Shown: positions 1 to 64,000 of the stretch, in pieces
How the letters are laid out: each line of letters opens with the position of its first letter
Position numbering within the stretch: the first letter of the stretch is position 1
Source of the DNA: Candidatus Micrarchaeota archaeon
GTDB lineage: Archaea > Micrarchaeota > Micrarchaeia > Anstonellales > Anstonellaceae
DNA length: 64,000 bases
Reading direction: 5' to 3'
Assembly (NCBI GenBank): GCA_021814005.1
Contig: JAKAJC010000002.1
Location: forward strand, 4,325 to 68,324
Notes under the pieces: generated by a model
What the model was told of the DNA's origin: nothing
What the model saw: the letters and a program-made list of their open reading frames with translations, nothing else
The model's database searches: none
Program-made: the position numbers and the translations under genes

Positions 1-629
1 AAAATTCTGGTTTCGGGGGAAAGAACAGCCATATTGCCCCTGCTTTGCGCTTTTTCAATCAATTCAAGCGCATGCGAGGGCTTCATGGGTCCAAGCTTTG
101 GGTCTATGTCAAGAAGGCACAATGTGTGCGCGCCCCTTGCCTGATTTTCGGCGACAAGGTCGACGAACGAGGTCGGCTCGTAATTCTTTCTCCAATAGGT
201 GATTGTAGCCGTTTTGCCCATTTTGTAGATTTGCAGGCCTGCCGCACCCGGCGCGGCCGTGAAAATAGAAGCTGCATGTAAAATATGCACCTGGATATGG
301 CGCAGATTAGCGGCGGCCACCAAACTATTGTGCGTGGTGGCTGTCATCGGGTCTCCTGGCACAAGAAGCGCCGTGGGCCCCAGAGCGCAGGCCTCGAGGA
401 TTTTCTTTTCCTCCTCCACCTCTTCGCGCGCAAGCAGAACGATTTTGCGTCCTATCCTCTCCTCAAGGCGGCGCAGGGTTCCCTCTCTCATCATGTTGGT
501 ATAGTTTTCTGCAAAAACCGTTCGGCAGGTGCGCACTACCTCGATGGCGCGCATGCTCATGTCATTCTCGTCGCACAGGCCAAGGCCGGCGAGAAAAAGC
601 GGGCCTTTGCTGTTTTTGTTTTCATTCAT
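1..629 (-). CDS. dph5: Diphthine synthase (Dph5), partial; C-terminus runs off the window start
   Basis: Reverse-complement translation from the ATG at 629 gives MNENKNSKGPLFLAGLGLCDENDMSMRAIE...FAENYTNMM...GDPMTATTH. These match the diphthine synthase / tetrapyrrole-methylase signature (LIGLGL.DE.DIT, FAEFYTS, GDPMVATTH). No stop occurs before position 1. The ORF track omits it because it is incomplete. Confidence 0.8.
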   Translation of the reverse strand, partial: MNENKNSKGPLFLAGLGLCDENDMSMRAIEVVRTCRTVFAENYTNMMREGTLRRLEERIGRKIVLLAREEVEEEKKILEACALGPTALLVPGDPMTATTHNSLVAAANLRHIQVHILHAASIFTAAPGAAGLQIYKMGKTATITYWRKNYEPTSFVDLVAENQARGAHTLCLLDIDPKLGPMKPSHALELIEKAQSRGNMAVLSPETRI

Positions 630-681
630 ATGGAAACTTGCTCCTGCAAAGCATTTAACCCTCCCTCACCATAGCTTTTTC

Positions 682-1992
682 ATGGACGTTGTCCGCCTCT
701 GGTCTGAGGCAAAAAAGAAGGGTGCGCCGGACAGGAGTTTGCCCAGCGGGCGCTCAGCCGATGATTTGTGCCCGTCTTGCCGGTGCAACGGCCGCGTCTA
801 CTGCCCCCACAAGCCGCTTCTGGCCATTGCCGCCGAGCTGGCCGCCCCTCTGCAAAAGCAGGATTTCTTCGGCCCCAGCCCGCCCAACATTTTTGTGGGC
901 CATTACGGCTGGCCTTCTGTGAATTGGGGCCCCATGGTGGGCCTGGCCGACGACATTCCCGACAACCCCAAAGACTGGTATGGCTGGGGTTTTGACGAGA
1001 TTGTGCGCGCGCGCTCGATGCAGGTGAGGGGCCAGTCAAAAGGCTCTGTGGCGGCAGCCTCGCAGCCCAAAAGCGCCGGCATGGGGAGAGAGACGCCGGT
1101 GCCGAGAATGCTTGCAGACGCGCAAGAGGCAGCCATGTCTTTTTCGCCAATCGACTTAGAAATGCATTTTTCCAAAGCTCCCAAACTTGCTGTCGAATTT
1201 CATTCCATCCACCAGCCCATGGGCCCCTCGGCTCCGCTTGAAAAACTGCGTCTGGCCGAGAATTCAAAAATTCCTGACAAAGTGGACGAGCTTGTGGAAG
1301 AGGGCGTGAAGGCGCAGATGGCGATGGGTGAATTGGCAGTGGCCGGTTTTGACGAGCATTATCTTGTGCGGCTGCTGACCGCCGGAGTGCTGGGGAAAAA
1401 GCAGAGCCGCAAACTCGTGCCGACAAGATGGGGCATCACCGCCGTCGACGACACTCTTGCCAAATTACATATGGAAAAAATCCGTGAAATGAAGCAGGGC
1501 AGCGGCTTTTTGCTTTATTTCAATGAATATCTTGCAAACCGCTTCTCGGTCCTGCTCATGCCGGGCGCATGGGAATACGAGGGATTTGAGGCATGGTGCG
1601 GGCCGATGAAATGCAGCGGGGCAACGCAGGCGGCCGGCCAGTCATTTGCCATTTCTGAAGAATACGAACCATTTGCCGGCCGCAGCGATTATGCGCAAAA
1701 GCAGGGCGGCGGCTATTATGCCGCAAGACTTGGCGTGGCCGAAGCGCTTGCCAATGACATGCACCAGCAATACCGCGCCCTTGTCATCCGTGAAATAATG
1801 CCTGAATATGATTTGCCTGTCGGCGTGTGGGAAATAAGAGAAAACGTAAGGCACGCGATGAAAAATGTCCCGCAAAAGTTCGGCTCATTGTCCGAAGCCC
1901 TCTCCGCCCTCTCAACACAGCTCAAGCTGCCGCTTGGCGAATACAAAAAACAGAGCCAGCTGCTCTCGCAAAAAAGATTGTCAGATTTCTGA
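682..1992 (+). CDS. Possible Nre-family DNA repair protein (NreA-like) with N-terminal CxxC...CxxxC zinc ribbon
   Basis: ORF 529..1992, probably starting at the ATG at 682 (MDVVRLW...). It has a CPSCRCNGRVYCPHKP metal-binding motif followed by VGHYGWPSVNWGPMVGLADDIPDNPKDWYGWGFDEIVRARS. The family assignment is from memory of the Nre_N/Nre_C architecture and is tentative. Confidence 0.4.
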   Translation: MDVVRLWSEAKKKGAPDRSLPSGRSADDLCPSCRCNGRVYCPHKPLLAIAAELAAPLQKQDFFGPSPPNIFVGHYGWPSVNWGPMVGLADDIPDNPKDWYGWGFDEIVRARSMQVRGQSKGSVAAASQPKSAGMGRETPVPRMLADAQEAAMSFSPIDLEMHFSKAPKLAVEFHSIHQPMGPSAPLEKLRLAENSKIPDKVDELVEEGVKAQMAMGELAVAGFDEHYLVRLLTAGVLGKKQSRKLVPTRWGITAVDDTLAKLHMEKIREMKQGSGFLLYFNEYLANRFSVLLMPGAWEYEGFEAWCGPMKCSGATQAAGQSFAISEEYEPFAGRSDYAQKQGGGYYAARLGVAEALANDMHQQYRALVIREIMPEYDLPVGVWEIRENVRHAMKNVPQKFGSLSEALSALSTQLKLPLGEYKKQSQLLSQKRLSDF

Positions 1993-2029
1993 CAAAATAT
2001 TGCCAGACTTTTAATTTTCAGTCCAGCTT

Positions 2030-3178
2030 CTATTTTTCCATTATCTTCTTCACAATCTGGGCCGTCTTCTCCCTTTTTTCTTCCGGCGCGCCGATGATAA
2101 GCTGCGAGCGCGATTCGGCCGCCCGCTCCAAAGATGCCACAAGCGGCGAGGCCTTCTCAAGCTTTTTCGGCCCGTCATCTGTCAAAATCTCGATTGTGGT
2201 GCGCGAGCGGAACGGGTCTGGCACGCTCACCAGAATGCAAACTCCGCATGCCTCGCTCAATTCCTGTGACAGCTCGCCAGACTTGGCGCGTTTCTTTGTG
2301 TTTGCATCAAGCCCGCTCCAGTGCCCTGTCCACGCCCTCTTGTAAAGGCGGCGGTTGAGCAAACCGTCTGCCAGAGCGCGGCCTGCCGGCAACTCGCGCA
2401 GGCGCATAAGCATTGCCGTGTCGCCCTCTGTTTTCGCCGCCTCCCAGTCCATGCGCGGGTCGTCCAGCGCCTCGCCGATGGCCTGCTGCAGCATGGCGCG
2501 CGCCATGCGCACGGCGTGATGGTAGTAAACAGCATGAAACATTTCAAAGCGCGCCATAATCATGGATTCGGCGGCCTCGAGGCCGTTTCCGCGCAAAGCA
2601 GGCCTGCCCTTCACCCAGCGCAGCGTGGAGAAAATGCGCGGCCCGTCCACCACTCCATATGCAACTCCGGTGTAATACGCGTCGCGCAGCAAATAGTCTA
2701 TTCTGTCTGCGCCGACATCAGACGTGATAAGCTGGCCATAAGAGTAACCCTGCATCCATTTTGCAACCTGTGTTGGTTCATCCTCTTTTTCGATTATCTC
2801 GGCCAGAGGCCCGCTCCGAATCATTTTTGCTCCCCGCTTTTCATGGTCCCCGAACCTGTGGGCAGTAACGCACTCGGAATCATGTGAAAACGGCAGATGC
2901 CCTATGTCATGCAAAAGCGCGGCCATGCGCAGGCGTTTTCGCTCGGCTGCCGGCAGCTCGATTGCGCGTGCCATCCTCTCGGCCAATTGCAGGCTGCCCA
3001 AAGAATGCTCGAAGCGGGTGTGATGCGCGCCCGGATAAACAAGATGGGTCATGCCGAGCTGGCGGATGAAGCGCAGGCGCTGGAAAACCGGCGTGTCGAT
3101 AAGGCGCGCCTCGAGCGGGCTGAGCTCAATGGTGCCGTGCACCGGGTCGCGGATTATTGTTTTCTCTGAAAATGCCAT
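2030..3178 (-). CDS. HD-domain phosphohydrolase (dGTPase / dNTP triphosphohydrolase-like)
   Basis: ORF 2030..3202. It carries the HD motifs RFEHSLGS and LLHDIGHLPFSHDSE and the dGTPase-like region GADRIDYLLRDAYYTG. The start is either 3202 or 3178 (MAFSEK). Confidence 0.75.
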   Translation of the reverse strand: MAFSEKTIIRDPVHGTIELSPLEARLIDTPVFQRLRFIRQLGMTHLVYPGAHHTRFEHSLGSLQLAERMARAIELPAAERKRLRMAALLHDIGHLPFSHDSECVTAHRFGDHEKRGAKMIRSGPLAEIIEKEDEPTQVAKWMQGYSYGQLITSDVGADRIDYLLRDAYYTGVAYGVVDGPRIFSTLRWVKGRPALRGNGLEAAESMIMARFEMFHAVYYHHAVRMARAMLQQAIGEALDDPRMDWEAAKTEGDTAMLMRLRELPAGRALADGLLNRRLYKRAWTGHWSGLDANTKKRAKSGELSQELSEACGVCILVSVPDPFRSRTTIEILTDDGPKKLEKASPLVASLERAAESRSQLIIGAPEEKREKTAQIVKKIMEK

Positions 3179-3225
3179 ATCTTCGCCTTTCTCAATTGTC
3201 AATTCTCAGCCCTCGTCCCCGCATT

Positions 3226-4173
3226 CTAGGCCCTCTCCCATTCCCCCCGCCTTTTTTCAATCACTTCTCCCTCGTCTGCCATAATCATCAGGATAACACT
3301 GACCGCCTCGCCCGGCAATCCGAGCGCAGATGCGATTTTCTCGGCAGTGGCCGGGCCGGCGTCAAGCTGGGCCAGCACAAGGCCTGCATACTGGTGCAAA
3401 AACGAGCGGCGCAGCACATAATATCGTTTGTCAAATCCGCGTATGCCGCGCACGTCGTCGCTTTTGAGCATGGGCGCAATCTGCATCATGGCCATCTTGG
3501 CCTCTGTCTCGGTGTTCAGCACCATGTATCCGAATTTGGCCAGATGGTCTGCGCTGTTAATCGGCGGCATGCCTGAAGAGGAAGAGGGATAGGCAAGAGG
3601 AACAGACGCAACCGCTGTTTTTGCTGCAGATTCGGATGCGGGTTGTTCAGTTTTTTTGGAAGAAATTACAATCGGGGGAGAAACAGCCTCATACACCCTC
3701 TGGCTGATGTTGTACACTCCCTCCTTGTATTTGGCGCTCTTGAACACCTCGATAAGGCGGCGCGCCACCAGCGCGTCAAGCGTTTTCTTCTCGGCCGCAT
3801 TGATTTTTTTCGCCACCTGCGGCACCGTGCGCTCCTCAAAGCGTATTGTGAGAAGTTTTCGCACCATTGAAGTTTCTTCTGGGGAAAGAAGCACCGCCGG
3901 AGAGCGGGATGCGGCCGCGCCTGCGGATTTTTTCGAAACAGCAGCGGGCTGAATTTTTTCTTTTTCAGCCCCCTCCTCCTTTTTCTCGTCAAATTTCTCA
4001 AGAGCGCCGGATTCTGTGAGCAGCACCACGCCTTTGCGCAGCACCCACACATCCACCTCGTCGCCGCCGGAGAGCGCGGCCAGTGCTGCAGGCGGCAGGG
4101 TTATCTGTCCGGCCGTTGCGGTGCGTTTGATGGTGGCTCTCATGCGCGTCGTCTCCTTTTCATCTTTTTTCAT
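3226..4173 (-). CDS. Hypothetical protein with N-terminal AbrB/SpoVT-like swapped-hairpin region and predicted winged-helix C-terminal modules
   Basis: The N-terminal stretch (MRATIKRTATAGQITLPPAALAALSGGDEVDVWVL) resembles an AbrB/MazE-type DNA-binding hairpin. The C-terminus has wH-like segments (LVLAQLDAGPATAEKIASALGLPGEAVSVILMIMADEGEVIEK). The codon usage is coherent. Confidence 0.5.
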   Translation of the reverse strand: MKKDEKETTRMRATIKRTATAGQITLPPAALAALSGGDEVDVWVLRKGVVLLTESGALEKFDEKKEEGAEKEKIQPAAVSKKSAGAAASRSPAVLLSPEETSMVRKLLTIRFEERTVPQVAKKINAAEKKTLDALVARRLIEVFKSAKYKEGVYNISQRVYEAVSPPIVISSKKTEQPASESAAKTAVASVPLAYPSSSSGMPPINSADHLAKFGYMVLNTETEAKMAMMQIAPMLKSDDVRGIRGFDKRYYVLRRSFLHQYAGLVLAQLDAGPATAEKIASALGLPGEAVSVILMIMADEGEVIEKRRGEWERA

Positions 4174-4205
4174 CTTGTTTTCTTGTTTTTCTCATTTTGT
4201 TTTTA

Positions 4206-4826
4206 TCAGCGGACAAGGGGCTTTTTCGCCACCTTTCCTTCAGGCTTTTCCTCTGCAAATATTTCAGCGCCAAATGTCCAGATTTTCGCCGACGGGCTCT
4301 TCCACATGTCCCTTGGCAGACCCGCCTTTTCGCAGACAGCCTCTAAGAACTCTTGGGTGGTGAAATTCCACTCAAGCGCGACCTGCGGCAGCAGCAGGCC
4401 CGAGGCTCCGCCGTATTGTATGATGAGCCCGTCCTGCCCTATTTTTACCGCGGCCCGCCGTCCGGCCTCGTCTTTTGCCTTGATTGGCGCCGGCACCGTG
4501 AGCGCGCTCACCTCGAAAATAACAGAAGGCAGCTCCGCGCGCGTCATGGGCGCAAAGCGCGTGTCCTCCAAACCGGCCAGGCGCGCCGCCAGCTCAGTTG
4601 CCTCGTAAAGCCGATGGTCCGGGCGGATGAATCCGATGCAGCCGCGCAGCTCCTCTTTTGGATAAGTGTGAATAGTGACAAAAACCCCCCGCGGCTCCTC
4701 AAGCGAGGCCGGAATTTCGGGAGGGGGTTTTGCGATGCCGGCTTCCTGTACTCCAAGCGCTTTTGACAGCGAGCGGCGGGCCATTTTAACGAGCATGGCG
4801 CCTTCTTCGCTTTTGAGGGCAGGCAT
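4206..4826 (-). CDS. AMMECR1 domain protein
   Basis: It contains the RGCIGFI motif, which matches the AMMECR1 signature (GCIG). It is 206 aa, a typical archaeal size for this family. Confidence 0.8.
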   Translation of the reverse strand: MPALKSEEGAMLVKMARRSLSKALGVQEAGIAKPPPEIPASLEEPRGVFVTIHTYPKEELRGCIGFIRPDHRLYEATELAARLAGLEDTRFAPMTRAELPSVIFEVSALTVPAPIKAKDEAGRRAAVKIGQDGLIIQYGGASGLLLPQVALEWNFTTQEFLEAVCEKAGLPRDMWKSPSAKIWTFGAEIFAEEKPEGKVAKKPLVR

Positions 4827-4919
4827 GCTCTGCTGTCGTGACCAACCCTTATATCGATAGCGGAAAAATCCGGTTTTGTTTCAATTCAATTTATTTGGTT
4901 TGCCGCCCAACCGCTTCTC

Positions 4920-5444
4920 ATGGAACTTGAGGAAGCGCTTTTGCACGTCAAAAAGCCGGACGGACCGGTGCTCGACGGGCTTGAGCGCGCGTACGGCGAT
5001 ATCGCACAGGCCTACGGCTACGTGCCGGTCCAGTCCCCTCTTTTCGCCATGTTCGCCAAGCCCCAGAACGGAACGCTTGCAATCGAGGTGCAGTTCGGCA
5101 ATGCGCACGAATTCGAATCCTCGCTGCGCCGCCTGTCCGAGAGCGGGGCGGATTTGTGCGTGTTTGTCACCTCAAGCCGCGTGCGCACCATGCGCCTCGA
5201 GGATGCGCGCGCACTTCTTTTGCGAAAATTCCAGACAAAAGGCAGCCGCTACATTTTCATCGACATCGAAACCGGCCGGCACGCCGAGGCAAATTTCGAA
5301 TGGGGCAAATTCGAGCGCGAAGTTGACCGGCCTGACTGGAGCAGGGCCGGCCCCGCAACGCCGCCAAGGGATTTGTTCCGCCACCAAACGCCCCGCTCAA
5401 AGCCGATTTATGGAAGGCGGGGCGAGCACAAGGAACAAGATTAG
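4920..5444 (+). CDS. Hypothetical protein with no confident family (weak PD-(D/E)xK-like pattern)
   Basis: It has a realistic amino-acid composition (MELEEALLHVKKPDGPVLDGLERAYGDIAQ...IEVQFGNAHE...CVFVTSSRV...RYIFIDIETG). The overlapping frame 4876..5547 is Ser/Arg/Cys/Pro-rich and looks spurious. Confidence 0.4.
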   Translation: MELEEALLHVKKPDGPVLDGLERAYGDIAQAYGYVPVQSPLFAMFAKPQNGTLAIEVQFGNAHEFESSLRRLSESGADLCVFVTSSRVRTMRLEDARALLLRKFQTKGSRYIFIDIETGRHAEANFEWGKFEREVDRPDWSRAGPATPPRDLFRHQTPRSKPIYGRRGEHKEQD

Positions 5445-5528
5445 GGAAAGAAAGCCCTTACACATTTTTACGCATTTTACAAAAGCTTTATATAATCCCC
5501 CGCCCATATTCTATGAGGTAAATTCGAG

Positions 5529-7577
5529 GTGGATTGTTTGCGTCTGATTGCGCTTGTGATGGGCTTTTTGCTGCTGCTCAGCGCAATTCATGCGGACACA
5601 ACCGCCAGCTATACGCAAGACGGCCTTTTGATTGAGCGCACAATGCAAATCCGCCCAATCAACTCCATCAGCACAACAACGGGAGCGCTGCGCGCGCTCA
5701 ACGGCACCATCATCACTCTTTCAGTCACCAACCGCGGCCCGTCAGACAGGCACAACCTCACTCTGGAGGAAGACATCACATATCTTCCGTCATACATCCG
5801 CATAATCTACAGCATCAAGCCTTCGCAGACCGACGGCCGCAGGGTTTTGTGGAATGTCGGGGATTTGCCGGCAGGCAGTCGTTTCGAGGTGTCTTTCAGC
5901 CTGCCAACTCCTGTATCAGACGCAGCCGTTGAATCTGCCAAGCCCCCCACAGTCCGCTCGGCGCGGCCCCCGGCCGAAATCATTGTTCCTAACATTGTGG
6001 ACCGGGGTCAGACCGTTGTGCTGCGCCTCACCACCCCCGACGGGGTTCCGATAAACGACGCGCAAGTCGAGCTCATAAGCCCCGGTGGCATCCGCTCGTC
6101 AGGAACAACTGATGCGATGGGCCGCTTTGTCTTCGTGGCCGACCAGGCCGGATATTACACTTATAGCATTCCCGACTTCACGGCCGGCGCAATTCCGGCA
6201 ACAGAAAGCCGCGTGCCTGTCGTGGTGACGCCGCCAACCACCGGCGCAATCACCCCGGTCTCAAACGCCTCAAGCTCCACTCCGCTCTTTTCATTTGACG
6301 CTCTAATCGGCCTGTGGCCGCTGGTCGGCGGGCTTCTCATCATCGGCCTGCTCGCGTTCGGCATCTACAGCTATTTCAACCGCCCGAGCGACGACAGCCC
6401 GACCGCTCCCGCGCCGGCATTCCGCCCGCCCGTGCGCGACGGCGACGGCATGACGCCAACAGCCTCCCCTTCCTCAACCGTGCCTGATGCTTCGGCATCC
6501 ATGCCCTCCTCAACAAGAACAGCGCCATCCCCCCCGTCTTCAACCTCTTTTGGTGCATCCAACCCGCAAGTCGTCTCACAGACGCGCGGCCTGCTCGCGG
6601 CAAGGCGCGCAGCCAAAAACGGTGATGATGCGCCGCAAAACCCGGCATCGTCTGGCACAAGCGCAGATACCGACGACGAAGAGTCTCAAACAGGCAAACA
6701 TCCCGGCGAATTCGACTTCAGCTCAAAGCCCCGCTACAGCGAGGAAACAACCGCGATTTTGGAAAGCGGAAATCTTTCTGACTCAGGCAACGAAGGAAAA
6801 GATGAGAATGAGACCGAACATTTCACATCAGATGAAACAGAGGAGAGCGGCGACTCTTCGGATTCATCCGGCTCTCCCCCGCCGTCATGGATGACTCATG
6901 AAGCCCTGAACGGCGAGCGCGCCGAAGTGGATGACGAAGCAATCACCAAAACCATCTCGGAACTGGAGGCCCTGCGCTCGGAGCTGAAAAACCGCGCCAG
7001 CGCCCGCGCCGCGTCAGGTGAAGAGCAGTTCGAGCCGTCTTCGCAAAGCGGACAGTCGTCCAGAGAGCGCCATCTCAAGGAGGCATTCAACGAGCTTGGA
7101 AATCTCGGGCAGGAGATGGACAATGAGAACACCCAGGAAGCATCTGATGATTCGCAAGTAAGTTCGGACATTCTCTCCCAAGCAGCAGAGCCTGAAGCGT
7201 CTGACGAGGAAATCACCCAATCCATCGCGCCTGAAGAGATTCCAACAGTTTCGGAGGCCGCCGCGGCGGATGAGCGCGGCGAGGGCGGCGAGGGCGAAGA
7301 ACAGGGCGCCCAGAGCTATGAGCCGCAGCTCCCAGAAGCCGAAGAGGCGCCGCGCATCATCATGGAGCCTATTTCAATTTCGCCCATTCCTCCGCGCATG
7401 AGCCGCGTGGCCAAGAGGCCGGCCAAGCAGGCCGCCCGCCGCTCTCCGGTGAAAACAGCGAGCGCGAAAAAGAAATCAGCAGTTTCACAGGGCAAAAAAA
7501 CTCCTGCTGCCCAAAAAGCATTGCCTGCCAAACGCGCTCCCGCCAAAAAGCATGCGGCAAAATCGAAAAAACGCTAA
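5529..7577 (+). CDS. Signal-peptide membrane or surface protein with a carboxypeptidase-regulatory-like beta domain, one TM helix, a long disordered S/P/T-rich then acidic region, and a Lys/Ala/Pro-rich C-terminal tail
   Basis: The signal peptide is MGFLLLLSAIHA. A CarbopepD_reg-like stretch reads VELISPGGIRSSGTTDAMGRFVFVADQAGYYTYSI. The TM helix is LIGLWPLVGGLLIIGLLAFGIYSYF. About 330 aa of low complexity follow, ending KKSAVSQGKKTPAAQKALPAKRAPAKKHAAKSKKR. The listed start is GTG at 5529; an ATG lies at 5559. Confidence 0.6.
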   Translation: MDCLRLIALVMGFLLLLSAIHADTTASYTQDGLLIERTMQIRPINSISTTTGALRALNGTIITLSVTNRGPSDRHNLTLEEDITYLPSYIRIIYSIKPSQTDGRRVLWNVGDLPAGSRFEVSFSLPTPVSDAAVESAKPPTVRSARPPAEIIVPNIVDRGQTVVLRLTTPDGVPINDAQVELISPGGIRSSGTTDAMGRFVFVADQAGYYTYSIPDFTAGAIPATESRVPVVVTPPTTGAITPVSNASSSTPLFSFDALIGLWPLVGGLLIIGLLAFGIYSYFNRPSDDSPTAPAPAFRPPVRDGDGMTPTASPSSTVPDASASMPSSTRTAPSPPSSTSFGASNPQVVSQTRGLLAARRAAKNGDDAPQNPASSGTSADTDDEESQTGKHPGEFDFSSKPRYSEETTAILESGNLSDSGNEGKDENETEHFTSDETEESGDSSDSSGSPPPSWMTHEALNGERAEVDDEAITKTISELEALRSELKNRASARAASGEEQFEPSSQSGQSSRERHLKEAFNELGNLGQEMDNENTQEASDDSQVSSDILSQAAEPEASDEEITQSIAPEEIPTVSEAAAADERGEGGEGEEQGAQSYEPQLPEAEEAPRIIMEPISISPIPPRMSRVAKRPAKQAARRSPVKTASAKKKSAVSQGKKTPAAQKALPAKRAPAKKHAAKSKKR

Positions 7578-7579
7578 TT

Positions 7580-8200
7580 TTACACCGGCGTGTGCAGCAT
7601 TATTCCAAGCACATATCCCGCGGCCGTGGCAAGCCCTCCAACTATAAGAATTTCAAGGCCTGAGCGCTTCCAGTCTCCCACAGTCCATTTTGCCTTGAGG
7701 GCGCCGGTGCCGAACAGCACCGCTCCGGACAGGATGATGGAAGCCGGAATGGCCTGGCTTGGCTGCAGAACAAAATACGGAACAAGGGGCACCATGGAGC
7801 CGGCCAGAGTCGCCAACCCAACCGACACCGCCTTGGAAACAGGCTTTGTTGCGCCGGCCTCGTCATCATAATGCATGAGCAGGCGGGAGCGCACGAATGC
7901 GATTTTCTCTTTAGGCAGTCTTTTTTGCAGCGTTTTTATCGTCTTCTCCACTTCGGCCCTGCCCATGCCGGCCTCGTCAGCCCGCATTGTCTCGTAATCC
8001 ATCGCCGCCTTGGTGGAAGTGTAGGCAACCGCGCCCATGGAAATGCTTTCGGCCATCATGCCGGCCAATCCCGCCACCACAACCAGCTGGGCCTGCGCTC
8101 CGGCGCTGGCCACGCCCATGGTGAGGCCAAGCACATTGACAAGTCCGTCCTGCCCGCCCAATATGACGTCTGCCATGTGGCGCGCGCGATTTGAAGACAT
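7580..8200 (-). CDS. VIT1/CCC1 family iron/manganese transporter (DUF125)
   Basis: The sequence runs MSSNRARHMADVILGGQDGLVNVLGLTMGVASAG... to ...LEILIVGGLATAAGYVLGIMLHTPV. This is the typical VIT-family organisation of an N-terminal GxxDG, a ferritin-like loop and C-terminal TMs. The tool's longer ORF (to 8521) is a spurious 107-codon N-terminal extension that overlaps the divergent gene. Confidence 0.75.
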   Translation of the reverse strand: MSSNRARHMADVILGGQDGLVNVLGLTMGVASAGAQAQLVVVAGLAGMMAESISMGAVAYTSTKAAMDYETMRADEAGMGRAEVEKTIKTLQKRLPKEKIAFVRSRLLMHYDDEAGATKPVSKAVSVGLATLAGSMVPLVPYFVLQPSQAIPASIILSGAVLFGTGALKAKWTVGDWKRSGLEILIVGGLATAAGYVLGIMLHTPV

Positions 8201-8236
8201 GCATTTTGGTTCATACTTTACATTTAAAGAACTGCC

Positions 8237-8683
8237 GTGCATTACCTTCGCATGGACGTGCAGAAGGCGGCCGACATACAGGCCATGGTGGAAGACATCG
8301 TGGTCACGCTCGACAAGCCCTATCTCAACCAGTACAGGCTCATCTGCATGCGCAGCAGGGGAAACAAGGCGCGCGCATACGCCCGCATCTGGAACCTGCC
8401 CGACATCTGGCAAAAGGCTCTTGACGTTGGGCCCTATTACATCATCGAGGTGCTGGCAGAGCATTTCGACTCTCTTTCTGAGGACAAGAAAAAGCAGGTG
8501 CTTATTCACGAGCTGTTGCATATTCCAAAAACTTTCTCAGGCGCGCTTCTTTCCCACGGCCACCCGTCCGCGCCGGTCAATGAGAAGGCGGTCAAGGTGC
8601 TGTGGAAAGAGTATTTGCAGAAAAAAGGAATCTCTCCGAAAAAAGAGGGGCTTGCGCGCTTTTTTGATTTTGGTGAAGACTGA
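8237..8683 (+). CDS. Predicted zinc metallopeptidase (HExxH; SprT/WLM/DUF45-like small archaeal metallopeptidase)
   Basis: It has the LIHELLHIP HExxH motif and is 148 aa. It lies divergent to the VIT1 gene. Confidence 0.55.
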   Translation: MHYLRMDVQKAADIQAMVEDIVVTLDKPYLNQYRLICMRSRGNKARAYARIWNLPDIWQKALDVGPYYIIEVLAEHFDSLSEDKKKQVLIHELLHIPKTFSGALLSHGHPSAPVNEKAVKVLWKEYLQKKGISPKKEGLARFFDFGED

Positions 8684-8700
8684 TTCGGACTAGCGATTTC

Positions 8701-9261
8701 TCAAATCGGCGGCTTGGAAATCTTTATCATGACCGGCCTGCCGTCGCGCACAAAAGCCATTCCCAAATCAAGGCGCAGCAGGCGCGACACCGCCAGCTGC
8801 TTCTCAAGGCTGTCGAGGCTGACAGACCAGTTGGGCGTCACGATTGAGACCATCATCTGCGGCCTCTCCTGCTCGCGGCCCACCCCTTTTTCATAAATCC
8901 GCCACTGAAGCGGCGAGGGAGCCGAGAATCTCACCAGCCGCCCGCCTGCGCGCAGGCTGCGATAAATGATAAACTGTTCCGAGCGCGGGGGCGCATTAAT
9001 TTCATCGGGCTTTTTTGCCGGTTTTGCGGATTTCTTTTCTTTTGTTTTTTTCTCTGCTGACGGCTCTGCAGTCAAATCCTGCCATGTGAGAATTTTCTTC
9101 CCGTCTTTCACTTCCAAAAGCTTGCGCTCAGAAAGATATGCGGCCTCGAGCCAGTGAAGCTCAACCCCGTTCTCAGTCTTGCGCCCAAACCCCATCTGCA
9201 TGAGTTTGAGCCCGCCGGCCGGCTCTGTTTCGACAATGCGCCCCTGGATTAATTCAGCCAT
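8701..9261 (-). CDS. endA: tRNA-splicing endonuclease (EndA) family protein; catalytic His not evident, so possibly a structural subunit
   Basis: The N-terminal EndA pattern is GRIVETEPAGGLKLMQMGFGRKTENGVELHWLEAAYLSERKLLEV (compare G.L.GD.V.V...YG....L.LSL.EALYL...G.LEV). The C-terminal region has YRSLRAGGRLVRF...QWRIYEKG, but the HS(V)YLV catalytic His position reads QMMVSIV. Confidence 0.5.
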   Translation of the reverse strand: MAELIQGRIVETEPAGGLKLMQMGFGRKTENGVELHWLEAAYLSERKLLEVKDGKKILTWQDLTAEPSAEKKTKEKKSAKPAKKPDEINAPPRSEQFIIYRSLRAGGRLVRFSAPSPLQWRIYEKGVGREQERPQMMVSIVTPNWSVSLDSLEKQLAVSRLLRLDLGMAFVRDGRPVMIKISKPPI

Positions 9262-9312
9262 GACAAACTATGGGCAATAACCCATAAAAGCCAGCACGTG
9301 CAATAGGTTTTC

Positions 9313-10743
9313 ATGGCATTGACCTTGCAGCTTCACAACACTCTCACAGACAAAATCGAGCCGTTTGTTCCGCGCGTTGCCGGCCATGCGGCCGTCTATG
9401 TATGCGGCATCACGCCCTATGACCACTGCCACATGGGCCATGCGCGCACTCTGGTTGCCTTCGACATACTGCGCCGCTGGATGGTGAATTGCGGGCTTGA
9501 TGTAAACTATATTCAGAACGTCACCGACATAGACGACAAAATAATCAAAAGAGCCAAAGAGAAAAAGCAGCCGCCGCTTGAGCTTTCGGCCCATTTCGAC
9601 AAGCTCTCGCGCGAGGACATGGCCTCTCTTGACATCATCCCGCCGAACCACATGCCGAAAATTTCCGAGCACATTCCCCAAACACTTGAGCTGATTGCAA
9701 AAATAATCGCCAACAAGCACGCCTATGCAACAAAAAGCGGCGTGTATTTCGACATCTCCTCATTCCCCAACTACGGCAAGCTATCGCGCCAGGATTTGGC
9801 CAACATAAAGGCCGGCGCGCGCATTGAAATCAACGAGGACAAGCGAAATCCCGAAGATTTCGCCCTGTGGAAGCTTGAAGAGTCGGAAGGCGCAACATAC
9901 GACTCGCCATGGGGGCGCGGCAGGCCGGGCTGGCACATCGAGTGCTCTGCCATGTCTTTGCATTACACGGCCGGCCATCCGCTTGATTTGCACGGCGGCG
10001 CGCGCGATTTGATTTTCCCGCACCATGAAAACGAAATCGCGCAAAGCGAGGGGGCGGGAGTAAAGCCGTTCTCGCGCCACTGGGTGCACACAGGCTTTCT
10101 CACGGTCAACGGCGAGAAAATGGCCAAATCATTGGGCAATTTCATCACCATCCGCGAAGCCCTCAAGAAATGGGACGGCCAGACGATTCGCCTCTTCTTC
10201 GCACTCACCCACTACCGCTCGCCAATCGACTTTAGTGAATCAGCGCTCAATTCGGCGAAAAACACGCTCGACAACGTGCGCCGCTCGCTCACTATGATGG
10301 AGGGCGAGGGGGCGCAGGCGCCCGATGCCGCAGCCGAGCGCAGTTTAACCGCCTCTGTGGACGGCCACATTATTTCATTTGCCTCTTTCATGAACTCGGA
10401 CATTGACACGCCGCAGGCTCTGGCCGAATTGATTGAGGCATCGAAGATGGTTGCGCGCGCAAGGGCTGAGCACAAATGCTCGCGCGCAGTGCTTGAATCG
10501 AATTCGAAAAAAGTTGCAGACGCTTTTTCCATTTTGGGCTTGAGCGTTGCAGCCGCGCCAGCCGCCCCATCGCTTGCGAACCCGCGCCTTGCACCTGAAA
10601 CAATAGAGCAGCTCTTGGCCGCGCGCGAGGCGGCTCGCAAAAACAAGGATTATGCCGCCGCGGACGAGATTCGAAAGAAGCTGGCTGCGGCCGGAGTGCT
10701 TATTGAGGACTCAAAAGAAGGCGTAAAATGGCGCTATGTCTGA
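9313..10743 (+). CDS. cysS: Cysteinyl-tRNA synthetase
   Basis: Class I HIGH-type motif HMGHARTLVAFDILRRW and KMSKS-type motif KMAKSLGN. It is 476 aa. Confidence 0.9.
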   Translation: MALTLQLHNTLTDKIEPFVPRVAGHAAVYVCGITPYDHCHMGHARTLVAFDILRRWMVNCGLDVNYIQNVTDIDDKIIKRAKEKKQPPLELSAHFDKLSREDMASLDIIPPNHMPKISEHIPQTLELIAKIIANKHAYATKSGVYFDISSFPNYGKLSRQDLANIKAGARIEINEDKRNPEDFALWKLEESEGATYDSPWGRGRPGWHIECSAMSLHYTAGHPLDLHGGARDLIFPHHENEIAQSEGAGVKPFSRHWVHTGFLTVNGEKMAKSLGNFITIREALKKWDGQTIRLFFALTHYRSPIDFSESALNSAKNTLDNVRRSLTMMEGEGAQAPDAAAERSLTASVDGHIISFASFMNSDIDTPQALAELIEASKMVARARAEHKCSRAVLESNSKKVADAFSILGLSVAAAPAAPSLANPRLAPETIEQLLAAREAARKNKDYAAADEIRKKLAAAGVLIEDSKEGVKWRYV

Positions 10744-10809
10744 TTCTTTAGAATGGAATGAAACAGAGATATGCTTAAAACTTCATTCTGTGTTTTATTA
10801 TAGGTTTTT

Positions 10810-11598
10810 ATGTCAACAAACTCAATGACCTCCCGCGACCGCTACGGCGGCCGCGAATATATCCTGCTTAAGAAAATCACCCCTCACTATAAGTTTTATC
10901 AAAATCTGGTCGGCCTCACGCTCGCCAGCCATTTTGCCAACGCCAAACCCAATGGCAGCATCAAAGTGCTAGAGATTGGCTGCGGGGATGGCTACACTAG
11001 CCGCATTCTGCTGGATTCAGACCCGCGGGTGTCCCTGACCGCCGTAGATATCAGCCGAGAGCGACTGTCTTTGGTGATGGAAAACTTCGGTGCAGAGCTT
11101 TCGTCCGGCCGCCTGCGCATCGTACTCTCAGACGCGCTCACCCTCATGGAGTTGATGGCAGACCGGACTTATGACGCGTTCGCATCTGCGGCCACGCTGC
11201 ACAATTTCGACAAACGCTACCGCGCCAATGTCATCTCCCAAACCGCCCGTCTGCTCAAGCCGGGCGGGCTCTTTATCAATGCAGACAAATTCGCTGTCGA
11301 CGACCCGTTGGAACACGCGCAGCATTTGCAATGGAGCCTGGACATGCTCAACCAATTCGACAGGCTGAACATTTCTGAGCTTAAGGCTTCCGGCTTTCCT
11401 ATCACCCGCGCAGATTTGCTGCAGTTGAAGCAAACCTGGCACGACCATTTTCTAGAAGATGAGAAACCTGACATCATCCAGCATGAGCGGGCGGCCATCG
11501 CGAGCCTCATTCAGAGCGGGTTCGTGGACATTCGGGTTATATTCCGTGCTCAGGTGGATGCCGTGCTCACGGCCGTCCGTGCCAAGTGTCCTGAATAA
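10810..11598 (+). CDS. Class I SAM-dependent methyltransferase
   Basis: Motif I VLEIGCGDGYTSRIL and post-I DIS...; Rossmann-fold methyltransferase pattern. The specificity is unknown. Confidence 0.7.
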   Translation: MSTNSMTSRDRYGGREYILLKKITPHYKFYQNLVGLTLASHFANAKPNGSIKVLEIGCGDGYTSRILLDSDPRVSLTAVDISRERLSLVMENFGAELSSGRLRIVLSDALTLMELMADRTYDAFASAATLHNFDKRYRANVISQTARLLKPGGLFINADKFAVDDPLEHAQHLQWSLDMLNQFDRLNISELKASGFPITRADLLQLKQTWHDHFLEDEKPDIIQHERAAIASLIQSGFVDIRVIFRAQVDAVLTAVRAKCPE

Positions 11599-11694
11599 AT
11601 GCCTTGTTTTAGGTTTTTTAGTTACATCTTCAACTCGAATTTGAAAAAGAAAGCATAATAAACCCCCTTTTGGCATAATAACTTCGGTGATATC

Positions 11695-11904
11695 TTGATT
11701 TTGCCGAAAGCGCCGGTAGAGCGGCTTATTAGAAAAGCCGGCGGCGAGCGGGTGGCAGATGACGCCTCGCTTGAGCTGGCGGCAACGCTGGAAAAAATAG
11801 GCCTTGAAATTTCCGAGAACGCGAACAAATTCGCCAAGCACGCCGGCAGAAAGACTGTGGTGCAGGAAGACATCAAGCTGGCTGCCGAAGAATGGATGAA
11901 GTAA
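11695..11904 (+). CDS. Archaeal histone (HMf family)
   Basis: (M)ILPKAPVERLIRKAGGERVADDASLELAATLEKIGLEISENANKFAKHAGRKTVVQEDIKLAAEEW aligns residue-for-residue with HMfA/B ([23 protein letters not shown]...KHAGRKT...EDI.LA). The apparent start is TTG at 11695. An A/T-rich TATA-like box (AAGCATAATAAA) lies about 35 bp upstream. Confidence 0.85.
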   Translation: MILPKAPVERLIRKAGGERVADDASLELAATLEKIGLEISENANKFAKHAGRKTVVQEDIKLAAEEWMK

Positions 11905-11917
11905 TTTCTTTTCAATC

Positions 11918-13006
11918 TCAATTAATTTTTATTTTCCATTTTTTCTTGTCTTTGTCTATTTCTTCCATTCCCGTCTTTGGTTTAGCTCCGGCCAATAATT
12001 CAAGGCGCCGCGCTTCAAGAGGAACAAGATAGGTTTCCAGCTGCTGCGCCTCGGCCGATTTTGACACTATTTCTTTTTCGAGGCTCTCCAATGCAGACTG
12101 CTGTTTTTTCAGCCGGTGGCGCAGGCCTTTGAGCTGCGGCGGCTCGGAATCTTTGACTTCTTCCTTGTAATGCGCAAAGAAATATTCAACCGCCTGCGAG
12201 AAACTGGGGAATGGGCGGGCGGAGAAGCCTGATGCCGGATTTTCATATTCTGCCAAAGGCACGAGCGAGAGTTCGAAAACAACAAACTGTTTTGTGTTTT
12301 CATCAATTTTCTCATAAACGCGCGGTTGCGGGTTGATAATCATCTGTGCGAGGCTTTGTAGAAGTTTTTCCGCCTCCGCCTCGCTTACTTCACCGACTTT
12401 CTTTCCAGCCATCCCTGCCTGCATCAGCAATTCATCAGTATATCTCTTGCCAATCGGCCACTTGGACAAGAAGACTGGTAGCGTTGCAGCCGCCTTGTCT
12501 TTTGCCTGCTCTTTCCAGTCATCTATTGTAGGCGGGAAATTGAAAGAGGCAGACGGCGGGTATTCGTATTTTCCGCCCACCATAAATGTGTGTTTGCTGT
12601 CGGGCTTGAAATGATAAGGCCTGATGATTTTGTTGTTTTCATCCAAGAGGAACAGATTGCCGTTGACAAATTGCTCAATCAAGAGACGATGGCCCGAACC
12701 AAGCGTGATGATGTAAATTCTGTCGCTCTTGTACTGCTCAAACGAGGCCAGCCGCTTGCCTCCAGCATATTTTCTAATCGTCATTGCCATCGCGCTGGGG
12801 TTCATGGGCGCGGCAGGCGGGTCGCGCGTGAGGTAAAAGCACGTGCCAAGATGAATCATCAGAGACTCGTTGGTGGAGAAGTCAAGGCGGAAAATATCCG
12901 GCTTTATCTCGAAAACCTTGTCAAGGTGCTTGCCGGCCAAGTGCTGGCCTTCGCTCACCAACTGGCGGTATTCCCAATTAGAAAGCGTGCGGGCCATGTC
13001 AATCAA
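11918..13006 (-). CDS. NFACT-N domain protein (N-terminal half of an RqcH/NEMF/FbpA-like ribosome quality-control protein)
   Basis: It has the NFACT-N-like N-terminus (LSNWEYRQLVSEGQHLAGKHLDKVFEIKPDIFRLDFSTNESLMIHLGTCFYLTRDPP), then a helical region and a C-terminal coiled coil. At 362 aa it is about half of a normal archaeal NEMF homologue and lacks NFACT-R. Confidence 0.6.
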   Translation of the reverse strand: MIDMARTLSNWEYRQLVSEGQHLAGKHLDKVFEIKPDIFRLDFSTNESLMIHLGTCFYLTRDPPAAPMNPSAMAMTIRKYAGGKRLASFEQYKSDRIYIITLGSGHRLLIEQFVNGNLFLLDENNKIIRPYHFKPDSKHTFMVGGKYEYPPSASFNFPPTIDDWKEQAKDKAAATLPVFLSKWPIGKRYTDELLMQAGMAGKKVGEVSEAEAEKLLQSLAQMIINPQPRVYEKIDENTKQFVVFELSLVPLAEYENPASGFSARPFPSFSQAVEYFFAHYKEEVKDSEPPQLKGLRHRLKKQQSALESLEKEIVSKSAEAQQLETYLVPLEARRLELLAGAKPKTGMEEIDKDKKKWKIKIN

Positions 13007-13011
13007 TTAGA

Positions 13012-14811
13012 TTGCCACCCCCCAGCTTTTTATTCTCCCTCCTCTTTTTCCATGCGGCGATCAGTTTGGAACCCGGGCTTGTAATCGGACTATCAGTTGT
13101 CATAATTATGCTCTTCTCGCTCCTCATGGAGCGGGTCCGCCTACCCATGGTGCTGGGCGTTCTTCTGGCCGGAGTGATGATGGGCCCGGCAAGCCCGCTG
13201 CGGGGCCTGCAAATCGGGCCAATCGATTTGAACATTCTGGTGGTGAGCGAGCCGGCCACGGTGTCGTTCTTCGCGCTTTTGGGCTCGGTCCTCATCCTTT
13301 TTGGAATCGGCCTCGAATTCTCGGTCTTGAAACTGGTGCGCATGGGGTTCACCACATTTCTGGCCGCCCTCATCAAACTGGGGCTCACGTATGTGGCCGG
13401 CTATGTTATCGCGAATTTCATGGGCTTGGGCGGGCCTGGAGCCGTGCTCTTGGGCTTCATCCTTTCATTTTCCTCCACTCCAATCATCATCAAGATTCTC
13501 GAGGGCCATGACAAACTGCGCAGGCCCGAATCCACTTTCATTGTGGCCGTGCTTATCATCGAGGATTTGGTGGCCGTGGCCCTCTTGGGCATCATGGCCA
13601 GCACTGGCTTGGGCAACCAGTACGAAGTGGCGATGGCTCTTCTCAAAGTGGTTGTGGTCTTCGCCCTTGCCTACGCAATCCTCTCAGAAGTGATGAAGCG
13701 CCTGCTTGCATATGTGGACCGCTCGGACGAGCTGCTTGTGCTTTTCGTGGTCGGCGTGGTGCTGATGATAAGCTATCTGTGCGCGGCCATCGGCCTGGGC
13801 TTCTCGGTCGGCTCGTTTTTGGCCGGCTCGGTGGCGGCCGCAACCCCGCAGGCGCGGCGCATTGACGAGATGATTCGCCCCTTCAACGCGCTTTTCGCGT
13901 CATTCTTTTTCTTCTCCATTGGCATGATGGTGGACCCGGGCGCCGCGGCCGCCAGTCTGCCGCTGCTTTTCGGAATTCTTGTGGTGGCAGTGGTGGGCAA
14001 GCTCATCGCATCAGCCACCGCGGCCTATCTCATAGGCTTTTCCGGCACATCCGCCGCTTTTGCCGGCTCGGCCCTTCTGCCGCTGGGCGAACTTTCTCTG
14101 CTCATCGGCTCTTTTGCCGTAAGCCAGGGGCTGCTGCCTTCAGGCCTGATGGGCCTCTTGGGCCTTGTCATCATCATCACCTCCATCCTCTCGGTATTTC
14201 TCGTGGGCCGTGAGGGCGTTGTGTACCACATGGGCAAGGAGCTCACGCCTGAATTGGTGAGCCGCAACATGTCAATGCTGCGCTCCACCTCAATCGGCGT
14301 GCAGCGGGTGGTGGAGGAGAATTCGCGCTATGAGCGCATCATCCACCGCCTGCCCTCCATAGGCCGGCATCTGGCAGTGTCATCGCATGAGCGTCTCGAG
14401 CTCACGCTCAAGAACGCATTCCTGTTTCTGGTTTCAGCCGCAGCCCTTCTCCTCGCCCTCTGGCTCTTCGCTCCGGCCACTTCCACCCCGACCTCGCCAA
14501 CTTCCAGCACCTATGTGATGATTTTCCTCGGGTTTTTCATCACCGCAACGCTTGCCATGGTAAACGCCTCATCCACATTGCGCATCTACATCCGCATGCT
14601 GCGAAATTCGGGGCGCACGGCGCTGGAAATGACCATGCATCTGACCGGCGTGGTGTTTTTTGTGTTCATAGCCGCGGCCGCGGGAATGGCCTCAATCTTT
14701 TTGCACCAGCCGTCCATACTCATCCTGCTGTTGCCTGTGGTTATTCTTGGCGCCGTGCATGTCATTGCCATAGTCTCGCACATGCACAGGGCCGTGCGGC
14801 GCTTTTTCTAG
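13012..14811 (+). CDS. Cation:proton antiporter (CPA/Kef-type Na+/H+ or K+/H+ exchanger) with extra C-terminal TM segments
   Basis: About 12 TM helices with a CPA-family pattern (VLLAGVMMGP..., IILKILEG, IIEDLVAVALLGI). The start is uncertain; an ATG near 13111 is possible. The C-terminus carries additional TMs rather than a KTN domain. Confidence 0.65.
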   Translation: MPPPSFLFSLLFFHAAISLEPGLVIGLSVVIIMLFSLLMERVRLPMVLGVLLAGVMMGPASPLRGLQIGPIDLNILVVSEPATVSFFALLGSVLILFGIGLEFSVLKLVRMGFTTFLAALIKLGLTYVAGYVIANFMGLGGPGAVLLGFILSFSSTPIIIKILEGHDKLRRPESTFIVAVLIIEDLVAVALLGIMASTGLGNQYEVAMALLKVVVVFALAYAILSEVMKRLLAYVDRSDELLVLFVVGVVLMISYLCAAIGLGFSVGSFLAGSVAAATPQARRIDEMIRPFNALFASFFFFSIGMMVDPGAAAASLPLLFGILVVAVVGKLIASATAAYLIGFSGTSAAFAGSALLPLGELSLLIGSFAVSQGLLPSGLMGLLGLVIIITSILSVFLVGREGVVYHMGKELTPELVSRNMSMLRSTSIGVQRVVEENSRYERIIHRLPSIGRHLAVSSHERLELTLKNAFLFLVSAAALLLALWLFAPATSTPTSPTSSTYVMIFLGFFITATLAMVNASSTLRIYIRMLRNSGRTALEMTMHLTGVVFFVFIAAAAGMASIFLHQPSILILLLPVVILGAVHVIAIVSHMHRAVRRFF

Positions 14812-15026
14812 CCAAATCCCAAAGTGCGGGGTTTAAGTAGTCGGGCCGGTCCAATTCTATTATCCTAAAGCTAATAGCCGGTGTCCGCGTTCATCGCCTG
14901 CCACCTGTTTGCTCATCCTAAAAATAGTGAATGAGCGTGGCCGCGGAAAAACAATTGGCTCGTGCAATTTGCTTCCTTACACGAAGTACTCTCTGCCCGA
15001 AGACCCAAACTGTGAGAGTGAACAAG

Positions 15027-16724
15027 ATGAAATTCAACGAAATGGGCTTGTCCAAGCCTCTATTGGAATCGCTGGCAACAATGGGCTTTGCCACGCCTAC
15101 CCCTATTCAGGAACAGGCAATTCCCCTGCTGCTAAAAGGCCATGATTTACTCGGTCAGGCCCAGACCGGCACGGGCAAGACGGCCGCATTCGGCCTGCCT
15201 ATATTGGAGGCATGGCTGCGAAACAATTCGCATCACACTCACACCAGCGCCGATGGGCATTCCAGCGCCGGCCATAACCAGCCCGCTCAGCATTCCAATG
15301 CTCATCATCCAAGCGGCCCTCTTACCCAGCACACCAGCCGTTCGGGCGCGCAATACAATTCACGCGGCCCCCAAGCGCCTGCGCGCAATGGAATAGCAAC
15401 CCCGACCGCCCTGATTCTTGTTCCCACCCGCGAGCTGGCGGTGCAGGTGCACCAGTCGCTTCAAACCATGGCAGGCCGCACAGGCGCGCGCGTTGTGCCT
15501 GTTTATGGCGGACAGGAGATGCGAAAGCAATTGCGCGCCTTCCAATATCCTCTCGACATTCTGGTCGGCACTCCGGGCCGCACACTTGACCACATGCGCC
15601 AGGGCAGCCTGAATCTGGACAAAGTGCGCGTTGTGGTTCTTGACGAGGCGGACCGCATGCTTGACATGGGCTTTATCCGTGATGTAACCATGATTTTGGA
15701 AAGCACTCCGACGAGTCGGCAGACCATGCTCTTTTCGGCCACAATGCCGGGCGCAGTGTCCAACATGGCGCACAAATACATGAAGAGCCCGCACACTGTC
15801 AAAGTTTCGGACGAGCAGCTCACAGTGAAACTGACAAAGCAGCTTTATGTGCGCGCAAACGACGCCAACCGCTTCGGCATGCTGCTGGCCGCAATCCGCA
15901 CTCTCAAGCCATATCTTTCTGTGGTGTTTTGCCGCACAAAGCACGGGGCAAACAAACTCTGCCGCCAGCTTAACCAGCAGGGCATCAAAACCCAAGCCCT
16001 GCACGGGAATTTGCGGCAAAATGCGCGCGAGCGCACCATGGCCCAGTTCCGCGACGGAAAAATAGACGTGCTTGTGGCAACAGATTTGGCCAGCCGAGGT
16101 CTTGACGTTATCGGCATTTCGCATGTGTTCAACTATGACATGCCAGACGACCCCATGACTTATGTGCACCGCATCGGCCGCACCGGCCGCGCCGGAGCCG
16201 AAGGGGTTGCTGTTTCATTCATCTTGGGCAATCCGTATCGCCCTGTTGAAATAATTCAGGATGCAACAGGCTCGAAAATGGAAGAGCTTGCGCTTACGGC
16301 TGACGTGGTTTCCATGAGCCCTGTCGAAGTCAGTGAATTTGAGGGCGAGGAAGATGAGGGCTATTCGAGCCGGGAGAGACATCCGAGTCATGCCCGCACT
16401 TTTGGAGGCAACCGCCATTCGGGCCGGGAACGCAGTTTTGGAGGCAACCGCCATTCAGATTCAAGCCGCAATTTCGGTTCGGAGCGCCATTCTGATTCGG
16501 ATAGACATCCTTCCGCCCGGCACCATGAAGGCGGCGAGGAATATTCTGGCGGCAGTCGGCATTATTCCGGCCATCGCCGCGAAGAAGGCTCGTCCCAATA
16601 CGAACGCGGCCCGTCCCGTCACGGCGGCCACCGCGGCGGACGTTCAGACAACCATCCTTCCCGCAACAGGGGTCCCCGCCCGCCTCCGGGCGCGCATCAT
16701 CATTCGAGCCATCGGCGCTATTGA
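15027..16724 (+). CDS. DEAD-box ATP-dependent RNA helicase with a His/Gln/Ser-rich insertion and an Arg/Ser/Gly/His-rich repetitive C-terminal tail
   Basis: Motifs are Q (FATPTPIQ), I (AQTGTGKT), DEAD (VLDEADRMLDMGF), SAT and HRIGRTGRAG. The start is MKFNEM at 15027; the tool's 14931 start adds an unlikely leader. The tail at about 16400..16507 has a 36-bp tandem periodicity (FGGNRHSGRERS / FGGNRHSDSSRN / FGSERHSDSDRH). Confidence 0.9.
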   Translation: MKFNEMGLSKPLLESLATMGFATPTPIQEQAIPLLLKGHDLLGQAQTGTGKTAAFGLPILEAWLRNNSHHTHTSADGHSSAGHNQPAQHSNAHHPSGPLTQHTSRSGAQYNSRGPQAPARNGIATPTALILVPTRELAVQVHQSLQTMAGRTGARVVPVYGGQEMRKQLRAFQYPLDILVGTPGRTLDHMRQGSLNLDKVRVVVLDEADRMLDMGFIRDVTMILESTPTSRQTMLFSATMPGAVSNMAHKYMKSPHTVKVSDEQLTVKLTKQLYVRANDANRFGMLLAAIRTLKPYLSVVFCRTKHGANKLCRQLNQQGIKTQALHGNLRQNARERTMAQFRDGKIDVLVATDLASRGLDVIGISHVFNYDMPDDPMTYVHRIGRTGRAGAEGVAVSFILGNPYRPVEIIQDATGSKMEELALTADVVSMSPVEVSEFEGEEDEGYSSRERHPSHARTFGGNRHSGRERSFGGNRHSDSSRNFGSERHSDSDRHPSARHHEGGEEYSGGSRHYSGHRREEGSSQYERGPSRHGGHRGGRSDNHPSRNRGPRPPPGAHHHSSHRRY

Positions 16725-16779
16725 TTTGGCGGAAAGCCCCTCACGATAGCGTTTAATTGCCTCGCGCAGAAATTACGGC

Positions 16780-18411
16780 GTGGATGCCACTATCTCCCAG
16801 TCTCCAGTTCTCTCACCTCTTCTCTCACCCTTAGCTCCGCCTCCGCGTCTCTACCAATCATCCATTTCCGATGCCGTGCTAAAAAACGGCTCCACTCTTG
16901 TGGTGCTGCCCACTGGCCTTGGAAAAACTCTGGTTGCAATTCTGGTGGCGGCAGCCAAACTGAACGAGGGCGGCCGCGTGCTTTTTCTTGCACCCACCCG
17001 CCCTTTGGCAGCGCAGCACGAGAAAGTGTGCCGTGAATGGCTCAAACTCGCGCATGATGAAATCATTTCAGTCTCCGGCCTCATATCAGCCGAAAAAAGA
17101 AAGCCGCTTTATTTGTCACCTGTCCGCCTCGTCATCTCCACCCCGCAAACCATTGCCAACGACCTTGAAGCCGGCCGCCTCACATTTGATTTCTCTCTTG
17201 TTATTTTCGACGAATGCCACCGCTCGGTTGGAAGATATGCCTACACATTTGTCGCAACTGCAGCCAAAAAGCACGGCTCTCTTGTGCTCGGCCTCACCGC
17301 CTCTCCGGGCGGTGACAGAAAGAAAATAACCGACATCCTCAACGCATTGGGCATTACACATGTACAAATCCGCACCTCGGAAGATGCGGACGTTGCGCCC
17401 TATGTCAAGCCGCTTGAAATCGAGTGGATTAGGGTGGAATTGACGCCCGCTTTGCTCGAAGCAAAAGAAGTGCTTGGCGAGCTTATCCGCGCCCAGACAG
17501 AAACTTTGCGCAAAATGGGTTTTGTGGGCCAGTTTACATCGAAAAAGGCGCTTTCTGAAATGCGCATGAGAATTCTTGCATCCGGCTCGCATCTGCGCTT
17601 CTCGGCTCTCTCGCATCACGCAACACTTTTCTCTCTTGTGCATGTGCAGGAGCTATTGGAAACACAGGGCGTGGAATCTGTGCAGCGCTTTGTGCAAAGG
17701 GTGAAAGAGCGCGAGCCGAGCAAAGCTCAGGTGCGCTTGCTGCATAATGCAAAATTCATGGCAATGGTGGAGAAATTGAATGGAGCAACCGAGCATCCAA
17801 AGCTCAAAAAACTGGTTGAATTGGTCAAAGGCAGGCCTCAAGGCGAGAAATCCATAGTCTTCTGCCAATACCGCGACCAGGTCGGCGTGCTGGTAAGAGA
17901 ATTGGAAAAGGCAGGCCTGCGCGCAAAATCATTTATGGGCAAAAAAGAGGGCGTGACAGCCAAAGACCAGCAGAAAACACTTGCAGATTTCAGGGAGGGC
18001 CTGTTTGATATTCTCGTGGCCACTTCCATCGGCGAAGAGGGGCTGGACATTCCATCTGTTGACAATGTCATCTTCTATGAGCCTGTTGCGTCAGAAATCA
18101 GGCACATTCAGCGCCGCGGGCGCGCGGGCAGGGCGAAACTTGGCAGAATGTTCGGCCTGATGACTGCCAACACGCGCGACCAGGCCTTCTTCTGGTCATC
18201 GCGGAGGAAAGAGGAGAAGATGAAGAAAATAGTCGGCGGCCTTGCGCTTGCATCTCCTTCTGATTTCAAATCGGTGCTCAATGCAAGGGGAAGACCAAAG
18301 AAAATAGTGCCGGATTTGCCAAAAGAAACTAAAAACGAAAAAACAGAATCCCCCTCGCCTGTTATTTCCGCTCCAAAAAAGAAGGGGCAGAGCAAGATTT
18401 CCGATTTCTAA
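16780..18411 (+). CDS. Hef/FANCM-like superfamily-2 helicase (helicase domains only; no ERCC4 nuclease domain)
   Basis: Motifs are TLVVLPTGLGKT (I), VIFDECHRSVG (II, DECH), LGLTASPGG (III), and C-terminal helicase domain VATSIGEEGLDI...QRRGRAGR. It ends in a Lys-rich tail at 543 aa, with no nuclease or HhH2 region. Confidence 0.7.
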   Translation: MDATISQSPVLSPLLSPLAPPPRLYQSSISDAVLKNGSTLVVLPTGLGKTLVAILVAAAKLNEGGRVLFLAPTRPLAAQHEKVCREWLKLAHDEIISVSGLISAEKRKPLYLSPVRLVISTPQTIANDLEAGRLTFDFSLVIFDECHRSVGRYAYTFVATAAKKHGSLVLGLTASPGGDRKKITDILNALGITHVQIRTSEDADVAPYVKPLEIEWIRVELTPALLEAKEVLGELIRAQTETLRKMGFVGQFTSKKALSEMRMRILASGSHLRFSALSHHATLFSLVHVQELLETQGVESVQRFVQRVKEREPSKAQVRLLHNAKFMAMVEKLNGATEHPKLKKLVELVKGRPQGEKSIVFCQYRDQVGVLVRELEKAGLRAKSFMGKKEGVTAKDQQKTLADFREGLFDILVATSIGEEGLDIPSVDNVIFYEPVASEIRHIQRRGRAGRAKLGRMFGLMTANTRDQAFFWSSRRKEEKMKKIVGGLALASPSDFKSVLNARGRPKKIVPDLPKETKNEKTESPSPVISAPKKKGQSKISDF

Positions 18412-18430
18412 ATGCCGCTCGCCTGATTTT

Positions 18431-18916
18431 TCAGATGTGGCACGCGATGTCGTGCTTGAGATAATATTTCTGGTGATAGTCTTCGGCAGGCCAGAATGTT
18501 GTCAGCGGCTCCAAACTGGTGGCAATCGGGCGGGGAAATCGTTTGGAGGCATCGAGCTTGGCAACGAATGCGGCGGCCTTTTCTTTCTGTTTTTCATTTG
18601 AATAGAAAATAACGCTTCGATAGTTGTTTCCAACGTCAGGCCCCTGCCTGTCTATCTGCGTCGGGTCGTGCAATTCAAAAAAGCGGGCAAGAAGCTTTTC
18701 GTAGCTTGTTTTCCTCTCGTCATATTCCACTTCAACGCTTTCGGCATGGCCTGTTGTGTGCGAACAAACCTGCTCATAAGTTGGGTGCGCAATATGCCCA
18801 CCGCAATAGCCGACCCGCGTGCTCACAACGCCCGGAGTTTTGTCAAATGCCGCCTGCACTCCCCAGAAGCATCCTGCGGCAAAAACGCACTTTCGGGTTT
18901 TGGCGGGACTGGTCAT
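18431..18916 (-). CDS. msrA: Peptide methionine sulfoxide reductase MsrA
   Basis: The GCFWG active-site motif (AGCFWGVQAAF) and GYCGG; 161 aa. Confidence 0.9.
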   Translation of the reverse strand: MTSPAKTRKCVFAAGCFWGVQAAFDKTPGVVSTRVGYCGGHIAHPTYEQVCSHTTGHAESVEVEYDERKTSYEKLLARFFELHDPTQIDRQGPDVGNNYRSVIFYSNEKQKEKAAAFVAKLDASKRFPRPIATSLEPLTTFWPAEDYHQKYYLKHDIACHI

Positions 18917-18995
18917 TTCAACACCATTTATGCTTACTTAACTACGTCATTGTCTGCATATTTGGCCGCGCCGTCCTCCGGCAGTCTTTTTTGTC

Positions 18996-21800
18996 TCAAT
19001 ACTCGACTTTCTGCATCCACACCAGCTTCTTGGCTTCTTCCCAGACCAGCATCAGCGCTCCTGCCGCCGCAATGAATGCCCAGTCGTTTGCCACCAGCGG
19101 CAGTGTGTTGAACATGCTCTGGCCTATCGGAGTGTAAAGAATGGCCATTTGCAAAAAGAACGACACCAGCACGGCGGCCAGCAGCCAGCGGTTGGCAATA
19201 GGGCGGTAAAATGCCGAGAGATGGGAAGAGCGGCAGTTGAAGGCGTTCACCAGCTGTAGCATGATAAACACCGTAAATGCCATTGTGCCGGCCCGCGCAG
19301 CCATGGCCGCATCTGGCGACCTTTCGTAATATGCGAAAAGGCCGAATGTAAGCAGAAACATCAGCAGGCCCGAGCTTACTATGGAGAGCAAAAATGGTTT
19401 GCTCACAAACGGCGTGTCTTTGCGCCGCGGCGGCCTGTCCATTGCGTCCGGCCTGCCGGGCTCAAGCCCCAGCGCAAGTGCCGGCGGTCCGTCCATGATG
19501 ATGTTTATCCACAATATTTGCAGAGGCAAAAGCGGCAGGCCCAAACCGGCCAGCGGCGTGATGAACATGAGGGTGAGGGCGGCCACGTTTGTGGTGAACT
19601 GGAAGCGCACGAACGAGCGGATGTTTTCGAAAATCGAGCGCCCGCGGTCCACTGCGGTGACAAGAGTGGAGAAATTGTTGTCTGTGAGCACCATGTCTGC
19701 CGCGCCGCGCGCAACATCTGTGCCGCCAACGCCCATGGCCACTCCTATATCGGCTTTCTTGATGGAGGGCGCGTCATTCACCCCGTCTCCGGTGACTGCC
19801 ACCACTTCTCCCGACTTTTGCAGCGCGGTGATGATTCTGAATTTATGGGCCGGAGTGGCGCGGGCCAGCACGCGCAATGTCGGCAGGCGCGCCGCCAGCT
19901 GCTCGTCATCCATCTTTTCGAGCTCTTCGCCGCTCATGAGGCAATCGTCACTCTGCTGCGGGGGCAGCAGGCCCAATTGTCCTGAAATGACTTTGGCCGT
20001 CGTTGGCGCGTCTCCCGTGAGCATGATAACTCTGATGCCGGCCTTCTGGCAGAGGCGCAATGCCTCGCGCACTTCTGCGCGTGGAGGGTCGAGCATGCCG
20101 ACAAGCCCCATCCACACCAGTTCATTCTCGACTTCCTGCGGTTTCTTTTCCTCCCCTCTCTTCAGGCGGCGGCAGGCAAGTCCGAGAGTGCGCAGCGCAT
20201 CTGATGCATAATTTTCAACCTGCGCATGAATCTGTTTTTTCATCTGCGGGGTGAGCGGCACCACGCCCTCTTCTGTCATGGCCGAAACGCAGCGCGCCAG
20301 CACCTTTTCGGGCGCGCCCTTGACATAAACAACATGGTGCTTCTCTTCAGAGCGTATTTGGGCCATCATCTTGCGCGTGTAATCAAACGGATTCTGGCCG
20401 TCAAGCACATAATCTGCGCGAAGGCGCTCGAAATCCAGCCCCATCTTGGCGGCGCCGATAAGCAGCGCCACTTCTGTCGGGTCTCCGCGCGTGCCGATTG
20501 TCCCGTTCTCTCTTTTCTGCACGCCCGCCTCGTTGCAAAGCACAGCCGGCCTCATGGCCTCCCGCACCCTGCCGCGCTCGTCTTCAGAAATCGGCTGGCC
20601 GTCCTCGCGCGAGAGCTGGCCCGACAAATCCATCGGCCCCCCGCCAAGCCTATAATCCACTCCGGCCAGATGCGCGCGCACAAGAGTCATGCGGTTCTCG
20701 GTCAGCGTTCCCGTCTTGTCCGTGCAAATCACGGATGCCGAGCCGAGAGTTTCCACAGCCTGCAGTTTTCGCACCAGCGCCTTGTCAGCCGCCATGCGCT
20801 GCACGCCGAGGGCAAGAGTGATGGCCAGCACGGTCGGCAGGCCTTCGGGAATTGCGGCCACTGCCAAAGTTACGGCGGTGAGCAGCAGCCTGTCCCACGG
20901 CTCCTGAGCCTGCCACACTCCCACGATAAAGAAAATAATGCACAAAAGAATGGCCGCCTGCCCGATTCGCGTGCCAAGCTCGCCAAGAGATTTTTGCAGG
21001 GGCGTCTGCTCGCTCTCAACGCTTGCCAGACTTTCGGCAATGCGCCCGAACTGGGTGGACAAGCCTGTTGCAAACACAGCCGCGCGGCCCGAGCCGTGCA
21101 CAATTGTGGTGCCTGCATAAATGACATTGCTGCGCTCGGCCATGGCAGCATCTGCCGCAAGCGTGCCATGATGCTTGTCAATTGGCACAGACTCGCCGGT
21201 GAGCACCGACTGGTCAGAGCGCATTTGCGCGCCGGGCAGCAGGCGCGCGTCTGCCGGCACCAAATCCCCCTCGGTCAATAGAAGTATGTCGCCCGGCACA
21301 AGCTCGAGGCTGGGAATTTCCTGCTCCCGCCCCTCACGAATCACCCGGGCGGCGGGGGAAGTCATTTTTTGCAGGGCGCTGAGCGCCGCCTCGGCCTTGT
21401 ATTCCTGCAAAAATCCGAAAATAACCGACAAAACAACTGCCGCAAGAATGCCGACTGCGTCTATTGCATGGCCCACCCACGCGGCCACTCCGGCCGATGC
21501 GATGAGCATGAGAATGAGGATGTTCGACACCTGGCGTTTGAGAATGTCAAGCCACGTCGCTTTCTGCTCTATGCTCCAGGTGTTTGCCCCGAATTTGGCG
21601 CGCGCCGCCTCGGTCTGCGCAGAGCTCAATCCTGTCTGCGCATCTGCCCCGAGCTGCGAAAGAAGCTCCTCCTCGCTTATCGAGTGGGCCGAATCCACAA
21701 GAGAATGAGGCGGCGGCTGAGATGAAAAACTGGAGGGCGTACTGCTTGTCATGCCCCCATTTCGGGGGTGAGGTTTAAGGGTGTTTTGGCCTTCTGACAC
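18996..21800 (-). CDS. P-type cation-transporting ATPase (P2-type, Ca2+/Mg2+-ATPase-like)
   Basis: DKTGT phosphorylation motif (ICTDKTGTLTENRMT), TGES (LTGESVP) and the hinge VTGDGVNDAPSIKKADIGVAMG; 934 aa with about 10 TM helices. Confidence 0.9.
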   Translation of the reverse strand: MSEGQNTLKPHPRNGGMTSSTPSSFSSQPPPHSLVDSAHSISEEELLSQLGADAQTGLSSAQTEAARAKFGANTWSIEQKATWLDILKRQVSNILILMLIASAGVAAWVGHAIDAVGILAAVVLSVIFGFLQEYKAEAALSALQKMTSPAARVIREGREQEIPSLELVPGDILLLTEGDLVPADARLLPGAQMRSDQSVLTGESVPIDKHHGTLAADAAMAERSNVIYAGTTIVHGSGRAAVFATGLSTQFGRIAESLASVESEQTPLQKSLGELGTRIGQAAILLCIIFFIVGVWQAQEPWDRLLLTAVTLAVAAIPEGLPTVLAITLALGVQRMAADKALVRKLQAVETLGSASVICTDKTGTLTENRMTLVRAHLAGVDYRLGGGPMDLSGQLSREDGQPISEDERGRVREAMRPAVLCNEAGVQKRENGTIGTRGDPTEVALLIGAAKMGLDFERLRADYVLDGQNPFDYTRKMMAQIRSEEKHHVVYVKGAPEKVLARCVSAMTEEGVVPLTPQMKKQIHAQVENYASDALRTLGLACRRLKRGEEKKPQEVENELVWMGLVGMLDPPRAEVREALRLCQKAGIRVIMLTGDAPTTAKVISGQLGLLPPQQSDDCLMSGEELEKMDDEQLAARLPTLRVLARATPAHKFRIITALQKSGEVVAVTGDGVNDAPSIKKADIGVAMGVGGTDVARGAADMVLTDNNFSTLVTAVDRGRSIFENIRSFVRFQFTTNVAALTLMFITPLAGLGLPLLPLQILWINIIMDGPPALALGLEPGRPDAMDRPPRRKDTPFVSKPFLLSIVSSGLLMFLLTFGLFAYYERSPDAAMAARAGTMAFTVFIMLQLVNAFNCRSSHLSAFYRPIANRWLLAAVLVSFFLQMAILYTPIGQSMFNTLPLVANDWAFIAAAGALMLVWEEAKKLVWMQKVEY

Positions 21801-21826
21801 GCGAAGAGGCCGGTCAATCCCAAAAT

Positions 21827-22807
21827 CTATCTCTTCTCGCTCTGCGGCGCATCGGGGTCAAGCAAGAGCGGCGAGGGAATTCCGGTGAAAATCGCGAACG
21901 CCTCCAGACTCTTGTCAAAGCGCTCGTCAATGCGCGCGCCCCACACAACGTTTGTGTCGTCAGCGAGGCGGGCGGTCAGCTTCTCGCCGACATCATTTGC
22001 ATCTCCAAGCGTGAGGTCGGGCCCGCCGCTCAAATGAAAGAGCGCGCCCGAGGCCTGACTCCAGTCAACGTCAAGAAGCGGGTGGTCCAGCGTGTTGGTC
22101 ACAACTTCTTCGGCGCGGGCGTAACCCGACGCCTCTCCATGCGCCACCATGCCCAATCCGCCGCCGTCCATCAGAGTTTTGACATCTGCGAAGTCAAGAT
22201 TCATGAGCGAGGGTTCCAAAATTGTGCGGGAAATTCCGCCGACAGCCTTGGCCACCACATCATCGGCAAGTGCGAACGCCTTGTCGATTTGCATGTTGGG
22301 CACCCACTGGTAAAGCTTGTCGTTCTGCACGACCACGACGCAGTCGCACACATCTGCAAGTTTCGCCGTGCCGGTGCGGGCCTTTTTGATGCGGGCGCGC
22401 TCAAGCGCAAAGGGGAAAGTGACCATTCCGACAACAAGTGCGCCGTGGTCTTTTGCTATCTGGGCAATGACGGGCGCGCTGCCCGTGCCAGTGCCTCCGC
22501 CCATGCCTACGGTGATGAAAACCATGTCGGCGTCGGAAACCTGCTGCTCAATAAGTTTTTTTGACGCAAAAGCGGCCTTCTCGGCCAGAACCGGGTCTCC
22601 GCCGGCTCCAAGCCCTTTGGTGAGGCTGGCGCCCAAAAGCACGCGCTCGACGGGGTCAATCATTGTCTTGAGATGCTTTTTGTCTGTGTTGAATGCGACA
22701 AGGCGGGCTTTGCCCCCGCCCAAAGCTGCGAGCCGATTGACAGTGTTGCAGCCTCCGCCTCCCGCGCCGGCCACAAGGATTTCAATCCCGCCTTCGTTGC
22801 TCGTCAT
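21827..22807 (-). CDS. ftsZ: Cell division GTPase FtsZ (tubulin/FtsZ family)
   Basis: GAGGGGCNTVNRL (G1), tubulin signature GMGGGTGTGSAPVIAQIA, and T7 loop NLDFADV. It is 326 aa, essentially core only, with no long C-terminal linker. Confidence 0.85.
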   Translation of the reverse strand: MTSNEGGIEILVAGAGGGGCNTVNRLAALGGGKARLVAFNTDKKHLKTMIDPVERVLLGASLTKGLGAGGDPVLAEKAAFASKKLIEQQVSDADMVFITVGMGGGTGTGSAPVIAQIAKDHGALVVGMVTFPFALERARIKKARTGTAKLADVCDCVVVVQNDKLYQWVPNMQIDKAFALADDVVAKAVGGISRTILEPSLMNLDFADVKTLMDGGGLGMVAHGEASGYARAEEVVTNTLDHPLLDVDWSQASGALFHLSGGPDLTLGDANDVGEKLTARLADDTNVVWGARIDERFDKSLEAFAIFTGIPSPLLLDPDAPQSEKR

Positions 22808-22896
22808 GCTCCCACCTGAGCCGTTCCACTCGGTTGAACTATAAAAAGGGTAGGCTCAAAGGAGACTGTCCGTTTCTCCAATGGGGCCTTGCCCGC

Positions 22897-23904
22897 CTAG
22901 TAGCCGTTGTTTATGATTTGCGCCATTTCCTTTCTTTTCTTGATGTCGAGGTTCATGTTGTGCAACTCATTGGGGTCGATGTCGAATCTCCCCCGCTCGT
23001 CTTCTTTTAGTGCGGCCTGTTTTTCTGATTTGGCTTCGATTGCCTCTCTGTGGTCTTTGGCGCGCTGAACCAGGGCCTGCACTCTGGGGTTCATGTTCAC
23101 ATCCATGGTCAAGAGCTCGTTCCTAACCCGCTCAATGCGCCTGGCCTGTTTTTGCGCCTGACCTTCAAGTTCTCTCATGCGAATCTCTTTTGAGTGCTCA
23201 TCGATCTTGCCGCGTATTGCCATCTCTTCAACACTCCTCTTCTCGTCGCTGTGCCAGTACAGAAGGTAGCCGTCGGCCCGCTCGCAGAAGCGCAGGGCAA
23301 CGGCGGTGCTGTAACCCGTGACCAAGTCGGCGATGGAAAGCGACATCTCTATTTTCTCGGCTTTGTTCTTCGCGCGGCCGATATCGTCCTGCTTGTCGTT
23401 AAATATTTCATCGAAGCGCGTTTTCTCGTGCACAAGCGTCTCGGTCCAGGCCTCGGCTTTGTGGTAGCTGGAGGTGACCAGCTCAAGGGCTTCGACATAG
23501 AGGCCGATGTTTGTCACCTGCAGCTTGCCGTTTCCGTTTCCGTTCACGCGCCTGCCGTTTCTGGCTATGACGATAAGGCTTTCCGCGGCGACAGCATTCT
23601 GGCCGAGCTTTTTCGCCTCTTCAGTCACGTTCTTGAGCAGGCCCATCGCGGCAGCCGCATCTCCCTGTTCAAACAGCTGTTTCACGCGCGTATTCATGGC
23701 GAACAGAAATACCCCGACACTCTCCATGCTATTTGGCGGGGATTTCTTGAACTGGGCAAATGTTGTCTCCCACTCCTCCCGTCTTTTCATGGCAGGGTGC
23801 AGGGCGAGATTGACATTGTGCAAAAAGTTTCTGACCTTGCCGGCTTGTTTCACTTCAACGGGTTTGTGCCCGTTATTGCCTAAGCTAACCTTAGAATCAG
23901 TCAT
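22897..23904 (-). CDS. Hypothetical coiled-coil protein immediately upstream of ftsZ
   Basis: 335 aa. The C-terminal half is strongly heptad and charged (EIRMRELEGQAQKQARRIERVRNELL...). No family was recognised. It has the same orientation as ftsZ, 89 bp upstream. Confidence 0.5.
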   Translation of the reverse strand: MTDSKVSLGNNGHKPVEVKQAGKVRNFLHNVNLALHPAMKRREEWETTFAQFKKSPPNSMESVGVFLFAMNTRVKQLFEQGDAAAAMGLLKNVTEEAKKLGQNAVAAESLIVIARNGRRVNGNGNGKLQVTNIGLYVEALELVTSSYHKAEAWTETLVHEKTRFDEIFNDKQDDIGRAKNKAEKIEMSLSIADLVTGYSTAVALRFCERADGYLLYWHSDEKRSVEEMAIRGKIDEHSKEIRMRELEGQAQKQARRIERVRNELLTMDVNMNPRVQALVQRAKDHREAIEAKSEKQAALKEDERGRFDIDPNELHNMNLDIKKRKEMAQIINNGY

Positions 23905-24096
23905 CTCTATCCCTCCTTGAGAAATAAGCGGTGCGGGATGTTATTTTCCAAACTGAGTAATCTGACGCATCAGGGGATGCAAAAGCTCTCAGTTCAGTCA
24001 TTAGGCTGTCCCTCGCCACACTGCTTCATTTTACAACACCGAAGATTAAAAGCGTTTGTTCGGGCGGGGGCTGGGGGATTTTGGTGGGAAAAATAA

Positions 24097-24372
24097 GTGG
24101 TAAGAGCAACCATCATTGCCCAGACGCCGGAGGCCAGAATTCAGAAGTGTCAGCTCCGCCTTGTATCTGCACAGCACGGATCCGGTCGCTTAGGGTTGCA
24201 CCTTCCGGCCTCACCCGGTTCGCTTCCAAGACCCGTCCGCGCAGGCAGGGCCTCGTCGCTTATCTTCTGCTCACGACCGCCAGCGCACTGAACGCCGGCA
24301 GCCTGTCGGTCCCGTCTAAAGGGGGTTTACGGCGAGGAGGGGCCCCTGGCCCCCCGACCACTCTTACCGGGA
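24097..24372 (-). ncRNA. Signal recognition particle RNA (7S / SRP RNA)
   Basis: The minus strand contains GGUGAGGCCGGAAGGUGCAACC, matching the universally conserved helix-8 motif (AGGNCCGGAAGGNAGCAAC). The 5' GGUAAGAG (rc of 24361-24368) pairs with the 3' CUCUUACC (rc of 24099-24106), closing a roughly 275-nt domain as in SRP RNA. A T-rich run follows the 3' end. It lies in a 520-bp gap with no coding ORF. Boundaries are approximate (+/-10 nt). Confidence 0.55.
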
Positions 24373-24390
24373 AAAATTATGCATTTCGTG

Positions 24391-24402
24391 CTTTAAATAA
24401 TG
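24391..24402 (-). promoter_or_regulatory. TATA box (ATTATTTAAAG on the minus strand), about 25 nt upstream of the predicted SRP RNA 5' end
   Basis: It is an A/T-rich hexamer-plus in an otherwise GC-rich context. Its spacing to the paired 5' end of the RNA fits archaeal promoter geometry. Confidence 0.35.
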
Positions 24403-24427
24403 CGCGCCCCGGGGCGCGCAGCGAAAA

Positions 24428-26032
24428 TCAGTCCTGTTTTATCTTGTTTTTATTCTCGAAAATATGCAGCGGGCCGTTGGTCCATCTCTGCTCGAACGGC
24501 GCGGGCACCATGCTGGCATTCTCGCACGCGCCAACCCGCATCACAACATAATCATAATCCTCGCCAATCCGCGTCCAGTTGAGCGTTTGGTAATACTCTT
24601 TCCAATACTTGCATTTCTCCTGTGTTGGCTTTGCAAACACCTTGTATGCCAAATCCCCGATTGCGCCGTTCAATTCAAGCCTCTCGTTTGCCGCCGGCTC
24701 CTTGAACTGGACCGGCGTATATCCTTCGGCAAATATGTATGGCACATATACCCCTTTTTGCACCACCCAGTAGCCCCACGCGTGGAAATAGGGGCTCACA
24801 CCGCCCTGCTCGCCGCTCATGGCAAATCCCTCGCCAATCGGCAACACCGTCACATTTGACCCGCCGGCAAGATGGTCTGCAACCGACGCGATTGCCTCAA
24901 TGTGCGGCTGCTCGGCCGCCCATCCGGCCATCATCACGCCCATTTCGGCCAGCGTGAAAATGAGAAGTGCAATAGTCAATTCCGAAATCAGCTGTTTGGC
25001 GCCCCGCTCGGCCAGCGGCTTGAACATGGCCGCCGCCATCGCGAAAATAAAGAAAGGCCACAGGCGCGGGGCCGCAAACTGCCAGCTTGCCGTGCTCTCG
25101 GGCAGCAGCATTGCGCCCGCGGCCAGAAGCGCGGCAACCGCCAGCCACGCGCCGGCAGGCATTCCGCCTTTTTTCTCGGAGCGCATCCAGATGATGATGT
25201 CGGTCGCCACTATGACGAAAAAGATTATGCTGAGCGCCGGATTCGGCGGAACGTGGAGAAGATAATTGAATTTTTGCAAAGCCCCGCCCCAAACCATCTG
25301 CCCGCCCTGCTCGGGGGCAAGAATGGGGCCGAGGGAGAGAACCGCAATGGCCAGAACAGGCAGTGCAAATGCCAAATCCCATCTGATGTTTTTGAAAAGA
25401 GAATCAAGGCCGTCTTTCGCGCTCTTTCTTTTCCATGCCGCCTGTCCGGCTTCGACAAGGCGCATCACTCCAATGACTCCGACAAGCACCGCTCCGGCCA
25501 CGATATGGGTGATGGTCGCAAAAACAGAGAGAAAAACAGCCAGCACAATGCTTTTCGCGCCTCTTTCCCCCGCCGATTTCATCCAATATCCTGCCGCAAT
25601 CAAAAACAATGGTATGCACAGCGCGTAATTGAGAAACCCCATGAGGAAAAACCAGTTGTAGGCCAGCGCAGCGCCAAGCGCGCCTCCAAGCGGCTCGAGC
25701 GTTGGCTCGATTTTGCGCATGAAATAGGCGGCCCCCCAGATGCTGAGGATTATAGTGATGGAAAGCAGCAGCCGGCCGCTTGCCTCCACTCCGGCAAACG
25801 GGCCCAAAACCCGCATGAACCAGAAATCTGTCGAATTGGGCAGAAGCAGGTTCGGGTTTGCCTGCATGTAAGAGGGCCTGCCGGCATCGTTTTCAATTAC
25901 CATGCGCACTCCGGCCAGATGGTTGGGCCAGTCGTTGAGCGGCAGGAAATGGAAATACCAGATTGGGATGAGAAGAAGAATTGTGAATATGGCGAGGGCC
26001 CAGAACCACCATGGTTTTGACGGAATTCGCAT
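24428..26032 (-). CDS. Polytopic integral membrane protein, possible GT-C fold glycosyltransferase
   Basis: 534 aa with at least 12 TM helices. An early loop has an acidic/aromatic motif (PLNDWPNHLAG), and the C-terminal soluble domain is about 100 aa. It lies next to a Wzx-like flippase. The function is inferred from topology only. Confidence 0.45.
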   Translation of the reverse strand: MRIPSKPWWFWALAIFTILLLIPIWYFHFLPLNDWPNHLAGVRMVIENDAGRPSYMQANPNLLLPNSTDFWFMRVLGPFAGVEASGRLLLSITIILSIWGAAYFMRKIEPTLEPLGGALGAALAYNWFFLMGFLNYALCIPLFLIAAGYWMKSAGERGAKSIVLAVFLSVFATITHIVAGAVLVGVIGVMRLVEAGQAAWKRKSAKDGLDSLFKNIRWDLAFALPVLAIAVLSLGPILAPEQGGQMVWGGALQKFNYLLHVPPNPALSIIFFVIVATDIIIWMRSEKKGGMPAGAWLAVAALLAAGAMLLPESTASWQFAAPRLWPFFIFAMAAAMFKPLAERGAKQLISELTIALLIFTLAEMGVMMAGWAAEQPHIEAIASVADHLAGGSNVTVLPIGEGFAMSGEQGGVSPYFHAWGYWVVQKGVYVPYIFAEGYTPVQFKEPAANERLELNGAIGDLAYKVFAKPTQEKCKYWKEYYQTLNWTRIGEDYDYVVMRVGACENASMVPAPFEQRWTNGPLHIFENKNKIKQD

Positions 26033-26070
26033 GTCATTCTCTTATCGCAACTGCTTTAAAACCAAAACCG

Positions 26071-26080
26071 CCTATATTAA
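26071..26080 (+). promoter_or_regulatory. TATA box (CCTATATTAA) about 20 bp upstream of tRNA-Ser
   Basis: Seen directly in the sequence; the spacing is appropriate for an archaeal tRNA promoter. Confidence 0.4.
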
Positions 26081-26091
26081 CATCTATTCGC

Positions 26092-26177
26092 GCTGGGGTC
26101 GCATAACCCGGTATTGCGGCAGGTTGCTAACCTGTTGGGGCGATAGCCTCTTACGAGTTCAAATCTCGTCCCCGGCG
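26092..26177 (+). tRNA. tRNA-Ser (anticodon GCU), type II with long variable arm; CCA not encoded
   Basis: The manual fold gives acceptor GCUGGGG/CCCCGGC (one G-U pair) with discriminator G. The D-stem is GCA(U)/(U)UGC. The anticodon stem GCAGG/CCUGU carries loop UUGCUAA, reading anticodon GCU. A 17-nt variable arm has a 5-bp stem (GGGGC/GCCUC). The T-arm is ACGAG-UUCAAAU-CUCGU. The total length is 86 nt. Confidence 0.85.
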
Positions 26178-26182
26178 AAAGG

Positions 26183-26210
26183 CTTTTCTTTTCCCTCCGG
26201 GAAAAGAAAA
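26183..26210 (+). terminator. Perfect stem-loop (CUUUUCUUUUCCC-UCC-GGGAAAAGAAAA) immediately 3' of tRNA-Ser, followed by a second G/C-rich hairpin at about 26245..26275
   Basis: Inverted repeat read directly from the sequence, with T-rich arms. It is a likely 3'-end or termination structure for the tRNA transcript. Confidence 0.4.
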
Positions 26211-26335
26211 CCCTGGAAAAGAAAAGGAGAAGTGCGGCGCTGCGCGCCGTAAGGGAGGAGGGGAACGCCCCTCCCCCCGCCCGCCTTCGGTCTCTTTAAT
26301 TTTGTGTATTCCATTCTTTTTCGGGTCCTCTGTGC

Positions 26336-27574
26336 ATGTTGAAGTACTTTCACCTTCTCCGCCAACAGCTCAAAGAGCGCAATTTCATGCTGCTCAACGC
26401 CATCTCCATAGCCGGCACGGTGGTCGGCATGGGGCTTGCCTATCTTTTCCAGCCCATCGCAACCCGTTTTCTCACTCCGGCAGACTACGGCATTCTTGCC
26501 ATCATGGTGGCCTTGTGGTCCATGCTCACACTCCCCCTGAACGCCATCACCTCCACTCTTGCGCGCGAAATGTCGGCGCGCGAATCCGACGTGCCTGCAA
26601 TCAATTTTCTGCTTAGAAAATATTTGCAGAAGTTCGGCCTATATTCTGTCATTGTCTCGCTGCTCGCGGCCGCTCTTTCTTTTTTGTTTAACCAGCCGCT
26701 TCTTGCCCTGCTTTTTTTGGGCCTTCCTGCCGCAGTGCTCATTGCCATCGGCAGCGCATGGCTGCAGGCGCGCGAGCGCATACTTGAATTGACAATAGTG
26801 CAGAACGGCCAGAACCTTCTGCGCGTTGCGGCCCTGCTGGTTTTCCTCCTCTTGGGCTGGGGTTTGTTCGGGGCAACTCTCGCCCTGCCTGTCTATGCAT
26901 TTGCCATGCTTGTCCTTCTTCTGGTCTTTCTGCTGCCGCAAACAAAGAAGCAGAAAAATGTTGTCATCCACCTTCGCAGCGCGTTCGGCCTTCTCGTTGT
27001 TTTGCAATTGGTGCAAATCGTTTTGCTTTACGAAGATTTGTTCATGGTCCAATTATTCTTGGGGCCCGTGCAGACCGGCATCTACAATGTTGCCGAAATA
27101 ACGGCGAAAATCCTCTTCCTTCTGGCCGGCGCAATCGGCCTTGTGCTTTATCCAAAAATAGCGAAACTGGCCGGCAGTGCATTGCGCAAAGAGGGCACGC
27201 GCCTGCTGCTGTTGGGCATGGCGTTGCTGGTGCCGGTGTTCATCGGCTTCCAGCTTGTTGCAGAGCCGTTCATGACATTTTTCTATCCGGGCCCCGTCTA
27301 TTCGGCCAGCGTGGGCCCTTTTCGCATACTCGCCGCCGCCATGCTGTTTGCCGGCTGGGCGCAGCTGATGACATTCTTTCTTCTTGCGCGCCACGGCGAG
27401 AAGCCGATGCTGCTTGTGTACGGTCTGCTGCTGGCGCTTAACGCGCTCGTGCAATGGTGGATAGTTCCGCTCTTCGGCCTTGCCGGCGCGGCATGGGGTG
27501 CGTCTGCAAGCATTCTTGTTCTTGACATCTTGCTGGCACTGCTGGTGTGGCGGCAGCTGAAAAAAAGCAAATGA
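26336..27574 (+). CDS. Polysaccharide/oligosaccharide flippase (MOP superfamily, Wzx-like)
   Basis: 412 aa with about 12 TM helices and MOP/Wzx-type hydrophobic periodicity; the N-terminal pattern is typical of polysaccharide-biosynthesis flippases. The start may be at a downstream ATG (MLLNAISIAG). Confidence 0.65.
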   Translation: MLKYFHLLRQQLKERNFMLLNAISIAGTVVGMGLAYLFQPIATRFLTPADYGILAIMVALWSMLTLPLNAITSTLAREMSARESDVPAINFLLRKYLQKFGLYSVIVSLLAAALSFLFNQPLLALLFLGLPAAVLIAIGSAWLQARERILELTIVQNGQNLLRVAALLVFLLLGWGLFGATLALPVYAFAMLVLLLVFLLPQTKKQKNVVIHLRSAFGLLVVLQLVQIVLLYEDLFMVQLFLGPVQTGIYNVAEITAKILFLLAGAIGLVLYPKIAKLAGSALRKEGTRLLLLGMALLVPVFIGFQLVAEPFMTFFYPGPVYSASVGPFRILAAAMLFAGWAQLMTFFLLARHGEKPMLLVYGLLLALNALVQWWIVPLFGLAGAAWGASASILVLDILLALLVWRQLKKSK

Positions 27575-27600
27575 ATTCGAAAATAAGCGAGTCTGTCTAT

Positions 27601-28017
27601 TTATCTTGTTTTTTGTGAAATCGTTTTTCTCAGGCCTTCCAATCCCAGAAGCGCGCATCTCATCCTTGTGGGGCCGGGGTCGATTCCCAAATCTGCAAGC
27701 ACCTGTTTCTTGTCTATTTTTGCGGCCTGCGCAAGAGTCATTCCAATCAGCCTGTCCGAGAGCATGGAAGCCGAAGCTGTTGAAATGGCGCAGCCGGAGC
27801 CGAAAAGGCCGACAGCCTGTATGCGGCCGTCGTGGCCGAGTTTTATGTCAATTCCTATCTCGTCGCCGCACACTGGATTTGATTCCGAGTGCGACAGGTC
27901 TGCTTTCGGCAGGCGGCCCCAGTGGTGGGGCTTTTTGTAATGCTCCAAAATGTTTGCGCGGTAAAGCTGTTCGCGGACCGAAGACAATGGGGAAGGGGAA
28001 GAGGCCATGTCAATCAC
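27601..28017 (-). CDS. sufU: SufU/IscU-type Fe-S cluster assembly scaffold / sulfur acceptor
   Basis: NPVCGDEIGI, GSGCAISTASASMLS and MRCALLGL correspond to the three conserved Cys regions of U-type scaffolds. It overlaps sufS by 4 nt. Confidence 0.8.
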   Translation of the reverse strand: MIDMASSPSPLSSVREQLYRANILEHYKKPHHWGRLPKADLSHSESNPVCGDEIGIDIKLGHDGRIQAVGLFGSGCAISTASASMLSDRLIGMTLAQAAKIDKKQVLADLGIDPGPTRMRCALLGLEGLRKTISQKTR

Positions 28018-29246
28018 ACTGAAAATATCTTTTTCACTTCACGGAGGCCTTCTTCCAATGCAGTAATGTCATCCATGTCATTGTACAAATAGAAAGAAGC
28101 GCGCGCAGTGGAAACAACATTCAGCTGGCGCATGAGCGGCTGGGCGCAATGATGCCCAGCGCGCACTTCCACCCCGTGGCGGTCAAGAATGGTGCCGACA
28201 TCGTGCGCATGCAGGCCGTTCACATTGAACGAGATGACTCCTACGCGGCCGCGCTCGCTCGGAAGTCCGTAAACCTCAATGCCGTCAATTCCATGCAGCA
28301 TGTCAAGCGTTTTTTTGACAAGTTTTTTTTCATGCGCATGAATTTTGTCAATTCCAATTTTGCGGATGTAGCGCATGGCCTCGGCCAAACCGACCGCAGC
28401 CGCAACATCGGGCGTGCCTGCCTCGAATTTGGCCGGACCGTCTGCCCAAGTGGATGCGGTGTCGTCCACGCGGCCAATCTGCCCCCCTCCAGTCATAAAG
28501 GGCGGCAGGCGTTCCATCAATCCATCCGCCATGTAAAGCACGCCAACTCCGGTCGGCCCCAGCATCTTATGGCCCGAAAAGGCGAGAAAATCGCAATTCA
28601 TTTTTCTCACGTCAATTTTCATGTGCGGCGCAGACTGGGCGGCATCCACAACCACCGGGCATTTCCAGTTCTCGTGCGCGAAGCGGGCCATTTCTTCAAC
28701 ATCATTTATTGTGCCCAGCACGTTGGAGGCATGCGCGATTGTGAGCAGTGATGGAGTAATTTGCGAATTTATTTTTTCAAGATTTTTGGCTGTGATTGGT
28801 TTTGTCACATCGAACGGGACAAATGCGAGCTTTCGCCCAGTTCTTGCGCTCATCTGCTGCCACGGCACAAAATTCGAGTGGTGCTCCATTTTTGAAAGAA
28901 GAATTGGGCCGTGCGAAATTTCGGCGGGCAGAACATAGGACAAAAGGTTGATGCTTTCTGTCGTGTTGCAGGTGAAAACAATTTCGTTTGGTTTTGCCCC
29001 AATAAAGCGGGCCGTCTCTTCTCTTGCCTTCTCATATTCTTCGCCAGCCTCGGCGGTAAGGGTGTGCACTCCACGCCCCGGATTTCCATTGTGCCGCTTG
29101 TAATAATCTGACATGGCGTCAAGAACGCACTGCGGCTTCTGGCTGGTGGCTGCATTGTCCAAATAGACAAGGCGGCGGCTGTTCACCTTGCGCGAGAAAA
29201 TGGGAAATTCTTTTCGTGCGGATTTTCCAAGAGCCATCTCAATCAC
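28014..29246 (-). CDS. sufS: Cysteine desulfurase SufS (class V aminotransferase)
   Basis: MEHHSNFVPWQ, PLP-lysine SGHKMLGPTGVGVLY and C-terminal RAGHHCAQPLM (active-site Cys). It sits in the suf operon. Confidence 0.9.
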   Translation of the reverse strand: MIEMALGKSARKEFPIFSRKVNSRRLVYLDNAATSQKPQCVLDAMSDYYKRHNGNPGRGVHTLTAEAGEEYEKAREETARFIGAKPNEIVFTCNTTESINLLSYVLPAEISHGPILLSKMEHHSNFVPWQQMSARTGRKLAFVPFDVTKPITAKNLEKINSQITPSLLTIAHASNVLGTINDVEEMARFAHENWKCPVVVDAAQSAPHMKIDVRKMNCDFLAFSGHKMLGPTGVGVLYMADGLMERLPPFMTGGGQIGRVDDTASTWADGPAKFEAGTPDVAAAVGLAEAMRYIRKIGIDKIHAHEKKLVKKTLDMLHGIDGIEVYGLPSERGRVGVISFNVNGLHAHDVGTILDRHGVEVRAGHHCAQPLMRQLNVVSTARASFYLYNDMDDITALEEGLREVKKIFSV

Positions 29247-29249
29247 GTC

Positions 29250-30584
29250 TCACTCGTCCGCTATCTGTATAAGGCCTGTGTGCGCGCTCGGCCGGGCCTC
29301 AAGGCCCGGAACGGCCAGAGGGCGCGTCTTTGTGCGGCGTGAGGGACGGCGGGCGCCGGCCGTTTTCTTTTCTTTTTTGCCTCTTTTTTCCTCCATTTTC
29401 GGCAGCCGTGTGCCGACAAGGCCGGAAAGATAGCGGCGGCTGCTCTCGCCCCAAATCTTTCCTATCAGCTCGTCGAAATAGCCGCGCAGAATAAGCAGCC
29501 GCGCGTCCTGCTCATCAAGCCCGCGCGAGCGGAGGTAATTCACTTCAGCCTCATCCAGCGCGCCCACGCTTGCCCCGTGCCCAGCCTCCACCTGGTCGTT
29601 GTCCACCTGCAGCGAGGGGATGATGTTGGCCGCAGAATCGGGCGAGAGAAGCAAAGCAGAGCCTGACTGGTGGCTGATGGTGTTCGGCGCAGCGCGTTCT
29701 ATGTGAATGCGACCGCGGTAAACCATGCTGGCTGTTCCGTCAAGCGCGCCGCGGCATGTCATCTCGCCAGACGTGTCGGCGGTCATATGGTGGGAATGTG
29801 TTTCCATGTCCATAAATTGCGAGCCGCGGCCGAAAAACAGCTGGTATGCGTTTGCCTTCGCCCTGCCGCCGCTCAATTGGTTAAGCGTGCGGGTGCGGCT
29901 CACTCCCGCGCCGAAAGCTCCGGCCACGTGCGTAAGCTCTGCGAATTTGCCGAGAATATGGCCGTGATAGCCGAATGCCCAGTCATTTTCGCCATAGCGC
30001 TGAATGGTGGTGAAGCAGAGCTTTGCATCAGCCCCCAGAATCGCTTCACTTACGTCGGTGTGAAGACGGGCGGGAGTATTGGCAGACTGCGGGAGCCGGG
30101 CGGGGGAATTTTCTTCATTCTTTTTTTCTTCCCCGCCAATCATTTCCAATATCACTTCAGCAGTTGCGCCATCTTCCAAAATTATTGTGTGATGCAGGGC
30201 CGAATGGCCGGCCGCAACCGAGCGCAGGTAGATGAGGGGGGCGCTCACGCCGGCCGCCACGCGGATGACAAATCCGTCCTGCGCGTGCGCGCCGTGCCAT
30301 GCCATAAGCTTGTCCTGCTTTGGCGAGGGCTCAAGGCCGGGAGATGAGAGAAGTTTGCTGCCGATTGTCTCGCCCTCATTTTCATCCATTTGCGAGAGCC
30401 GCTCGATGCGTACGCCTTTTGTCATGGATTTGAGGCGGAATTCCAGCTGCGCCGCGCCGATTCCCTCCTTCTCTGCCCGTGCAAAATCGAATTTTGTAAA
30501 GTCCTGATATTCGCCGTCAGCCCAATTGAGATTGGACCAATCTGCGTAGCGGGCGTGGATGGAATTGAGAAATTCTTTTGCCAT
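29250..30584 (-). CDS. sufD: Fe-S cluster assembly protein SufD
   Basis: The SufB/SufD-family C-terminal beta-helix region is present (…RGRIHIERAAPNTISHQSGSALLLSPDS...). It lies between sufB and sufS. Confidence 0.8.
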   Translation of the reverse strand: MAKEFLNSIHARYADWSNLNWADGEYQDFTKFDFARAEKEGIGAAQLEFRLKSMTKGVRIERLSQMDENEGETIGSKLLSSPGLEPSPKQDKLMAWHGAHAQDGFVIRVAAGVSAPLIYLRSVAAGHSALHHTIILEDGATAEVILEMIGGEEKKNEENSPARLPQSANTPARLHTDVSEAILGADAKLCFTTIQRYGENDWAFGYHGHILGKFAELTHVAGAFGAGVSRTRTLNQLSGGRAKANAYQLFFGRGSQFMDMETHSHHMTADTSGEMTCRGALDGTASMVYRGRIHIERAAPNTISHQSGSALLLSPDSAANIIPSLQVDNDQVEAGHGASVGALDEAEVNYLRSRGLDEQDARLLILRGYFDELIGKIWGESSRRYLSGLVGTRLPKMEEKRGKKEKKTAGARRPSRRTKTRPLAVPGLEARPSAHTGLIQIADE

Positions 30585-32093
30585 TTAGAGCCCCTCAATT
30601 TCCATCTCAATGAGACGGTTGATTTCGACCGCATATTCAAGCGGCAGCTGCTTTACCACCGGCTCGATAAATCCGGCGATGATGAGGCGCGTTGCCTCCT
30701 CTTCCGATATGCCGCGCGAGCGCAAATATGTCCGCTGCTCGGCCGAGATGCGGCCCACCGTTGCCTCGTGCCCCACCTTGACGTCGTTTTCCTCTATTTC
30801 CATGCGCGGCACTGTGTCGGAGCCGGAAAGTCCGTCAAGAATAAGGCCGTCGCAGCGCACATGCACGCTCGAGCCATGGCAGCCCTTCTTCATTTTGACA
30901 AGCCCTCTGTAGCGGGCAATGCCTCCGCCGTGTGAAATCGACTTTGAAATGACTGATGAGTGTGTATTTGGTGCAAGATGAATGACTTTTGCCCCCGTAT
31001 CCTTGACCTGCCCCTCGCCAGCCAATGCAATTGTGAGATGGTCGGCACGCGCGCCCTCGCCGGCCAGCACCGAGCATGGGTAGAGCATGGTGGTGCCGCT
31101 GCCCAGCGTGCCGCCCACCCATTCCATAATCGCGCCGGCATCAACAATCGCGCGCTTGGTGTTGAGGTTGTAAACATTTTTTGACCAGTTCTGCACCGAA
31201 GTGTAGCGCACGCGGCTGTTTTTTTTCGCAAAAATTTCAACCACTGCCGAATGCAGGCTTGCCGTGTCGTAGTGCGGGGCAGTGCAGCCCTCAATGTACT
31301 GGACCGAGCTGTTTTCTTCTGCAATTATGAGCGTGTGTTCGAACTGGCCGTATTCAGGATAATTCATGATGAAATAAATCTGAAGCGGCCGCTCAATCTT
31401 CACGCCTTTTGGCACATAAAGAAACGAGCCGCCAGACCACACTGCGCCGTGCAGGGCCGAAAACTTGTTGTCGCCAGCAGGCACGCACTTTGTCATGAAA
31501 TATGGCTTTACCAGCTCGGGATATTCGGCCACGCCCTGGTCCATGCCCATGAAAATTACTCCCTGCTCCTCCAAATTCTTCTGAATCGAATGGTAAAGCA
31601 CCTCGGAATCATATTGCGCCGCCACTCCGCCCAAAATGTCGCGCTCTGCCTGCGGAATTCCAAGCCGCTCGTAGGTCTGCTTGATGTAATCCGGCACTTC
31701 GTTCCAGCTTTTGGCGTTTTTGCGCCCCTCCGGCTTGACATATTCTGTTATGTCGTCAAGATTGAGGCCCGAGAGGTCGGGGCCCCATGTCGGAATGGGC
31801 TTTGTCTGGAAAATGCGGTAAGACATCAGCCGCTTTGCCAGCATCCAGTCAGGCTCGCCCTTGCTTGACGAAATCTCGCGGACAACGTGCTCGCTCAAGC
31901 CCTTTTCATCGACCTTGAAAGAGAATTTCGGCGGATTGCGAATGGTCTCGTGGTAGTTCTCCAGATTCGCCACTATGGACTGCACCTGCGCCTCGTGGCC
32001 CCAGGGCAGTTGGGGTGAAGAAGAATCCGAATCAGCGCCACTTTTTTTTGTTTTTGTTTTTGGCGCTGGTTTTGGCGAAAGAGATTTGGCCAT
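30585..32093 (-). CDS. sufB: Fe-S cluster assembly protein SufB
   Basis: Strong SufB conservation throughout (…KGLDDLRVPLIEK-like core, GTHSSVISKSISHGGG, C-terminal EIEGL). The start is chosen at MAKSLSPKP (ATG 32093, preceded by GAAGAG) rather than 32156, which would overlap sufC by 59 nt. Confidence 0.85.
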   Translation of the reverse strand: MAKSLSPKPAPKTKTKKSGADSDSSSPQLPWGHEAQVQSIVANLENYHETIRNPPKFSFKVDEKGLSEHVVREISSSKGEPDWMLAKRLMSYRIFQTKPIPTWGPDLSGLNLDDITEYVKPEGRKNAKSWNEVPDYIKQTYERLGIPQAERDILGGVAAQYDSEVLYHSIQKNLEEQGVIFMGMDQGVAEYPELVKPYFMTKCVPAGDNKFSALHGAVWSGGSFLYVPKGVKIERPLQIYFIMNYPEYGQFEHTLIIAEENSSVQYIEGCTAPHYDTASLHSAVVEIFAKKNSRVRYTSVQNWSKNVYNLNTKRAIVDAGAIMEWVGGTLGSGTTMLYPCSVLAGEGARADHLTIALAGEGQVKDTGAKVIHLAPNTHSSVISKSISHGGGIARYRGLVKMKKGCHGSSVHVRCDGLILDGLSGSDTVPRMEIEENDVKVGHEATVGRISAEQRTYLRSRGISEEEATRLIIAGFIEPVVKQLPLEYAVEINRLIEMEIEGL

Positions 32094-32097
32094 CTCT

Positions 32098-32886
32098 TCA
32101 CCTCTTCTCTCCCGCGCCGGCTTCGCTCTCAGCATCGGAGCCGAGCAGGCCCGCATAGCCCTCTCTTTCTATCCGCGCCGCGACTTCTGGCCCGCCAGAC
32201 TTGACCAGCTTTCCCCGATGCAGCACATGCACATAATCGGGCTTGAGGTGCTGGAGAATGCGGGCATAATGCGTTATGACAAGCACTCCGAGTTTGCGCT
32301 CTGTGCGCAGGCGCGACACCCCATCGGCAAGAATCTTGAGCGCATCAACGTCAAGGCCGGAGTCAAGCTCGTCAAGAAGAACATATTTCGGCTGCAAAAG
32401 CGCCATCTGCAGCACTTCAAACCGCTTGCGCTCCCCGCCCGAGAAACCGTCGTTGAGATAGCGCTCAAGAAAAGATTCGTCCATGCGCAGGCGCGCCATT
32501 TCCGCCTTGACCAGTTTCTCGAAATCTGGAATCGTGATGGATGGGGCGGGCGCATGCGCCGCATTGTAGATTGTGCGCAGGTAATTGGCAACATTCACGC
32601 CGGGCACTGCCGGCGGATTCTGATAGGCGAGAAAGAGGCCGGCGCGGCTGCGCTCGTCTATGTCAAGCGGCAATATGTCGCGGCCGTCAAGCAGAACCTT
32701 GCCCTGAGTTTTGAAATTCGGGTCTCCGGCCATGGCATAGCACAGCGTGCTTTTGCCCGAGCCGTTGGGGCCCATCAATGCGTGTATTTCCCCCGGCTTT
32801 ATCTGCAAATCAAGGCCTTTCACAATCTGCTTGCCGCTGATTGACACGCGCAAATCCTGAATGAGAAGCGAAGGTGCTGACGTCAT
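32098..32886 (-). CDS. sufC: Fe-S cluster assembly ATPase SufC
   Basis: Walker A GPNGSGKST, ABC signature LNDGFSGGERKR, Walker B LLDELDSGLD and the H-loop. Confidence 0.9.
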   Translation of the reverse strand: MTSAPSLLIQDLRVSISGKQIVKGLDLQIKPGEIHALMGPNGSGKSTLCYAMAGDPNFKTQGKVLLDGRDILPLDIDERSRAGLFLAYQNPPAVPGVNVANYLRTIYNAAHAPAPSITIPDFEKLVKAEMARLRMDESFLERYLNDGFSGGERKRFEVLQMALLQPKYVLLDELDSGLDVDALKILADGVSRLRTERKLGVLVITHYARILQHLKPDYVHVLHRGKLVKSGGPEVAARIEREGYAGLLGSDAESEAGAGEKR

Positions 32887-32939
32887 TGAATCAACTTAAT
32901 ATGATACGATTTTCATGTTTATAATAGTGAGCAGGAAAC

Positions 32940-33515
32940 CTACTTCCGCCTCTCCAGTCTGCCGTGGCCGGGGCAGAGGATTTTCCACTCCACCCCCTCA
33001 AGCAATTGCAGGCTTTCCTCCATCCGCTCCTCCGCGCCCAGCCCGCCCAAATCCGTTCTTCCGTATCCGCCGTCCGCGAATTTGGTGTCCCCAGAGAAAA
33101 GAAAGCCGCTCTTCTCCTCGAAAAGGCACATGCTTCCCGGAGTGTGGCCCGGCGTGTGGATGATGTTGAAATGAAAAGGGCCGAAATCAAAATGCTGGCC
33201 GACAAGCGGTTTGGAATTTTTCGGAATGTTCATGAACGGCAGAGAAGAATCTTCGGCCGGGTGAATCCATACCTCTTTCCAGTCCGGCTTCACGCCTCTC
33301 GTGTGGTCAAAATGGCCGTGCGTAAGAAAGACCGAGTCGGGCGTGAAATCCAGCTCGTCCTTGCCATCTCCAGAGTCAATCATCATTGTCCTGTTTTTCT
33401 TCTCGTCCACGGCCAAATAGCGGGTGGAGCATGTGCGGTTTTCAACCTCGTAAAATAAGATGCCCTTGACGCCTTTGTCTATGGGCCTGAAATCGGAAAT
33501 GGAAATCTTTTTCAT
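32940..33515 (-). CDS. MBL-fold metallo-hydrolase (glyoxalase II-like)
   Basis: It has HGHFDHTRG (HxHxDH) and HTPGHTPGS. The start is MKKISISDF at 33515, and its ATG overlaps the stop of the upstream NFACT-R gene in ATGA. The tool's longer 263-aa version adds an Arg/Ala/Gly-rich junk N-terminus. Confidence 0.7.
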   Translation of the reverse strand: MKKISISDFRPIDKGVKGILFYEVENRTCSTRYLAVDEKKNRTMMIDSGDGKDELDFTPDSVFLTHGHFDHTRGVKPDWKEVWIHPAEDSSLPFMNIPKNSKPLVGQHFDFGPFHFNIIHTPGHTPGSMCLFEEKSGFLFSGDTKFADGGYGRTDLGGLGAEERMEESLQLLEGVEWKILCPGHGRLERRK

Positions 33516-34300
33516 TGAATCACGAATTTTCCGCCCGGCAGAAGCGGCGCGACTTCTTCCACACTGGCGCCCAAGCGGGCCGAGAGAATTTTGGCTGCTT
33601 CCTCTTTCGGCATTGGGCCAGGCGCGAGCGATGCAGCCTGTTCCAATTCCTGCGGATGGATTGCGGGCAGCATGGCGAGCTGTCCGTCCAGATTTCCTAT
33701 TCTCAATTTCAGCGGCATCTGGCGGAACCATTCCCTCTCTCCAGTCAGAACAAAACTGCCAGGGCCAACATAGCCGCCGCCGTCATGCTTGCTCACTTGC
33801 GTGGGGGGCACGGCAAACACGTCAACGGCCGAGGCGCCCACTTTCCATGCCGAAGAATAGGCGCCAGCCCACTGCGCGGCCTCCCTTTTTTCCTCTTCGC
33901 TTGCTTTTTGCCCGTCCTTCAAAATGACTGTGGGCGCGCCCTGAATGTCTGCATGGAAAAACAGGTCTGCGGGAGAGAGGTGCTTGGCATACAATTCGTC
34001 GTTCTGCTTGGCATTTCTGCCCGCCACCACGCGCCGCCCGCCCGAGCCGACGAATGTGAGATAGGGCTCGTACCAGTAGGTTTTCTTTTTCGGCTGTTTT
34101 GATTTCGATGAAGATGATTTTGTTTTTTCTTTTGTTTTTTCCCCTGTTTTTTCTTTTTTCTCAGCCTCGCCAATCTCTTTTTTCGTCTGCTCCATCGCCG
34201 TGAGCAGGCCGGCCTTCTTTTCTTTAAGCTTGCGCAATTCGGCGTATTTGTCCGACAGATTCTGGCGCGCGCTTTTGCGCGCATCAAGCTCGATGTCCAT
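33512..34300 (-). CDS. NFACT-R (DUF814) domain protein with N-terminal coiled coil (C-terminal half of an RqcH/NEMF-like protein)
   Basis: The N-terminal Lys/Glu-rich coiled coil is followed by YWYEPYLTFVGSGGRRVVAGRNAKQNDELYAKHLSPADLFFHADIQGAPTVIL, the NFACT-R/DUF814 core. Confidence 0.65.
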   Translation of the reverse strand: MDIELDARKSARQNLSDKYAELRKLKEKKAGLLTAMEQTKKEIGEAEKKEKTGEKTKEKTKSSSSKSKQPKKKTYWYEPYLTFVGSGGRRVVAGRNAKQNDELYAKHLSPADLFFHADIQGAPTVILKDGQKASEEEKREAAQWAGAYSSAWKVGASAVDVFAVPPTQVSKHDGGGYVGPGSFVLTGEREWFRQMPLKLRIGNLDGQLAMLPAIHPQELEQAASLAPGPMPKEEAAKILSARLGASVEEVAPLLPGGKFVIQ

Positions 34301-34404
34301 GCCAACCGGTTCATCTTGGAGTGTTATAATCCTGCCTTTGCCTGCTCAGCTTTTTCGGGCCAATTAAATCCCTTTTTATATTTTCATCCCATCCATTTGC
34401 TTTA

Positions 34405-35385
34405 GTGAACTCTATGCCCTTCCTTCGCAACTTCATGCAAACCCATTACAAGCATTTCAATTCCGCTGTCGTCGTCGACGCGTCAGATGCCTATATCGAC
34501 CTGCTTGACAAGAAGCACGGCAAGATGTTCATGACTCTGGCCGGCGCCATGTCCACGGCCGAATTGGGCAAATCTTTGGCGGAAATGATTCGGCAGAACA
34601 AGGTGCATGCCATCACCTGCACGGGCGCCAACCTCGAAGAGGACGTGTTCAACCTCGTGGCCAACAAGCTCTACAAGCGCGTGCCCGAATACCGCTCGCT
34701 AACGGCCGAGCAGGAAATGGAGCTCTACAAAGAGGGTTTTAACCGCGTCACAGACACCTGCATTCCCGAGGACGAAGCGTTCCGCAAAATCGAGGGCCAC
34801 CTGCTCACTCTCTGGCAAAAGGCCGAAGCAGAGGGCAAGCGCTATTTCCCCCACGAATATTTCTACCAGCTTCTTCTCTCCGGCCTGCTGAAAGGCGAAT
34901 ACCAGATAGACCCCAAAAACTCATGGCTTCTGGCCGCGGCCGAGAAAAATCTTCCAATGTTCGTGCCCGGCTGGGAAGACTCCACCATGGGCAATGTCAT
35001 CGTGGCGCGCATGATGCAGAAGAAAATCAAGAGCACCGCAATGGTCAAAACCGGCCTTGACTACATGCACGAGCTGGTGCGCTGGTACAAAAAAGAGGCT
35101 GCCGGCGGACCAATAGGCTTTTTCCAAATCGGCGGCGGCATTGCCGGTGACTTCCCCATCTGCGCCGTGCCGCTCATGACTCAGGATTTGGAAATGGATG
35201 TGCCGCGCTGGGGATATTTCTGCCAGATTTCAGACTCGACCACTTCGTACGGCTCCTATTCCGGCGCGGTGCCGAACGAGAAAATCACCTGGGGCAAACT
35301 TGGCGTCGAAACCCCCAAATTCGTCATCGAGTCTGATGCGACCATTGTGGCCCCGCTGATTTTCGGCTATGTCCTGAACTGGTAG
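34405..35385 (+). CDS. dys: Deoxyhypusine synthase-like protein
   Basis: ITCTGANLEEDVF parallels the DHS motif TTAGGIEEDFIK; GFFQIGGGIAGDF and a length of 326 aa fit the DHS fold. A TATA-like CCTTTTTATATTTT lies about 25 bp upstream, suggesting a leaderless transcript. The assignment is from memory of the family. Confidence 0.55.
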   Translation: MNSMPFLRNFMQTHYKHFNSAVVVDASDAYIDLLDKKHGKMFMTLAGAMSTAELGKSLAEMIRQNKVHAITCTGANLEEDVFNLVANKLYKRVPEYRSLTAEQEMELYKEGFNRVTDTCIPEDEAFRKIEGHLLTLWQKAEAEGKRYFPHEYFYQLLLSGLLKGEYQIDPKNSWLLAAAEKNLPMFVPGWEDSTMGNVIVARMMQKKIKSTAMVKTGLDYMHELVRWYKKEAAGGPIGFFQIGGGIAGDFPICAVPLMTQDLEMDVPRWGYFCQISDSTTSYGSYSGAVPNEKITWGKLGVETPKFVIESDATIVAPLIFGYVLNW

Positions 35386-35457
35386 ACAAGCTGTCACCGC
35401 CTTCTGCCGACCGATTGCTTTATTTTCTCCCATTCCCCTCTTCTCTATGGTGAATCC

Positions 35458-36969
35458 ATGCGTGGGATGATTTTTCTAACTCTGGCAATTTTCTTCACAG
35501 TTCTGCTGCCTCTTGCGCACGCGCAGTCTGTGCCGAGCGAAATCGCAAGCACGATTGAGCTCAACATGGACCTCACATCGCAAACGCTCTCTTCTGAAGG
35601 CTCGTCAGTGCAGCTTCTCTCGCTCGACGGCCGCCCGAGCTTTATAGTCGAGAACAACCTGCTCGTGCGCGACCCTGTCCGCATTCAGGCGATTTTGGAA
35701 AAAAACATCTCCCTCACCTCGGGCTTTTATGGCGCAATCGCCACAACGCGCGATTCGCTCAACGATTTGCAGGCAATCCGCGCCGCGCCCGAAGCCCACT
35801 GCGCCCAGTATATGGCAGTGGACCGCTTCCCCTGCTTTGACAAGACGAGCTGTGTCAAGGCGGCGCAGGCAAACCCCCAGACCACAGTCATGATAAACGC
35901 CGAGGGCTTCTGGCAGGCGATGGTGGACTGGCAGATGCGCCGCACAGACTTCAATGACAGCATCAACTCGCTCAACGCAACGCTTCAATCAATGTCGCCG
36001 ACGCCCGCTTACTCGAGCGGAGTGCAGGCGGGCATGAACGACGTGCAGGCGAAATTCGACGCGTTCATGCACAACGACCTCTACCGCACCCGCTATGACG
36101 CTGACTGCACCAAATTCAACCGCTCAACCTGCTTCGAGTTCTGCGCCCGCACCAACTGGACCGGCTACTCGAACTGGACTGCCACCGCCGCCTCATGGTC
36201 TGCGGTCAACTCGCGCCTGAACAGCATGGGCTCGCAGTCCTCGCGCGCGCAGGAACTTGCGCAGGCCACCTCCGACTGGCTGAACTATTCCAAAAACCGG
36301 CAGGCGATTTGGGCCGCCATGAACAATGACATGGCCGCGCGAACTGCTTCAATTGACGGAAACATAAGCGCGGCAAACGGCTCCTGGTCCGACCCCGGCC
36401 TCTCGGCCGACATCTCGGCATGGAAAAATTCGCTCAACAGCACGCGCGCTCTCGCGGTGCAGGGCCGCTTCCGCGCCGCTCTTGACACCAAGCCGCAGCT
36501 TGTGAACCAGTCCGACCGGCTGCTGAGCCGCATCACAGACCACCAGACGCGCATGGAGCACATAACCAACAGCATCAAATCAACCCGCTTGGCAGTGGCT
36601 CAGCTGGTCAAATCATCAAACAACCAGTCGGCCACCTTTGCAGCCAGCCTTGCTTCTCTTGAGCAGGCGGCCAAGCCGCCGATTCCGTCAGACCAGCTTC
36701 CCGCCCTTGAAAACCAGTCGTCAAATCTTGAGCAGCTGACCCTTTCCGAAGTCGCCCGCGCGGCCCTCGGCGCCCCGCCGGCGGCCCACGACACTGGCGC
36801 AGAGGCGCAGGCAATCGCGGCAAATCTTAGCAACGGGACTAACGCAAGCGGCAATGCGACACTGGCGCCATCTGCTGTCAAGATTTCCCTGCCGTTCGGC
36901 CTGCAATGCCCGGTTTCGATAGGCCTCATCGGCCTCATCGGCCTGCTCGCCGCTCTTCGCTCGAGGTAA
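35458..36969 (+). CDS. Secreted, heavily N-glycosylation-sequon-rich cell-surface (S-layer-like) glycoprotein with C-terminal PFG-TM-RSR anchor
   Basis: The signal peptide is MRGMIFLTLAIFFTVLLPLAHA|QS. More than 20 N-x-S/T sequons are present (NISLTS, NDSINSLNATLQS, NRST, NWTGYSNWT, NYSKN, NGSWS, NSLNSTR, NQSD, NQSATF, NQSSN, NLSNGTNASGNATL). The C-terminus is LPFGLQCPVSIGLIGLIGLLAALRSR, a tripeptide, a TM helix and a basic tail, as in the PGF-CTERM class. Confidence 0.6.
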   Translation: MRGMIFLTLAIFFTVLLPLAHAQSVPSEIASTIELNMDLTSQTLSSEGSSVQLLSLDGRPSFIVENNLLVRDPVRIQAILEKNISLTSGFYGAIATTRDSLNDLQAIRAAPEAHCAQYMAVDRFPCFDKTSCVKAAQANPQTTVMINAEGFWQAMVDWQMRRTDFNDSINSLNATLQSMSPTPAYSSGVQAGMNDVQAKFDAFMHNDLYRTRYDADCTKFNRSTCFEFCARTNWTGYSNWTATAASWSAVNSRLNSMGSQSSRAQELAQATSDWLNYSKNRQAIWAAMNNDMAARTASIDGNISAANGSWSDPGLSADISAWKNSLNSTRALAVQGRFRAALDTKPQLVNQSDRLLSRITDHQTRMEHITNSIKSTRLAVAQLVKSSNNQSATFAASLASLEQAAKPPIPSDQLPALENQSSNLEQLTLSEVARAALGAPPAAHDTGAEAQAIAANLSNGTNASGNATLAPSAVKISLPFGLQCPVSIGLIGLIGLLAALRSR

Positions 36970-36973
36970 CGCT

Positions 36974-37309
36974 ATGAAATCAAAGCTCCCCCCGCTTCCA
37001 AAAGGCCTGCTTTACTGGCGCAACCGCCTAATGGGGTTCAAAGGCTCTTTCGACATGTCAGACAAAAAACTCAAAACCGCCACGATTGACAGCTCCGACC
37101 AAATCCGGCGGGCAAAGGAGATGAATTCGCGCGAAGCGTTCGACTTTTTGAGAAGCGGGGGCACATTGCACCCCGAGGCAGTCCACATTGCGGCTGGCAA
37201 GCTCAGCTCCGAGCAGGCCGAGTTTCTGCTGGCCTCAAAACCGGCACAGGAAATATCGATTCCCCTTCAGGTCCGCCTGCAGGAGCTTCAGCACAAGGAA
37301 AAGGCCTGA
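36974..37309 (+). CDS. Hypothetical small protein
   Basis: 111 aa with no recognised family. An alternative start is MSDKKLKTA at about 37052. It lies immediately upstream of the PIN gene with a 4-nt gap. Confidence 0.35.
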   Translation: MKSKLPPLPKGLLYWRNRLMGFKGSFDMSDKKLKTATIDSSDQIRRAKEMNSREAFDFLRSGGTLHPEAVHIAAGKLSSEQAEFLLASKPAQEISIPLQVRLQELQHKEKA

Positions 37310-37313
37310 TTTT

Positions 37314-37712
37314 ATGCGTCTCATTCTTCTTGACACCAACTTCTGGCTCATGCCGTTCGAAAACGGCGTTGACATATTCTCGCAGCTCGACCGCTTGTCA
37401 GAAGATTCGCCCTACGAAATCGGCCTGCCAAATTCGGTCAAATCCGAACTTGATGCCATGGCCGCCAGCCCCCTGAACAGAAAACGCACAAGGGCGGCAA
37501 GGTCAGCCAGTCGGGTTATAGAGCAGCTGATGAAAGAGGGCAAAGTAAAGCTTCTTGCCTCAACCGGCCCGGCCGACGGCTCGCTTATCACGCTTGCCCT
37601 GCAGACGGGCGCGTGGGTTGCCACCAACGACCGCGAGCTGCGCCTGCGGCTGAAGGCGAAAAAAATAAAGGTCGTCATTTTGCGCGACGACCACATGCTG
37701 GCGTTTGTGTAG
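37314..37712 (+). CDS. PIN-domain protein, Fcf1/Utp23-like (COG1412-type)
   Basis: The N-terminus is MRLILLDTNFWLMP (PIN Asp). The C-terminus is GAWVATNDRELRLRLKAKKIKVVIL, which resembles the Fcf1-type C-terminus (ATQDRELKRRLR..VP.I). The start is 37314; the tool's 37188 start adds a junk leader. Confidence 0.7.
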   Translation: MRLILLDTNFWLMPFENGVDIFSQLDRLSEDSPYEIGLPNSVKSELDAMAASPLNRKRTRAARSASRVIEQLMKEGKVKLLASTGPADGSLITLALQTGAWVATNDRELRLRLKAKKIKVVILRDDHMLAFV

Positions 37713-37747
37713 TTTTTTCTGCCAGCTTTTGTGCAACTCACTCACTT

Positions 37748-38461
37748 CTACACATTTGCCGGCAGGCTCTGTGCAGCCACAAAACTGAGTATTCCCATCA
37801 GCAGCTGGTACACAAATGTCATGAACACCGCGCGGTTGAAAGGCATGCTGTAAACAACAGTCATCACTTTTGCCAGCGCGTAAATGAGATAGATGTTCAT
37901 CACAATGTAGCCGATAATCACCGGCAGGCCGGCCAGGCTGGACACTATTCCCACAACAAGAATTACCGGAATCAAAACCGACCATACGGTGACGGTCAGT
38001 TGCGCCATCCGCTCGTAAGCGCCCTTGCTTCCTCCGATGCCGGCCATCAGATGAAGGACTGCTGAAGCCAAAATCACCATCATAATCAGGCTGGGGGCAA
38101 GCTGGAACGCAACTATGATTGCCGCTGCCGGCACTATGGGCAGGGGCAGCTGCTCTGCAGCCTTTGCGTCAAGCAGGCTTCCGGCAGCCATGATTATTCC
38201 CAAGGCAAGCACGAGCATGAAAGTAAGGCATACAATGTCGAGAATGATGGCCTTCCATCCGGCGGGCCTCTCCATTGATTTTTGGGCCGCGGCCGCCGGG
38301 TTTCTTGCCATTGCAACCGCGCGCGAGAAGAAATCCACTATTCCGGCCGGTATGCGGCCTATTGCGCGCGGCACGGCCATGACAATGTCGCCGAACTGCT
38401 CGGTCACACCCTTACGGGGTGCCGGCGCGGCCGCTTCTGCCTTGTACTGGCGTTTTTTCAT
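37748..38461 (-). CDS. Yip1-family integral membrane protein
   Basis: 237 aa with a soluble N-terminal region followed by 5 TM helices in a Yip1/DUF1282 arrangement. Confidence 0.55.
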   Translation of the reverse strand: MKKRQYKAEAAAPAPRKGVTEQFGDIVMAVPRAIGRIPAGIVDFFSRAVAMARNPAAAAQKSMERPAGWKAIILDIVCLTFMLVLALGIIMAAGSLLDAKAAEQLPLPIVPAAAIIVAFQLAPSLIMMVILASAVLHLMAGIGGSKGAYERMAQLTVTVWSVLIPVILVVGIVSSLAGLPVIIGYIVMNIYLIYALAKVMTVVYSMPFNRAVFMTFVYQLLMGILSFVAAQSLPANV

Positions 38462-38506
38462 GTTTCATCCCCTCGATTTTGAAATGTGGCCAAGGCATAA
38501 AAGGGG

Positions 38507-38752
38507 CTAGGCCGGATTGCGCGGCACGGAATTTCGGCGCTCTATGTTGACAAACGTTCGCTCGTCAATCTGGCCTGACTGGCTGCAGACAAATCTTCCG
38601 GGCCGCCTGCCCTGCATTTTGTAGGAGCATTCCTCCTTCGTGTAGCACTCCACAATAATCGGAAACGGCTTGAAGACCGAAAGAGAGACGACTTTGGTGT
38701 GGCCGTTGGTGACGCAGGTGTAGACCTTCAGCGCTTTTGGCGGCTCGTTCAT
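38507..38752 (-). CDS. Hypothetical small Cys-containing protein (4 Cys, possible zinc-binding)
   Basis: MNEPPKALKVYTCVTNGH...ECYTKEEC...FVCSQSG. No family was recognised. Confidence 0.35.
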   Translation of the reverse strand: MNEPPKALKVYTCVTNGHTKVVSLSVFKPFPIIVECYTKEECSYKMQGRRPGRFVCSQSGQIDERTFVNIERRNSVPRNPA

Positions 38753-38814
38753 CCAAAGCCCGCTTTTTTCCCACAAAACTTATAATGCCGCCAGAAAGGA
38801 AAAATGAAAAAATT

Positions 38815-39606
38815 CTAGAGCGGGATATCCATCCTCAGCTCGATGCGCTGGTCGGCCTGGCCGGGCTTGAGAATTGAGACAAACGCCTTGTAGCCGTTCT
38901 TGAAATAGGCGCTCGTGCCAATGCGCACCCTCTGCCAAATTGAGCCGATTTTCGGCTCTGGCTTGAGCTGAGCATCGGCTTCCACCACCAAGCGTGTGCC
39001 GTCGCCAAACGTGTGCGGGTAAGCCCCGAAGCCCACGAACATTGCGTCCGGAGCGTTGAGCAGGTCATTGTAGCGGAGGTTGAGCGCGAGCGAAGAGAAC
39101 GGATTGGCTTCGACAACATATTCAACGCCGCGCTTCTTCTCATCACTCGACTGCTTTAGGGTGACAAAGCCGCTTGCGTAAGGCGTGACAAAGAACAGCC
39201 CCTCTTCGAATGATGAAACGAACGGACTTGTCGCGGGAGCATGGCTCCACTGGCCTTCAGCACGCAGCTCGGCATCGATATGATACCCCTTAGCCAGCGT
39301 GCGGCCCGCCCCAATCTGGATAAAGTGGGTGCCGGTCATGAGGTTTTTGCCAAGGTTGGAGCCAACGCCCAAACCCCCGATAAGTCCGTTTGAGGAAAGA
39401 TTGTAATTGGCTTTGGCGTCACACCCGTTGTTTGACTCCATGATGTCGAGCCTGAGGGATATGGCCGGAGGCCGGCGCCAGAAGTCCTGGGCGCGGGCCG
39501 CCGCGCGGTTGAATGTGATGACCTGTGCCTGTGACGGGCTGGCGGATGCCATGATGCCGCCGGCCATCAGCGCGAATGCAATCGTTCGGATTTTGCCATT
39601 TTTCAT
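38815..39606 (-). CDS. Secreted beta-rich protein with outer-membrane beta-barrel-like sequence character (MipA/OmpV-like feel)
   Basis: The start is MKNGKIRTIAFALMAGGIMASASPSQAQ (signal peptide) at 39606. The mature 235-aa region is rich in Gly and aromatics, with alternating hydrophobic dyads (GYHIDAELRAEGQW, FVGFGAYPHTFGDGTRLVVEADAQL, AYFKNGYKAFVSIL). Confidence 0.55.
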   Translation of the reverse strand: MKNGKIRTIAFALMAGGIMASASPSQAQVITFNRAAARAQDFWRRPPAISLRLDIMESNNGCDAKANYNLSSNGLIGGLGVGSNLGKNLMTGTHFIQIGAGRTLAKGYHIDAELRAEGQWSHAPATSPFVSSFEEGLFFVTPYASGFVTLKQSSDEKKRGVEYVVEANPFSSLALNLRYNDLLNAPDAMFVGFGAYPHTFGDGTRLVVEADAQLKPEPKIGSIWQRVRIGTSAYFKNGYKAFVSILKPGQADQRIELRMDIPL

Positions 39607-39677
39607 ACTGCACCTCTTCTTATACAAATTAACACATCTGGGCGATTTAAATAGATGTAGTAATACCATTACTGCAT

Positions 39678-40454
39678 ATGCTGGAAAAAGACGCACTCGG
39701 CATGGCCGACCTCACCCCCACGGAGGTGAAAGCGCTCTCCGCTCTTCTGCGCCTCGGGCCCAGCCCGCCCTCAATCATAGCCCGCGAGGCCGGTTTGTTC
39801 CGCGCCCAAGCCTATGACGCCCTCGAGCGCCTGGCGGGGCGCAACATGGTCTCATTCATACTGCGCAACAACCGCCGCGTTTATTCGGTGACAAACCCGT
39901 CAGTCATAGTGGACACGCTGCGCAAAAAGCAGGAGCTTATCGAGAAAGCCATTCCAAAGCTTCTGGCCACCTACTCCGCCGCCCAAAAAGAGAATGTCAC
40001 GATTCTCTCGGGCGTCGAGGGCCTCAAACTCATGCTCAACACAACGATGCAGGAGATGGAGCGCCAGCCGTCGCAGAACGTCTACCGTGTCATGCTCACT
40101 GATGCAACGCCAATCAATCTGCTCAAGGGCTGGCTGCGCCGCTGGCACAAGACGCGCGCCCGGCGCAAATTGAAAGCCATGCTCATTTTCACTCCCGACG
40201 CCGCCTGGCGCGGAAAACAGCTGGAAAAGCACGCGGCCACGCAAATCCGCTACGCTCAGAACATCCAGAAGATTCCCATGGGTCTGCACTCGTGCGGCCG
40301 TTATGCCTGGGTGATATTCTGGGGGCACGAATCCCCGTTCTCGATTCAGATAGAGGACGAGAAGATTGCCCGCGCCTTTGACGAATACTTTGAGCGGCTG
40401 TGGGCCGCCGCAGACAGGAAAGCCCCAAGCTCGCCAGAAAGAAAAAAGAATTAG
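39678..40454 (+). CDS. TrmB-family transcriptional regulator
   Basis: N-terminal wHTH (LTPTEVKALSALLRLGPSPPSIIAREAGLFRAQAYDALERLAGRNMVS), a coiled-coil linker and a TrmB C-terminal domain; 258 aa. Confidence 0.75.
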   Translation: MLEKDALGMADLTPTEVKALSALLRLGPSPPSIIAREAGLFRAQAYDALERLAGRNMVSFILRNNRRVYSVTNPSVIVDTLRKKQELIEKAIPKLLATYSAAQKENVTILSGVEGLKLMLNTTMQEMERQPSQNVYRVMLTDATPINLLKGWLRRWHKTRARRKLKAMLIFTPDAAWRGKQLEKHAATQIRYAQNIQKIPMGLHSCGRYAWVIFWGHESPFSIQIEDEKIARAFDEYFERLWAAADRKAPSSPERKKN

Positions 40455-40519
40455 GAAAATAAAATGAAAAAGAAAAATAAATTAAAAATAAAAAAGAAAA
40501 TCTGCCTGTTTTTGCGCCC

Positions 40520-42610
40520 TTAGATGAACAGCGCCGCCAAGACCAGCGTAATTGTCGCCAGCATCTTTATCAGCACGTGCAGCGAGGGGCCGGCGGTGTC
40601 CTTGAACGGGTCGCCGACCGTGTCGCCGACAACTGCGGCCTTGTGGGCGTCAGAGCCCTTGCCGCCGAGCGCGCCGGTCTCGATGTATTTCTTGGCATTG
40701 TCCCATGCGCCTCCGGAGTTGTTCAGCACCGTGGCCATCAATATGCCCACGATTGTGCCGACCATCAGGAAAGCGGCCATCGCCTCATACTTGAGCAAGA
40801 AGCCCACCAGTATGGGGAAGAGAATGGCCACCGCGCCGGGCAGCACCATGTTGCGCAAAGCTCCCTTTGTGGTCAGGTCAACACAGGATGCATAGTCCGG
40901 CTTGACTGTGCCGGCCAAAATGCCCTTGTTCTTGAACTGGCGGCGCACATCCTGAATGATGTACTGCGCCGTGTCGCCGACCGCCCGAATCGCGAGCGCG
41001 CTGAACAGGAACACCAGCATGGCTCCCATCATGGCGCCGACAAAGACCGGCACCTTGGAGATGTCGACCGCGCCGAACGCGTGCCCTGTGATGGCTGCCA
41101 CCTCGTCCATGTAGGCCGAGAACAGCAGGAAGGCGGCCAGAGCGGCGGAGCCGATGGCATAGCCTTTTGTCAGCGCCTTGGTGGTGTTGCCCACCGCGTC
41201 GAGGCGCTCAGCCTTTTCGCGCACATGCTTTGCCGAGCCGCTCATCTCCACAATGCCTCCCGCATTGTCTGTGATGGGGCCGAATGTGTCCATGGCCAAT
41301 ATGTAGGCTGCTGTTGCGAGCATGCCCATTGTGGCAATTGCCGTTCCGTAAAGCCCTCCGTGGGGCACGCCCGATGTTTCGCCGAGCCAGAAGGACACGA
41401 TGAGGGCGATGGCAATCGCCACGGTTGCCGCAAACGTGTTCTCAAGGCCGACCGCAAAGCCGGCGATGATGTTTGTCGCCGGTCCCGTCTTCGAGGCCTC
41501 TGCAATTGATTTGACGGGCCTGTATTTGTATTCGGTGTAATACTGGGTGATGTAGACAAATGCCACCGAAAGCAGCAGGCCCACCATTCCGGCATAGAAG
41601 AAGTTGAGGTTGCCGCCCAGCAGCCATTCAACAGCCACATAGAAGAATATGGCTGCAAGCACCACCGTCACATAAAAGCCGCGGTTGAGGGCGTTCATGG
41701 GGTCCTCGTTCGGCTTTGCTTTGACGCACATCACTCCCACAATGGATGCGATGATGCCGAAAGAGCGCGCCACGAGCGGGAACATGATGCCCGCAATGCC
41801 GAACACCGGCCAGAGCGCAACTCCCAAAATCATGGCGCCGATGTTTTCGGCAGCCGTCGACTCGAACAGGTCTGCGCCGCGCCCCGCGCAGTCGCCGACA
41901 TTGTCGCCAACCAGGTCTGCAATCACAGCCGGGTTGCGCGGGTCGTCCTCCGGAATTCCGGCCTCGACCTTGCCCACCAAATCGGCGCCCACATCGGCCG
42001 CCTTGGTGTAAATTCCTCCTCCGAGCTGTGCGAAGAGGGCCACGAACGATGCGCCGAAGCCGAAGCCCACGATTTGCAGCGGGGCCGTCTTGGCGTCAGT
42101 GCCCAGGAATGCGAACACCAGAGCCACACCAAGCAGGGACATGGCCACAATGAGCAGGCCGCTCACCGCGCCTCCGCGCATTGCAAGCGTGATGGCGTGG
42201 GGGACAGAAGAGTCCACCGCCGCCGCCGTGCGCAAATTGGCGCGCACCGCAATCCACATGCCGATGACTCCGGCAATGGCAGAGCAGGCCGCTCCGATGA
42301 TGAAGGAGACGGCCGTCTTGTACGCGTAGTCGGGATTCTTGGCCAAGAACGCGTATGCGCAGTACAGTATTACCGCGGCCAGAATCGCCATCATGGCGAT
42401 GGTGGTGTACTGGCGCCTGATGAACGCCTCCGCGCCCTCGCGGATTGCATCGGCTATTTCCTGCATCTTGGCAGAGCCTTTGTCTGCGTCAAGAACGTAT
42501 TTTGCGAAATACAAGGCCACGGCAATGCCCAGCATGCTGATTACAAACACAATCAGCAGCGGGTTTGGCATGGTCATGCCGAATAGTAATGGTATGGCAG
42601 TGGGGTCCAC
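40520..42610 (-). CDS. hppA: Membrane-bound H+(or Na+)-translocating pyrophosphatase
   Basis: GGGIYTKAADVGADLVGKVE, DNVGDNVGDCAGRGADLFES and a C-terminal GDTVGDPFKDTAGPSLHVLIK; 696 aa with 15-16 TM helices. Confidence 0.9.
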   Translation of the reverse strand: MDPTAIPLLFGMTMPNPLLIVFVISMLGIAVALYFAKYVLDADKGSAKMQEIADAIREGAEAFIRRQYTTIAMMAILAAVILYCAYAFLAKNPDYAYKTAVSFIIGAACSAIAGVIGMWIAVRANLRTAAAVDSSVPHAITLAMRGGAVSGLLIVAMSLLGVALVFAFLGTDAKTAPLQIVGFGFGASFVALFAQLGGGIYTKAADVGADLVGKVEAGIPEDDPRNPAVIADLVGDNVGDCAGRGADLFESTAAENIGAMILGVALWPVFGIAGIMFPLVARSFGIIASIVGVMCVKAKPNEDPMNALNRGFYVTVVLAAIFFYVAVEWLLGGNLNFFYAGMVGLLLSVAFVYITQYYTEYKYRPVKSIAEASKTGPATNIIAGFAVGLENTFAATVAIAIALIVSFWLGETSGVPHGGLYGTAIATMGMLATAAYILAMDTFGPITDNAGGIVEMSGSAKHVREKAERLDAVGNTTKALTKGYAIGSAALAAFLLFSAYMDEVAAITGHAFGAVDISKVPVFVGAMMGAMLVFLFSALAIRAVGDTAQYIIQDVRRQFKNKGILAGTVKPDYASCVDLTTKGALRNMVLPGAVAILFPILVGFLLKYEAMAAFLMVGTIVGILMATVLNNSGGAWDNAKKYIETGALGGKGSDAHKAAVVGDTVGDPFKDTAGPSLHVLIKMLATITLVLAALFI

Positions 42611-42720
42611 GAATTCAACCTCCCTAATTCGTTTTTGTCGAGATGAGGTTGGAGAGCCGGCTTTTTAAAAAGCTTGCGGCCAGTCCGAACCGCGCCAAAA
42701 AGCCAGCTCCCCCCTTCAAT

Positions 42721-43482
42721 CTATTTTTTCACGTATTCAAGCGCCCGTTTGGCTTTTCTCACAACAAGAATGCTGCCTTTGCGAATGGGCCTGTGCATCT
42801 GCCCGTCCACCACCGCGTCCGCGCGGCAGCGGTTCATCAGTTCTATTCGGCAGACGGTGGAGGCGGGAACGATGACGGGCTTGAAGGCCCGCCGGTAGGG
42901 GGCGATGGGCACCACCTGATAGCGGTTGTCCGTCGTCCTCATCTCTTTTCCGCCCGCCGAGTAGGCATAGCCGGTGGAGCCGGTGGGTGCCGCGAAGATG
43001 AGCCCGTCCGCCGAGAAGCGGAATGTTTTTCTGCCCACCCTCAATTTTATGCGCAGGACGCGGTGGTGCTGGCTGCGCACCACCACTTCGTTGAGCGCGT
43101 CTGGCAGCGCTTTGTTGTTGAGAGTTGCCGAGAGCATGAGGCGCCGCTCGACCGAAAAGCCGCGGCGCACGAGCGGCTCCAATTCTTTTTTCCATCTTTT
43201 GCGGTTCGACTGGCAGATGAAGCTGGTGTCAGAGCCGATGGCCCAGACCGGGCGGCGGTAGCGGTTCTTGTTGTAGAGAATCGTGCCGTCCCCGCCTATG
43301 GTGATAAGCACCTGGGCGCGCGCTGGCGGGCGTATATGCACTCCATTCGAGCGCAAAAAGCGGCTGATTTGCCGCCGCAGGCCCCGCGCTTTGGGCTTTT
43401 TCGGGTTTGTAGCGAATCCGACGCTGGACAGAGGGTGGCGCATATGCAACTCTCCGCGCTTTGGTTTTTTATAGTAATGCAA
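42721..43482 (-). CDS. nadK: NAD+ kinase
   Basis: GGDGT motif (LITIGGDGTILYN), NE/DEV (LNEVVV), and C-terminal DGLIFAAPTGSTGYAYSAGG. Confidence 0.85.
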   Translation of the reverse strand: MHYYKKPKRGELHMRHPLSSVGFATNPKKPKARGLRRQISRFLRSNGVHIRPPARAQVLITIGGDGTILYNKNRYRRPVWAIGSDTSFICQSNRKRWKKELEPLVRRGFSVERRLMLSATLNNKALPDALNEVVVRSQHHRVLRIKLRVGRKTFRFSADGLIFAAPTGSTGYAYSAGGKEMRTTDNRYQVVPIAPYRRAFKPVIVPASTVCRIELMNRCRADAVVDGQMHRPIRKGSILVVRKAKRALEYVKK

Positions 43483-43630
43483 ATTCTATAAATTTCCGGT
43501 AAGAGAGATCGTCTCGCACAAGCCGGATTTGGGTGACTTGAAGAAGGGGACTGTGTCCGAGGGGGCTGTATCCGAAAAAGGGTAATATTGCATACGTTTT
43601 TAATCTATTTTTCACCATTACTTTGTTGAG

Positions 43631-43930
43631 GTGGTTCGGATGTTCGTATATCAGGGGGTCACAGTCGAAAAAACGAAAAAATCTGACGAAAGCAATAAGA
43701 CACCGATCCATCGGAATGTAATAGAGGCATTCATCGTGTTGGGACCTAGCGGCAAGCAGTTCAGGTCAGAAAGTGACAAGCAACTCTGGATAAAGGTCGA
43801 TTCTGCCCAATTCTATTCGCAATTAACCCCGCAACAGCGCAAGGAATTCGACGAATTTGACAAAAAATATGGTCATGACTCAACAAGTGCAAAATCTGAT
43901 ACACTCAGAATCGTGCCAAAAAAGAAGTAA
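43631..43930 (+). CDS. Hypothetical small protein encoded in a low-GC islet
   Basis: 99 aa, Lys/Glu/Ser-rich (…FDEFDKKYGHDSTSAKSDTLRIVPKKK). The surrounding ~450 bp has visibly lower GC than its flanks. Confidence 0.4.
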   Translation: MVRMFVYQGVTVEKTKKSDESNKTPIHRNVIEAFIVLGPSGKQFRSESDKQLWIKVDSAQFYSQLTPQQRKEFDEFDKKYGHDSTSAKSDTLRIVPKKK

Positions 43931-43958
43931 AAAATAATCCGAACCAGCATTTCCTTTC

Positions 43959-44816
43959 TTATTCCACTCGAATACTGATGGGGATTGTGATGTTCTCGCC
44001 CGGCAAGTCCGAGCCGGCGGCCGGCACGGCGCTGATGGTGAGGTAGCCCGCCCGCAGGCCGGGCGTGATGGAGGAAATCGTCACAATGGCCGTCTGGGCG
44101 GCCCCAGATGCGAGGTCCCCGTTCGTGCCGTCATAGGCGCAGCTGACGGTTCCGGAAGGGCAGCTCAGCGTTTGGGCGAGAGTATAAGTCACGTTGGCCC
44201 GGTTGCTGATGAGCAGGCGGGTGGAATTGGCCGGCCCGCCATTCGGGATTCTCATGTAGATGCCAGTTATGTTCACCACCAGCCCTCCAGCCGGGCGGAT
44301 GAGCACGTGCGTGCCGTTGTTGTAGACCGAAGCATAGAACCGCCCCGTCTTGAGCGGCCACTGCCCGCTCACGTTCATCGGCAGCGAGCGCGAGACGTCT
44401 CCAATCCCGCTGATGTTGAGCGAGAGCGTGCGGCCGGCTATCCTGCTTGTCGCCAGGTCGGCAGCATCGGGAATGTCAACCGTCATCTTCTGTTCTGCCC
44501 CTGCCCCGGCCGCCCAGACCTCCTGCGCCGCCCCGGCCAGCACGCTTAAACTGTGCGCGGCCGTGCGCTGCTGCACCACTATGCCCTGCTGCGCATACTG
44601 GCCCATGAACACGATGACGAGGACGAGCAGTATGAGCAGCATGGCCGCCGTGAGCATGAGATACTCCAAAGAAACTTGTCCGCACGGGGCCCGGCCCCGC
44701 GAGACCTGAGCGCGCAGGACCTGGCCCCGCGAGACCTGAGCGCGCAGGACCTGGCCCCGCGAGACCTGAGCGCGCAGGACCTGGCCCAGCGAATTTTGGC
44801 CGCGTGGTGTTTTCAT
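43959..44816 (-). CDS. Archaeal type IV pilin-like protein (DUF361/EppA-substrate class) with a repeat-expanded leader
   Basis: The class III signal is ...RG RAPCG|QVSLEYLMLTAAMLLILLVLVIVF (G-1, Q+1, E+5 and a hydrophobic helix). The mature domain is beta/Gly-rich with N-x-S/T sites. The leader contains the motif RGQVLRAQVS three times. Confidence 0.7.
   Translation of the reverse strand: MKTPRGQNSLGQVLRAQVSRGQVLRAQVSRGQVLRAQVSRGRAPCGQVSLEYLMLTAAMLLILLVLVIVFMGQYAQQGIVVQQRTAAHSLSVLAGAAQEVWAAGAGAEQKMTVDIPDAADLATSRIAGRTLSLNISGIGDVSRSLPMNVSGQWPLKTGRFYASVYNNGTHVLIRPAGGLVVNITGIYMRIPNGGPANSTRLLISNRANVTYTLAQTLSCPSGTVSCAYDGTNGDLASGAAQTAIVTISSITPGLRAGYLTISAVPAAGSDLPGENITIPISIRVE
44701..44790. repeat. 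Perfect 30-bp direct tandem repeat x3 (GAGACCTGAGCGCGCAGGACCTGGCCCCGC) with degenerate flanking partial copies
   Basis: Read directly: copies at 44701-730 and 44731-760 are identical, and copy 44761-790 has a single change. A partial copy lies at 44681-700. The repeat is in frame (10 codons) within the pilin leader on the minus strand. Confidence 0.85.
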
Positions 44817-44858
44817 ATACCTGCTTCGAGCGGGCGGTTTTTAATTCTGGAGGCGCTT

Positions 44859-45473
44859 ATGGCCTTTATGCAACTGGCGGTCTATCCTCCCCTGCGTCCG
44901 GCGCTTGATTTGGCCCTTGCCATCAGCCGCTCCGGCGGCGTTGTGGTATATCCCACAGACACGGTCTACGGGGTGGGCGGGGACGCCACCAATGCCGCCG
45001 TGGTGTCGCGCATCATTTTGCTCAAAAGCCGGCCAGCCAACCAGCCGATGACCGTGCTGTTCCCGGACTGGGCCATGGCGCAGGACTATGTGAAAATGGA
45101 TTCGGCCCTGCGAAAAGCCCTCGAAGAACTCACGCCCGGGCCCTACACCTTCCTCCTGCCTCTTGCCAAAGCCCTGCCCGTCACCTCCAGCCCCCTCATC
45201 GGCTGCCGCGTGCCCTCGCACGAGTTCTGCCTTGCGTGGGCCAAGGGGTTGGGCAAGCCGATTATCACCACCTCGGCCAACCGCCACCAGTCGCCCCCCG
45301 CGCGCGCCATTGAGGAGCTGGACGAAACTATCGCGACCGGCGCGGACCTCATAGTGGACGGCGGGCCGTCGCAGAGCGAGACCGGCTCCACCATCATCGA
45401 CGTTCCCCGCAAACGGATTTTGCGCGAGGGCGCGGAACTCGCCAAAGCCAAAGCATGGCTGAAGAAGTTGTGA
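44859..45473 (+). CDS. tsaC: L-threonylcarbamoyladenylate synthase (TsaC/YrdC/Sua5 family)
   Basis: YPTDTVYGVGGDA (YrdC signature), ...TSANRHQSP... and a length of 204 aa. The start is ATG 44859, preceded by GGAGG. The tool's 44553 start is an antisense artefact over the pilin repeats. Confidence 0.8.
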   Translation: MAFMQLAVYPPLRPALDLALAISRSGGVVVYPTDTVYGVGGDATNAAVVSRIILLKSRPANQPMTVLFPDWAMAQDYVKMDSALRKALEELTPGPYTFLLPLAKALPVTSSPLIGCRVPSHEFCLAWAKGLGKPIITTSANRHQSPPARAIEELDETIATGADLIVDGGPSQSETGSTIIDVPRKRILREGAELAKAKAWLKKL

Positions 45474-46102
45474 AAATGATATTCGAATTCGGCGCAGTCT
45501 CGCTCGATTTATCAATTCCTTCTTCTGTCTATCTGCCCAGCGACGACACCGAAATGCTGGCATTGGCCGCATTGGAGCAGGTGCCGGCCGGCTCGTCTGT
45601 TTTGGAAATCGGAACCGGTTCGGGAGTCGTAATCCTGAGTCTGGCCAAAAACAAAAAGAAATTTTCAAAACTGGCGGCAGTGGACATTGAGCCATCGGCC
45701 GTCGAGACAGCAAAAAAAAATGCAAAAGAAAACAAAATAGATTTCGTTCAATTCGTTCAATCGAATTTGTTTGATTCATTGCCCGCCAACTCGAAATTTG
45801 ATTTTATTTTGTTCAATCCGCCTTACTTGCCCACCGCCGACCTTGACAAAGTGAAAGGTTCGCTGAATTCTGCGCTGGACGGCGGAACAGATGGCTTGGA
45901 TGTGGTGCGCCGTTTTCTGGCCGAGGCAGGCGAACATCTTACACAGGGCGGAAAAATCCTCATCGTTGTCAGTTCCTTGCAGCCCAAAGACAAATTGGAA
46001 AAGATTCTGGCCGAACACCGCTTCCTCCATCGTTCTCTTTCTTCCAAAAGCTTTTTCTTCGAAAAGCTGGAAGTGTGGATGCTGGAACAAAGGACTAAAT
46101 AG
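45455..46102 (+). CDS. HemK/PrmC-family (Mtq2-like) N5-glutamine methyltransferase
   Basis: Motif I VLEIGTGSGVVILSLA and catalytic NPPY (FILFNPPYLPT). It overlaps tsaC by 19 nt. Confidence 0.7.
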   Translation: MAEEVVKMIFEFGAVSLDLSIPSSVYLPSDDTEMLALAALEQVPAGSSVLEIGTGSGVVILSLAKNKKKFSKLAAVDIEPSAVETAKKNAKENKIDFVQFVQSNLFDSLPANSKFDFILFNPPYLPTADLDKVKGSLNSALDGGTDGLDVVRRFLAEAGEHLTQGGKILIVVSSLQPKDKLEKILAEHRFLHRSLSSKSFFFEKLEVWMLEQRTK

Positions 46103-46123
46103 TGCGCAGGAGAGGTCTGCCCC

Positions 46124-46663
46124 ATGCACGAGATACGCGTCATCACCAAGGGGGCCGATTTGCTCAAAATCGGGCCGAAGGCCTTCCGCGTTTTCATCAC
46201 GCCGTTCGTGAAGGAGAAATCCTATCTGTCCGTGCAGAAAGCGCCCACACTCGCGCAGCAAAAAGCATGGGTGGTCGCCAGAGCCAAGGAGATTGACAAA
46301 AAGGCTCTCTTTTACGTCATGCTTTTCAGCGACAGAAAGCTCGTCGGCGATTGCTCGGCTCATCTGGCCAGCGAACGCCAGTCGGAGTGCCACAACGTGT
46401 CTTTTGGCCTCGCCATCTCCAAATCCCATCGCGGCATGGGCTGGGGCGAGAAGCTGCTGCGCCGGGCCATAATCGAAGCCAAGAAGCGGTTCAAGCCTCA
46501 CCGTATATGGATTGAGCACACGGAAGGCAACGCGCCCGCGCGGCGTCTTTATCAGAAAGTCGGATTTGTCGAAGTCTGCCGCCTGAACGAGTATCTCAAT
46601 CACCATGGCGTCTGGAAAGACAAAATCCTGATGCAATACAAGCCAAAGAAGAAGACGCGCTGA
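46124..46663 (+). CDS. GNAT-family N-acetyltransferase
   Basis: GNAT motif A region (...SKSHRGMGWGEKLLRRAIIEAKK...) and 179 aa. Confidence 0.7.
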   Translation: MHEIRVITKGADLLKIGPKAFRVFITPFVKEKSYLSVQKAPTLAQQKAWVVARAKEIDKKALFYVMLFSDRKLVGDCSAHLASERQSECHNVSFGLAISKSHRGMGWGEKLLRRAIIEAKKRFKPHRIWIEHTEGNAPARRLYQKVGFVEVCRLNEYLNHHGVWKDKILMQYKPKKKTR

Positions 46664-46667
46664 TGCC

Positions 46668-47399
46668 ATGCCGCCCTCAAAACCCTCTTTCCGCATAATT
46701 CTTGTGCGCACAGAATACGAGATGAACCTCGGCTCTGCCGCGCGCCTCATGGCCAACTTCGGCCAGTCCCCCCTCTATCTGGTCAAGCCCGACTGCATGG
46801 TCGGCTTCACGGCCAAAATGTATGCCAAGCACGCGGCCGGACTCTTGGACAAGGCAGTCATATGCAACACGCTGGCCGAAGCCACCCGGGGCTGCCGGAT
46901 GGTGGTGGGCACCACCGGCGTGCTGCGAAGGCACCGCGATGCATTGCGCCATCCGCTCATGGTCGAAGAATTCCGTGAAATGGTTGCCGGACAAAAATGG
47001 AAGGCGACTGACACAATCGCCATTCTTTTTGGCGCCGAAGGCAACGGCCTGACCGAAGACGAAATCAAGCACTGCGACGCGCTCATCACCATTCCCACCA
47101 CCAGCCGCTACCCTGTCATCAACCTTTCCCATTCCATTGCCGTGGTGCTCTATGCGCTGATTGGCCAGCAAAAGAAGCTGCGCCACAGAGGCGAGGCGGC
47201 CGACGCGGCGCAGGCAAAGGCGCTGGCAGACACATTCGACCTGCTCACCGACCGCTATGCCTCCAATCTGCGCGACCCGCCCAAGGTGAAACTGGCTTTC
47301 AGGCGGGTGCTGGGCCGCGCCGTGCCCGACCGGGTGGAAGTGGCGGCGCTCATGACCGTGCTGAGGCAGGCGTGGCGGGAGCTGGAGAAGAAGAAATAA
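46668..47399 (+). CDS. SPOUT-class RNA 2'-O-methyltransferase (TrmH/TrmJ-like)
   Basis: SpoU motifs ILFGAEGNGLTEDEIKHCDALITIP and LNLSHSIAVVLYAL. Confidence 0.7.
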   Translation: MPPSKPSFRIILVRTEYEMNLGSAARLMANFGQSPLYLVKPDCMVGFTAKMYAKHAAGLLDKAVICNTLAEATRGCRMVVGTTGVLRRHRDALRHPLMVEEFREMVAGQKWKATDTIAILFGAEGNGLTEDEIKHCDALITIPTTSRYPVINLSHSIAVVLYALIGQQKKLRHRGEAADAAQAKALADTFDLLTDRYASNLRDPPKVKLAFRRVLGRAVPDRVEVAALMTVLRQAWRELEKKK

Positions 47400-47455
47400 A
47401 GCCGATAAATCAATGGAAAAATAAAAATGAAATAGAAAAAGGAAAAAGCGTCACA

Positions 47456-47821
47456 CTACTTCTTGCGTGTTTTGACAATCTTCACTTTGCTTGGTGTAAG
47501 CAGAATCTTGTCCTCATCAATGCGCGCAATGTCCCCGTTAATCTTGGAAACATGGCTCTTGATGTTGTCGATGATCATCTTGAGTTTCGCCGTGTTGCGC
47601 TTCATGGGCGAGACGTTGAGCAGGATTATGTTGCGGGCTTTGAGCTCCTCCATAATCACGTTCACGTCGCCCTCGGATTCGAGCGCGATGGGTTTTACGT
47701 AGTAGTCTGCAGCCTCGTGCAGCACGTCCACGTTCTCCATCTCAACAGTGTTCATGTACTCTTCGATGTTCATCTCCTTGGACATGCCTAAACCCTTGCT
47801 AATCTTTTCAAATATGCCCAT
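47456..47821 (-). CDS. sepF: Cell division protein SepF (DUF552)
   Basis: 121 aa. The pattern ...YYVKPIALESEGDVNVIMEELKARNIILLNVSPM...ARIDEDKILLTP matches archaeal SepF (VKPI.L....D...I..EL..GNI.I.N...L). Its GC content is lower than the surroundings. Confidence 0.7.
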   Translation of the reverse strand: MGIFEKISKGLGMSKEMNIEEYMNTVEMENVDVLHEAADYYVKPIALESEGDVNVIMEELKARNIILLNVSPMKRNTAKLKMIIDNIKSHVSKINGDIARIDEDKILLTPSKVKIVKTRKK

Positions 47822-48043
47822 GATGCCACCTCTAAGGTGCCGCCATTGACGCGACGATGCACTTCTTAGTGCTCCTTAATAAGTATTTTCTTATAAAGCT
47901 TTGCGAGGAACGCTTGCGCCGACGACGTGGCGGGCAGAATTCAAACATAAGGGGGACCCATCGACGGGGCTTTTGGCCCTATCGGCCCCCATCTCCCGGC
48001 CGTCGTATAACATGTTGGCGCATGGTTCATGTGTGTGGTAAAA
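47822..48043. promoter_or_regulatory. Candidate replication origin region (oriC) between sepF and orc1/cdc6
   Basis: Intergenic 222 bp. An AT-rich segment (CTTAATAAGTATTTTCTTATAAAGCTTT, about 47873-47903) is flanked by G-string elements of similar sequence in opposite orientation (GGGGGACCCATCGACGGGG near 47950, and rc GGGGGCCGATAGGGCC near 47975). Position next to orc1 is the common archaeal arrangement. Confidence 0.3.
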
Positions 48044-49402
48044 ATGCCGTCTTTCGATGACATCCTGTCGGCCCCCACCCTGTTCGCAGACAGGGGCGTG
48101 CTTTCGCCTCACTGGGTGCCGGATGTTCTGCCTTTCCGCGAAAAGGAAACAACGCGTATCATGACGGCCGTGGCCCCCGCCCTTGCGCACGAGCGCTCCC
48201 GCAACCTTTTCATCTACGGCAAGACCGGCACGGGCAAGACCTGCACGGTCCGAAAAGTCATGGCAGAATTCGAGGCAAGAAAATCATCCGCCCGCTCCTG
48301 CTACATCAACTGCCGCATGTACAATTCGCGTTATCGTGTCATCCAGAAAATGGCCAAGGATTTTGTTCCCGAACTTGACCGCTCGGGTTTTGGGCTCAAC
48401 ACTCTTTACGAGAAAATGATGGAATGGATTTCGCTCGACGAATCAGCCCCGACACCAAAAACCGGCAGGCGCGTGGTGGTTGTGCTTGACGAGGTGGACA
48501 TGGTGCGGGATTTGGACGAGCTGCTCTACACCCTCACACGCATGAATGACGAGTTGCAGGCCGGCTCCATCTCCATAATCGGCATAACAAACCGCCTCTC
48601 GTTCAAGGACGCGCTCGACCCGCGCTCCAAATCCTCGCTTTGCGAAACAGAAATGGTGTTTACCCCCTACTCCCCCAGCCAGCTGCGCGAAATATTGGCG
48701 CGGCGCACAGAAATGGGATTCAAGAAGGGGGTGGTGGAAGACTCGGCCATAAACTTGGCTGCCGCCATAGCCGCGCAGGAAACAGGAGACGCGCGCTATG
48801 CGCTCAAACTTCTCTTGCGCGCAGGTGAAATTGCCGATGAAAAGCACCGCCCGCACATAACTCACACTGAAGTGGAGGAGGCGCGCCGCTCGGTTGATGT
48901 TGATTTGGCTGCTGAAACCATTGCAACCTTGCCTGTTCACCAGCAGCTGGTTCTTTTGGCTGTATGCAACTTGTCATTAGAGGGCCAGCGCTATGCGCGT
49001 CTGGGCGGCACGCCATCCAACAATCAGGCAGACGGCGAGCATCATCTCATGTCGGGCGAAGTGTATGAAGAATACTCGCGCCTGTGCCGCACATACAAAA
49101 AGCCCAAGCGCTCGGCGCGCTGGTATCGTGAATATCTCAATGATTTGGAAATGCTGGGGCTCATCACCACAGTGGAATCAGGCCGCGGCATGCGCGGGCG
49201 CACCCGCCTTATCCGCCCAGGCTACTCGCCCGAGCAGATGAAAAAAATAATCGAAAAAAGCGCCGCCATCCACGGGCCGGATGACGCCATGCCTGATTTG
49301 CCGGAGGGCAAGGGCGGCCATTCCTCACTTTCCAAAATAGACGGCCAACTCTCTCTGGGCCGCTCGGACGGACAGGTGTCGAATTCCAAGCCGGCGTGGT
49401 GA
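48044..49402 (+). CDS. orc1: Orc1/Cdc6 replication initiator (paralogue 1)
   Basis: Walker A YGKTGTGKT, Walker B VVVLDEVD, sensor regions and a C-terminal winged helix (…GRGMRGRTRLIRPGYS…), followed by a Gly/Ser tail. Confidence 0.9.
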   Translation: MPSFDDILSAPTLFADRGVLSPHWVPDVLPFREKETTRIMTAVAPALAHERSRNLFIYGKTGTGKTCTVRKVMAEFEARKSSARSCYINCRMYNSRYRVIQKMAKDFVPELDRSGFGLNTLYEKMMEWISLDESAPTPKTGRRVVVVLDEVDMVRDLDELLYTLTRMNDELQAGSISIIGITNRLSFKDALDPRSKSSLCETEMVFTPYSPSQLREILARRTEMGFKKGVVEDSAINLAAAIAAQETGDARYALKLLLRAGEIADEKHRPHITHTEVEEARRSVDVDLAAETIATLPVHQQLVLLAVCNLSLEGQRYARLGGTPSNNQADGEHHLMSGEVYEEYSRLCRTYKKPKRSARWYREYLNDLEMLGLITTVESGRGMRGRTRLIRPGYSPEQMKKIIEKSAAIHGPDDAMPDLPEGKGGHSSLSKIDGQLSLGRSDGQVSNSKPAW

Positions 49403-49406
49403 AGAT

Positions 49407-49979
49407 ATGAAAAAGGATTCTCGTTTGGCTGATTTTCTATTCGAGGCCGGCCTGCTCAAGACAACTGGCCGCACTGGCTGGGAAACCGTTCGCGCGCCGC
49501 GCGAATCTGTGGCCGAGCACTCTTTCCGCACCGCAATGGTGGGCTGGGTGCTGGCCAAAATGGCCGGTCTTTCCCCATCTGAAGAAGCCTCTCTTATCAA
49601 GGCCTGCCTTTTCCATGACTTGCACGAGGCCAGAATCGGTGATTTGCACCGCTTGGCCAAATTATACGGAAAACTTGACGAAAAGAAATGCGAAGCAGAC
49701 CAGCGCGAGGGTTTGGCGCCAGCAATGGCAGATGATTTGATGCGCTCTCTCAACCTTCTCCCGCCCCGCCTCAAACAATTTGCATATGAGGCTGACAAAA
49801 TCGAGTGCGCGATTACGGCAAAAGAATACTTGGATGCGGGCTATAGGACAAAGAAATGGATTGAGCACACGCGCCCGATGCTGAAAAGCAAAGAGGCAAA
49901 GGCGTTGCTTGCAGCCATCGAAAAAACCGATTCTATTTCGTGGTTTATTGACAATCCCAAATGGGACTCGGGCAAGTGA
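49407..49979 (+). CDS. HD-domain hydrolase (YfbR-like 5'-deoxynucleotidase family)
   Basis: RTGW...ESVAEHSFRTAMV and CLFHDLHEARIGDL (HD motif); 190 aa. Confidence 0.75.
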   Translation: MKKDSRLADFLFEAGLLKTTGRTGWETVRAPRESVAEHSFRTAMVGWVLAKMAGLSPSEEASLIKACLFHDLHEARIGDLHRLAKLYGKLDEKKCEADQREGLAPAMADDLMRSLNLLPPRLKQFAYEADKIECAITAKEYLDAGYRTKKWIEHTRPMLKSKEAKALLAAIEKTDSISWFIDNPKWDSGK

Positions 49980-50014
49980 AGATATATGGACAAATGAAAC
50001 ATCCTTTTCCATAC

Positions 50015-50029
50015 CTTTATATAAATATT
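50015..50029 (+). promoter_or_regulatory. Strong TATA box (CTTTATATAAATATT) about 25 bp upstream of the 50047 start codon, implying a leaderless mRNA
   Basis: Read directly from the sequence; a canonical archaeal TATA element. Confidence 0.45.
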
Positions 50030-50046
50030 AACACAGAATTCATCTC

Positions 50047-51411
50047 ATGAAAACCAAGCTTATTGATATTCCTAGAATGAGCCAAAAGGAGCAGCAGAAA
50101 AAGTATCCTGGCATAATGACGCATACGGAGTTCATCCGCAAACGGGACTTTCCCCTCCTTGACCGCGCAGACCGGGTATATCTTGATTCTGGAGCCACCA
50201 GTCAGGAGCCGCAGTCAGTGAAGGACAAGATTCACCAGTACCGCAGCACCCATATCCGCGGCAGCAACCATTCTGAGAATTCGGCAGAAGCCAAGGAAGC
50301 GCAGATGCAGATTGAAAATGTCAGGGACAATCTCCAAAACTTCTTCGGCGCTTACGACTATTCCGTCTCCCTCACATCCGGAACAACCGCCTCGTCAATC
50401 GCGGTGGCTTCCCGTTTCAACTTCCACAAAAACGACATTCTTCTGCTCAGCGAGTCGGAGCACAACTCCCAAATCCTGTCCCCGCGAAATTTTGCAGGCG
50501 AGGCCGGCGCCAAGGTGCTCTACATACCGGTAGATTCGGAGGGCCGTCTTGACCTCGACTTCGTGCGCAATCTCGTTGCCAAAAACCCAGACGGCTACAT
50601 CCTGCTCTTTCTGGCCCATGCCTCCAATGTGACCGGCATCGTCCATCCTGTGCAGGAAATCCGCCAAATTTTGCGCGACAGCGACTTCATTTATCTTGAC
50701 ATGGCCCAGTCGGCAGGCCATATTCCTATTTCTCTTGATGATTTGGGCGTGGATTTTGCGGGCGTTTCGGCCCACAAGATGTACGGGCCGTTCGGAACCG
50801 GCGCCCTTTTCGTGCATCCATCCGCCGAAAGGCGCCTTGGCGACCGAGTCAGCGGCGGCAGCGCAGTGCACTGGGTATCCAAAGGGAACGAAAGCATGAT
50901 GGACTTGCCGGAGCGTCTCGAGCCCGGCACCCAGAACATCGAAGGCGCAATCGAGTGGGGCTATGCGCTCGATTATCTCAAACACATCGGCATGGCCAAG
51001 ATTGAAGCCCATGACCGCGAGCTCGGCCGCTATTTTGTCGGAGAGCTCGAGAAAATCAACAGCACTAAAGGCCCCGTCCACATCTACGGGCCCAAGACAT
51101 TCGAAGACCGCATAGCGGTGGTCACCTTCAACATCGGGCGCGAGGACAGCAAGAATTTCGCGCTGGTGGCCCAGAAACTCGACCAGATGGACATCAGCGT
51201 CCGCGACGGCTGTTTCTGCGCCCACATCCTGATGGCCAAGCTGGTAGCAAACGGCTACTTCGAGGAAGATGAAAAGCCTGGCGCGGTTCGCGCGTCATTC
51301 TCGTTCTACAACGACCTCAACGACGCCTACAAGGCGGTTAAGGCAATCGATGATTTGGTCGGCCTTTACCTGGAAGGACGGCTGAAAAAGTCAGGCGGCT
51401 GCAACTGCTGA
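50047..51411 (+). CDS. Class V aminotransferase / cysteine desulfurase-family protein (second paralogue outside the suf operon)
   Basis: The PLP-lysine motif SAHKMYGPFGTGALFV and class V fold signatures are present. A C-terminal CxxC-like GGCNC is unusual. It is 454 aa. Confidence 0.75.
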   Translation: MKTKLIDIPRMSQKEQQKKYPGIMTHTEFIRKRDFPLLDRADRVYLDSGATSQEPQSVKDKIHQYRSTHIRGSNHSENSAEAKEAQMQIENVRDNLQNFFGAYDYSVSLTSGTTASSIAVASRFNFHKNDILLLSESEHNSQILSPRNFAGEAGAKVLYIPVDSEGRLDLDFVRNLVAKNPDGYILLFLAHASNVTGIVHPVQEIRQILRDSDFIYLDMAQSAGHIPISLDDLGVDFAGVSAHKMYGPFGTGALFVHPSAERRLGDRVSGGSAVHWVSKGNESMMDLPERLEPGTQNIEGAIEWGYALDYLKHIGMAKIEAHDRELGRYFVGELEKINSTKGPVHIYGPKTFEDRIAVVTFNIGREDSKNFALVAQKLDQMDISVRDGCFCAHILMAKLVANGYFEEDEKPGAVRASFSFYNDLNDAYKAVKAIDDLVGLYLEGRLKKSGGCNC

Positions 51412-51448
51412 GCAGAGACCAAAAAAGAACGTATTTTTTTTACTTTTT

Positions 51449-51769
51449 TTACTGAAGGCCGTCCATTATTTCAAGCGCCTTTTTGACAGACATGCCTTCG
51501 CGCACGCCCATCTCCTCGGCCCACACGGTCATGCACTTGATTTTGGCGTGCTTCAAATCGTCAAAGCATTTCACGCCGGAAACAAAAGCGGCAACGTCGC
51601 CCAAGTGTTCGCACGAGGTCTTGTCCAAATACGAGCACGCGATGTATCCTTTGCGGGCTTTGACAATCAAAAGCGGCATATTGCCGAGGCTGAACACCAT
51701 TCCGGTGTACGAACGGCCCTCCATTACAAAGGTCTGCTCAGTCATGCCGCCACCGTACTCGTTTTTCAT
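51449..51769 (-). CDS. DUF1805 (YunC-like) domain protein
   Basis: MKNEYGGGMTEQTFVMEGRSYTGMVFSLGNMPLLIVKARKGYIACSYL... matches DUF1805. The start is ATG 51769 and overlaps the rps26e stop (ATGA). The tool's 51907 start adds an Arg/Pro/Gly junk leader. Confidence 0.55.
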   Translation of the reverse strand: MKNEYGGGMTEQTFVMEGRSYTGMVFSLGNMPLLIVKARKGYIACSYLDKTSCEHLGDVAAFVSGVKCFDDLKHAKIKCMTVWAEEMGVREGMSVKKALEIMDGLQ

Positions 51770-52080
51770 GCCGAGTCCTGGTTGCCGAATCTCTCCTGGG
51801 TGCCCCAGCGGTCCCCGTCTTCGCGGTCCTGCTGGCCCCATCCGCTTCCCGAGCGGCGCGCCATCATGCGCGCTTTCTTTTCGTAAAGCTTGAGGTGCTT
51901 CGCGCACGAGGGGCAGTAATGCATCTCGCGGCGCAGCATGGTGCGCACGTCGTCATTTGTCTTCAAGTCGGTTGAATACACTGTCACGCGGTCGTAGGCC
52001 AGCGCCTTGTCTTTCGGCACTCTCCTCCCGCACGATGCGCAATTGATAAGCTTGATGCTTCCTCGGACGCGTCCTGCCAT
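51766..52080 (-). CDS. rps26e: Ribosomal protein S26e
   Basis: INCASCGRRVPKDKALAYDRVTV...HYCPSCAKHLK matches the S26e zinc-ribbon core (CTNCARCVPKDKAI...HYCVSCAIH). Confidence 0.8.
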   Translation of the reverse strand: MAGRVRGSIKLINCASCGRRVPKDKALAYDRVTVYSTDLKTNDDVRTMLRREMHYCPSCAKHLKLYEKKARMMARRSGSGWGQQDREDGDRWGTQERFGNQDSA

Positions 52081-52092
52081 CCGACCACCTCC

Positions 52093-52293
52093 CTACTTTT
52101 CCTTGATTTTGATTGCATAGCGGCCCGGAGCCTTTACGCCCAGGCGGGCCGCGATTTCTGATTTGGCTGGATCGAAAATCTGTGCTGTTGAATTGAAGCG
52201 CTCTGTGAACTCGGTGCCCTGGCACAGGGGGCATGTCGTTTCTGTCTCGACAATCAATCTGCAATTTTTGCAAGCTTTGCTCATATGTGCCAA
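52093..52293 (-). CDS. spt4: Transcription elongation factor Spt4 / RNA polymerase subunit E''
   Basis: KACKNCRLIVETETTCPLC zinc ribbon, then ...LGVKAPGRYAIKI, as in archaeal Spt4 (...LGLKVPGRYAIRV). Confidence 0.75.
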   Translation of the reverse strand: MAHMSKACKNCRLIVETETTCPLCQGTEFTERFNSTAQIFDPAKSEIAARLGVKAPGRYAIKIKEK

Positions 52294-52298
52294 CTCTT

Positions 52299-52898
52299 TT
52301 ACTTCTCTTTCTTTTCCTTCTTGGCGGGCTTGGCCTCTGTCTTGGTGTCCTCGCCGCTCTTGTCTCTCACTGCAATCCAGTCCTCCTTTCCAAGGCCTTC
52401 GGGGCGCATGGTGAGGCCGATTTTGGTGTCAGAGAGCGTGGCCTTTATCGACACAGTCGAAATCTTGGCCAGCACGTGGTCGCCTTTCTTGAGAATCTTT
52501 TTGCTCTCCTTGCCTGTGAAAGCGGGAATCTTCTTGTTGTATGTCAGGAAATCGTTTGCAATCTGTGAGAGGTGCACAAGGCCCTCCAACGAGCCGATTT
52601 GCACGAACGCGCCGAACTCGACCAGCTCGGCCACCTCGGCTTCCAGCACTTCGTTGACGCTCGGCATGTAAGCAAGAGCGTCAAAGCTGACATCATAATA
52701 TGCGGCCGGGTCGGACGGGATTACCAGTCCGTCGCCCTGCGGGCGGATGTTCCAAATTGAGAGCACCATTCCGTGCTCCTTGTCTATGCGGCGCTCGTAG
52801 CGCTCGCGCAGGATCTGACGTAAGCCGTCCCCTAATTTCATGGTGAAATTCTGGGCAGGCAGCCGGACGCGGTCTGTTACGGTGACGATTTGATACAT
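52299..52898 (-). CDS. rpoE: DNA-directed RNA polymerase subunit E' (Rpb7 homologue, S1 domain)
   Basis: N-terminal MYQIVTVTDRVRLPAQNF... then an S1 domain (EVLEAEVAELVEFGAFVQIG...GLVHLSQI) and a Lys-rich tail. It is adjacent to spt4, as in most archaea. Confidence 0.85.
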   Translation of the reverse strand: MYQIVTVTDRVRLPAQNFTMKLGDGLRQILRERYERRIDKEHGMVLSIWNIRPQGDGLVIPSDPAAYYDVSFDALAYMPSVNEVLEAEVAELVEFGAFVQIGSLEGLVHLSQIANDFLTYNKKIPAFTGKESKKILKKGDHVLAKISTVSIKATLSDTKIGLTMRPEGLGKEDWIAVRDKSGEDTKTEAKPAKKEKKEK

Positions 52899-53019
52899 GG
52901 AGTAATCACCAAAAATCGTAAGTGTGCCTGCCGCTTATACTCGACCAAACTTTATAAATACGCCGTGAGAGCCGGCCGCGCCGAAAAGAGACTGCGAACG
53001 GCCTGCTCCCCGAACTCTT

Positions 53020-54327
53020 CTACTTTTTTTGTCCGGCCCCACCCGGTTTTTCGTAGGCCGCCATGTCCAAGAGCCCGTGGCCAGAGAAATTGAAGAGCAG
53101 CGTCGCCGCCGCGCCTTTGCGCTTGGCCTCCAGCGCCGTGCGGACCACAGCCGCGATGGCGTGCGTGGTCTCGGGGGCCGGGATGATTCCCTCGCTTTTG
53201 GCGAACAGCTCCGCCATTGGGTTCACGTCGGCCTGCGAAACGGTCTGCGCCTCCACCAATTTGTGCTTCACCATGAGCGACACGCTGGGCGCCGCGCCGT
53301 GGTAGCGCAGTCCGCCGGCGTAAATCGGCGGGGGCATGAAATCCTTTCCAAGAGTGTGCATCTTGATGAGCGGCGTGAGGCCTGCCGAATCGCCGTGGTC
53401 GTATTCGTACTTGCCTTTGGTCAGCGACGGAACGGTGTCCGGCTCGACCGCAATGAGGCGGATGCCGGCCTTCTTGTTCCTGTTTAACTCGTAGAATGGA
53501 AACGCGATGCCGGCGAAGTTGGAGCCGCCGCCGAAGCAGCCGAAGACGTGCGTGGGCGTCTCGTCAGCCATTTTCATCTGTTCGATGCATTCCTGCCCTA
53601 TTATCGTCTGGTGCAAACACACGTGGTTGAGCACGCTGCCCAAAGAATATTTTTTGCCTGTAGTGACTGCGCGCTCAATCGCCTCCGCAATCGCAATTCC
53701 CAAGGAGCCGCTGCTCCTGCCTTCAGCCAGAAACTTCCTGCCAACCTGCGTGGTGTCGGAAGGGGACGGCTTGACGTCGGCTCCGAACATGTTCATCATC
53801 ACCTTGCGGTAGGGTTTCTGCTCATAGCTGCAGCGCACCATGAACACTTCCACGTCCATGCCAAAGAGCATGCCCGCGTATGCCAAAGACGAACCCCACT
53901 GGCCAGCGCCCGTCTCGGTGGCATATCCCTTGACGCCCTCTTTCATTCCATAATAGGCCTGCGCCACCGCCGTGTTGGGCTTGTGCGAGCCGGTGGGGGA
54001 AAGGTCCTCGCGCTTGTAGAATATCTTGACATCGGGCGGCAAGCCGAGATGCTTCTCCAGATTGGTGGCGCGCACCAATGGCCGCGGGCGCAGCAGGCGT
54101 TCGATATACACCTCGCGCAGCTCGGCAGGAATGGGAATGCTGCGGTCATCGTAATTCATCTCCTGCTTGAGCAGTTCGATTGGAAAGAGCGCTGCCATCG
54201 CCTCCAGACTTGCCGGCTCCTTGGTCTTGGGGTCCACATATGGCGGGATTTTTTCCGGCAAATCGGGCAACACGTTGTAGAAACTCTTGGGGAACTCGTT
54301 CTCGTCCAGGTAGATGGCGCGCGACAT
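53020..54327 (-). CDS. trpB2: Tryptophan synthase beta chain-like protein, TrpB2 type
   Basis: TrpB2-specific N-terminal extension (MSRAIYLDENEFPKSFYN...), PLP-lysine region GSHKPNTAV, and GGGSNFAGI. The start is 54327 (MSRAI). Confidence 0.85.
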   Translation of the reverse strand: MSRAIYLDENEFPKSFYNVLPDLPEKIPPYVDPKTKEPASLEAMAALFPIELLKQEMNYDDRSIPIPAELREVYIERLLRPRPLVRATNLEKHLGLPPDVKIFYKREDLSPTGSHKPNTAVAQAYYGMKEGVKGYATETGAGQWGSSLAYAGMLFGMDVEVFMVRCSYEQKPYRKVMMNMFGADVKPSPSDTTQVGRKFLAEGRSSGSLGIAIAEAIERAVTTGKKYSLGSVLNHVCLHQTIIGQECIEQMKMADETPTHVFGCFGGGSNFAGIAFPFYELNRNKKAGIRLIAVEPDTVPSLTKGKYEYDHGDSAGLTPLIKMHTLGKDFMPPPIYAGGLRYHGAAPSVSLMVKHKLVEAQTVSQADVNPMAELFAKSEGIIPAPETTHAIAAVVRTALEAKRKGAAATLLFNFSGHGLLDMAAYEKPGGAGQKK

Positions 54328-54441
54328 ATGGATACCTCTCAACATTTTCTTTTGCCCGCTATCCCTTGAAGGCGTTTTCATTATTAAGCATTTATGAACA
54401 AAAATGGACAATGAAGAAACGAATGGAAAACCGACCCGGAA

Positions 54442-55215
54442 TCAAATTCGGATGCTCATCCTATCCACGGCGGCAGTGCTGGCTGAAAAAATCCTGCGCG
54501 CCGCCGCCTGTGTTTGCAGCCTGTCTCCCTTTGTTTTGCACAGGTTTGCGGCAAAATGGGTGAGGTAGAGGTGCCCCGCGCCCGCATCTTTGGCCGCCTG
54601 CGCGGCCATTTCGGGATTGAGGTGCGGCCATGAGGGGGAGCTGGGCTGGCCGCTCATCAGCCCGCATTCTGTAATAAGAATGTCGGCATTTTTCGCCAGC
54701 GCGCCAAGATTTTCGCACGGGCCGGTGTCTGTGCAATACGCAATAGTCTTTCCTCCCAATTCGAACCTGTACCCCCAGCAGGGGTCTGCGTGCACCAGCG
54801 GCGCGCAGCGCACAGAATATTCGTCAATGCGGTTGTCGCCCTCGCGCAATTCGTTTATCTGCACGTCAAATCCGCTTTTGCGAAGCATATCGTATGATGC
54901 AGTGTAGGGGCTGGCCACCAGAGCGCCCAGCCACTTCTTGGTGCCGGGCATTCCGAAAATTCTTATCTTGTTTTTCATCAGCCTGAATTTGGGCTGTATG
55001 TGCAGGCCGATTGTGTGGTCAAGATGAAAATGCGAAAGAAAAATGTCAATCGGCTTGGAAGAGTCTACTGCATATTCGTCGAGACGCCAAATCCCGTCAC
55101 CTGCATCCAACACAATATATCTTTTTGGTGTCTCGATGAGCGCGCACACAGTGTTTGCAAGCGGAGTGGCGTACCAGCCGTTGGTGCCAAGAAAAACAAG
55201 GCGCATGTCTGTCAT
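54442..55215 (-). CDS. MBL-fold metallo-hydrolase (RNase Z/ElaC-short-like)
   Basis: LVFLGTNGW...HFHLDHTIGL (HxHxDH) and a C-terminal His; 257 aa. Confidence 0.7.
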   Translation of the reverse strand: MTDMRLVFLGTNGWYATPLANTVCALIETPKRYIVLDAGDGIWRLDEYAVDSSKPIDIFLSHFHLDHTIGLHIQPKFRLMKNKIRIFGMPGTKKWLGALVASPYTASYDMLRKSGFDVQINELREGDNRIDEYSVRCAPLVHADPCWGYRFELGGKTIAYCTDTGPCENLGALAKNADILITECGLMSGQPSSPSWPHLNPEMAAQAAKDAGAGHLYLTHFAANLCKTKGDRLQTQAAARRIFSASTAAVDRMSIRI

Positions 55216-55225
55216 TTCATTCCCT

Positions 55226-55795
55226 CTACGCTCTCCACTTTATCGAGCAGCCGCGGCTCGGCTTGAATCCGCCCGAAGGCATGCGGCCCATCAAAATGTC
55301 GTCGAGCGCAAAAGCCAAATCAGTTGTCGTGGGCTGCGCTTCAGGGCTCATCGCGTCATCTATTCTTCCGTGATATGCAAGCCTCATGCCGGAATCAAAT
55401 ATGAACGGGTCGGGCGTGCAGACCGCGCCGTATGTTTTGGCAACGCTCTGGCTCTCGTCAAACAAATAGGGGAATCTTATCTGGTTTTCAGAAACAAATT
55501 TCTTCATGTGCTCAAAATCATCCTCGGGATATTCGGGGTTGTTGTTTGAATTGATGCCAACAAAAGCCACATTGCGCGGCCTGTAAGTTTCATAGAGCTT
55601 TTTCATGCTGGGCAGTTTTGCAAGCACATATGGGCAGTGGTTGCACATGAAGAAAATCACAAGCGCGTTTGCCTGCTCGAACTCCCCAAGCGAGTGTATC
55701 TTGCCGTCTGTGCCGGACAGCGAGAATGCCGGAGCCGGCTGGCCTATTTTGAGCTTTTGCGCGGATTCAGTCAGCACCATAAACGCACCCTGCAT
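55226..55795 (-). CDS. Thioredoxin-fold protein (redoxin/TlpA-like, CxxC = CNHC)
   Basis: ALVIFFMCNHCPYVLAKLPSMKKLYETY places a Cys pair in a thioredoxin-like context; 189 aa. Confidence 0.6.
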   Translation of the reverse strand: MQGAFMVLTESAQKLKIGQPAPAFSLSGTDGKIHSLGEFEQANALVIFFMCNHCPYVLAKLPSMKKLYETYRPRNVAFVGINSNNNPEYPEDDFEHMKKFVSENQIRFPYLFDESQSVAKTYGAVCTPDPFIFDSGMRLAYHGRIDDAMSPEAQPTTTDLAFALDDILMGRMPSGGFKPSRGCSIKWRA

Positions 55796-55904
55796 GCATC
55801 AGGACATCAATTAAGATAAACCCGCCGGCAACCATAAAGTAAGCCGTATCCGGAGCGGATAACGAACATTTATTAACCTAAAATACCACAATAATATCAT
55901 CTCT

Positions 55905-56606
55905 ATGCGCCCGAAATTACTCCTGTCTACAGTCGGATTGGGCCTTCTGCTCAGCACAGCCACTCTCAAATCACAGGAGAAAATCTTCAATTATGCGTCC
56001 GACAAGCGGGAAGTTGCAGCCAAGACAATTGATGTCGGCAAGTCCAAACTCTTTACAGCCCCGATTTGCGCCGACTCGCTGAAAAACTGGCCTGTTTGGA
56101 GCAAGGCTCCGGTGGATTCCCTCTATCTCGAGATGATGCGCAGCGCGTTTATCGACGAAATATCCAAAATACGCCTGGAAAGCGGGCAGAGCCCCGTAGT
56201 CTCCGAGCGCCATTTCACCCGCCATGCCCAGAAATATGCCGACACGCTGGCGCTCCTGCCAGACAGCCAAATCAGCCATGACGTGACCGGACAGGCCGAA
56301 CGCCTCTCATGGCTGCTGCCATTTGCAAAAAGCGTGCGCGAATGCATTCACCGCGGTTCTGTTTTCACCTCGATATCGGACACTTCGGCCATCTTGTCTG
56401 AAATCCGCCAGTCCGCGCGCCGGCTCATGAACAGCCAAAAGCATGCAAAAGCAATTCTCAACCCAAGCCCCGGCCATGGATTGGGCGGCGTTGGAATTGT
56501 TTTCTGCCAAACCCCAAATTCTTCAGGCTACAGGCTTCTTATCGTCTATACCAGGGGTTGCCATCCAATCCAGCCGCTGAATGCAGGCGCCATTGCCGGG
56601 CCTTAG
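55905..56606 (+). CDS. Secreted CAP/SCP/PR-1-like domain protein (YkwD-like)
   Basis: Signal peptide MRPKLLLSTVGLGLLLSTATLKSQ. HAKAILNPSPGHGLGGVGIVF resembles the YkwD-type CAP motif (H..NILNPNF..IGVG). Confidence is moderate-low. Confidence 0.5.
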   Translation: MRPKLLLSTVGLGLLLSTATLKSQEKIFNYASDKREVAAKTIDVGKSKLFTAPICADSLKNWPVWSKAPVDSLYLEMMRSAFIDEISKIRLESGQSPVVSERHFTRHAQKYADTLALLPDSQISHDVTGQAERLSWLLPFAKSVRECIHRGSVFTSISDTSAILSEIRQSARRLMNSQKHAKAILNPSPGHGLGGVGIVFCQTPNSSGYRLLIVYTRGCHPIQPLNAGAIAGP

Positions 56607-56676
56607 CTGCTTGCGCATTCACGTCTTTCGGGCCCCATAACGCACTCTTATAAACGGGCTTTGGGAAATCAAATCC

Positions 56677-58752
56677 ATGTGGCTTCTGCAGGCTGAAATC
56701 TTCAAGCGGGGCGGGCCGGCGCAGAAACAGCCATCCCCATTTTCAGAACAGGGCCTGTCTGTGCAGGGCCTTCAGGCGCAGGATGTTTTCTTCTGCGGCT
56801 GGGATTATGCATCCAAGCCCCTGCCTCCCCTCGCATCCATTTTCAAGCCAGACCCCAACTTCGTGCTGCAGGACCCGTCAGTCATTAAGATTTCGGGCAA
56901 CTCGCTCGTCACCTCAATCACTGTGCAGGGGGTGCAAAAGCAGCAGTTTGAAATGCCGTCCTACGTGGCCGGAACGCGCTCCAAGGTAAAGCACACCGGA
57001 CAGGCTGCAGACGCAATCCGCGACCTCGACGAGCGGCTTGCCGAGTACGGCCACCTGTCAGGCGGAGAGAGAATAGTCGTCCAGCTGCCCCTCGAGCTGG
57101 CCGGCGCGGCAGGCCAGCAAATCAACGATGACGTTAGAAACACCCTGATTTCGGGAGTCAAGCGCTCGATTCAGCGCCATGCCGGCGTGGCAGATGCTGA
57201 CGCCTACATGCAGGCAAATAACATCGAAATCGAGGTGCGCGCAGGCACGGTGTCGGGGCCCCAGTTCGCGGCCTCTGTGCTGCGCCTGGATTTGGATGCA
57301 GCCGGATTTGACGCGCTCAAAAAAGGCCTGGCCGAATACGCCGTTCTTCCGCCCGAAACAATCGCATTGATTCATGGGGCCAAAACCGGGCAGGAGCTGG
57401 CCAAAATACTGGGCGCCAACCAGGGCCCGGTGCAGTTTAATCAGGGATATCAGAAATATCCTGTCATCGACCGAGTCTTCGACCTCTCGCGGCAGGTTGT
57501 GGTTTACAATCCGTTCGAATTCCATGTTGAAGTGCAGGCAGACGAAATCAGGGTGCGGCTGCAGCACCAGCCCAACGACCCGTCTAAAATATCAAAACGA
57601 TTCGAGGAGCTCAACAACCAGCGGGTTTTCCTCTTCTCCTACGACGCCAACGGAAACGAAATCCGCACCCAGTGCAAGTTTGTTTACAGCAAATCAAACG
57701 GCGAGGCAAGCGTGTGCGACAACTCCGGCAGGCCGGTCCCGCTCAGCTCGTTTTTGGCCGGCAGCACGGAGCGCCCGGTTCCGGTCGGCTCCAGCATCGC
57801 GCTCTCGCTCGAAGGGGTGAATATCGAGTACCGCCTCTTCAAGATTGGCGAGACGCGGGTGCCGCCGGTAATCACAAAAACCATTCCAAAAATGCCTCCC
57901 AATGTCCCGCAGTTCTCCGGCCTGCTCTCAAGCGAGCTGTCAATCCAGTACGGCGCGCTGGACAACACCGGCCCGGGTTTCAAGGACAAAGACTTCGATT
58001 TGGTGAACAGGGGCATGCAGTCCACCCCGCACTCATTCCCGATAAAAACCGGCACGCAGGACCAGTCGGTCATCGGCATCAACGAGGTGCATGTTGGCAC
58101 CTATCGCGTCGTGATGCAGGAAGAGGGTGACGACTCTTTCAGCATTGTCCTCAAAAACGACCAGTTCGACCGCCTTTCCAGCCCCGGCAACAGGCCAAAA
58201 GACGATTACGGCCGGATTCGCGTGAATGATTTGCTGCACCAGTCAAAACCGCCGTCGCGCGTGGACATCAAAGACCCCCACGTGAAGCATGACTCCAATA
58301 GCTTCTATTACGAAATCTCTGACCCGCTTGTGATGATGGTGGACATCTCAAAGCCGTTGTCGAACTTCCAGTCGCAGGGCGGGGAAGTGAAGACTGCCGC
58401 GCTGCAGATGTTTGTGGACGACTTCCAGGCCCGCAAATGGGGCAGCCATTTCACAGTCATGCTCAACGGCATGCCTGCGCCTTTCATCTCCAATGTGCTC
58501 AACCAGCTGGACCAGTCGGGCCCGGTGGAGCAGATGGTAACGATTCCAATCCCGCCCGAATATATCGATGCAATCAAAAGCGGCAAGCTGACCATCTCAA
58601 TCAACGAGACTACTGGCAAGGGAGACGGCTATGCTATAGACGCGCTCTTTTTGTACATCAACCCGGACCAGGCCATGCTGGACAAGCAGGCGGCGACCGA
58701 AGCCAGAAGCAGGACGGCCACACCGCAGAACCAGCCAGGCAGACGCCGCTAG
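56677..58752 (+). CDS. Large orphan protein (691 aa), no recognisable domain, no TM/signal, no NTPase motifs
   Basis: Long ORF with coherent composition and no overlapping plausible alternative. The N-terminal start is uncertain. It ends 67 bp before orc1/cdc6-2. Confidence 0.5.
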   Translation: MWLLQAEIFKRGGPAQKQPSPFSEQGLSVQGLQAQDVFFCGWDYASKPLPPLASIFKPDPNFVLQDPSVIKISGNSLVTSITVQGVQKQQFEMPSYVAGTRSKVKHTGQAADAIRDLDERLAEYGHLSGGERIVVQLPLELAGAAGQQINDDVRNTLISGVKRSIQRHAGVADADAYMQANNIEIEVRAGTVSGPQFAASVLRLDLDAAGFDALKKGLAEYAVLPPETIALIHGAKTGQELAKILGANQGPVQFNQGYQKYPVIDRVFDLSRQVVVYNPFEFHVEVQADEIRVRLQHQPNDPSKISKRFEELNNQRVFLFSYDANGNEIRTQCKFVYSKSNGEASVCDNSGRPVPLSSFLAGSTERPVPVGSSIALSLEGVNIEYRLFKIGETRVPPVITKTIPKMPPNVPQFSGLLSSELSIQYGALDNTGPGFKDKDFDLVNRGMQSTPHSFPIKTGTQDQSVIGINEVHVGTYRVVMQEEGDDSFSIVLKNDQFDRLSSPGNRPKDDYGRIRVNDLLHQSKPPSRVDIKDPHVKHDSNSFYYEISDPLVMMVDISKPLSNFQSQGGEVKTAALQMFVDDFQARKWGSHFTVMLNGMPAPFISNVLNQLDQSGPVEQMVTIPIPPEYIDAIKSGKLTISINETTGKGDGYAIDALFLYINPDQAMLDKQAATEARSRTATPQNQPGRRR

Positions 58753-58818
58753 ATTTTTCTCCACCCAAAAACCCTGACACTTTCGTCAGTTTGATAAACC
58801 TCCTCCTCCTTCTGCATC

Positions 58819-59931
58819 TTGATGGCCTCAAACATTTTCAAGCAGATGGCGTCCTCGGGCGGCATCTTCCGTGACGAGTCGGTGCTGCAGCCCGATTTTC
58901 TCCCCGAAGAAATGCCTGGCCGCGAGCGGCAGATGCGCGATTTGGCCTCATTTCTGCAGCCCGTCACCCGCAATCAGGCGCCCTCAAGCGTTCTCATAGT
59001 GGGCTCGCCCGGGCTTGGCAAAACCACCATGGCAAAGCTTGTGCTAAAGCAGCTTGGCGAGGTTTCCAAGCGCGCCCTGCCCATTTACATCAACTGCTGG
59101 GAAACCTCCACCCGTTTCGGCATACTCAACGAGCTGGTTACTGCTTTGGGCGACATGCTGCCGCGGCGCGGCATAGCAGTCGACGAAGTGGTTGCGCGGC
59201 TCAAGGAAATCGGGCGGCGCGAGCAGTGCCCGCTTCCAATTGTTGTGCTGGACGAGGTTGACCGCCTTCTTGCCTCAAACGCGCGCGAAGACCAGGTGCT
59301 CTATGATTTGTCGCGCAGCGCCGAGGCGCTCGGCCTGCCCTGCGCTGTCATCGGCATCACAAACGATGTCGAGCTGCCAATGAAACTGGACGCGCGCGTG
59401 CGCTCCTCCCTTACAAACCATGTCATCAATTTCTCGCCCTACAACCCGACCGAGCTGAAAAGCATTCTAGGCGAGAGGGCGAAGCGGGCTTTCCAGCCCT
59501 CAGCCCTTGATTCCGAAGTCATTCCCCTGTGCGCCGCAGTGGGGGCAAAGGCGGGCGGAGACGCGCGCATTTCCATTCATCTTCTCTGGGCAGCGGCACG
59601 GGCAGCCGACAGCGAGGGGGCATCAAAAGTCGGCATTGCGCATGTCAAGGCAATGCAGGCCTCGGCGCTTGAAGCAGCCGCCATTCCGGCTTCGCGCAAA
59701 ATAAATGATTTGGACGAGATGGACCGCAAGCTGGTTCAGCTGATTTCAAAATCCGCCGATTCAGGCCTTTCATCTGGCGAGCTTTATGCAAAGCTCAAGG
59801 CCGGAGAGGCCGAACAGCGCACTTTGCGCAACCGCCTCGCGCGCCTTGAAAAAGGCGGGCTTATCACAGGCGAGGAAATCGACAAGGCCGGCGGGCATAC
59901 GCGCAGATGGAAGATTCGAAAGACTGCATAA
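58819..59931 (+). CDS. Orc1/Cdc6 replication initiator (paralogue 2)
   Basis: Walker A VGSPGLGKTT, Walker B VVLDEVDRL, and a C-terminal winged helix (…RLEKGGLITGEEIDKAGGHTRRWKI); 370 aa. Confidence 0.85.
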   Translation: MMASNIFKQMASSGGIFRDESVLQPDFLPEEMPGRERQMRDLASFLQPVTRNQAPSSVLIVGSPGLGKTTMAKLVLKQLGEVSKRALPIYINCWETSTRFGILNELVTALGDMLPRRGIAVDEVVARLKEIGRREQCPLPIVVLDEVDRLLASNAREDQVLYDLSRSAEALGLPCAVIGITNDVELPMKLDARVRSSLTNHVINFSPYNPTELKSILGERAKRAFQPSALDSEVIPLCAAVGAKAGGDARISIHLLWAAARAADSEGASKVGIAHVKAMQASALEAAAIPASRKINDLDEMDRKLVQLISKSADSGLSSGELYAKLKAGEAEQRTLRNRLARLEKGGLITGEEIDKAGGHTRRWKIRKTA

Positions 59932-59948
59932 TTTTGCGGTGAAACACC

Positions 59949-60791
59949 ATGCTTCGCATCGGACCGGCCGGCATTCCGCATTCCACCCCCAGCCCCGGCG
60001 GCACGCTCGAGGGCGTGCGCCACTGCCGCAAAATCGGGCTGGGCGCGATGGAAGTGGAATTTGTGCAGGGCGTGCGCATGAAAGACGAGCTGGCCGAAAC
60101 GGTTGGCGAGGAGTCGCTGCGCACCGATGTTTCCCTCTCTGTCCATGCGCCCTATTTCATCAACCTGTGCAGCGACGAAGAGTCGAAGCTGGCAAATTCG
60201 CGCAGGCACATCCTGCAGTCTGCGCGCGCCGCCCATCTCATGCACGCCTCACCCGTAGTGTTTCACCCCGGATTTTATCAGGGAAGGCCGAAGGCGGAAT
60301 GCGCAAAGAGGGCGAAAAAAGAATTGCAGCGCGTGATTGATGAAATGCAGCAGGTCGGCTGGACTGACGTTGTTCTGGGGCCGGAGCTGACGGGCAAAAA
60401 GAGCGCCTATGGAGACCTTGATGAAATTATCGAGCTGTCACGCCATTTCGGAATCAAGGCCGTGCAGCCTGTCGTCGACTTCGGCCACTACCATGCGCGC
60501 ATTGCAAGGCTGAAGCGCTCCGACGACTTTGTCAAAATACTTGAGCAGGCCGAAAAAGTCCTCGGCTCGGACTACAAACAGGCATTCCACTGCCATTATT
60601 CCGAAATCCAGTTCACTGATGCGGGTGAGGGAAAGCATCTTCCAATCGGCATGGGCGGGCCGCCGTTTGCCCCTCTATTGGCTGCTCTTGAGGAGCGCGG
60701 CTACACCGGCAAAATAATCTGCGAATCACCCAAATTGGAAGAGGACGCGCTGATAATGCAAAAAGCATACGACAAAATGAGGACGAAATAA
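59949..60791 (+). CDS. nfo: AP endonuclease family 2 / endonuclease IV-like TIM-barrel protein
   Basis: MLRIGPAGIP...LEGVRHCRKIGLGAMEVEF, SVHAPYFINLCS (Nfo HAPYLINLA-like) and a C-terminal His/Asp/Glu metal ligand pattern. Confidence 0.65.
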   Translation: MLRIGPAGIPHSTPSPGGTLEGVRHCRKIGLGAMEVEFVQGVRMKDELAETVGEESLRTDVSLSVHAPYFINLCSDEESKLANSRRHILQSARAAHLMHASPVVFHPGFYQGRPKAECAKRAKKELQRVIDEMQQVGWTDVVLGPELTGKKSAYGDLDEIIELSRHFGIKAVQPVVDFGHYHARIARLKRSDDFVKILEQAEKVLGSDYKQAFHCHYSEIQFTDAGEGKHLPIGMGGPPFAPLLAALEERGYTGKIICESPKLEEDALIMQKAYDKMRTK

Positions 60792-60811
60792 AACGGGGCC
60801 GGGGTGGTGTC

Positions 60812-61405
60812 ATGGATTCAGACCAGATTGCCCGCATCGGATACAACCTTCTCGCGCCGTTCTACGATTTCTTTTTGGGCTCTGATTCGAAAATAGGGCT
60901 GCATATGCGCCAAGACATAGCCCGCCGCCTTGAACTTCGCAAAGGAGCCCGCATTCTCGAAGTGTCTGTAGGCACAGGGGCAAATCTTCCCTTCATCTAC
61001 AAAAAAATCGGCAGGACAGGCAAAATATTCGGGCTCGACATTTCGGAAGGAATGCTTGCCAAATGCCGTGAAAATATTGTCAAAAAAGGCATTCCGGCCC
61101 AGCTTGTCTTGGGCAATGCCAATAATCTGCCATACAAAGACAACAGCTTTGACGCCGTGCTGCATTTCGGCGCAATAAATTTTTTCTCAAACAAGCGCAA
61201 GGCAATATCTGAAATGGTGCGGGTGGCAAAGCCGGGGGCGAAAATAGTGATAGGCGATGAGCGCCTTCCCCTCATGCGCAGCACCGAGCCGCCAGTAAAC
61301 CTGATTCCAAAAAACGCTGTCAATCTCGGGGTGAGCGAGGAAAAACTAATCTTTCAGGGCTTCTGGATGCTCGAATTGCGAAAATTGCGAAAAGCAGAGA
61401 AATAA
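60812..61405 (+). CDS. Class I SAM-dependent methyltransferase (Methyltransf_11/UbiE-like)
   Basis: ILEVSVGTGANL (motif I), GLDISEGML (post-I) and FDAVLHFGAINF. Confidence 0.75.
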   Translation: MDSDQIARIGYNLLAPFYDFFLGSDSKIGLHMRQDIARRLELRKGARILEVSVGTGANLPFIYKKIGRTGKIFGLDISEGMLAKCRENIVKKGIPAQLVLGNANNLPYKDNSFDAVLHFGAINFFSNKRKAISEMVRVAKPGAKIVIGDERLPLMRSTEPPVNLIPKNAVNLGVSEEKLIFQGFWMLELRKLRKAEK

Positions 61406-61408
61406 TTC

Positions 61409-62416
61409 TCAAACCATCTCGAACAAGTCGAGGCGCATTTCCACTCCCAGAGCTCCGGCCAGCGCGCCTGCAGTCACAATGCTTATCACAAGCGAAATTA
61501 GGGGATAAACAATTGCGTAAAGATTTAGCACGCCCAAAAATGCTGCCACGGGAGCGTAAAGATTTAGCGAGCGGGCGGCCAAATCCTTGCCGTCCACCCC
61601 CATTGTCGCATTCATCATGTCGCCGGGCTTGTCCCAGTCAATGATTGGCAGTGTCTGCATCACCGCCTTCTCATTCTGCGTCCATGCGTCCATCACCGCC
61701 CCCTGTGCCGCGGCCAGCGGCCCGCCGGCCACTAGCGCCGCATAGAGCATCGGATAAACAAGGAAAAACGCAATTGCCGCGCCCATTATCGCCGCGCCAA
61801 GCTTTCGCGTTGGGAAAAACATGCGCAGCAAAAGGCCGGCAGGCAGGAACAGGTTGAATCCCTGCATTGCAGTCATAGCCAGAAATTCGCGCTGTGTCTG
61901 CAAAAGCGCCTGCGTGTTTGCAAGAGATGCGGCCCAGTCTGCATAAGTTCGCGCCGGCCATTCCAGAGCCTTGAACGGGGTGGAAGTGAGCACATTGGCA
62001 GAAAGAGTGAGGCCAGACAAATAAGCAAATTTGTATGAGTGGCTCATGAGCGCCATGCTCACATTCTGCGCCCCGCCGGCCGCCTGCTCAAGTGTGCAGA
62101 GCGATGCATTCATTGCAGAATGCGTTGCTGCCGAAGAAATGTTGGCTGTTGTGTTGCAGTTGAGAATTGTGCCTGCCGGCACTGTGGATGAAACAAACAC
62201 GCTGGATGTCACGGTGAGGCCGACAAGCGCGCCCAGAATGGCGGCATTGAATATTGCCTGCCCCAATTCTTCGGCCCCCCACGCCCACAGCTTGCGGCTG
62301 CCCAAAGCCCTGCCTATGCCCAAGGCAATGCCCGCGAAAAGAATGCTGATAACGACTAAATCAATTGCCAAAGTCCAGGCCGAGCCGCCTGGTGCGAGTT
62401 CGGCAGCCAAAGCCAT
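61409..62416 (-). CDS. Polytopic membrane protein, unknown function (third gene of a 3-gene membrane operon)
   Basis: 335 aa, about 7 TM helices, with a central Ser/Thr/Asn/Cys-rich extracytoplasmic loop. It lies 9 bp after the upstream small gene. Confidence 0.5.
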   Translation of the reverse strand: MALAAELAPGGSAWTLAIDLVVISILFAGIALGIGRALGSRKLWAWGAEELGQAIFNAAILGALVGLTVTSSVFVSSTVPAGTILNCNTTANISSAATHSAMNASLCTLEQAAGGAQNVSMALMSHSYKFAYLSGLTLSANVLTSTPFKALEWPARTYADWAASLANTQALLQTQREFLAMTAMQGFNLFLPAGLLLRMFFPTRKLGAAIMGAAIAFFLVYPMLYAALVAGGPLAAAQGAVMDAWTQNEKAVMQTLPIIDWDKPGDMMNATMGVDGKDLAARSLNLYAPVAAFLGVLNLYAIVYPLISLVISIVTAGALAGALGVEMRLDLFEMV

Positions 62417-62425
62417 ATCTTGGCC

Positions 62426-62671
62426 TCACTTGAGAAGAGTGGACGATGTGTCGGCAATAAGCTGCGCCGCGCCGGTGAGAGCAGCCACGATTATGCCGCC
62501 GATTATCATGCCCATAGCCATTGACTGCCATTTGCCTCTGTTTTCGGCCGGTTGTGTCTGCGCAAGGCCGTAGGCAATGGCGCCCAATACAATAAGAATG
62601 ATGGAAATGCTCGGGCCCAGCATCAGAAGCGTTGTCTTTATGCTTTCAACAAGTCCGACTACGCTTGCCAT
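62426..62671 (-). CDS. Small two-TM membrane protein (81 aa), unknown function
   Basis: Two hydrophobic helices are separated by a short polar loop (…AQTQPAENRGKWQ…). It is tightly packed between its neighbours, with a 4-nt gap upstream. Confidence 0.45.
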   Translation of the reverse strand: MASVVGLVESIKTTLLMLGPSISIILIVLGAIAYGLAQTQPAENRGKWQSMAMGMIIGGIIVAALTGAAQLIADTSSTLLK

Positions 62672-62675
62672 GGGC

Positions 62676-63203
62676 TCACTTCTCCAGCCGGCTCACAATC
62701 ACGGTCGTGAGCGCGGCGCCGATGGCGGCCATCACCATGGTGACAAAGACCATGACAAGGGGCAGGGCCACCAGATAAGTAATGTCATTGAACGAGGCTC
62801 CGAGCGGTTTGCCGACTTTGAGCATTCCGGTCGCGATGATGACGAGCGCGCCGAGCATTGCGCCGACAAGGCCGGCCAGCGCGGCCGCAATCACGCCGCC
62901 CCTTACCTGCAGGGTGGTTGTGCCCCGCACGCGCTCGAGCATGAGCGCGCTTATCGCGCCCACCACAAGCGGCAGAAGGCAGACAAGCGGCAGATAGACT
63001 GCGGCATACATTTCGTTGCCGCTCGACTGCGCGCCCCAGATGTTGAGGCCCGCGGCCAAGACTATGAAAATGAACTGCAGCGCGCCGCCCGGAATAGCGG
63101 ACAGCACGATTTCGCCAATGGTGCGCACAGGCCCCGCGGGCAAAAATGTCAGGAGCGGCTTGCTCGCTCCGGCCGTCTTGGATGAATCAGATGGGGATGC
63201 CAT
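62676..63203 (-). CDS. Polytopic membrane protein (175 aa, about 5 TM), unknown function; first gene of the membrane operon
   Basis: Hydrophobic throughout after a short Ser-rich N-terminus. Confidence 0.5.
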   Translation of the reverse strand: MASPSDSSKTAGASKPLLTFLPAGPVRTIGEIVLSAIPGGALQFIFIVLAAGLNIWGAQSSGNEMYAAVYLPLVCLLPLVVGAISALMLERVRGTTTLQVRGGVIAAALAGLVGAMLGALVIIATGMLKVGKPLGASFNDITYLVALPLVMVFVTMVMAAIGAALTTVIVSRLEK

Positions 63204-63264
63204 GGGCTAGCTATCGCGCTTTGATTTTTAAAATCGACGGAAAAAGAAAGGGAAAAATTTGGGG

Positions 63265-63906
63265 TTATTCAGGCGCCGAGCGCAGGAACTGGTCGAAGTA
63301 TGCGCCGTAATCCTCGCGCTCGCGCCCCCTGTGGCGTTTGTGGTGGCGGCGCGACGCCTCCATCATGTGGTAATATGTTTCGCCGAAAGCCACGCGAAGC
63401 TGCACCATTTCCATGCTGTCCTCGCTCACTCCGGCCGACACAAGCGCGTAGAGGCGCTGCAGCTGCGCCATCGCCTGCTGGCCTGTCCGCGTAAGCATGG
63501 GCCCGCGCAGGCGCGAGAGAATGGCGGTGATGCGCGACGCCCAGGACAGAAGCCATGCACGCAGGCGGGCTATTGCGGCTCGGCGCGCAGGCCTGCTCCT
63601 GCTCTGCGAAATTGCCTGCACAGGCGGCAGATGAACGGGGGCGTTCACTTCGGCCAGGTCAACCTGGCGGTGCATTTCTAATTCTGAAATAAGGCCGTCT
63701 TTGAGAAATGCCGGAGGCGCCTCGGCCACCTGCAGCGGGGATGGATGAACTTCGCGCGTTTTTTCTTTTTTGGAATATATAACATGGCCCGCCAGTTCAG
63801 GCGTGGGACCGGGCCTGTGCGCGCTTTTTCGCTCGCCGGCCTCTTTTGCAGCCGCCTCGGCCTTTGCCTGCATCACGGCCCGCTCGTGGCGGCTGAACTG
63901 CTGCAC
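63265..63906 (-). CDS. Hypothetical protein
   Basis: 213-aa ORF with no recognised family; composition is plausible. A further minus-strand ORF continues past the window end. Confidence 0.35.
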   Translation of the reverse strand: MQQFSRHERAVMQAKAEAAAKEAGERKSAHRPGPTPELAGHVIYSKKEKTREVHPSPLQVAEAPPAFLKDGLISELEMHRQVDLAEVNAPVHLPPVQAISQSRSRPARRAAIARLRAWLLSWASRITAILSRLRGPMLTRTGQQAMAQLQRLYALVSAGVSEDSMEMVQLRVAFGETYYHMMEASRRHHKRHRGREREDYGAYFDQFLRSAPE

Positions 63907-64000
63907 TGTTATCTGGCCCGGGCTGTCGGCGATGTTTGGATAAATCGGCTCGATTTTGATTTCCTTTTGCGAGAAGTGGTCTGCTTTTGCTTTTACGGCA

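Follow-up and report, generated by a model that had tools for sequence, protein, structure and literature searches.

Can an RqcH/NEMF (NFACT) homologue be carried by two separate genes and, if so, do the two products still act as one protein? This question is raised by a 64-kb stretch of Micrarchaeota DNA (the window, by which this whole stretch is meant), where the first-pass annotation proposed that the homologue is split over two genes about 20 kb apart and left two readings, a two-piece NEMF or halves diverged to separate functions. The split was confirmed, with a distance of 20.5 kb, and the evidence favours, short of proof, the two-piece reading, according to which the two genes probably encode two subunits of one RqcH.

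Two genes with complementary parts of RqcH

The features of both genes, designated here as N-half and C-half, are collected in Table 1. For the N-half the initial proposal of a 362-aa gene held with respect to the open reading frame and the minus strand and was corrected in size and start: the ATG located three codons past the TTG (MARTLSNWEY...) is the start in 13 of 13 close homologues and in the identical database protein P0001, so the gene is likely the 359-aa form.

Table 1. Coordinates of the split rqcH genes, their structural parts and adjacent elements in the window (fused numbering refers to the directly concatenated halves).
Feature	Position	Strand	Details and evidence
N-half ORF, longest form	11918..13006	-	opens at TTG 13006; 362 aa; stop TGA 11918-11920
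rqcH N-half gene	11918..12997	-	359 aa; NFACT-N, HhH, coiled-coil helix 1, first M domain strands; Pfam NFACT_N, RqcH_arch; identical to P0001
NFACT-N beta-rich head, aa 1-130	12608..12997	-	AF2 secondary structure, conserved motifs
Helical HhH region and adjoining small domain, aa 158-276	12170..12526	-	AF2 secondary structure
Coiled-coil helix 1, aa 287-335	11993..12139	-	AF2 H287-322 and H324-335, pLDDT 93-97
M domain, N-terminal part, strands aa 345-348 and 353-358, end '...KKKWKIKIN'	11921..11965	-	AF2, alignment
TATA-like box AATAAAAAG	13026..13034	-	29-37 nt upstream of N-half ATG; consensus resemblance only
rqcH C-half gene	33512..34300	-	262 aa; last M-domain strand, coiled-coil helix 2, NFACT-R, archaeal C-terminal domain; NFACT-R_1, RqcH_arch; identical to P0015
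M-domain strand MDIELD, first six residues	34283..34300	-	AF2 strand fused 360-365, pLDDT ~96
Coiled-coil helix 2, C-half aa 11-52	34145..34270	-	AF2 helix fused 370-411; weak NFACT_N-tail match
Lys/Ser-rich linker, C-half aa 53-79	34064..34144	-	low AF2 pLDDT
NFACT-R (DUF814), C-half aa 81-186	33743..34060	-	'GRNAKQNDEL' and 'DLFFHADIQGAP'; Pfam, invariant columns
C-terminal domain, C-half aa 190-262	33515..33733	-	RqcH_arch to 644/645; AF2 elements fused 549-620
TATA-like box ATTATAA	34324..34330	-	24-30 nt upstream of C-half ATG; consensus resemblance only
Glyoxalase-II-like MBL-fold hydrolase gene, 191 aa	32940..33515	-	ATG overlaps C-half stop (ATGA)

The proposed identity of this product as an NFACT-N-like head with a helical region was borne out by Pfam, profile and AF2 evidence, the helical part comprising a helix-hairpin-helix (HhH) region and the first coiled-coil helix. 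Of the two halves, only the N-half exceeded the Pfam gathering score of 31 bits for NFACT_N (PF05833), with 101.6 bits and E=5.7e-29 over positions 12-336 of the 456-position profile. In the NFACT-N head D92 and R93 of the DR motif ('SDRIY') as well as E108...G113-N114 ('IEQFVNGN') are invariant in both alignments made, and the split N-half profile places 'DRI' on DRI and 'ElFgkGN' on 'EIMGRHSN' of B. subtilis RqcH (7AQC/7AS8), in which the DR motif as well as the glutamate of the EIM region are known from published work to bind tRNA. The HhH regions of uS13 and Fpg were also matched by the N-half profile in the PDB.

Likewise, the ORF, Pfam and AF2 data agree with the earlier description of the second gene as a 262-aa minus-strand gene carrying the coiled coil and NFACT-R/DUF814. 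The gathering score of NFACT-R_1 (PF05670), 29.8 bits, was exceeded in the C-half only (89.9 bits, E=2.1e-25). This protein has no NFACT-N of its own; its residues 1-56 match weakly the tail of the NFACT_N profile (positions 369-424 of 456). Its NFACT-R aligns to NEMF residues 472-644, and D471..F473..H475-A476-D477 ('DLFFHAD') is invariant and conforms to the D-x-aromatic-x-H motif, with F as the aromatic residue in contrast to W in B. subtilis 'DWH'. The linker between helix 2 and NFACT-R, with block-mean pLDDT of 57 and 49 (fused 411-430) and values below 50 at fused 418-427, is probably disordered. The C-terminal domain corresponds to the end of archaeal RqcH. Of the three Pfam families proposed at first pass for the search, NFACT_N and NFACT-R_1 were thus above their cutoffs; NFACT-C was not detected at E<=1 in either half, although RqcH_arch matched through its last positions.

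The RqcH_arch profile (NCBIfam NF041120, 'ribosome rescue protein RqcH', 645 positions) is matched by the N-half over positions 6-346 (E=3e-40, 138.6 bits) and by the C-half over positions 380-644 (E=9e-67, 226.2 bits), the coverage being complementary and non-overlapping. Jointly the halves span positions 6-644 with the DR and NFACT-R motifs kept, and their sum of 359 + 262 = 621 aa compares with 607-705 aa for intact proteins. The equivalog cutoff of 400 bits is reached neither by the N-half or C-half nor by their sum (138.6 + 226.2 = 364.8). Six-frame hmmsearch of the window found each half as a single copy and no remnant of the missing part beside either gene. The NFACT core domains, therefore, do not lie on a single polypeptide, although the one-chain NFACT architecture has been described as resistant to change (PMC4075521); the two dispersed ORFs make up one ancestral protein without overlap or missing core, as in split genes of DPANN type.

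The gap between the halves comprises 20,515 bp with genes on both strands, and the order on the coding strand is inverted, the C-half lying upstream of the N-half. Because of this order neither frameshift nor insertion can explain the split, and a sequencing frameshift joining the halves, considered at first pass, is excluded both by the order and by the distance. As proposed at first pass, the halves are located in different transcription units. The N-half is situated between a Na+/H+ exchanger gene and a convergent histone gene, which ends 13 nt beyond the N-half stop; upstream of the C-half there is a 104-bp spacer and then a divergent deoxyhypusine synthase gene. The two TATA-like boxes may be regarded as putative separate promoters of the N-half and of the C-half. 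As the halves lack a common transcript and differ in their conserved neighbours, nothing in the arrangement itself ensures that they are expressed in balance.

Because the ATG of the MBL hydrolase gene overlaps the C-half stop codon, this gene is a probable operon partner of the C-half, and its homologue was found directly downstream of the C-half in 33 of 76 Micrarchaeota loci; a functional link between the two may exist. A PIN_9 gene is often near the C-half as well. The AMMECR1 linkage belongs to the published archaeal NFACT neighbourhood; in this study AMMECR1 next to an NFACT gene was found only in the window's clade and beside one intact gene, and this linkage was ruled out as a general feature.

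Distribution of the split among archaea

The C-half was a stand-alone ORF in all 76 Micrarchaeota species-representative loci retrieved by a genome scan with patterns from the C-half only, 73 of these C-halves beginning at profile position 1-3, and no N-half was present in the 1.07 Mb flanking the 76 loci. An intact single ORF of 637-716 aa was found in four loci belonging to Thermoproteota, Thermoprotei, Nezhaarchaeales, and Heimdallarchaeota. An exhaustive profile search gave, among its best 150 matches, about 120 clusters of N-halves (50% identity; 320-402 aa) and 28 intact proteins (607-705 aa). The latter agree in size with the single chain of about 600-700 aa presumed at first pass to be normal for archaeal NEMF homologues. 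All 116 close relatives of the C-half and all 14 close relatives of the N-half are half-length. The named intact proteins closest to the N-half profile come from Methanosarcinales, Archaeoglobi, Syntropharchaeia, Methanohalobium, and Pyrohabitans, and none of them is from DPANN. The comparison with related archaeal genomes that had been called for thus gives a split throughout Micrarchaeota and intact nearest homologues in Euryarchaeota, Thermoproteota, and Asgard; with intact orthologues in the four non-Micrarchaeota loci and in the named Euryarchaeota as outgroups, the split is the derived state.

In the neighbour-joining analysis the split C-halves were separated as one group from 36 intact C-parts in 34 of 40 bootstraps, and because of this grouping a single fission in Micrarchaeota is supported. 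The N-part neighbour-joining tree was poorly resolved, its between-clade distances being saturated (1.8-2.2), and does not serve as a basis for N-half monophyly; 11 isolated short sequences scattered among the intact ones in this tree may be truncated gene calls. The 'Candidatus ainarchaeum' titles, scattered within Micrarchaeota clades, were treated as label noise, and P0118, in which a C-half is apparently fused to ribosomal protein S2, was left out because its 2-kb contig looks chimeric.

Co-occurrence of the two genes, which the first-pass annotation had proposed to check, was found in each of the three assemblies that were paired, all from the window's clade. In GCA_027348425.1 (the window's pair) the halves are on one contig 20.5 kb apart, in GCA_041643055.1 they are on one contig 18.7 kb apart in the same relative order as in the window, and in GCA_027348265.1 they are on two contigs. 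Another clade, S5, consists of stand-alone N-halves labelled as Woesearchaeota by NCBI submitters and ending at the same site; GCA_013202845.1 is one of its assemblies. A metagenome scan found no C-half in the 0.8 Mb flanking 80 S5 N-half loci. These N-halves could mark a second, independent fission, in which case the M-domain loop would be a structural hot spot for splitting.

Break point and alternative explanations

Every N-half stops and every C-half starts in the small M domain that caps the coiled coil at its distal end, and the break separates two neighbouring beta-strands. When aligned with the 28 intact proteins, the N-halves mostly terminate in columns ~465-485 and the C-halves mostly begin in ~470-480, the break falling between the M domain strands 'k.v.iEl' and '.eieLD' in all five N-half clades, which stop directly after the last N-half strand. 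Each half contains a long helix, and the helices are of matching length (49 and 42 residues), the first of them corresponding in the alignment to CC1 of intact RqcH proteins. The AF2 model of the directly concatenated halves had a mean pLDDT of 94.2, with 93-97 over both helices and the junction strands; being a covalent fusion modelled with an alignment that includes intact homologues, it tests compatibility and not association of the halves. In this model a coiled-coil/M-domain element (H287-335, strands 345-365, H370-411) is predicted to be built from two polypeptides, where the MDIELD strand, aligned to '.eieLD' of intact RqcH, pairs with the last N-half strand. The concatenated model possesses the RqcH/NEMF domain layout and matches NEMF (E=2e-33), Rqc2, and B. 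subtilis RqcH along its length: the whole-length Foldseek E values against 7AS8, 7AQC, 8S1U, 9GY4, and 8AAF range from 2e-33 to 8e-21, with low global TM-scores against those five structures (0.35-0.41), as expected for a flexible multi-domain protein.

In the window's clade the N-half has lost the helical insert of the M domain, and the C-half has 'qNL..kY..LrkLKeKK' in place of the otherwise conserved 'ENA..yY..aKe'; both sides of the predicted interface are thus remodelled in this clade. Purifying selection on both halves is indicated by the diversity of the N-half clusters together with the invariant motifs of the N-half and of the C-half.

Other explanations of the two genes can be considered. 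An unlikely one is that the halves took separate functions after the fission, where the C-half alone would be a ribosome- or RNA-binding NFACT-R protein like CCDC25/Jlp2, possibly acting with its MBL-hydrolase neighbour, and the N-half alone would be a tRNA- or RNA-binding factor. The different transcription units with different conserved neighbours, the coupling of the C-half to the MBL hydrolase (33 of 76 loci) and its frequent proximity to PIN_9, and the lack of a located partner for the S5 N-halves are in agreement with such divergence. Moreover, solo NFACT-R proteins with a short coiled coil are known in eukaryotes (PMC4075521), and the NFACT-R part of the model matches CCDC25 structures (Foldseek E ~4e-5), the C-half resembling CCDC25/Jlp2 as a stand-alone NFACT-R with a coiled-coil segment. 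However, CCDC25/Jlp2 arose by partial duplication beside an intact NEMF and has its coiled coil C-terminal to NFACT-R (PMC4075521), whereas the coiled coil of the C-half is N-terminal and homologous to RqcH helix 2, and the protein also carries the C-terminal domain of archaeal RqcH. Neither the window nor the 76 species-representative loci retrieved from Micrarchaeota yielded an intact paralogue, so within this range the C-half does not fit the CCDC25/Jlp2 family. Separate functions are further opposed by the full-length coiled-coil arms and M-domain strands kept in both halves, which have no obvious use in a monomer, by the invariant break point, by the alteration of both interface sides in one clade, and by the retained tRNA-binding and NFACT-R motifs of canonical RqcH.

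It is very improbable that the genes represent partial paralogues of a complete rqcH located elsewhere in the genome, outside the 64-kb window. The window is indeed a part of a metagenome-assembled genome, where the contig has 252,767 bp, but none of the 76 Micrarchaeota species-representative loci contains an intact gene, the 116 close C-half and 14 close N-half relatives are all half-length, and the taxon-named intact proteins closest to the N-half profile are not from DPANN.

An artefact or decaying gene (frameshift, misassembly, or pseudogenisation) is hardly credible: misassembly is a general risk in metagenome-assembled genomes, for which no specific support was found in this case, but the same split architecture recurs in independent assemblies from many studies and habitats, identical proteins are present on six database contigs, the C-half precedes the N-half with 20.5 kb and genes on both strands between them, the ORFs are clean, with a Met start aligned to profile position 1 and TATA-like boxes upstream, and the halves are deeply conserved, the survey of 76 Micrarchaeota loci refuting this reading for practical purposes. 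A split intein is employed by some of the split Nanoarchaeum equitans genes, but post-translational or transcript-level joining of the RqcH halves by split intein or RNA trans-splicing is just as negligible in probability, since there is no extra junction sequence in a total of 621 aa equal to the size of intact homologues (607-705 aa), the ends lie exactly on homologous RqcH strands with no room for intein fragments of ~100 + ~35 aa, and Pfam found no intein domain in either half.

A probable two-subunit RqcH and its significance

Because the same cut is found throughout Micrarchaeota, RqcH most likely works there as two assembled pieces. According to this two-subunit reading, an ancestral single-chain archaeal RqcH would have been cut in the M domain loop at the far tip of the coiled-coil hairpin, and its two parts would now be at separate loci under separate promoters. 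The N-subunit would consist of NFACT-N, HhH, and coiled-coil helix 1, and the C-subunit of coiled-coil helix 2, NFACT-R, and the C-terminal domain; they may assemble non-covalently, the long helices zippering in antiparallel fashion and the two parts completing a shared small beta-sheet. Such a heterodimer would act on obstructed 50S subunits like canonical RqcH/NEMF, where the C-subunit and the coiled-coil tip would provide anchoring to the ribosome and the N-subunit would hold the tRNA with which the stalled nascent chain is tailed at its C-terminus without a template. Thus, a physical association of the subunits, their binding to the ribosome, and a tailing activity are suggested for the two-piece RqcH, the latter two by the conservation of domains and motifs; no demonstration of RqcH function in any archaeon was found in the literature searched.

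The B. subtilis RqcH contacts the ribosome only via NFACT-R (A-site finger) and the distal coiled coil/M domain (uL11/H44) (bioRxiv 10.1101/2020.09.03.281279); since these contacts are all in NFACT-R and the coiled-coil tip, the N-subunit would need the C-subunit for its positioning. In single-chain RqcH/NEMF the tip touches uL11/H44 and the sarcin-ricin loop, and the covalent hairpin opens like scissors (bioRxiv 10.1101/2020.09.03.281279), the scissor hinge being the very site of the break in Micrarchaeota RqcH. A bolder and rather doubtful version is that the fission made RqcH a true two-component machine with a trans-acting N-subunit. The C-subunit would then stay on the obstructed 50S subunit as a platform, the MBL hydrolase, often co-transcribed with it, could act on ester-linked peptidyl-tRNA, and the N-subunit would cycle on and off, delivering tRNA and docking via coiled-coil zippering, so that its cycling would replace the intramolecular "scissor" movement of the single-chain protein.

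Compared to the single-chain archaeal RqcH of ~610-700 aa, the split RqcH has the same domains in the same order (NFACT-N, HhH, coiled-coil helix 1, M domain, helix 2, NFACT-R, C-terminal domain) and differs in its two genes 20 kb apart, their inverted order, the cut inside the M domain and, in the window's clade, a shorter M domain. B. subtilis RqcH, human NEMF, and yeast Rqc2 are single chains as well, whereas in Micrarchaeota there are two. Split genes described in the passages of the DPANN literature consulted include reverse gyrase and alanyl-tRNA synthetase of Nanoarchaeum equitans, Micrarchaeota genes, and Dph1/2 (PMC6349945). As in those cases an information-processing protein is encoded by two dispersed ORFs in a reduced genome with the break between structural units; the RqcH split, however, is fixed over the whole phylum and not confined to a few highly reduced genomes. 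RqcH is absent from the split genes named in the keyword-retrieved passages of DPANN papers, neither the text nor the supplements of an archaeal fusion/fission survey list NFACT, DUF814, or RqcH, and no prior report of a split RqcH was found in the literature searched. The split RqcH is a further case of DPANN gene splitting and a new one for RqcH.

In terms of ribosome quality control the split amounts to a protein-complementation experiment set up by nature, where a whole phylum is without the covalent link at the coiled-coil tip. As the covalent tip, one of the two bacterial ribosome contacts and the scissor hinge, is dispensed with, tRNA handling and ribosome anchoring in trans become directly testable. 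For genome annotation, pipelines call the halves "NFACT family protein" and "DUF814 / NFACT RNA-binding domain protein", and since both are below the RqcH equivalog cutoff, comparative studies could wrongly score Micrarchaeota as RqcH-less. The fission at one exact site, which is fixed in each of the 76 Micrarchaeota species sampled, represents a rare genomic change usable as a clade marker, and the same cut in Woesearchaeota-labelled genomes, either shared or convergent, bears on DPANN relationships. Finally, the conserved association of the C-half and MBL hydrolase genes offers a lead for an unknown step of archaeal ribosome quality control.

The two complementary gene pieces

By profile comparison the N-half (NFACT-N side) and the C-half (second coiled-coil helix and NFACT-R, or DUF814) complement each other as parts of a single RqcH and do not overlap. 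In Pfam, NFACT_N was matched by the N-half alone, over profile positions 12-336 of 456 (E=5.7e-29; 101.6 bits, cutoff 31), and NFACT-R_1 by the C-half alone (E=2.1e-25; 89.9 bits, cutoff 29.8), while on the 645 positions of the NCBIfam archaeal RqcH model the N-half covered 6-346 and the C-half 380-644; the 400-bit equivalog cutoff of that family was reached by neither half nor by their sum. The domain assignments of the first-pass annotation are thereby borne out, including the 262-aa NFACT-R piece, and a full NFACT-N within the DUF814 protein is absent, the only trace being a weak match of its residues 1-56 towards the end of the NFACT_N profile (369-424). The proposed coordinates and strand of the N-half ORF also held, its length of 362 aa probably not: this longest ORF opens with TTG, and because the identical database protein P0001 and 13 of 13 close homologues start three codons downstream, at MARTLSNWEY, the gene most likely begins at 12997.

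The genes lie 20,515 bp apart, close to the 20 kb first estimated, with intervening genes on both strands. Since the C-half precedes the N-half along the coding strand across this gap, neither a frameshift nor an insertion interrupting a formerly continuous gene can account for the split. In six-frame searches of the whole window with the profile of each half, each turned up exactly once, and beside neither gene was there a remnant of the missing part. In both genes a TATA-like box, recognized by consensus resemblance only, is located about 30 nt upstream of the ATG.

Features of the window and elements of the AlphaFold2 model
Feature	Position	Strand	Remark
AMMECR1 gene	4206..4826	-	7 kb from N-half, same strand; syntenic in L001 and L006
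N-half	11918..12997 (longest ORF 11918..13006)	-	359 aa; start revised
Na+/H+ exchanger, longest ORF	13012..14811	+	599 aa; TTG start
Two adjacent DEAD/Helicase_C genes	14931..16724, 16780..18411	+	one with ResIII and RNA_helicase_helical matches
Four same-strand genes after C-half and MBL pair	28014..32886	-	nearest (32098..32886) SufC-like by eye
Glyoxalase-II-like MBL-fold hydrolase	32940..33515	-	191 aa; ATGA overlap with C-half stop codon
C-half	33512..34300	-	262 aa; identical to database protein P0015
PIN_9 domain protein	37188..37712	+	upstream of C-half, opposite strand
Model of concatenated halves (residues)	helix 287-335; strands 345-348, 353-358; junction 359/360; strand 360-365; helix 370-411		

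Distribution and origin of the split

Close relatives of the N-half are all 329-373 aa long (14 of 14), those of the C-half (n=116) 155-358 aa, mostly about 240-300 aa; named relatives of both are labelled Micrarchaeota, Micrarchaeia, Anstonellales and, for a few, Marsarchaeota, and the public database entries of both halves carry generic names. In P0118 (358 aa, on a 2,089-bp ENA contig) a C-half seems fused to the C-terminal part of a ribosomal protein S2 of bacterial type; this was rejected as most likely a chimeric short contig. Among the best 150 representatives of the exhaustive N-half profile search the lengths were bimodal, with about 120 at 320-402 aa and 28 at 607-705 aa, and the taxon-named intact proteins nearest to the profile came from Methanosarcinales, Archaeoglobi, Syntropharchaeia, Methanohalobium and Pyrohabitans.

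In the species scan each GTDB species was represented by a single genome; the query was fused, only patterns from its C-half were used, and 80 loci were kept. In 76 of them, titled Micrarchaeota or a subgroup, the match was confined to query residues of about 355-621, while in the other four (Thermoproteota, Thermoprotei, Nezhaarchaeales and Heimdallarchaeota) it ran unbroken from residue 1, 3 or 24 to 598-621. According to six-frame profile searches the C-half is a stand-alone ORF in all 76 Micrarchaeota loci, starting at profile position 1-3 in 73, and no N-half was found in 1.07 Mb of their flanks; the four outgroup loci hold both parts in a single ORF of 637-716 aa. The single chain of about 600-700 aa that was first expected of archaeal homologues is seen in these four loci and in the intact homologues of 607-705 aa; the 76 Micrarchaeota loci depart from it.

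In a neighbour-joining tree of C-parts one bipartition separated 77 split from 36 intact sequences (34 of 40 bootstraps), and Micrarchaeota-labelled proteins were present in each of the N-half clades S1-S4. The conclusion drawn is one ancient fission event that became fixed in Micrarchaeota (NCBI phylum Microcaldota). Three genomes titled 'Candidatus ainarchaeum sp.' (L045, L050, L079) had no match in the NCBI taxonomy copy searched, and because they scatter inside different Micrarchaeota clades of the C-half tree this label is probably unreliable.

A fifth clade of stand-alone N-halves (S5; L088-L091, L097-L176), about 370 aa long, ends at the same M-domain strand, and both of its two named members were labelled Woesearchaeota by submitters. 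The N-half was a separate ORF in 80 of 80 metagenomic loci, with no C-half within 10 kb in any of them. Mean distances put S5 nearer to intact N-parts (1.64) than to Micrarchaeota N-halves (1.95-2.24); the clade may therefore stem from another fission that hit this loop independently, or else may be a branch of the original event that evolved more slowly.

Split protein genes are described as a recognised feature of DPANN archaea, Micrarchaeota included, in two studies (PMC6349945; PMC8407392), and the NFACT core architecture as resistant to change (PMC4075521). No literature combining NFACT with Micrarchaeota was found; the text and supplements of a 2024 survey of archaeal fusion and fission families hold no NFACT, DUF814 or RqcH entries, and no mention of split NFACT/RqcH was found in a 2025 comparative study of the phylum.

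Genomic surroundings of the halves

Both halves were paired in three assemblies, all of the window's clade: on one contig in the window, 18.7 kb apart on JBGGHI010000015.1 of GCA_041643055.1 (P0131 and P0025, same strand and order as in the window), and on two contigs of GCA_027348265.1 (P0007 and P0023). Local synteny is kept around each: the neighbours of the N-half are the divergent exchanger gene and a histone gene in convergent orientation, those of the C-half a divergent deoxyhypusine synthase gene and the downstream MBL hydrolase gene. The longest exchanger ORF would leave just 14 nt before the N-half ATG; database gene calls of 567 aa place its start near 13108, which leaves about 110 bp, including the N-half TATA-like box, between the two divergent genes. 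Synteny of the DEAD/Helicase_C pair with the N-half is seen in L001 and L006, and L092 shows one gene only, cut by the locus end.

In 33 of 76 Micrarchaeota species loci (L008-L063) the C-half is directly followed, in the same orientation, by an MBL hydrolase homologue; it is found in 11 of 11 window-clade loci besides the window and in a second large clade, not in a third, and probably shares an operon with the C-half. One ABC_tran and two SUFBD genes were observed downstream of the C-half in L093, which suggests a Suf cluster there in the position of the window's four-gene run. This run in the window may belong to a long co-oriented gene block. In the P0120 lineage of Micrarchaeia (533-kb contig; L002/L003 10001-13515) a topoisomerase I gene overlaps with its end the start of the C-half, and 60 nt beyond the C-half lies a gene for a Cdc48-type AAA ATPase; in eukaryotes Cdc48 belongs to the RQC complex.

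A PIN_9 gene on the opposite strand, 0.1-3 kb upstream of the C-half, was seen in 14 species-representative and three paired-assembly loci (L009-L015, L018, L033, L042, L046, L051, L052, L063, L093, L094, L096), resembling the published archaeal neighbourhood of NFACT, PIN-fold Mut7-C and AMMECR1. This recurring neighbour suggests that the C-half remained at the ancestral locus. The intact RqcH gene of a Nezhaarchaeales genome (locus L068) has an AMMECR1 gene at a distance of 2 kb, and none was seen near N-halves of other clades than the window's.

Position of the cut and the proposed two-piece protein

When 119 N-halves and 109 C-halves were added as fragments to an alignment of 28 intact homologues (607-705 aa), N-halves mostly ended at columns of about 465-485 and C-halves mostly started at about 470-480. 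Intact proteins read '...kId.k.G.v.veL.g--.eieLD..ks..eNAq.yYe.aKk.k.K' in this region; N-halves terminate past the 'v.veL' strand, at the same point in five of five clades, and C-halves open with 'M.ieLD.rKs..eNA'. An AlphaFold2 model of the directly concatenated halves (mean pLDDT 94.2, pTM 0.64), which indicates compatibility and not association because a covalent fusion and alignment with intact homologues were used, continues after the second long helix into a low-confidence Lys/Ser-rich linker, NFACT-R and a C-terminal domain. Foldseek matched it over its whole length to human NEMF (2e-33), yeast Rqc2 and B. subtilis RqcH. Alignment columns, model and structural matches together place the break at the far end of the coiled-coil hairpin, within a loop of the small M domain. 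B. subtilis RqcH contacts the ribosome at just two sites, of which this tip makes one, to uL11/H44 at the stalk base, and its coiled coil opens scissor-like during the cycle (bioRxiv 10.1101/2020.09.03.281279).

Across very divergent sets the N-half positions D92-R93 and E108/G113/N114 and the C-half motifs 'DLFFHAD' and 'AKQND' are invariant; the split N-half profile aligns DR to DR of B. subtilis RqcH and 'ElFgkGN' to its EIM region. In the window's clade S1 the M domain is shortened on the N-half side, and in the matching C-half clade the helix 2 start 'ENA..yY..aKe' is changed to 'qNL..kY..LrkLKeKK', while the remaining split C-halves retain the motif of intact proteins. Qualitatively, such matching changes on both sides of the predicted interface are as expected of co-evolving partners.

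A two-subunit RqcH is the best-supported reading and is considered fairly probable. Its main rival, functional divergence of the halves, appears rather doubtful: in its favour are the separate regulation of the two genes, the difference in their surroundings and the existence of solo NFACT-R proteins, known in eukaryotes only (PMC4075521), and it is opposed by the retention of coiled-coil arms and junction strands in both, the model keeping a long helix in each (49 and 42 residues) plus the M-domain strands. Given the invariant motifs and the recurrence of the split, an artefact or a pseudogene is unlikely, as are an intact RqcH paralogue elsewhere in the genome, none of the 76 Micrarchaeota species loci being intact, and, with both termini falling at the M-domain loop, a split intein joining the halves post-translationally. 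As a two-subunit RqcH, the halves would re-associate by antiparallel helices and a shared beta-sheet, and the assembled protein would act as canonical RqcH/NEMF in ribosome binding and tailing.

What the first reader, a model, noticed from the sequence alone, without database searches (positions are those of the whole stretch)
32940..34300. NFACT-R (DUF814) gene translationally coupled (ATGA overlap) to an MBL-fold hydrolase
The stop of the NFACT-R protein and the start of a glyoxalase-II-like MBL hydrolase share ATGA at 33512-33515, which implies co-translation. NFACT-R is proposed to bind tRNA during CAT-tailing/Ala-tailing. A co-expressed MBL hydrolase could be a nuclease or esterase acting on the same substrate, for example peptidyl-tRNA or tRNA 3' ends. 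This operon is not part of the textbook RQC picture.
Basis: partly seen in the sequence, partly recalled or inferred. Interest (0 to 1): 0.5.

Follow-up and report, generated by a model that had tools for sequence, protein, structure and literature searches.

The report
Split RqcH half coupled to MBL hydrolase
In this tiny archaeon (Micrarchaeia) the ribosome-rescue protein RqcH is encoded as two separate genes about 20 kb apart, and the gene for its back half overlaps by four bases a small metal-dependent hydrolase gene, a pairing kept in many related species, though what the hydrolase does is still unknown.

Summary
On the minus strand, a 262-aa NFACT-R gene (33512-34300) and a 191-aa MBL-fold gene (32940-33515) share ATGA at 33512-33515.

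The "NFACT-R protein" is not a solo DUF814 protein. It is the C-terminal ~40% of archaeal RqcH (coiled-coil helix 2, NFACT-R, C-terminal domain). The missing N-terminal part (NFACT-N, HhH, coiled-coil helix 1) is a separate 359-aa gene at 11918-12997 (-), 20.5 kb away. Both halves are conserved stand-alone families in Micrarchaeia. The break lies at a β-hairpin turn at the tip of the coiled coil. I found no paper describing this split.

The MBL is a minimal glyoxalase-II-like (YcbL/TTHA1623/BLEG-1-type) enzyme with a complete metal site. It is not RNase Z or β-CASP.

The pairing is real and old. It occurs in 33 of 80 Micrarchaeia species loci with tight junctions, the two genes co-diverge (r = 0.84), and all 8 close MBL orthologs checked follow a C-half. 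But it has been lost often, including in a close relative. In 24 of 40 linked loci an Ogg DNA glycosylase is the next gene (4-nt overlap where gene calls were available). Distant relatives of the MBL are never near an NFACT gene.

An RQC role for the MBL is possible but unsupported.

The parts
33512..34300 (-). rqcH C-terminal half (262 aa): beta-strand, coiled-coil helix 2, disordered Lys/Ser-rich linker, NFACT-R domain, C-terminal domain
   Evidence: NCBIfam RqcH_arch NF041120 matches model positions 380-644 of 645 (226 bits). Pfam NFACT-R_1 E = 2e-25. It aligns to residues ~380-640 of full-length archaeal RqcH. 116 homologs of ~250-280 aa in Micrarchaeia.
32940..33515 (-). Minimal (191 aa) glyoxalase-II-like MBL-fold hydrolase with a complete binuclear metal site (D47, H66xH68xD70H71, H124, D143, H184)
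   Evidence: Pfam Lactamase_B E = 1.8e-15. GloB TIGR03413 scores 54.7 bits against a cut-off of 200.8. Motifs are invariant in 35 orthologs. AF2 pLDDT 95.8. Foldseek top hits are BLEG-1, ST1585, TTHA1623, S. aureus GloB and YcbL.
33512..33515 (-). ATGA stop/start overlap (TGA of the rqcH C-half, ATG of the MBL)
   Evidence: Read directly. The same overlap appears in independent gene calls on the source contig. Overlaps of 1, 4, 8 or 11 nt occur in 12 of 33 related loci.
34324..34330 (-). TATA-like element (ATTATAA) 30 nt upstream of the C-half ATG; candidate promoter of the bicistronic unit
   Evidence: Sequence inspection. No such element occurs in the last 120 nt of the C-half. A TATA-like motif lies 15-60 nt upstream of the C-half in 28 of 78 loci, against 0 of 80 control positions inside the gene. 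Function is inferred, not shown.
32918..32925 (-). TATA-like element (ATTATAAA) 39 nt upstream of sufC, in the 53-nt MBL-sufC spacer; suggests the suf operon is a separate transcription unit
   Evidence: Sequence inspection. Spacing data: the Suf genes are 0-12 nt apart, while MBL to sufC is 53 nt.
11918..12997 (-). rqcH N-terminal half (359 aa from the ATG; the ORF extends to a TTG at 13006): NFACT-N with the conserved DR and E-x-F-x-x-GN motifs, HhH region, coiled-coil helix 1, shortened middle domain
   Evidence: tblastn with N-halves of full-length RqcH, E = 1e-29. NCBIfam RqcH_arch positions 6-346 of 645 (138.6 bits). Pfam NFACT_N E = 5.7e-29. 17 stand-alone homologs of 337-435 aa. Alignment.

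Best explanation
The locus is a two-gene transcription unit of a Micrarchaeia (DPANN) archaeon.

Gene 1 is the C-terminal half of a split RqcH/NEMF, the factor that binds the large ribosomal subunit still carrying a peptidyl-tRNA and adds a C-terminal tail to the stalled chain. The N-terminal half is a separate, monocistronic gene 20.5 kb away on the same strand. The break lies at a beta-hairpin turn in the small middle domain at the tip of the coiled coil. So each polypeptide contributes one long helix (about 50 residues each) and part of a shared sheet. I infer that the two chains reassemble non-covalently through this antiparallel coiled coil into a canonical RqcH. There is no extra sequence at the break that could be a split intein.

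Gene 2 is a minimal glyoxalase-II-like MBL hydrolase with an intact binuclear metal site. Its ATG overlaps the stop of gene 1, and no Shine-Dalgarno-like motif or internal promoter-like element was seen. It is therefore probably translated by termination-reinitiation from the same mRNA.

The linkage arose early in Micrarchaeia and was inherited vertically, with many losses. In many lineages the unit also includes an Ogg-type DNA glycosylase. Most likely the MBL is a small-molecule (thio)ester hydrolase carried in a lineage-specific housekeeping or damage-control operon, and not a dedicated RQC enzyme.

Shown here: gene structure, domain identity, the split, conservation of the pairing, and the MBL's class. 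Inferred: reassembly of the halves, co-transcription and translational coupling, and the MBL's substrate.
For: The split. The two ORFs match complementary parts of the RqcH_arch model (6-346 and 380-644 of 645). The alignment places the N-half end (..KKKWKIKIN) and the C-half start (MDIELD..) on adjacent strands of full-length proteins. A fused N+C model has pLDDT 93.4, with CC1 at 287-335, strands 345-348 and 353-358, the break at 359|360, strand 360-365 and CC2 at 370-421. Its best PDB matches are NEMF, Rqc2 and RqcH over full length. Both halves are conserved stand-alone families. Both occur as separate genes in four genomes. The DR motif of NFACT-N is retained.

The operon. The 4-nt overlap is confirmed. 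TATA-like elements lie upstream of the C-half and of sufC but not between the C-half and the MBL. Junctions are tight in 33 loci.

Age of the linkage. The mirror-tree correlation is r = 0.84, against a permuted maximum of 0.28. Linked loci fall in several deep clades. 8 of 8 close MBL orthologs checked follow a C-half.

The MBL as a generic small-molecule hydrolase. Its nearest sequence and structure relatives are the YcbL/TTHA1623/BLEG-1/GloB types. It gives no Lactamase_B_2, RMMBL or beta-CASP hit. The family is acidic, median pI 5.8. It is absent from 47 of 80 loci and from a relative whose C-half is 62% identical but whose synteny is otherwise intact. Ogg follows it in 24 of 40 linked loci, with a 4-nt overlap in the two loci with gene calls. 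77 distant relatives are not near any NFACT gene. Synteny between unrelated genes also persists around the N-half.
Against: Reassembly of the two halves is inferred only from homology and from a model of an artificial fusion. No two-chain prediction or experiment was possible. Co-occurrence of the halves was verified in only four genomes; the N-half diverges faster and was not traced in the more distant Micrarchaeia. Against a merely incidental MBL linkage: the MBL orthogroup was found essentially only directly downstream of the C-half, it co-diverges with the C-half, and the junction stays tight while the upstream neighbour changes (DHS, the 503-aa protein, PIN_9, a small membrane protein). 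That is the usual signature of a functionally linked operon. The MBL scores far below the GloB family cut-off (54.7 vs 200.8 bits), so its substrate is open. Some glyoxalase-II-like MBLs act on RNA or sit on ribosomes (LACTB2 and mt-SAF20 are among the structural hits).
Confidence: 0.6

Rival explanations
1. The MBL is a dedicated accessory enzyme of archaeal RQC in these lineages, produced together with the RqcH C-half. It would act on the same substrate, for example by hydrolysing the peptidyl-tRNA or aminoacyl-tRNA ester to release tailed chains, or by healing tRNA 3' ends as the MBL-fold enzyme ELAC1 does after ANKZF1 cleavage in eukaryotes.
For: The linkage is tight, old and vertically inherited, and the MBL orthogroup is found essentially only in this position. 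The metal site is intact and fully conserved. Short GloB-type MBLs hydrolyse carboxy esters (PMC8318587, abstract seen). Glyoxalase-II-like folds include an RNA endonuclease (LACTB2) and a ribosome-bound factor (mt-SAF20), both among the structural hits. From general knowledge, no release or tRNA-recycling factor is established for archaeal RQC.
Against: The MBL does not resemble RNase Z or beta-CASP. The family is acidic and has no RNA-binding extension. It was lost from 47 of 80 loci while the C-half was retained, including in a close relative. An Ogg DNA glycosylase follows it in 24 of 40 linked loci, with a 4-nt overlap in the two loci with gene calls. RtcA is a neighbour in only 2 loci. 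No MBL partner was reported for archaeal NFACT genes generally (PMC4075521).
Confidence: 0.2
2. The C-half works on its own as a solo NFACT-R protein (like eukaryotic CCDC25/Jlp2), independently of the N-half, with the MBL as its catalytic partner. The N-half would then be a separate or decaying function.
For: The two halves are transcribed from distant loci with different neighbours. The C-half family is more conserved and easier to detect than the N-half family (116 vs 17 word-based hits). Solo NFACT-R proteins do exist (PMC4075521).
Against: The C-half retains coiled-coil helix 2 and the strand that pairs with the end of the N-half, features that make sense only as half of the RqcH coiled coil. 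The N-half keeps the DR and GN motifs and is conserved at 36-84% identity, so it is not decaying. Both halves co-occur in all four genomes that could be checked. CCDC25 matches only the NFACT-R core (about 125 columns).
Confidence: 0.1
3. The split is an artefact: a frameshift, a mis-assembly, or a pseudogene in a single MAG.
For: The sequences come from metagenome-assembled genomes, which can contain assembly errors.
Against: The same ~260-aa C-half, starting with Met at the same position, is seen in 80 species-level genomes and in more than 100 protein clusters. The exact window protein occurs on 14 contigs. The N-half is a complete ORF in at least 17 clusters. The halves are 19-20 kb apart or on different contigs, separated by many intact genes.
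Confidence: 0.02

Closest known systems
Archaeal RqcH (NCBIfam NF041120) / NEMF / Rqc2 / bacterial RqcH
   Same: Same domain set and order: NFACT-N, HhH, coiled coil with middle domain, NFACT-R, C-terminal domain. The DR motif is conserved. The fused model matches NEMF, Rqc2 and RqcH structures over full length.
   Different: It is encoded as two genes 20.5 kb apart, broken at the hairpin at the coiled-coil tip. The middle domain is shortened by about 40 residues. Neither half alone reaches the family cut-off of 400 bits (138.6 and 226.2).
Split genes for information-processing proteins in DPANN archaea (e.g. reverse gyrase and aminoacyl-tRNA synthetases in Nanoarchaeota and Micrarchaeota; Dph1/2)
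   Same: Same phenomenon and the same group of organisms: a multidomain translation or information-processing protein encoded in two separate genes (PMC6349945).
   Different: RqcH is not among the cases listed there, and no paper in the searchable library mentions it. Here the split appears class-wide (80 of 80 Micrarchaeia loci have the short form) and not confined to one extremely reduced genome.
Solo NFACT-R proteins (CCDC25 / Jlp2)
   Same: They share the NFACT-R core fold (Foldseek E ~1e-5 over about 125 columns).
   Different: CCDC25/Jlp2 lack coiled-coil helix 2 and the RqcH C-terminal domain. The window protein aligns end to end with the C-terminal 265 positions of archaeal RqcH.
Short glyoxalase-II-like MBL hydrolases: YcbL/GloC (2xf4), TTHA1623 (2zwr), BLEG-1 (7ev5), S. 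aureus GloB (7l0b), ST1585 (3adr)
   Same: A single-domain MBL core of ~190-210 aa without the C-terminal helical domain of classical GloB. It has the HxHxDH, H, D, H metal ligands and a GRTD-type motif. These are the best sequence and structure matches. BLEG-1 and YcbL have glyoxalase II activity (PMC8431146).
   Different: Only 24-28% identical, TM about 0.65-0.70. It is smaller, with only two DSSP helices of 4 or more residues in the model, and has a family-specific N-terminal ~30 residues. It is below the GloB equivalog cut-off. No activity is known. Its fixed position downstream of an RqcH half was not seen in the 77 more distant MBL relatives sampled.
ELAC1 / RNase Z and ANKZF1/Vms1 in eukaryotic RQC (tRNA release and 3'-end repair)
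   Same: They show that an MBL-fold enzyme can act downstream of NEMF in RQC (abstract of 10.1101/2021.08.05.455008).
   Different: The window MBL does not belong to the RNase Z branch. It gives no Lactamase_B_2 hit, has no flexible-arm or exosite-sized insertion, and RNase Z structures are absent from the top 50 fold matches. This is a resemblance of idea only.
Conserved archaeal NFACT neighbourhood (Mut7-C RNase + AMMECR1; Burroughs & Aravind 2014)
   Same: An AMMECR1 gene lies ~7 kb from the N-half on the same strand. A PIN-fold gene (PIN_9) recurs near the C-half.
   Different: Neither is adjacent in the window. PIN_9 is not the Mut7-C family by Pfam. The MBL and Ogg partners seen here are not part of the published neighbourhood.

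Membership tests
Archaeal RqcH (NF041120) / NFACT family | NFACT-N domain with conserved Asp-Arg (DR) motif | tested here: met
   Present, but on the separate N-half gene 11918-12997(-). Pfam NFACT_N E = 5.7e-29. 'SDRIY' aligns with 'FDRI' of full-length proteins.
Archaeal RqcH (NF041120) / NFACT family | NFACT-R (DUF814) domain followed by the archaeal C-terminal domain | tested here: met
   Pfam NFACT-R_1 E = 2e-25. RqcH_arch model positions 380-644 of 645 are matched. The D-L-F-F-H-A-D motif is invariant in 36 sequences.
Archaeal RqcH (NF041120) / NFACT family | Two-helix coiled coil with middle domain linking the N and R modules | tested here: met
   In the fused model, helices 287-335 and 370-421 flank a three-stranded sheet, with pLDDT 85-97. 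The middle domain is shortened relative to full-length proteins.
Archaeal RqcH (NF041120) / NFACT family | Single polypeptide scoring above the curated cut-off (400 bits) | tested here: not met
   Two polypeptides, scoring 138.6 and 226.2 bits. This is a split variant, not a canonical single-chain member.
Archaeal RqcH (NF041120) / NFACT family | Binds 50S-peptidyl-tRNA and drives C-terminal tailing | not testable with these tools
   Needs biochemistry or cryo-EM.
Hydroxyacylglutathione hydrolase GloB (TIGR03413 / NF007597) | Score above the equivalog cut-off, and a C-terminal helical substrate-binding domain | tested here: not met
   54.7 bits vs 200.8, and 46.1 vs 421. Only model positions 16-154 of 248 are matched. 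The protein ends right after the last metal-binding His.
MBL-fold superfamily (Pfam Lactamase_B), glyoxalase-II-like short branch | Motifs D, HxHxDH, H, D, H and the alpha-beta/beta-alpha sandwich | tested here: met
   All ligands are invariant. pLDDT 95.8. Top fold hits are BLEG-1, ST1585, TTHA1623, short GloB and YcbL.
RNase Z / beta-CASP RNA-processing MBLs | Lactamase_B_2-type core with flexible arm (RNase Z), or beta-CASP plus RMMBL domains | tested here: not met
   No such Pfam hits at E <= 0.01. At 191 aa there is no room for these inserts. None appears in the top 50 Foldseek PDB matches.
Split genes of DPANN archaea | Two separately encoded ORFs that together cover one ancestral protein, both conserved, with no intein | tested here: met
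   Model coverage is complementary. Both families are conserved. The halves are separate genes in four genomes. There is no extra sequence at the break.

The most novel reading that the evidence does not exclude
In Micrarchaeia the RqcH C-half and the minimal MBL form a functional module in which the MBL supplies a catalytic step of archaeal RQC that has no known enzyme. That step could be release of the tailed nascent chain by hydrolysis of the peptidyl-tRNA ester on the 50S subunit, or repair of the tRNA 3' end. The naturally two-piece RqcH might also allow the tRNA-recruiting N-half and the ribosome/tRNA-anchoring C-half to be assembled or regulated separately.
Probability: 0.15. Interest if true: 0.75.

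Novelty: new variant of a known kind. Interest (0 to 1): 0.45.

Why it matters
RqcH/NEMF is treated as a universally conserved single-chain factor. A natural two-piece version, cut exactly at the tip of the coiled coil and kept across a whole archaeal class, amounts to a ready-made domain-dissection experiment. It shows that covalent continuity through the middle domain is dispensable, and it offers separately expressible halves for structural and biochemical work on archaeal RQC, which is barely studied.

It also matters for annotation. The halves are currently labelled 'NFACT RNA binding domain-containing protein', 'DUF814' or 'NFACT family protein', and each scores below the RqcH family cut-off. 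Surveys of RQC distribution would therefore score Micrarchaeia as lacking RqcH, or as having only a solo NFACT-R protein.

The conserved MBL partner is a cheap, testable candidate for a missing archaeal RQC activity, although the present evidence leans towards a generic hydrolase.

Tried and rejected
1. My first crude greedy ORF caller mis-called overlapping genes. I dropped it in favour of homology-anchored coordinates and the collection's own gene calls.
2. I looked for an N-half within ±10 kb of the C-half in 80 loci and found none. The halves are never adjacent.
It was still useful as an out-group control, but it could not give a large reciprocal sample, so I spot-checked five orthologs individually instead.
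4. RtcA (RNA 3'-phosphate cyclase) sits upstream in Ca. Anstonella and looked like an RNA-end theme, but it recurs in only 2 loci. Rejected as a partner.
The fused model therefore uses the window sequence with full-length and half-length homologs as alignment rows.
6. Cluster look-up gave no organism names for the closest fused RqcH proteins, so the sister lineage that still has an unsplit gene is unknown.
7. The sigma-70 promoter/terminator scanner was not used because the organism is an archaeon. I did a simple TATA-like motif count instead.
8. Split intein: rejected because there is no extra sequence at either side of the break.
9. Literature searches for a described split RqcH or an NFACT-MBL link found nothing.
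Full report
OBSERVATION. Both genes lie on the minus strand. ORF 33512..34300 encodes 262 aa and ends ...GGKFVIQ-TGA. ORF 32940..33515 encodes 191 aa and starts ATG-AAA-AAG (MKKISISDF...). The longer 263-aa reading of the second ORF, from an ATG at 33731, is not the real gene. Orthologs start at the MKK position. An identical 191-aa protein is on record (P0117). An independent gene caller on the source contig (GCA_027348425.1, DAIEPL010000002.1) gives 10001-10789 and 10786-11361, the same 4-nt overlap, and it is the only same-strand overlap in 20 kb. Pfam gives NFACT-R_1 (E = 2e-25) and Lactamase_B (E = 1.8e-15).

WHAT GENE 1 REALLY IS. The NCBIfam model for archaeal RqcH (NF041120, 645 positions) matches the 262-aa protein only over positions 380-644 (226 bits against a cut-off of 400). 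Pfam also sees a weak match of residues 1-56 to the 'middle' part of NFACT_N. An exhaustive phmmer search found 2,444 relatives. The closest are all ~250-280 aa, and full-length archaeal RqcH proteins (about 550-750 aa) align to the query through their residues ~380-640. So the gene is the back ~40% of RqcH.

Using the front ~380 residues of seven full-length proteins as tblastn queries, I found the missing part inside this window: ORF 11918..13006 (-), E = 1e-29. It matches RqcH_arch positions 6-346 (138.6 bits) and Pfam NFACT_N (E = 5.7e-29). It keeps the Asp-Arg motif ('SDRIY' vs 'FDRI') and the E-x-F-x-x-GN motif of NFACT-N. The two genes are 20.5 kb apart on the same strand, with about 20 intact genes between them.

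THE BREAK POINT. In a joint alignment, the N-half ends '...EEIDKDKKKWKIKIN' and the C-half begins 'MDIELDARK...'. In full-length proteins the matching segments are the adjacent strands '...IDTKIGKIYLDL-EDE-VEIDLKK...' that precede coiled-coil helix 2. The helical insert of the middle domain is about 40 residues shorter in the split form. There is no extra sequence at either side, so no split intein.

An AlphaFold2 model of the window's N+C concatenation was built with 38 full-length proteins, 10 N-halves and 24 C-halves as alignment rows. It has mean pLDDT 93.4. Helix 287-335 (N-half) and helix 370-421 (C-half) flank strands 345-348 and 353-358 (N-half) and 360-365 (C-half). The chain break at 359|360 falls at a hairpin turn, with pLDDT 85-95 around it. 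The best PDB matches are human NEMF (E = 3e-35), yeast Rqc2 and B. subtilis RqcH over their whole lengths. TM-scores are low because the domains are posed differently. The model is of an artificial fusion. It shows compatibility with the RqcH fold, not that the two chains associate.

THE SPLIT IS A LINEAGE TRAIT, NOT AN ARTEFACT. The word-based search found 116 C-half homologs. Apart from a few shorter partial sequences and one 358-aa hit, they are ~240-300 aa and carry only NFACT-R, and all named ones come from Micrarchaeota/Micrarchaeia, apart from two labelled Marsarchaeota. A scan of one genome per GTDB species returned 80 loci, all with the short form. The record titles name Micrarchaeota/Micrarchaeia, apart from a few labelled only 'archaeon', 'uncultured archaeon' or 'Candidatus ainarchaeum sp.'. 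The N-half has 17 detectable stand-alone homologs of 337-435 aa carrying NFACT_N only.

Both halves are confirmed as separate genes in four genomes:
- the window's genome;
- GCA_041643055.1, with the halves 18.7 kb apart on the same strand;
- the JBDRNY MAG, on different contigs;
- the CABMCD MAG, on different contigs.

The N-half is always monocistronic. It sits in a conserved arrangement with the Na+/H+ exchanger and DEAD-box helicase on one side and a histone and CysRS on the other. Split information-processing genes are a known DPANN feature (PMC6349945). RqcH is not among the listed cases, and I found no paper describing it. Burroughs & Aravind (PMC4075521) describe archaeal NFACT genes as neighbours of Mut7-C and AMMECR1 and mention neither a split nor an MBL. 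An AMMECR1 gene does lie ~7 kb from the N-half in this window.

GENE 2, THE MBL. The 191-aa protein has every metal-binding motif (D47; H66-x-H68-x-D70-H71; H124; D143; H184), and these are invariant in 35 orthologs. It matches GloB models only over the catalytic core and far below cut-off (54.7 vs 200.8 bits). It ends directly after the last His, so it lacks the helical substrate-binding domain of classical glyoxalase II. Its closest solved sequences are 7ev5 (BLEG-1), E. coli GloB, TTHA1623, YcbL and the short S. aureus GloB.

The AF2 model (pLDDT 95.8) gives the same neighbours by Foldseek, plus ST1585, LACTB2, persulfide dioxygenases and the trypanosome mitoribosome assembly factor mt-SAF20. 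No RNase Z or beta-CASP structure is in the top 50, and there are no Lactamase_B_2, RMMBL or beta-CASP Pfam hits. The family is acidic (median pI 5.8), whereas the C-half is basic (9.5). So it belongs to the short glyoxalase-II-like branch, whose characterised members hydrolyse thioesters, carboxy esters or beta-lactams promiscuously (PMC8431146, PMC8318587). Its substrate is unknown.

IS THE PAIRING CONSERVED? Partly, and in an informative way.
- In 33 of 80 species loci an MBL ortholog lies immediately downstream on the same strand. In 46 there is none within ±10 kb. In one it is 6.5 kb away on the other strand.
- In the linked loci the gap is -11 to +32 nt, with one at +77. Twelve junctions overlap: six by 1 nt, four by 4 nt, one by 8 and one by 11 (MBL starts were chosen heuristically).
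- The upstream neighbour changes (DHS, a 503-aa secreted-looking protein, PIN_9, a small membrane protein), while the C-half-MBL junction is kept.
- Linked loci fall in several deep branches of a C-half tree, interspersed with unlinked ones.
- Pairwise distances of the two proteins correlate (r = 0.84 over 703 pairs; the maximum in 500 permutations was 0.28), up to ~63% divergence. The linkage is therefore old and vertically inherited, with repeated loss.
- Reciprocally, every close MBL ortholog I could check follows a C-half: 3 of 3 from a metagenome scan and 5 of 5 spot checks, including the near-complete Ca. Anstonella genome. None of 77 more distant MBL relatives has an NFACT gene within 4 kb.

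REASONS FOR CAUTION ABOUT A FUNCTIONAL LINK.
(i) The MBL is dispensable at this position. In GCA_041643055.1 (C-half 62% identical, synteny otherwise intact, sufCBDSU downstream) it is simply missing. In three loci it is missing from between the C-half and Ogg.
(ii) In 24 of 40 linked loci the next gene is an Ogg-type DNA glycosylase (PF22175). In the two of those loci where gene calls were available it overlaps the MBL by 4 nt. A stop/start overlap is therefore not specific to RQC genes here.
(iii) Where the MBL is absent, the downstream slot holds unrelated genes: a CDC48-like ATPase in 7 loci, PurL in 5, a secreted protein in 4, and many singletons.
(iv) Synteny among plainly unrelated genes also persists at similar divergence around the N-half.
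(v) RtcA, which would have fitted an RNA-end theme, recurs in only 2 loci.

EXPRESSION (INFERRED). A TATA-like ATTATAA lies 30 nt upstream of the C-half ATG (34324-34330), and the same motif lies 39 nt upstream of sufC (32918-32925), in the 53-nt spacer after the MBL. No such motif occurs in the last 120 nt of the C-half, and no Shine-Dalgarno-like motif precedes the MBL ATG. The Suf genes are spaced 0-12 nt apart. This fits a bicistronic C-half-MBL mRNA in which the MBL is translated by termination-reinitiation, with a separate suf transcript. No transcript data were available.

CONCLUSION. The interpretation needs two corrections. First, the 'NFACT-R protein' is half of a split RqcH whose other half is at 11918-12997. 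This is the main finding, and to my knowledge it is undescribed: a new variant of a known factor and a new case of DPANN gene splitting. Second, the MBL is a minimal glyoxalase-II-like hydrolase. Its conserved, tight, co-diverging linkage to the C-half is real but lineage-restricted and often lost. My estimates are: generic small-molecule (thio)esterase carried in a housekeeping or damage-control operon, about 0.6; dedicated RQC enzyme, about 0.2; C-half and MBL acting independently of the N-half, about 0.1. Interest is moderate (0.45). The split RqcH is useful to RQC and DPANN specialists and matters for annotation, and the MBL is a cheap candidate to test for a missing archaeal RQC activity.

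Noticed in passing
window 4206-4826 (-): An AMMECR1 homolog (tblastn E = 3.6e-64 to the L083 AMMECR1) lies ~7 kb downstream of the RqcH N-half on the same strand. AMMECR1 is also ~5.7 kb from the N-half in L083. It looks like a loosened remnant of the published archaeal NFACT-AMMECR1 neighbourhood, and it stays with the N-half locus, not the C-half locus.
   Followed up: partly
window 37314-37712 (+); also L002-L008, L011, L022, L025, L038, L044, L053, L084, L170: A 132-aa PIN_9 (PF18477) protein recurs close to the C-half, often directly upstream and divergent (53-110 nt in L022, L044, L053). It has no NCBIfam name and is not the Mut7-C family by Pfam. It might be the local counterpart of the PIN-fold RNase reported next to archaeal NFACT genes.
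   Followed up: partly
L035, L039, L041, L052, L056, L057, L076 (downstream of the C-half); L039, L056, L057, L076, L078 (upstream): In a basal group of Micrarchaeia the C-half is followed by a CDC48/VCP-like AAA ATPase (with an intein-sized insertion in L056) and preceded by topoisomerase I with -7 to +9 nt spacing. Cdc48 is an RQC component in eukaryotes, so this adjacency may deserve its own look. It could also be plain synteny.
   Followed up: no
L009-L034 (many), L047, L048, L064, L165, L166, L168, L169: An Ogg-HhH (PF22175) DNA glycosylase is the third co-directional gene after the MBL in 24 of 40 linked loci; it overlaps the MBL by 4 nt in L168 and L169, where gene calls were available. 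In L013, L017 and L036 it directly follows the C-half with the MBL missing. The window has no Ogg homolog.
   Followed up: yes
window 28014-32886 (-): A complete sufC-sufB-sufD-sufS cluster lies immediately downstream of the MBL (a NifU-like gene follows on the source contig). It recurs downstream of the pair in about 20 loci at variable distance, and it appears to have its own TATA-like element.
   Followed up: partly
window 14931-16724 (+): A DEAD-box helicase with a ~170-residue C-terminal tail rich in His, Ser, Arg and Gly (low complexity). A DEAD-box helicase lies on the same side of the RqcH N-half in the related genomes where that side was covered.
   Followed up: no
window 35458-36969 (+) and 36974-37309 (+): A 503-aa protein with an N-terminal signal-like segment, a C-terminal hydrophobic anchor and many N-x-S/T motifs, plus a 111-aa protein. 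Neither has a Pfam or NCBIfam hit. Homologs of the 503-aa protein are conserved upstream of the C-half in related loci.
   Followed up: no
L083 1213-2418: An IS605 OrfB/TnpB (Cas12f-like) gene lies ~5.6 kb from the N-half in the JBDRNY Micrarchaeota MAG.
   Followed up: no
PDB hits 6sg9_FL / 9hny_FL: Among the closest solved relatives of the MBL is mt-SAF20, a glyoxalase-II-like MBL-domain protein bound to the trypanosome mitoribosomal small-subunit assembly intermediate. So this MBL branch has at least one ribosome-associated member.
   Followed up: no

Follow-up and report, generated by a model that had tools for sequence, protein, structure and literature searches.

In Haloferax volcanii, the S-layer glycoprotein carries a PGF-CTERM signal (TIGR04126) served by archaeosortase A (ArtA): this secreted glycoprotein has a glycosylated linker rich in Ser/Thr/Asn and then a tripartite C-terminus in which the PGF tripeptide adjoins the membrane helix. 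According to a review (PMC6098224, citing Abdul Halim et al. 2016), ArtA no longer processes the Haloferax S-layer glycoprotein once its PGF is permuted to PFG, and both cleavage and lipidation are lost; the review reports archaeosortases from a subset of Euryarchaeota. The CGP-CTERM/MYXO-CTERM class described by Haft (bioRxiv 10.1101/2023.06.07.544157) has a different layout: an invariant Cys in a short, Pro-containing signature (C-G-P in CGP-CTERM) adjoins a short hydrophobic helix without a spacer, an Arg-rich basic cluster follows the helix, and a low-complexity, glycosylatable stretch lies ahead. CGP-CTERM in Thermococcales is the archaeal precedent for this class, whose signals sit on many unrelated proteins per genome and whose predicted enzymes are Rce1-like CPBP "myxosortases." As to surface architecture, the Sulfolobales S-layer stalk SlaB (~475 to 500 aa) combines a Sec signal peptide, heavy N-glycosylation, beta-sandwich domains, an extended helical region resembling a coiled coil, and one transmembrane (TM) anchor that is retained at the C-terminus. 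Within the Micrarchaeota, SLP_Mh of Ca. Micrarchaeum harzensis (~101 kDa, PF05123), a secreted and N-glycosylated protein conserved across the phylum and with no membrane anchor identified, has been shown to form the lattice, and the authors of that study proposed, without identifying it, a TM stalk protein as the anchor (bioRxiv 10.1101/2021.04.28.441871).

The gene considered here is a complete open reading frame (ORF) of 503 aa, with an ATG start and a stop codon, at positions 35458..36969 of the window (the whole 64-kb stretch of DNA that was analysed), the frame singled out in the earlier note; it lies on the + strand, as do all features given below. Ahead of it, we read a putative TATA-box-like element (TTTATTTT, 35419..35426, ~32 to 39 nt 5′ of the ATG) and a putative Shine-Dalgarno-like GGTGA element (35449..35453); a sigma-70 promoter scan of the region has no relevance to archaea. 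The loci of family genes also encode NFACT-R, deoxyhypusine synthase, PIN_9, Yip1, and H+-PPase. Neither the 503-aa protein nor any of 10 diverse family members matches an entry in Pfam or NCBIfam, including PF05123, the family of the micrarchaeal S-layer protein. Close homologues number 11 (alignment A1), and a profile search gathers 130 clusters at E ≤ 1e-3; searching again with a 67-sequence family alignment returned the same 11 close homologues only. Scans with family patterns yielded three loci from genomes and two from metagenomes, low counts that arise because the back-translated patterns are specific to the close subclade. Six relatives are named, five of which are labelled Micrarchaeota or Micrarchaeia and one (P0007) Marsarchaeota. 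On this evidence, the gene belongs to a new family of surface glycoproteins, for which C-terminal anchoring and glycosylation are predicted.

The N-terminus has the layout of a Sec-type signal peptide. Residues 1 to 22 (35458..35523; MRGMIFLTLAIFFTVLLPLAHA, then QS) comprise MRG, 16 hydrophobic residues, and AHA, after which cleavage is predicted ahead of Q; A22 is nearly invariant and the HA-Q site is kept in alignment A1, and 125 of 137 family members have a hydrophobic N-terminus. The protein contains 17 N-x-S/T sequons (x not P) in its 503 aa, fewer than the more than 20 claimed earlier. The enrichment as such stands: 6.1 sequons are expected from composition, none of 5,000 shuffles reaches 17, and six sites (N166, N221, N233, N276, N327, and N389) are retained as sequons in at least 10 of the 11 homologues. 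At 3.4 per 100 aa, sequon density is ~10 times that of the other 51 ORFs of at least 150 aa in the window (0.32 per 100 aa). No AglB gene was seen within the window, including by a search for the WWDYG motif, and for the capacity to glycosylate we therefore rely on published work with another micrarchaeon.

AlphaFold2 models the protein (pLDDT 81, pTM 0.63) as an elongated, disulfide-rich helical bundle with long helices. A small N-terminal beta domain of four strands (residues 39 to 70, 35572..35667) is predicted at pLDDT 88 to 96 and falls within the part most widely conserved across the family (residues 7 to 145). The Cys-rich head (residues 115 to 229, 35800..36144) has six Cys (C115, C126, C132, C217, C225, and C229) that do not vary in the 11 close homologues, and four of these Cys (C115, C126, C132, and C229) stay invariant across 67 diverse members; the Cys probably form disulfides, and the conserved motifs FPCFDKxSCVKA...NAEGFWEAM and CTKFNRSTCFEYC also lie in the head. 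Residues 237 to 455 (36166..36822) form an elongated helical-bundle rod that holds one unbroken 70-residue helix (237 to 306). Between the rod and the membrane segment is a juxtamembrane linker (residues 456 to 478, 36823..36891) that is Asn/Ser/Thr/Pro-rich, predicted to be disordered (pLDDT 26 to 43), and furnished with four of the sequons (NLS, NGT, NAS, and NAT); family-wide, Pro makes up 7.0% of the linker versus 2.4% of the remaining protein. Foldseek returned no match better than E = 0.3 against the PDB and viral structures, and a profile search of PDB sequences gave spurious Max bHLH-zipper matches only (E ~0.03).

Could such a protein itself build the S-layer lattice of this archaeon? 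It is predicted to be secreted, is heavily decorated with sequons, is conserved across the phylum, and shares a C-terminal anchor with many archaeal S-layer proteins. We nevertheless regard this as very improbable: proteomics has assigned the micrarchaeal S-layer to a 101-kDa protein that carries the S-layer domains PF05123, TIGR01564, and TIGR01567 (bioRxiv 10.1101/2021.04.28.441871) and to which the present protein is unrelated in sequence and domain content, and the predicted all-helical rod and seven Cys set the present protein apart from the known lattice formers of archaea, in which beta structure is abundant and sulfur-containing residues are scarce. Neither by sequence nor by fold was an S-layer entry matched in the PDB. 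What the protein shares with SLP_Mh is its phylum, its conservation there, and (as predicted) secretion and N-glycosylation.

The likeness to SlaB is architectural only and extends to size, a signal peptide, a helical stalk of elongated shape, one TM segment at the C-terminus, and predicted heavy N-glycosylation. There is no similarity to SlaB in sequence, profile, or fold, the head is a Cys-rich helical domain where SlaB has beta-sandwich domains, no slaA-like gene is adjacent, and no S-layer gene was found in any locus examined. Any link of this protein to an S-layer is hypothetical. In three loci (L003, L004, and L007), an ORF of 1474 to 1522 aa near the gene could at first be taken for a SlaA-like partner; we rejected it because it lacks a signal peptide and Cys, contains few sequons, and has no counterpart in the window.

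At the C-terminus, the order is PFG, LQC, a hydrophobic stretch, and RSR, then the stop codon, which confirms at P479 to R503 the layout of tripeptide, hydrophobic helix, and basic tail given in the earlier note. P479-F480-G481 (36892..36900) occupies positions −5 to −3 from an invariant Cys, C484 (codon 36907..36909); the hydrophobic, presumptively membrane-spanning segment runs from L482 to L500 (36901..36957; Kyte-Doolittle 2.55 over 15 residues), and R501-S502-R503 (36958..36966) forms the predicted cytoplasmic tail. The signature C484-P485-V486-S487 (36907..36918) adjoins the membrane segment, and within it C484, three residues past PFG, is the sole invariant residue in alignment A1; for G492, which lies inside the helix, invariance is limited to the 11 close homologues. 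Family-wide, the boundary Cys is present in 76 of 139 sequences. Among 74 tails, 66 have a Pro at +1 to +3 of the Cys, 73 have a K/R cluster after the hydrophobic run, and the uncharged stretch that begins past the Cys is typically 16 residues long (median; range, 14 to 21), for a consensus of (P-x-G)-[LI]-P-C-x(0,2)-P, ~16 uncharged residues, and K/R. The Cys-Pro motif is kept down to ~20% ectodomain identity, at which the adjoining linker and helix residues drift freely.

The earlier note read PFG as a possible lineage-specific variant of PGF-CTERM, in which case an archaeosortase (ArtA-F) would cleave the tail and a lipid anchor would replace the helix. The tripartite layout, the Asn/Ser/Thr-rich stretch upstream, and the letters P, F, and G just ahead of the helix are all shared with PGF-CTERM proteins, and PFG is retained in two metagenome relatives (L011 and L012) at only 42 to 44% identity. 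However, PFG is missing from 69 of the 74 family tails, with the five that have it confined to the nearest subclade; P-x-G occurs in 13 of 74, its F position varies across the family, and PFG is one instance of this loose P-x-G. L-Q-C stands between PFG and the helix, whereas PGF adjoins the helix directly, and the order PFG is the very permutation that, in the account of the Haloferax experiment in PMC6098224, ArtA does not process. Comparison with the TIGRFAM PGF-CTERM models, which had been suggested as a check, gave no match at E ≤ 10, either for the target tail alone (TIGR04126 and sister models) or, with the PGF-, PEF-, PEFG-, and PIP-CTERM models, for the target tail and 59 family tails. 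The VPXXXP-CTERM model matched 1 of the 59 tails at an E-value of 0.0066, a match given by E-value only.

A scan of multi-TM proteins and precomputed Pfam annotations found no archaeosortase (PF09721 or TIGR04125 family) in ~70 kb of the genome (the 64-kb window plus ~7 kb past its end, L017) or in the other loci examined. Likewise, a tail HMM and a regular expression recovered members of this family only, with no other protein in the window or across 20 loci (357 kb, drawn from several genomes) bearing the same tail. Together with the report of archaeosortases from a subset of Euryarchaeota (PMC6098224), these results leave the archaeosortase reading hardly credible. With the tail conserved around Cys-Pro rather than PFG, we are thus dealing with an uncharacterized surface-protein family rather than with a variant of the archaeosortase signal, and the functional signature of the tail would be a proline-flanked Cys at the outer edge of the membrane, and not PFG.

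Judging from the alignments, conservation of Cys-Pro suggests a constraint beyond what a passive anchor would require, and the arrangement corresponds to the architecture of processed Cys-type sorting signals. The tail may possibly carry a CGP-CTERM-like sorting or lipidation signal: the boundary Cys would be lipid-modified after export, and the helix and basic tail would be cut off by an intramembrane protease, leaving a lipid-anchored protein. The invariant Cys adjoining the TM helix without a spacer, the C-terminal cluster (Arg/Lys here, Arg-rich in Haft's set), and the glycosylatable low-complexity stretch ahead are identical in architecture to those set out by Haft (bioRxiv 10.1101/2023.06.07.544157). 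C-[LMA]-P and C-P-L-P in this family resemble C-G-P, although the motif here is [LI]-P-C-x(0,2)-P; it is conserved far beyond the surrounding sequence, and distant members keep the Cys even where an amphipathic helix replaces the TM helix.

Scores against curated models remain low, with none of the 59 tails above the cutoff of any curated HMM for Cys-type CTERM signals (TIGR04288, TIGR03901, NF033191, and others): MYXO-CTERM matched two tails, the better of which, from one distant member (P0058), reaches 16.1 bits against a cutoff of 20, and CGP-CTERM matched none of them, nor the target tail, at E ≤ 10. The NCBIfam "lipo-invert" tail model matched 1 of 59 (E 0.12), and a literature search on that model found nothing. 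Searching a 5.8-billion-protein collection with 45-aa tails likewise gave nothing at E ≤ 10, since so large a database calls for a longer domain. No CPBP protease gene (PF02517) occurs in the window or the loci examined (~70 kb of the genome plus related loci), and a cognate protease for the tail was not found. In each genome, the known signals of this class are shared by many unrelated proteins, but here, in a DPANN lineage, the tail belongs to one family only across the 357 kb, a distribution that argues against a many-substrate system and not against a dedicated one. Several family members have plain TM tails, among them P0017, the positional orthologue of the gene (same order of NFACT-R, family gene, PIN_9, and H+-PPase), whose ordinary TM tail has no Cys; a simple anchor is thus enough for the protein in that genome. 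Moreover, even for the Cys-type signal already known in archaea, processing is only a prediction. On balance, we consider lipidation and removal of the helix possible but doubtful. More speculative still, and unlikely in our estimation, is the combined proposal that [LI]-P-C-x(0,2)-P, the helix, and K/R constitute a new Micrarchaeota Cys-type sorting or lipidation signal, dedicated to a phylum-wide family that, as a glycosylated ~10-nm helical rod on a flexible linker, would be the missing membrane stalk tethering the S-layer across the 20- to 25-nm pseudoperiplasm.

The reading that we favor, and hold to be probable, is that of a type I (N-out, C-in) cell-surface N-glycoprotein of Micrarchaeota (DPANN) whose tail is a retained stop-transfer anchor and not an archaeosortase substrate. 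From the sequence and the structural model, we infer its export, topology, glycosylation, disulfides, anchor retention, and the role of its Cys as follows. The protein would be exported by Sec with removal of the 22-residue signal peptide, and its ectodomain would fold outside the cell into a disulfide-stabilized, Cys-rich head and, beyond it, an elongated rod of ~10 nm built as a helical bundle. Up to 17 sequons could be decorated by AglB-type N-glycosylation, and the flexible, glycosylated Asn/Ser/Thr/Pro-rich linker would connect the rod to the single C-terminal membrane segment, which the short Arg/Lys cytoplasmic tail would hold in the membrane. The boundary Cys might then serve as a site of modification or cross-linking, through either a lipid or a disulfide between subunits. 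Signal peptide, conserved sequons, linker, and the hydrophobic tail with its basic cluster all agree with the initial description of a predicted secreted, sequon-dense, C-terminally anchored surface glycoprotein. The plain TM anchor, offered in the earlier note as a fallback, is the leading mechanism here, although that account overlooked the conserved Cys-Pro motif of the anchor.

Micrarchaeota are obligate, genome-reduced symbionts, and their cell surface is therefore the place of host contact. To our knowledge, a single surface component has been identified so far in the phylum, the S-layer protein of Ca. Micrarchaeum harzensis. A phylum-wide, membrane-anchored rod that is predicted to be heavily glycosylated is an obvious candidate stalk, spacer, or host-contact molecule and offers a target for proteomics and cryo-electron tomography in existing co-cultures. 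If the tail is a retained anchor only, the protein would be an ordinary lineage-specific hypothetical surface glycoprotein. If the Cys-Pro tail is processed or lipidated, the recently proposed class of C-terminal sorting signals with a Cys would reach into the DPANN archaea, and the family would provide a single-substrate system for finding the enzyme responsible.

The surface glycoprotein is encoded by a 503-aa ORF that begins with ATG and occupies positions 35458..36969 of the forward strand, exactly where an earlier note had placed it. Ahead of it on the same strand, the sequence shows GGTGA at a distance of 5 to 9 nt and an A/T-rich TTTATTTT box at ~35 nt, both of which may have promoter function. 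By its sequence (MRG, 16 hydrophobic residues, then AHA|QS), the N-terminus is a canonical Sec signal peptide, and homologues keep its HA|Q site. Neither the whole protein nor any of ten diverse relatives matches a Pfam or NCBIfam family, and a profile search of all PDB sequences returned only spurious coiled-coil matches. A word-indexed search recovered 11 homologues (32 to 100% identity), and an HMM search run exhaustively against 1.84 billion cluster representatives recovered 130 clusters at E ≤ 1e-3 and 54 at E ≤ 1e-30, mostly 450 to 520 aa in length. Together with the relatives of named source (five "Candidatus Micrarchaeota" or "Micrarchaeia" and one Marsarchaeota), these homologues delineate a phylum-wide, lineage-restricted, uncharacterised family of DPANN archaea. 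Public taxonomic labels conflict (loci L008 and L010; proteins P0007, P0015, P0016, and P0082), with one MAG labeled Marsarchaeota and others Micrarchaeota/Micrarchaeia.

The order NFACT-R (−)/family gene (+)/PIN_9 (+)/H+-PPase extends from the window to relatives at only ~21 to 34% identity, which marks them as positional orthologues; some other family members reside in unrelated gene contexts. Conserved neighbors in the fetched loci include no membrane protease and no S-layer gene. One MAG (GCA_002778455.1) contains two paralogues (COU37_00145 and COU37_05210), with one gene at 10001..11419 in loci L013/L014 and another at 5949..7382 in L018. P0017 is syntenic and ends in a plain, Cys-less TM tail, and P0015 has a Cys-Pro tail, an unrelated context, and only 1 sequon. 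The NFACT-R gene of the window (33512..34300, −) encodes 262 aa that correspond to archaeal RqcH only over its C-terminal NFACT-R region (positions 380 to 644 of the 645 in NF041120), a short form also present in relatives' loci L003, L004, L007, L018, and L020. In L018 and L020, it is the immediate upstream neighbor of the family gene, on the opposite strand, and no deoxyhypusine synthase homologue intervenes; one does so in the window and in L003, L004, and L007. The window copy (34405..35385, +; Pfam DS, E = 3.7e-44) is a divergent deoxyhypusine synthase, falling far under every NCBIfam equivalog cutoff (119.7 bits versus 434). In three relatives, a conserved ORF of 1,474 to 1,522 aa on the reverse strand (L003 1000..5424, L004 1036..5604, and L007 711..5144), with no Pfam match, 0 to 2 Cys, and no obvious signal peptide, precedes the family gene by ~4 kb, at a position where the window has a SUF iron-sulfur operon.

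An AlphaFold2 model built with an 11-sequence alignment (pLDDT 81, pTM 0.63) predicts a small four-stranded beta domain (residues 39 to 70), a Cys-rich helical head (C115, C126, C132, C217, C225, and C229), long helices, one of which spans 70 residues (237 to 306, ~10 nm), a disordered linker (456 to 481), and a terminal helix. All six head cysteines are invariant in the 11 close homologues, and four (C115, C126, C132, and C229) remain so across 67 diverse members. We count 17 N-x-S/T sequons, short of the more than 20 claimed at first reading; composition predicts 6.1, and none of 5,000 shuffles reached 17. Their density is 3.4 per 100 aa, versus 0.32 across the window's 51 other ORFs ≥150 aa in length. 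Six sequons (N166, N221, N233, N276, N327, and N389) are each retained by 10 or more of the 11 close homologues, a pattern that speaks for selected glycosylation sites and against a compositional artefact.

The C-terminus reads ...NLSNGTNASGNATLAPSAVKISL-PFG-LQC-PVSIGLIGLIGLLAAL-RSR, so the PFG-TM-RSR ending described in the earlier note stands, as does the ORF. Over the last 40 positions, C484 and G492 are the only residues invariant among the 11 close homologues; PFG occurs only in the five closest (≥69% identity), and PFG-LPC in two metagenome relatives at 42 to 44% identity. Of 139 sequences in the wider family, 76 have a C-terminal Cys with an uncharged run immediately after it. Among the 74 of these tails used for statistics, the median run length is 16 residues (range, 14 to 21), and a K/R cluster comes next in 73; Pro occurs within +1 to +3 of the Cys in 66 and at −1 in 35, P-x-G at −5 to −3 in 13, and PFG in 5. 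These counts define the conserved signature as (P-x-G)-[LI]-P-C-x(0,2)-P; PFG is one form of its P-x-G element, which is loosely conserved and has a free middle position.

Such a pattern is at odds with the proposal that PFG is a variant of the PGF archaeosortase signal, as is the finding that permuting PGF to PFG in the Haloferax S-layer glycoprotein abolishes ArtA-dependent cleavage and lipidation, and the report of archaeosortases only from a subset of Euryarchaeota (review PMC6098224). The suggested comparison with the TIGRFAM PGF-CTERM models was also negative: the 45-residue tail alone matched no PGF/PEF/PEFG/PIP/VPXXXP/CGP/MYXO-type model at E ≤ 10, its sole CTERM-named match being a weak one to WGxxGxxG-CTERM (E = 1.6). 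When 59 family tails were scanned separately, none matched PGF-, PEF-, PEFG-, PIP-, or CGP-CTERM; MYXO-CTERM gave two sub-threshold matches (best, 16.1 bits versus a cutoff of 20), and the VPXXXP and "lipo-invert" models were each matched by a single tail (E = 0.0066 and E = 0.12, respectively). Neither the window nor the fetched neighborhoods contain a gene for PF09721 (archaeosortase/exosortase) or PF02517 (CPBP protease). The resemblance of PFG-TM-RSR to a PGF-CTERM-type signal notwithstanding, an archaeosortase interpretation is not supported, and we consider it most improbable.

The tail shares its layout with the Cys-containing tripartite signals of Haft (bioRxiv 10.1101/2023.06.07.544157): a glycosylatable low-complexity stretch, a Cys-bearing, proline-containing signature abutting a short helix, and a basic cluster. 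The archaeal example is CGP-CTERM of Thermococcales, for which Rce1-like CPBP proteases are the predicted processing enzymes (Haft). The persistence of the Cys motif down to ~20% ectodomain identity, amid drifting surroundings, favors a functional motif, as does the retention of the Cys by some distant members with an amphipathic helix in place of the TM helix. In P0075, P0076, P0078, and P0079, the amphipathic helix lies between two Cys (e.g., ...ILCIINQFLANFGINLGLC); in P0016, P0019, and P0080, such a helix replaces the TM tail and there is no Cys. These tails suggest that one and the same ectodomain can be attached to the membrane in different ways. A classical sorting system is disfavored: family tails match no curated model, no neighborhood contains a PF02517 or PF09721 gene, and the positional orthologue P0017 has an ordinary Cys-less TM tail; moreover, the other proteins with this tail that the earlier note would lead one to expect did not appear, as a tail HMM and regex scan of the window and 20 loci (a partly redundant 357 kb drawn from several genomes) found it on this family only. 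We therefore rank first, as the somewhat likelier reading, a stop-transfer anchor that is retained and whose boundary Cys is functional, and second, as a possible but doubtful one, a cleaved Cys-type sorting signal. In a retained anchor, the boundary Cys could carry a lipid or form an inter-subunit disulfide. By its conserved Cys-Pro boundary motif, the tail is nearest to Cys-type tripartite signals, yet it is a member of no described family.

Other candidate surface or glycan genes occur in the window. A 285-aa ORF (43959..44816, −) probably encodes a glycosylated type-IV-pilin-like protein; it has 7 sequons and, internally, a class III (prepilin-type) signal, G|QVSLEYLMLTAAMLLILLVLVIVF (PF04021, E = 0.0043). 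Its upstream part, a four-fold GQVLRAQVSR repeat, is probably untranslated. A 534-aa protein with ~9 TM segments that matches neither Pfam nor NCBIfam (24428..26032, −) adjoins a flippase-like Polysacc_synt gene (26336..27574, +), with tRNA-Ser (26091..26178) beside them. This pair, kept in the distant relative's locus L020, could be glycan-assembly machinery; lacking a WWDYG motif, it is not an obvious AglB. Another candidate surface protein, with a C-terminus of a different type, is a secreted protein of 682 aa (5529..7577, +) that has 5 sequons, a long Lys/Ala-rich C-terminal tail, and weak similarity, below threshold, to CarboxypepD_reg and DUF11 domains.

The S-layer protein that proteomics has identified in Micrarchaeota is of PF05123 type and 101 kDa (bioRxiv 10.1101/2021.04.28.441871) and is unrelated to the glycoprotein, and no locus links the family gene to an S-layer gene; that the glycoprotein itself forms the lattice is very unlikely. 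The authors of that study raised the possibility of a second protein, a TM-anchored stalk, and measured a pseudoperiplasm of 20 to 25 nm (bioRxiv 10.1101/2021.04.28.441871). The 503-aa protein belongs to a real, well-conserved, uncharacterised surface glycoprotein family of Micrarchaeota, and its rod-linker-anchor architecture is SlaB-like: by analogy, a glycosylated ~10-nm rod with a flexible linker and a C-terminal anchor would be the architecture of such a stalk.
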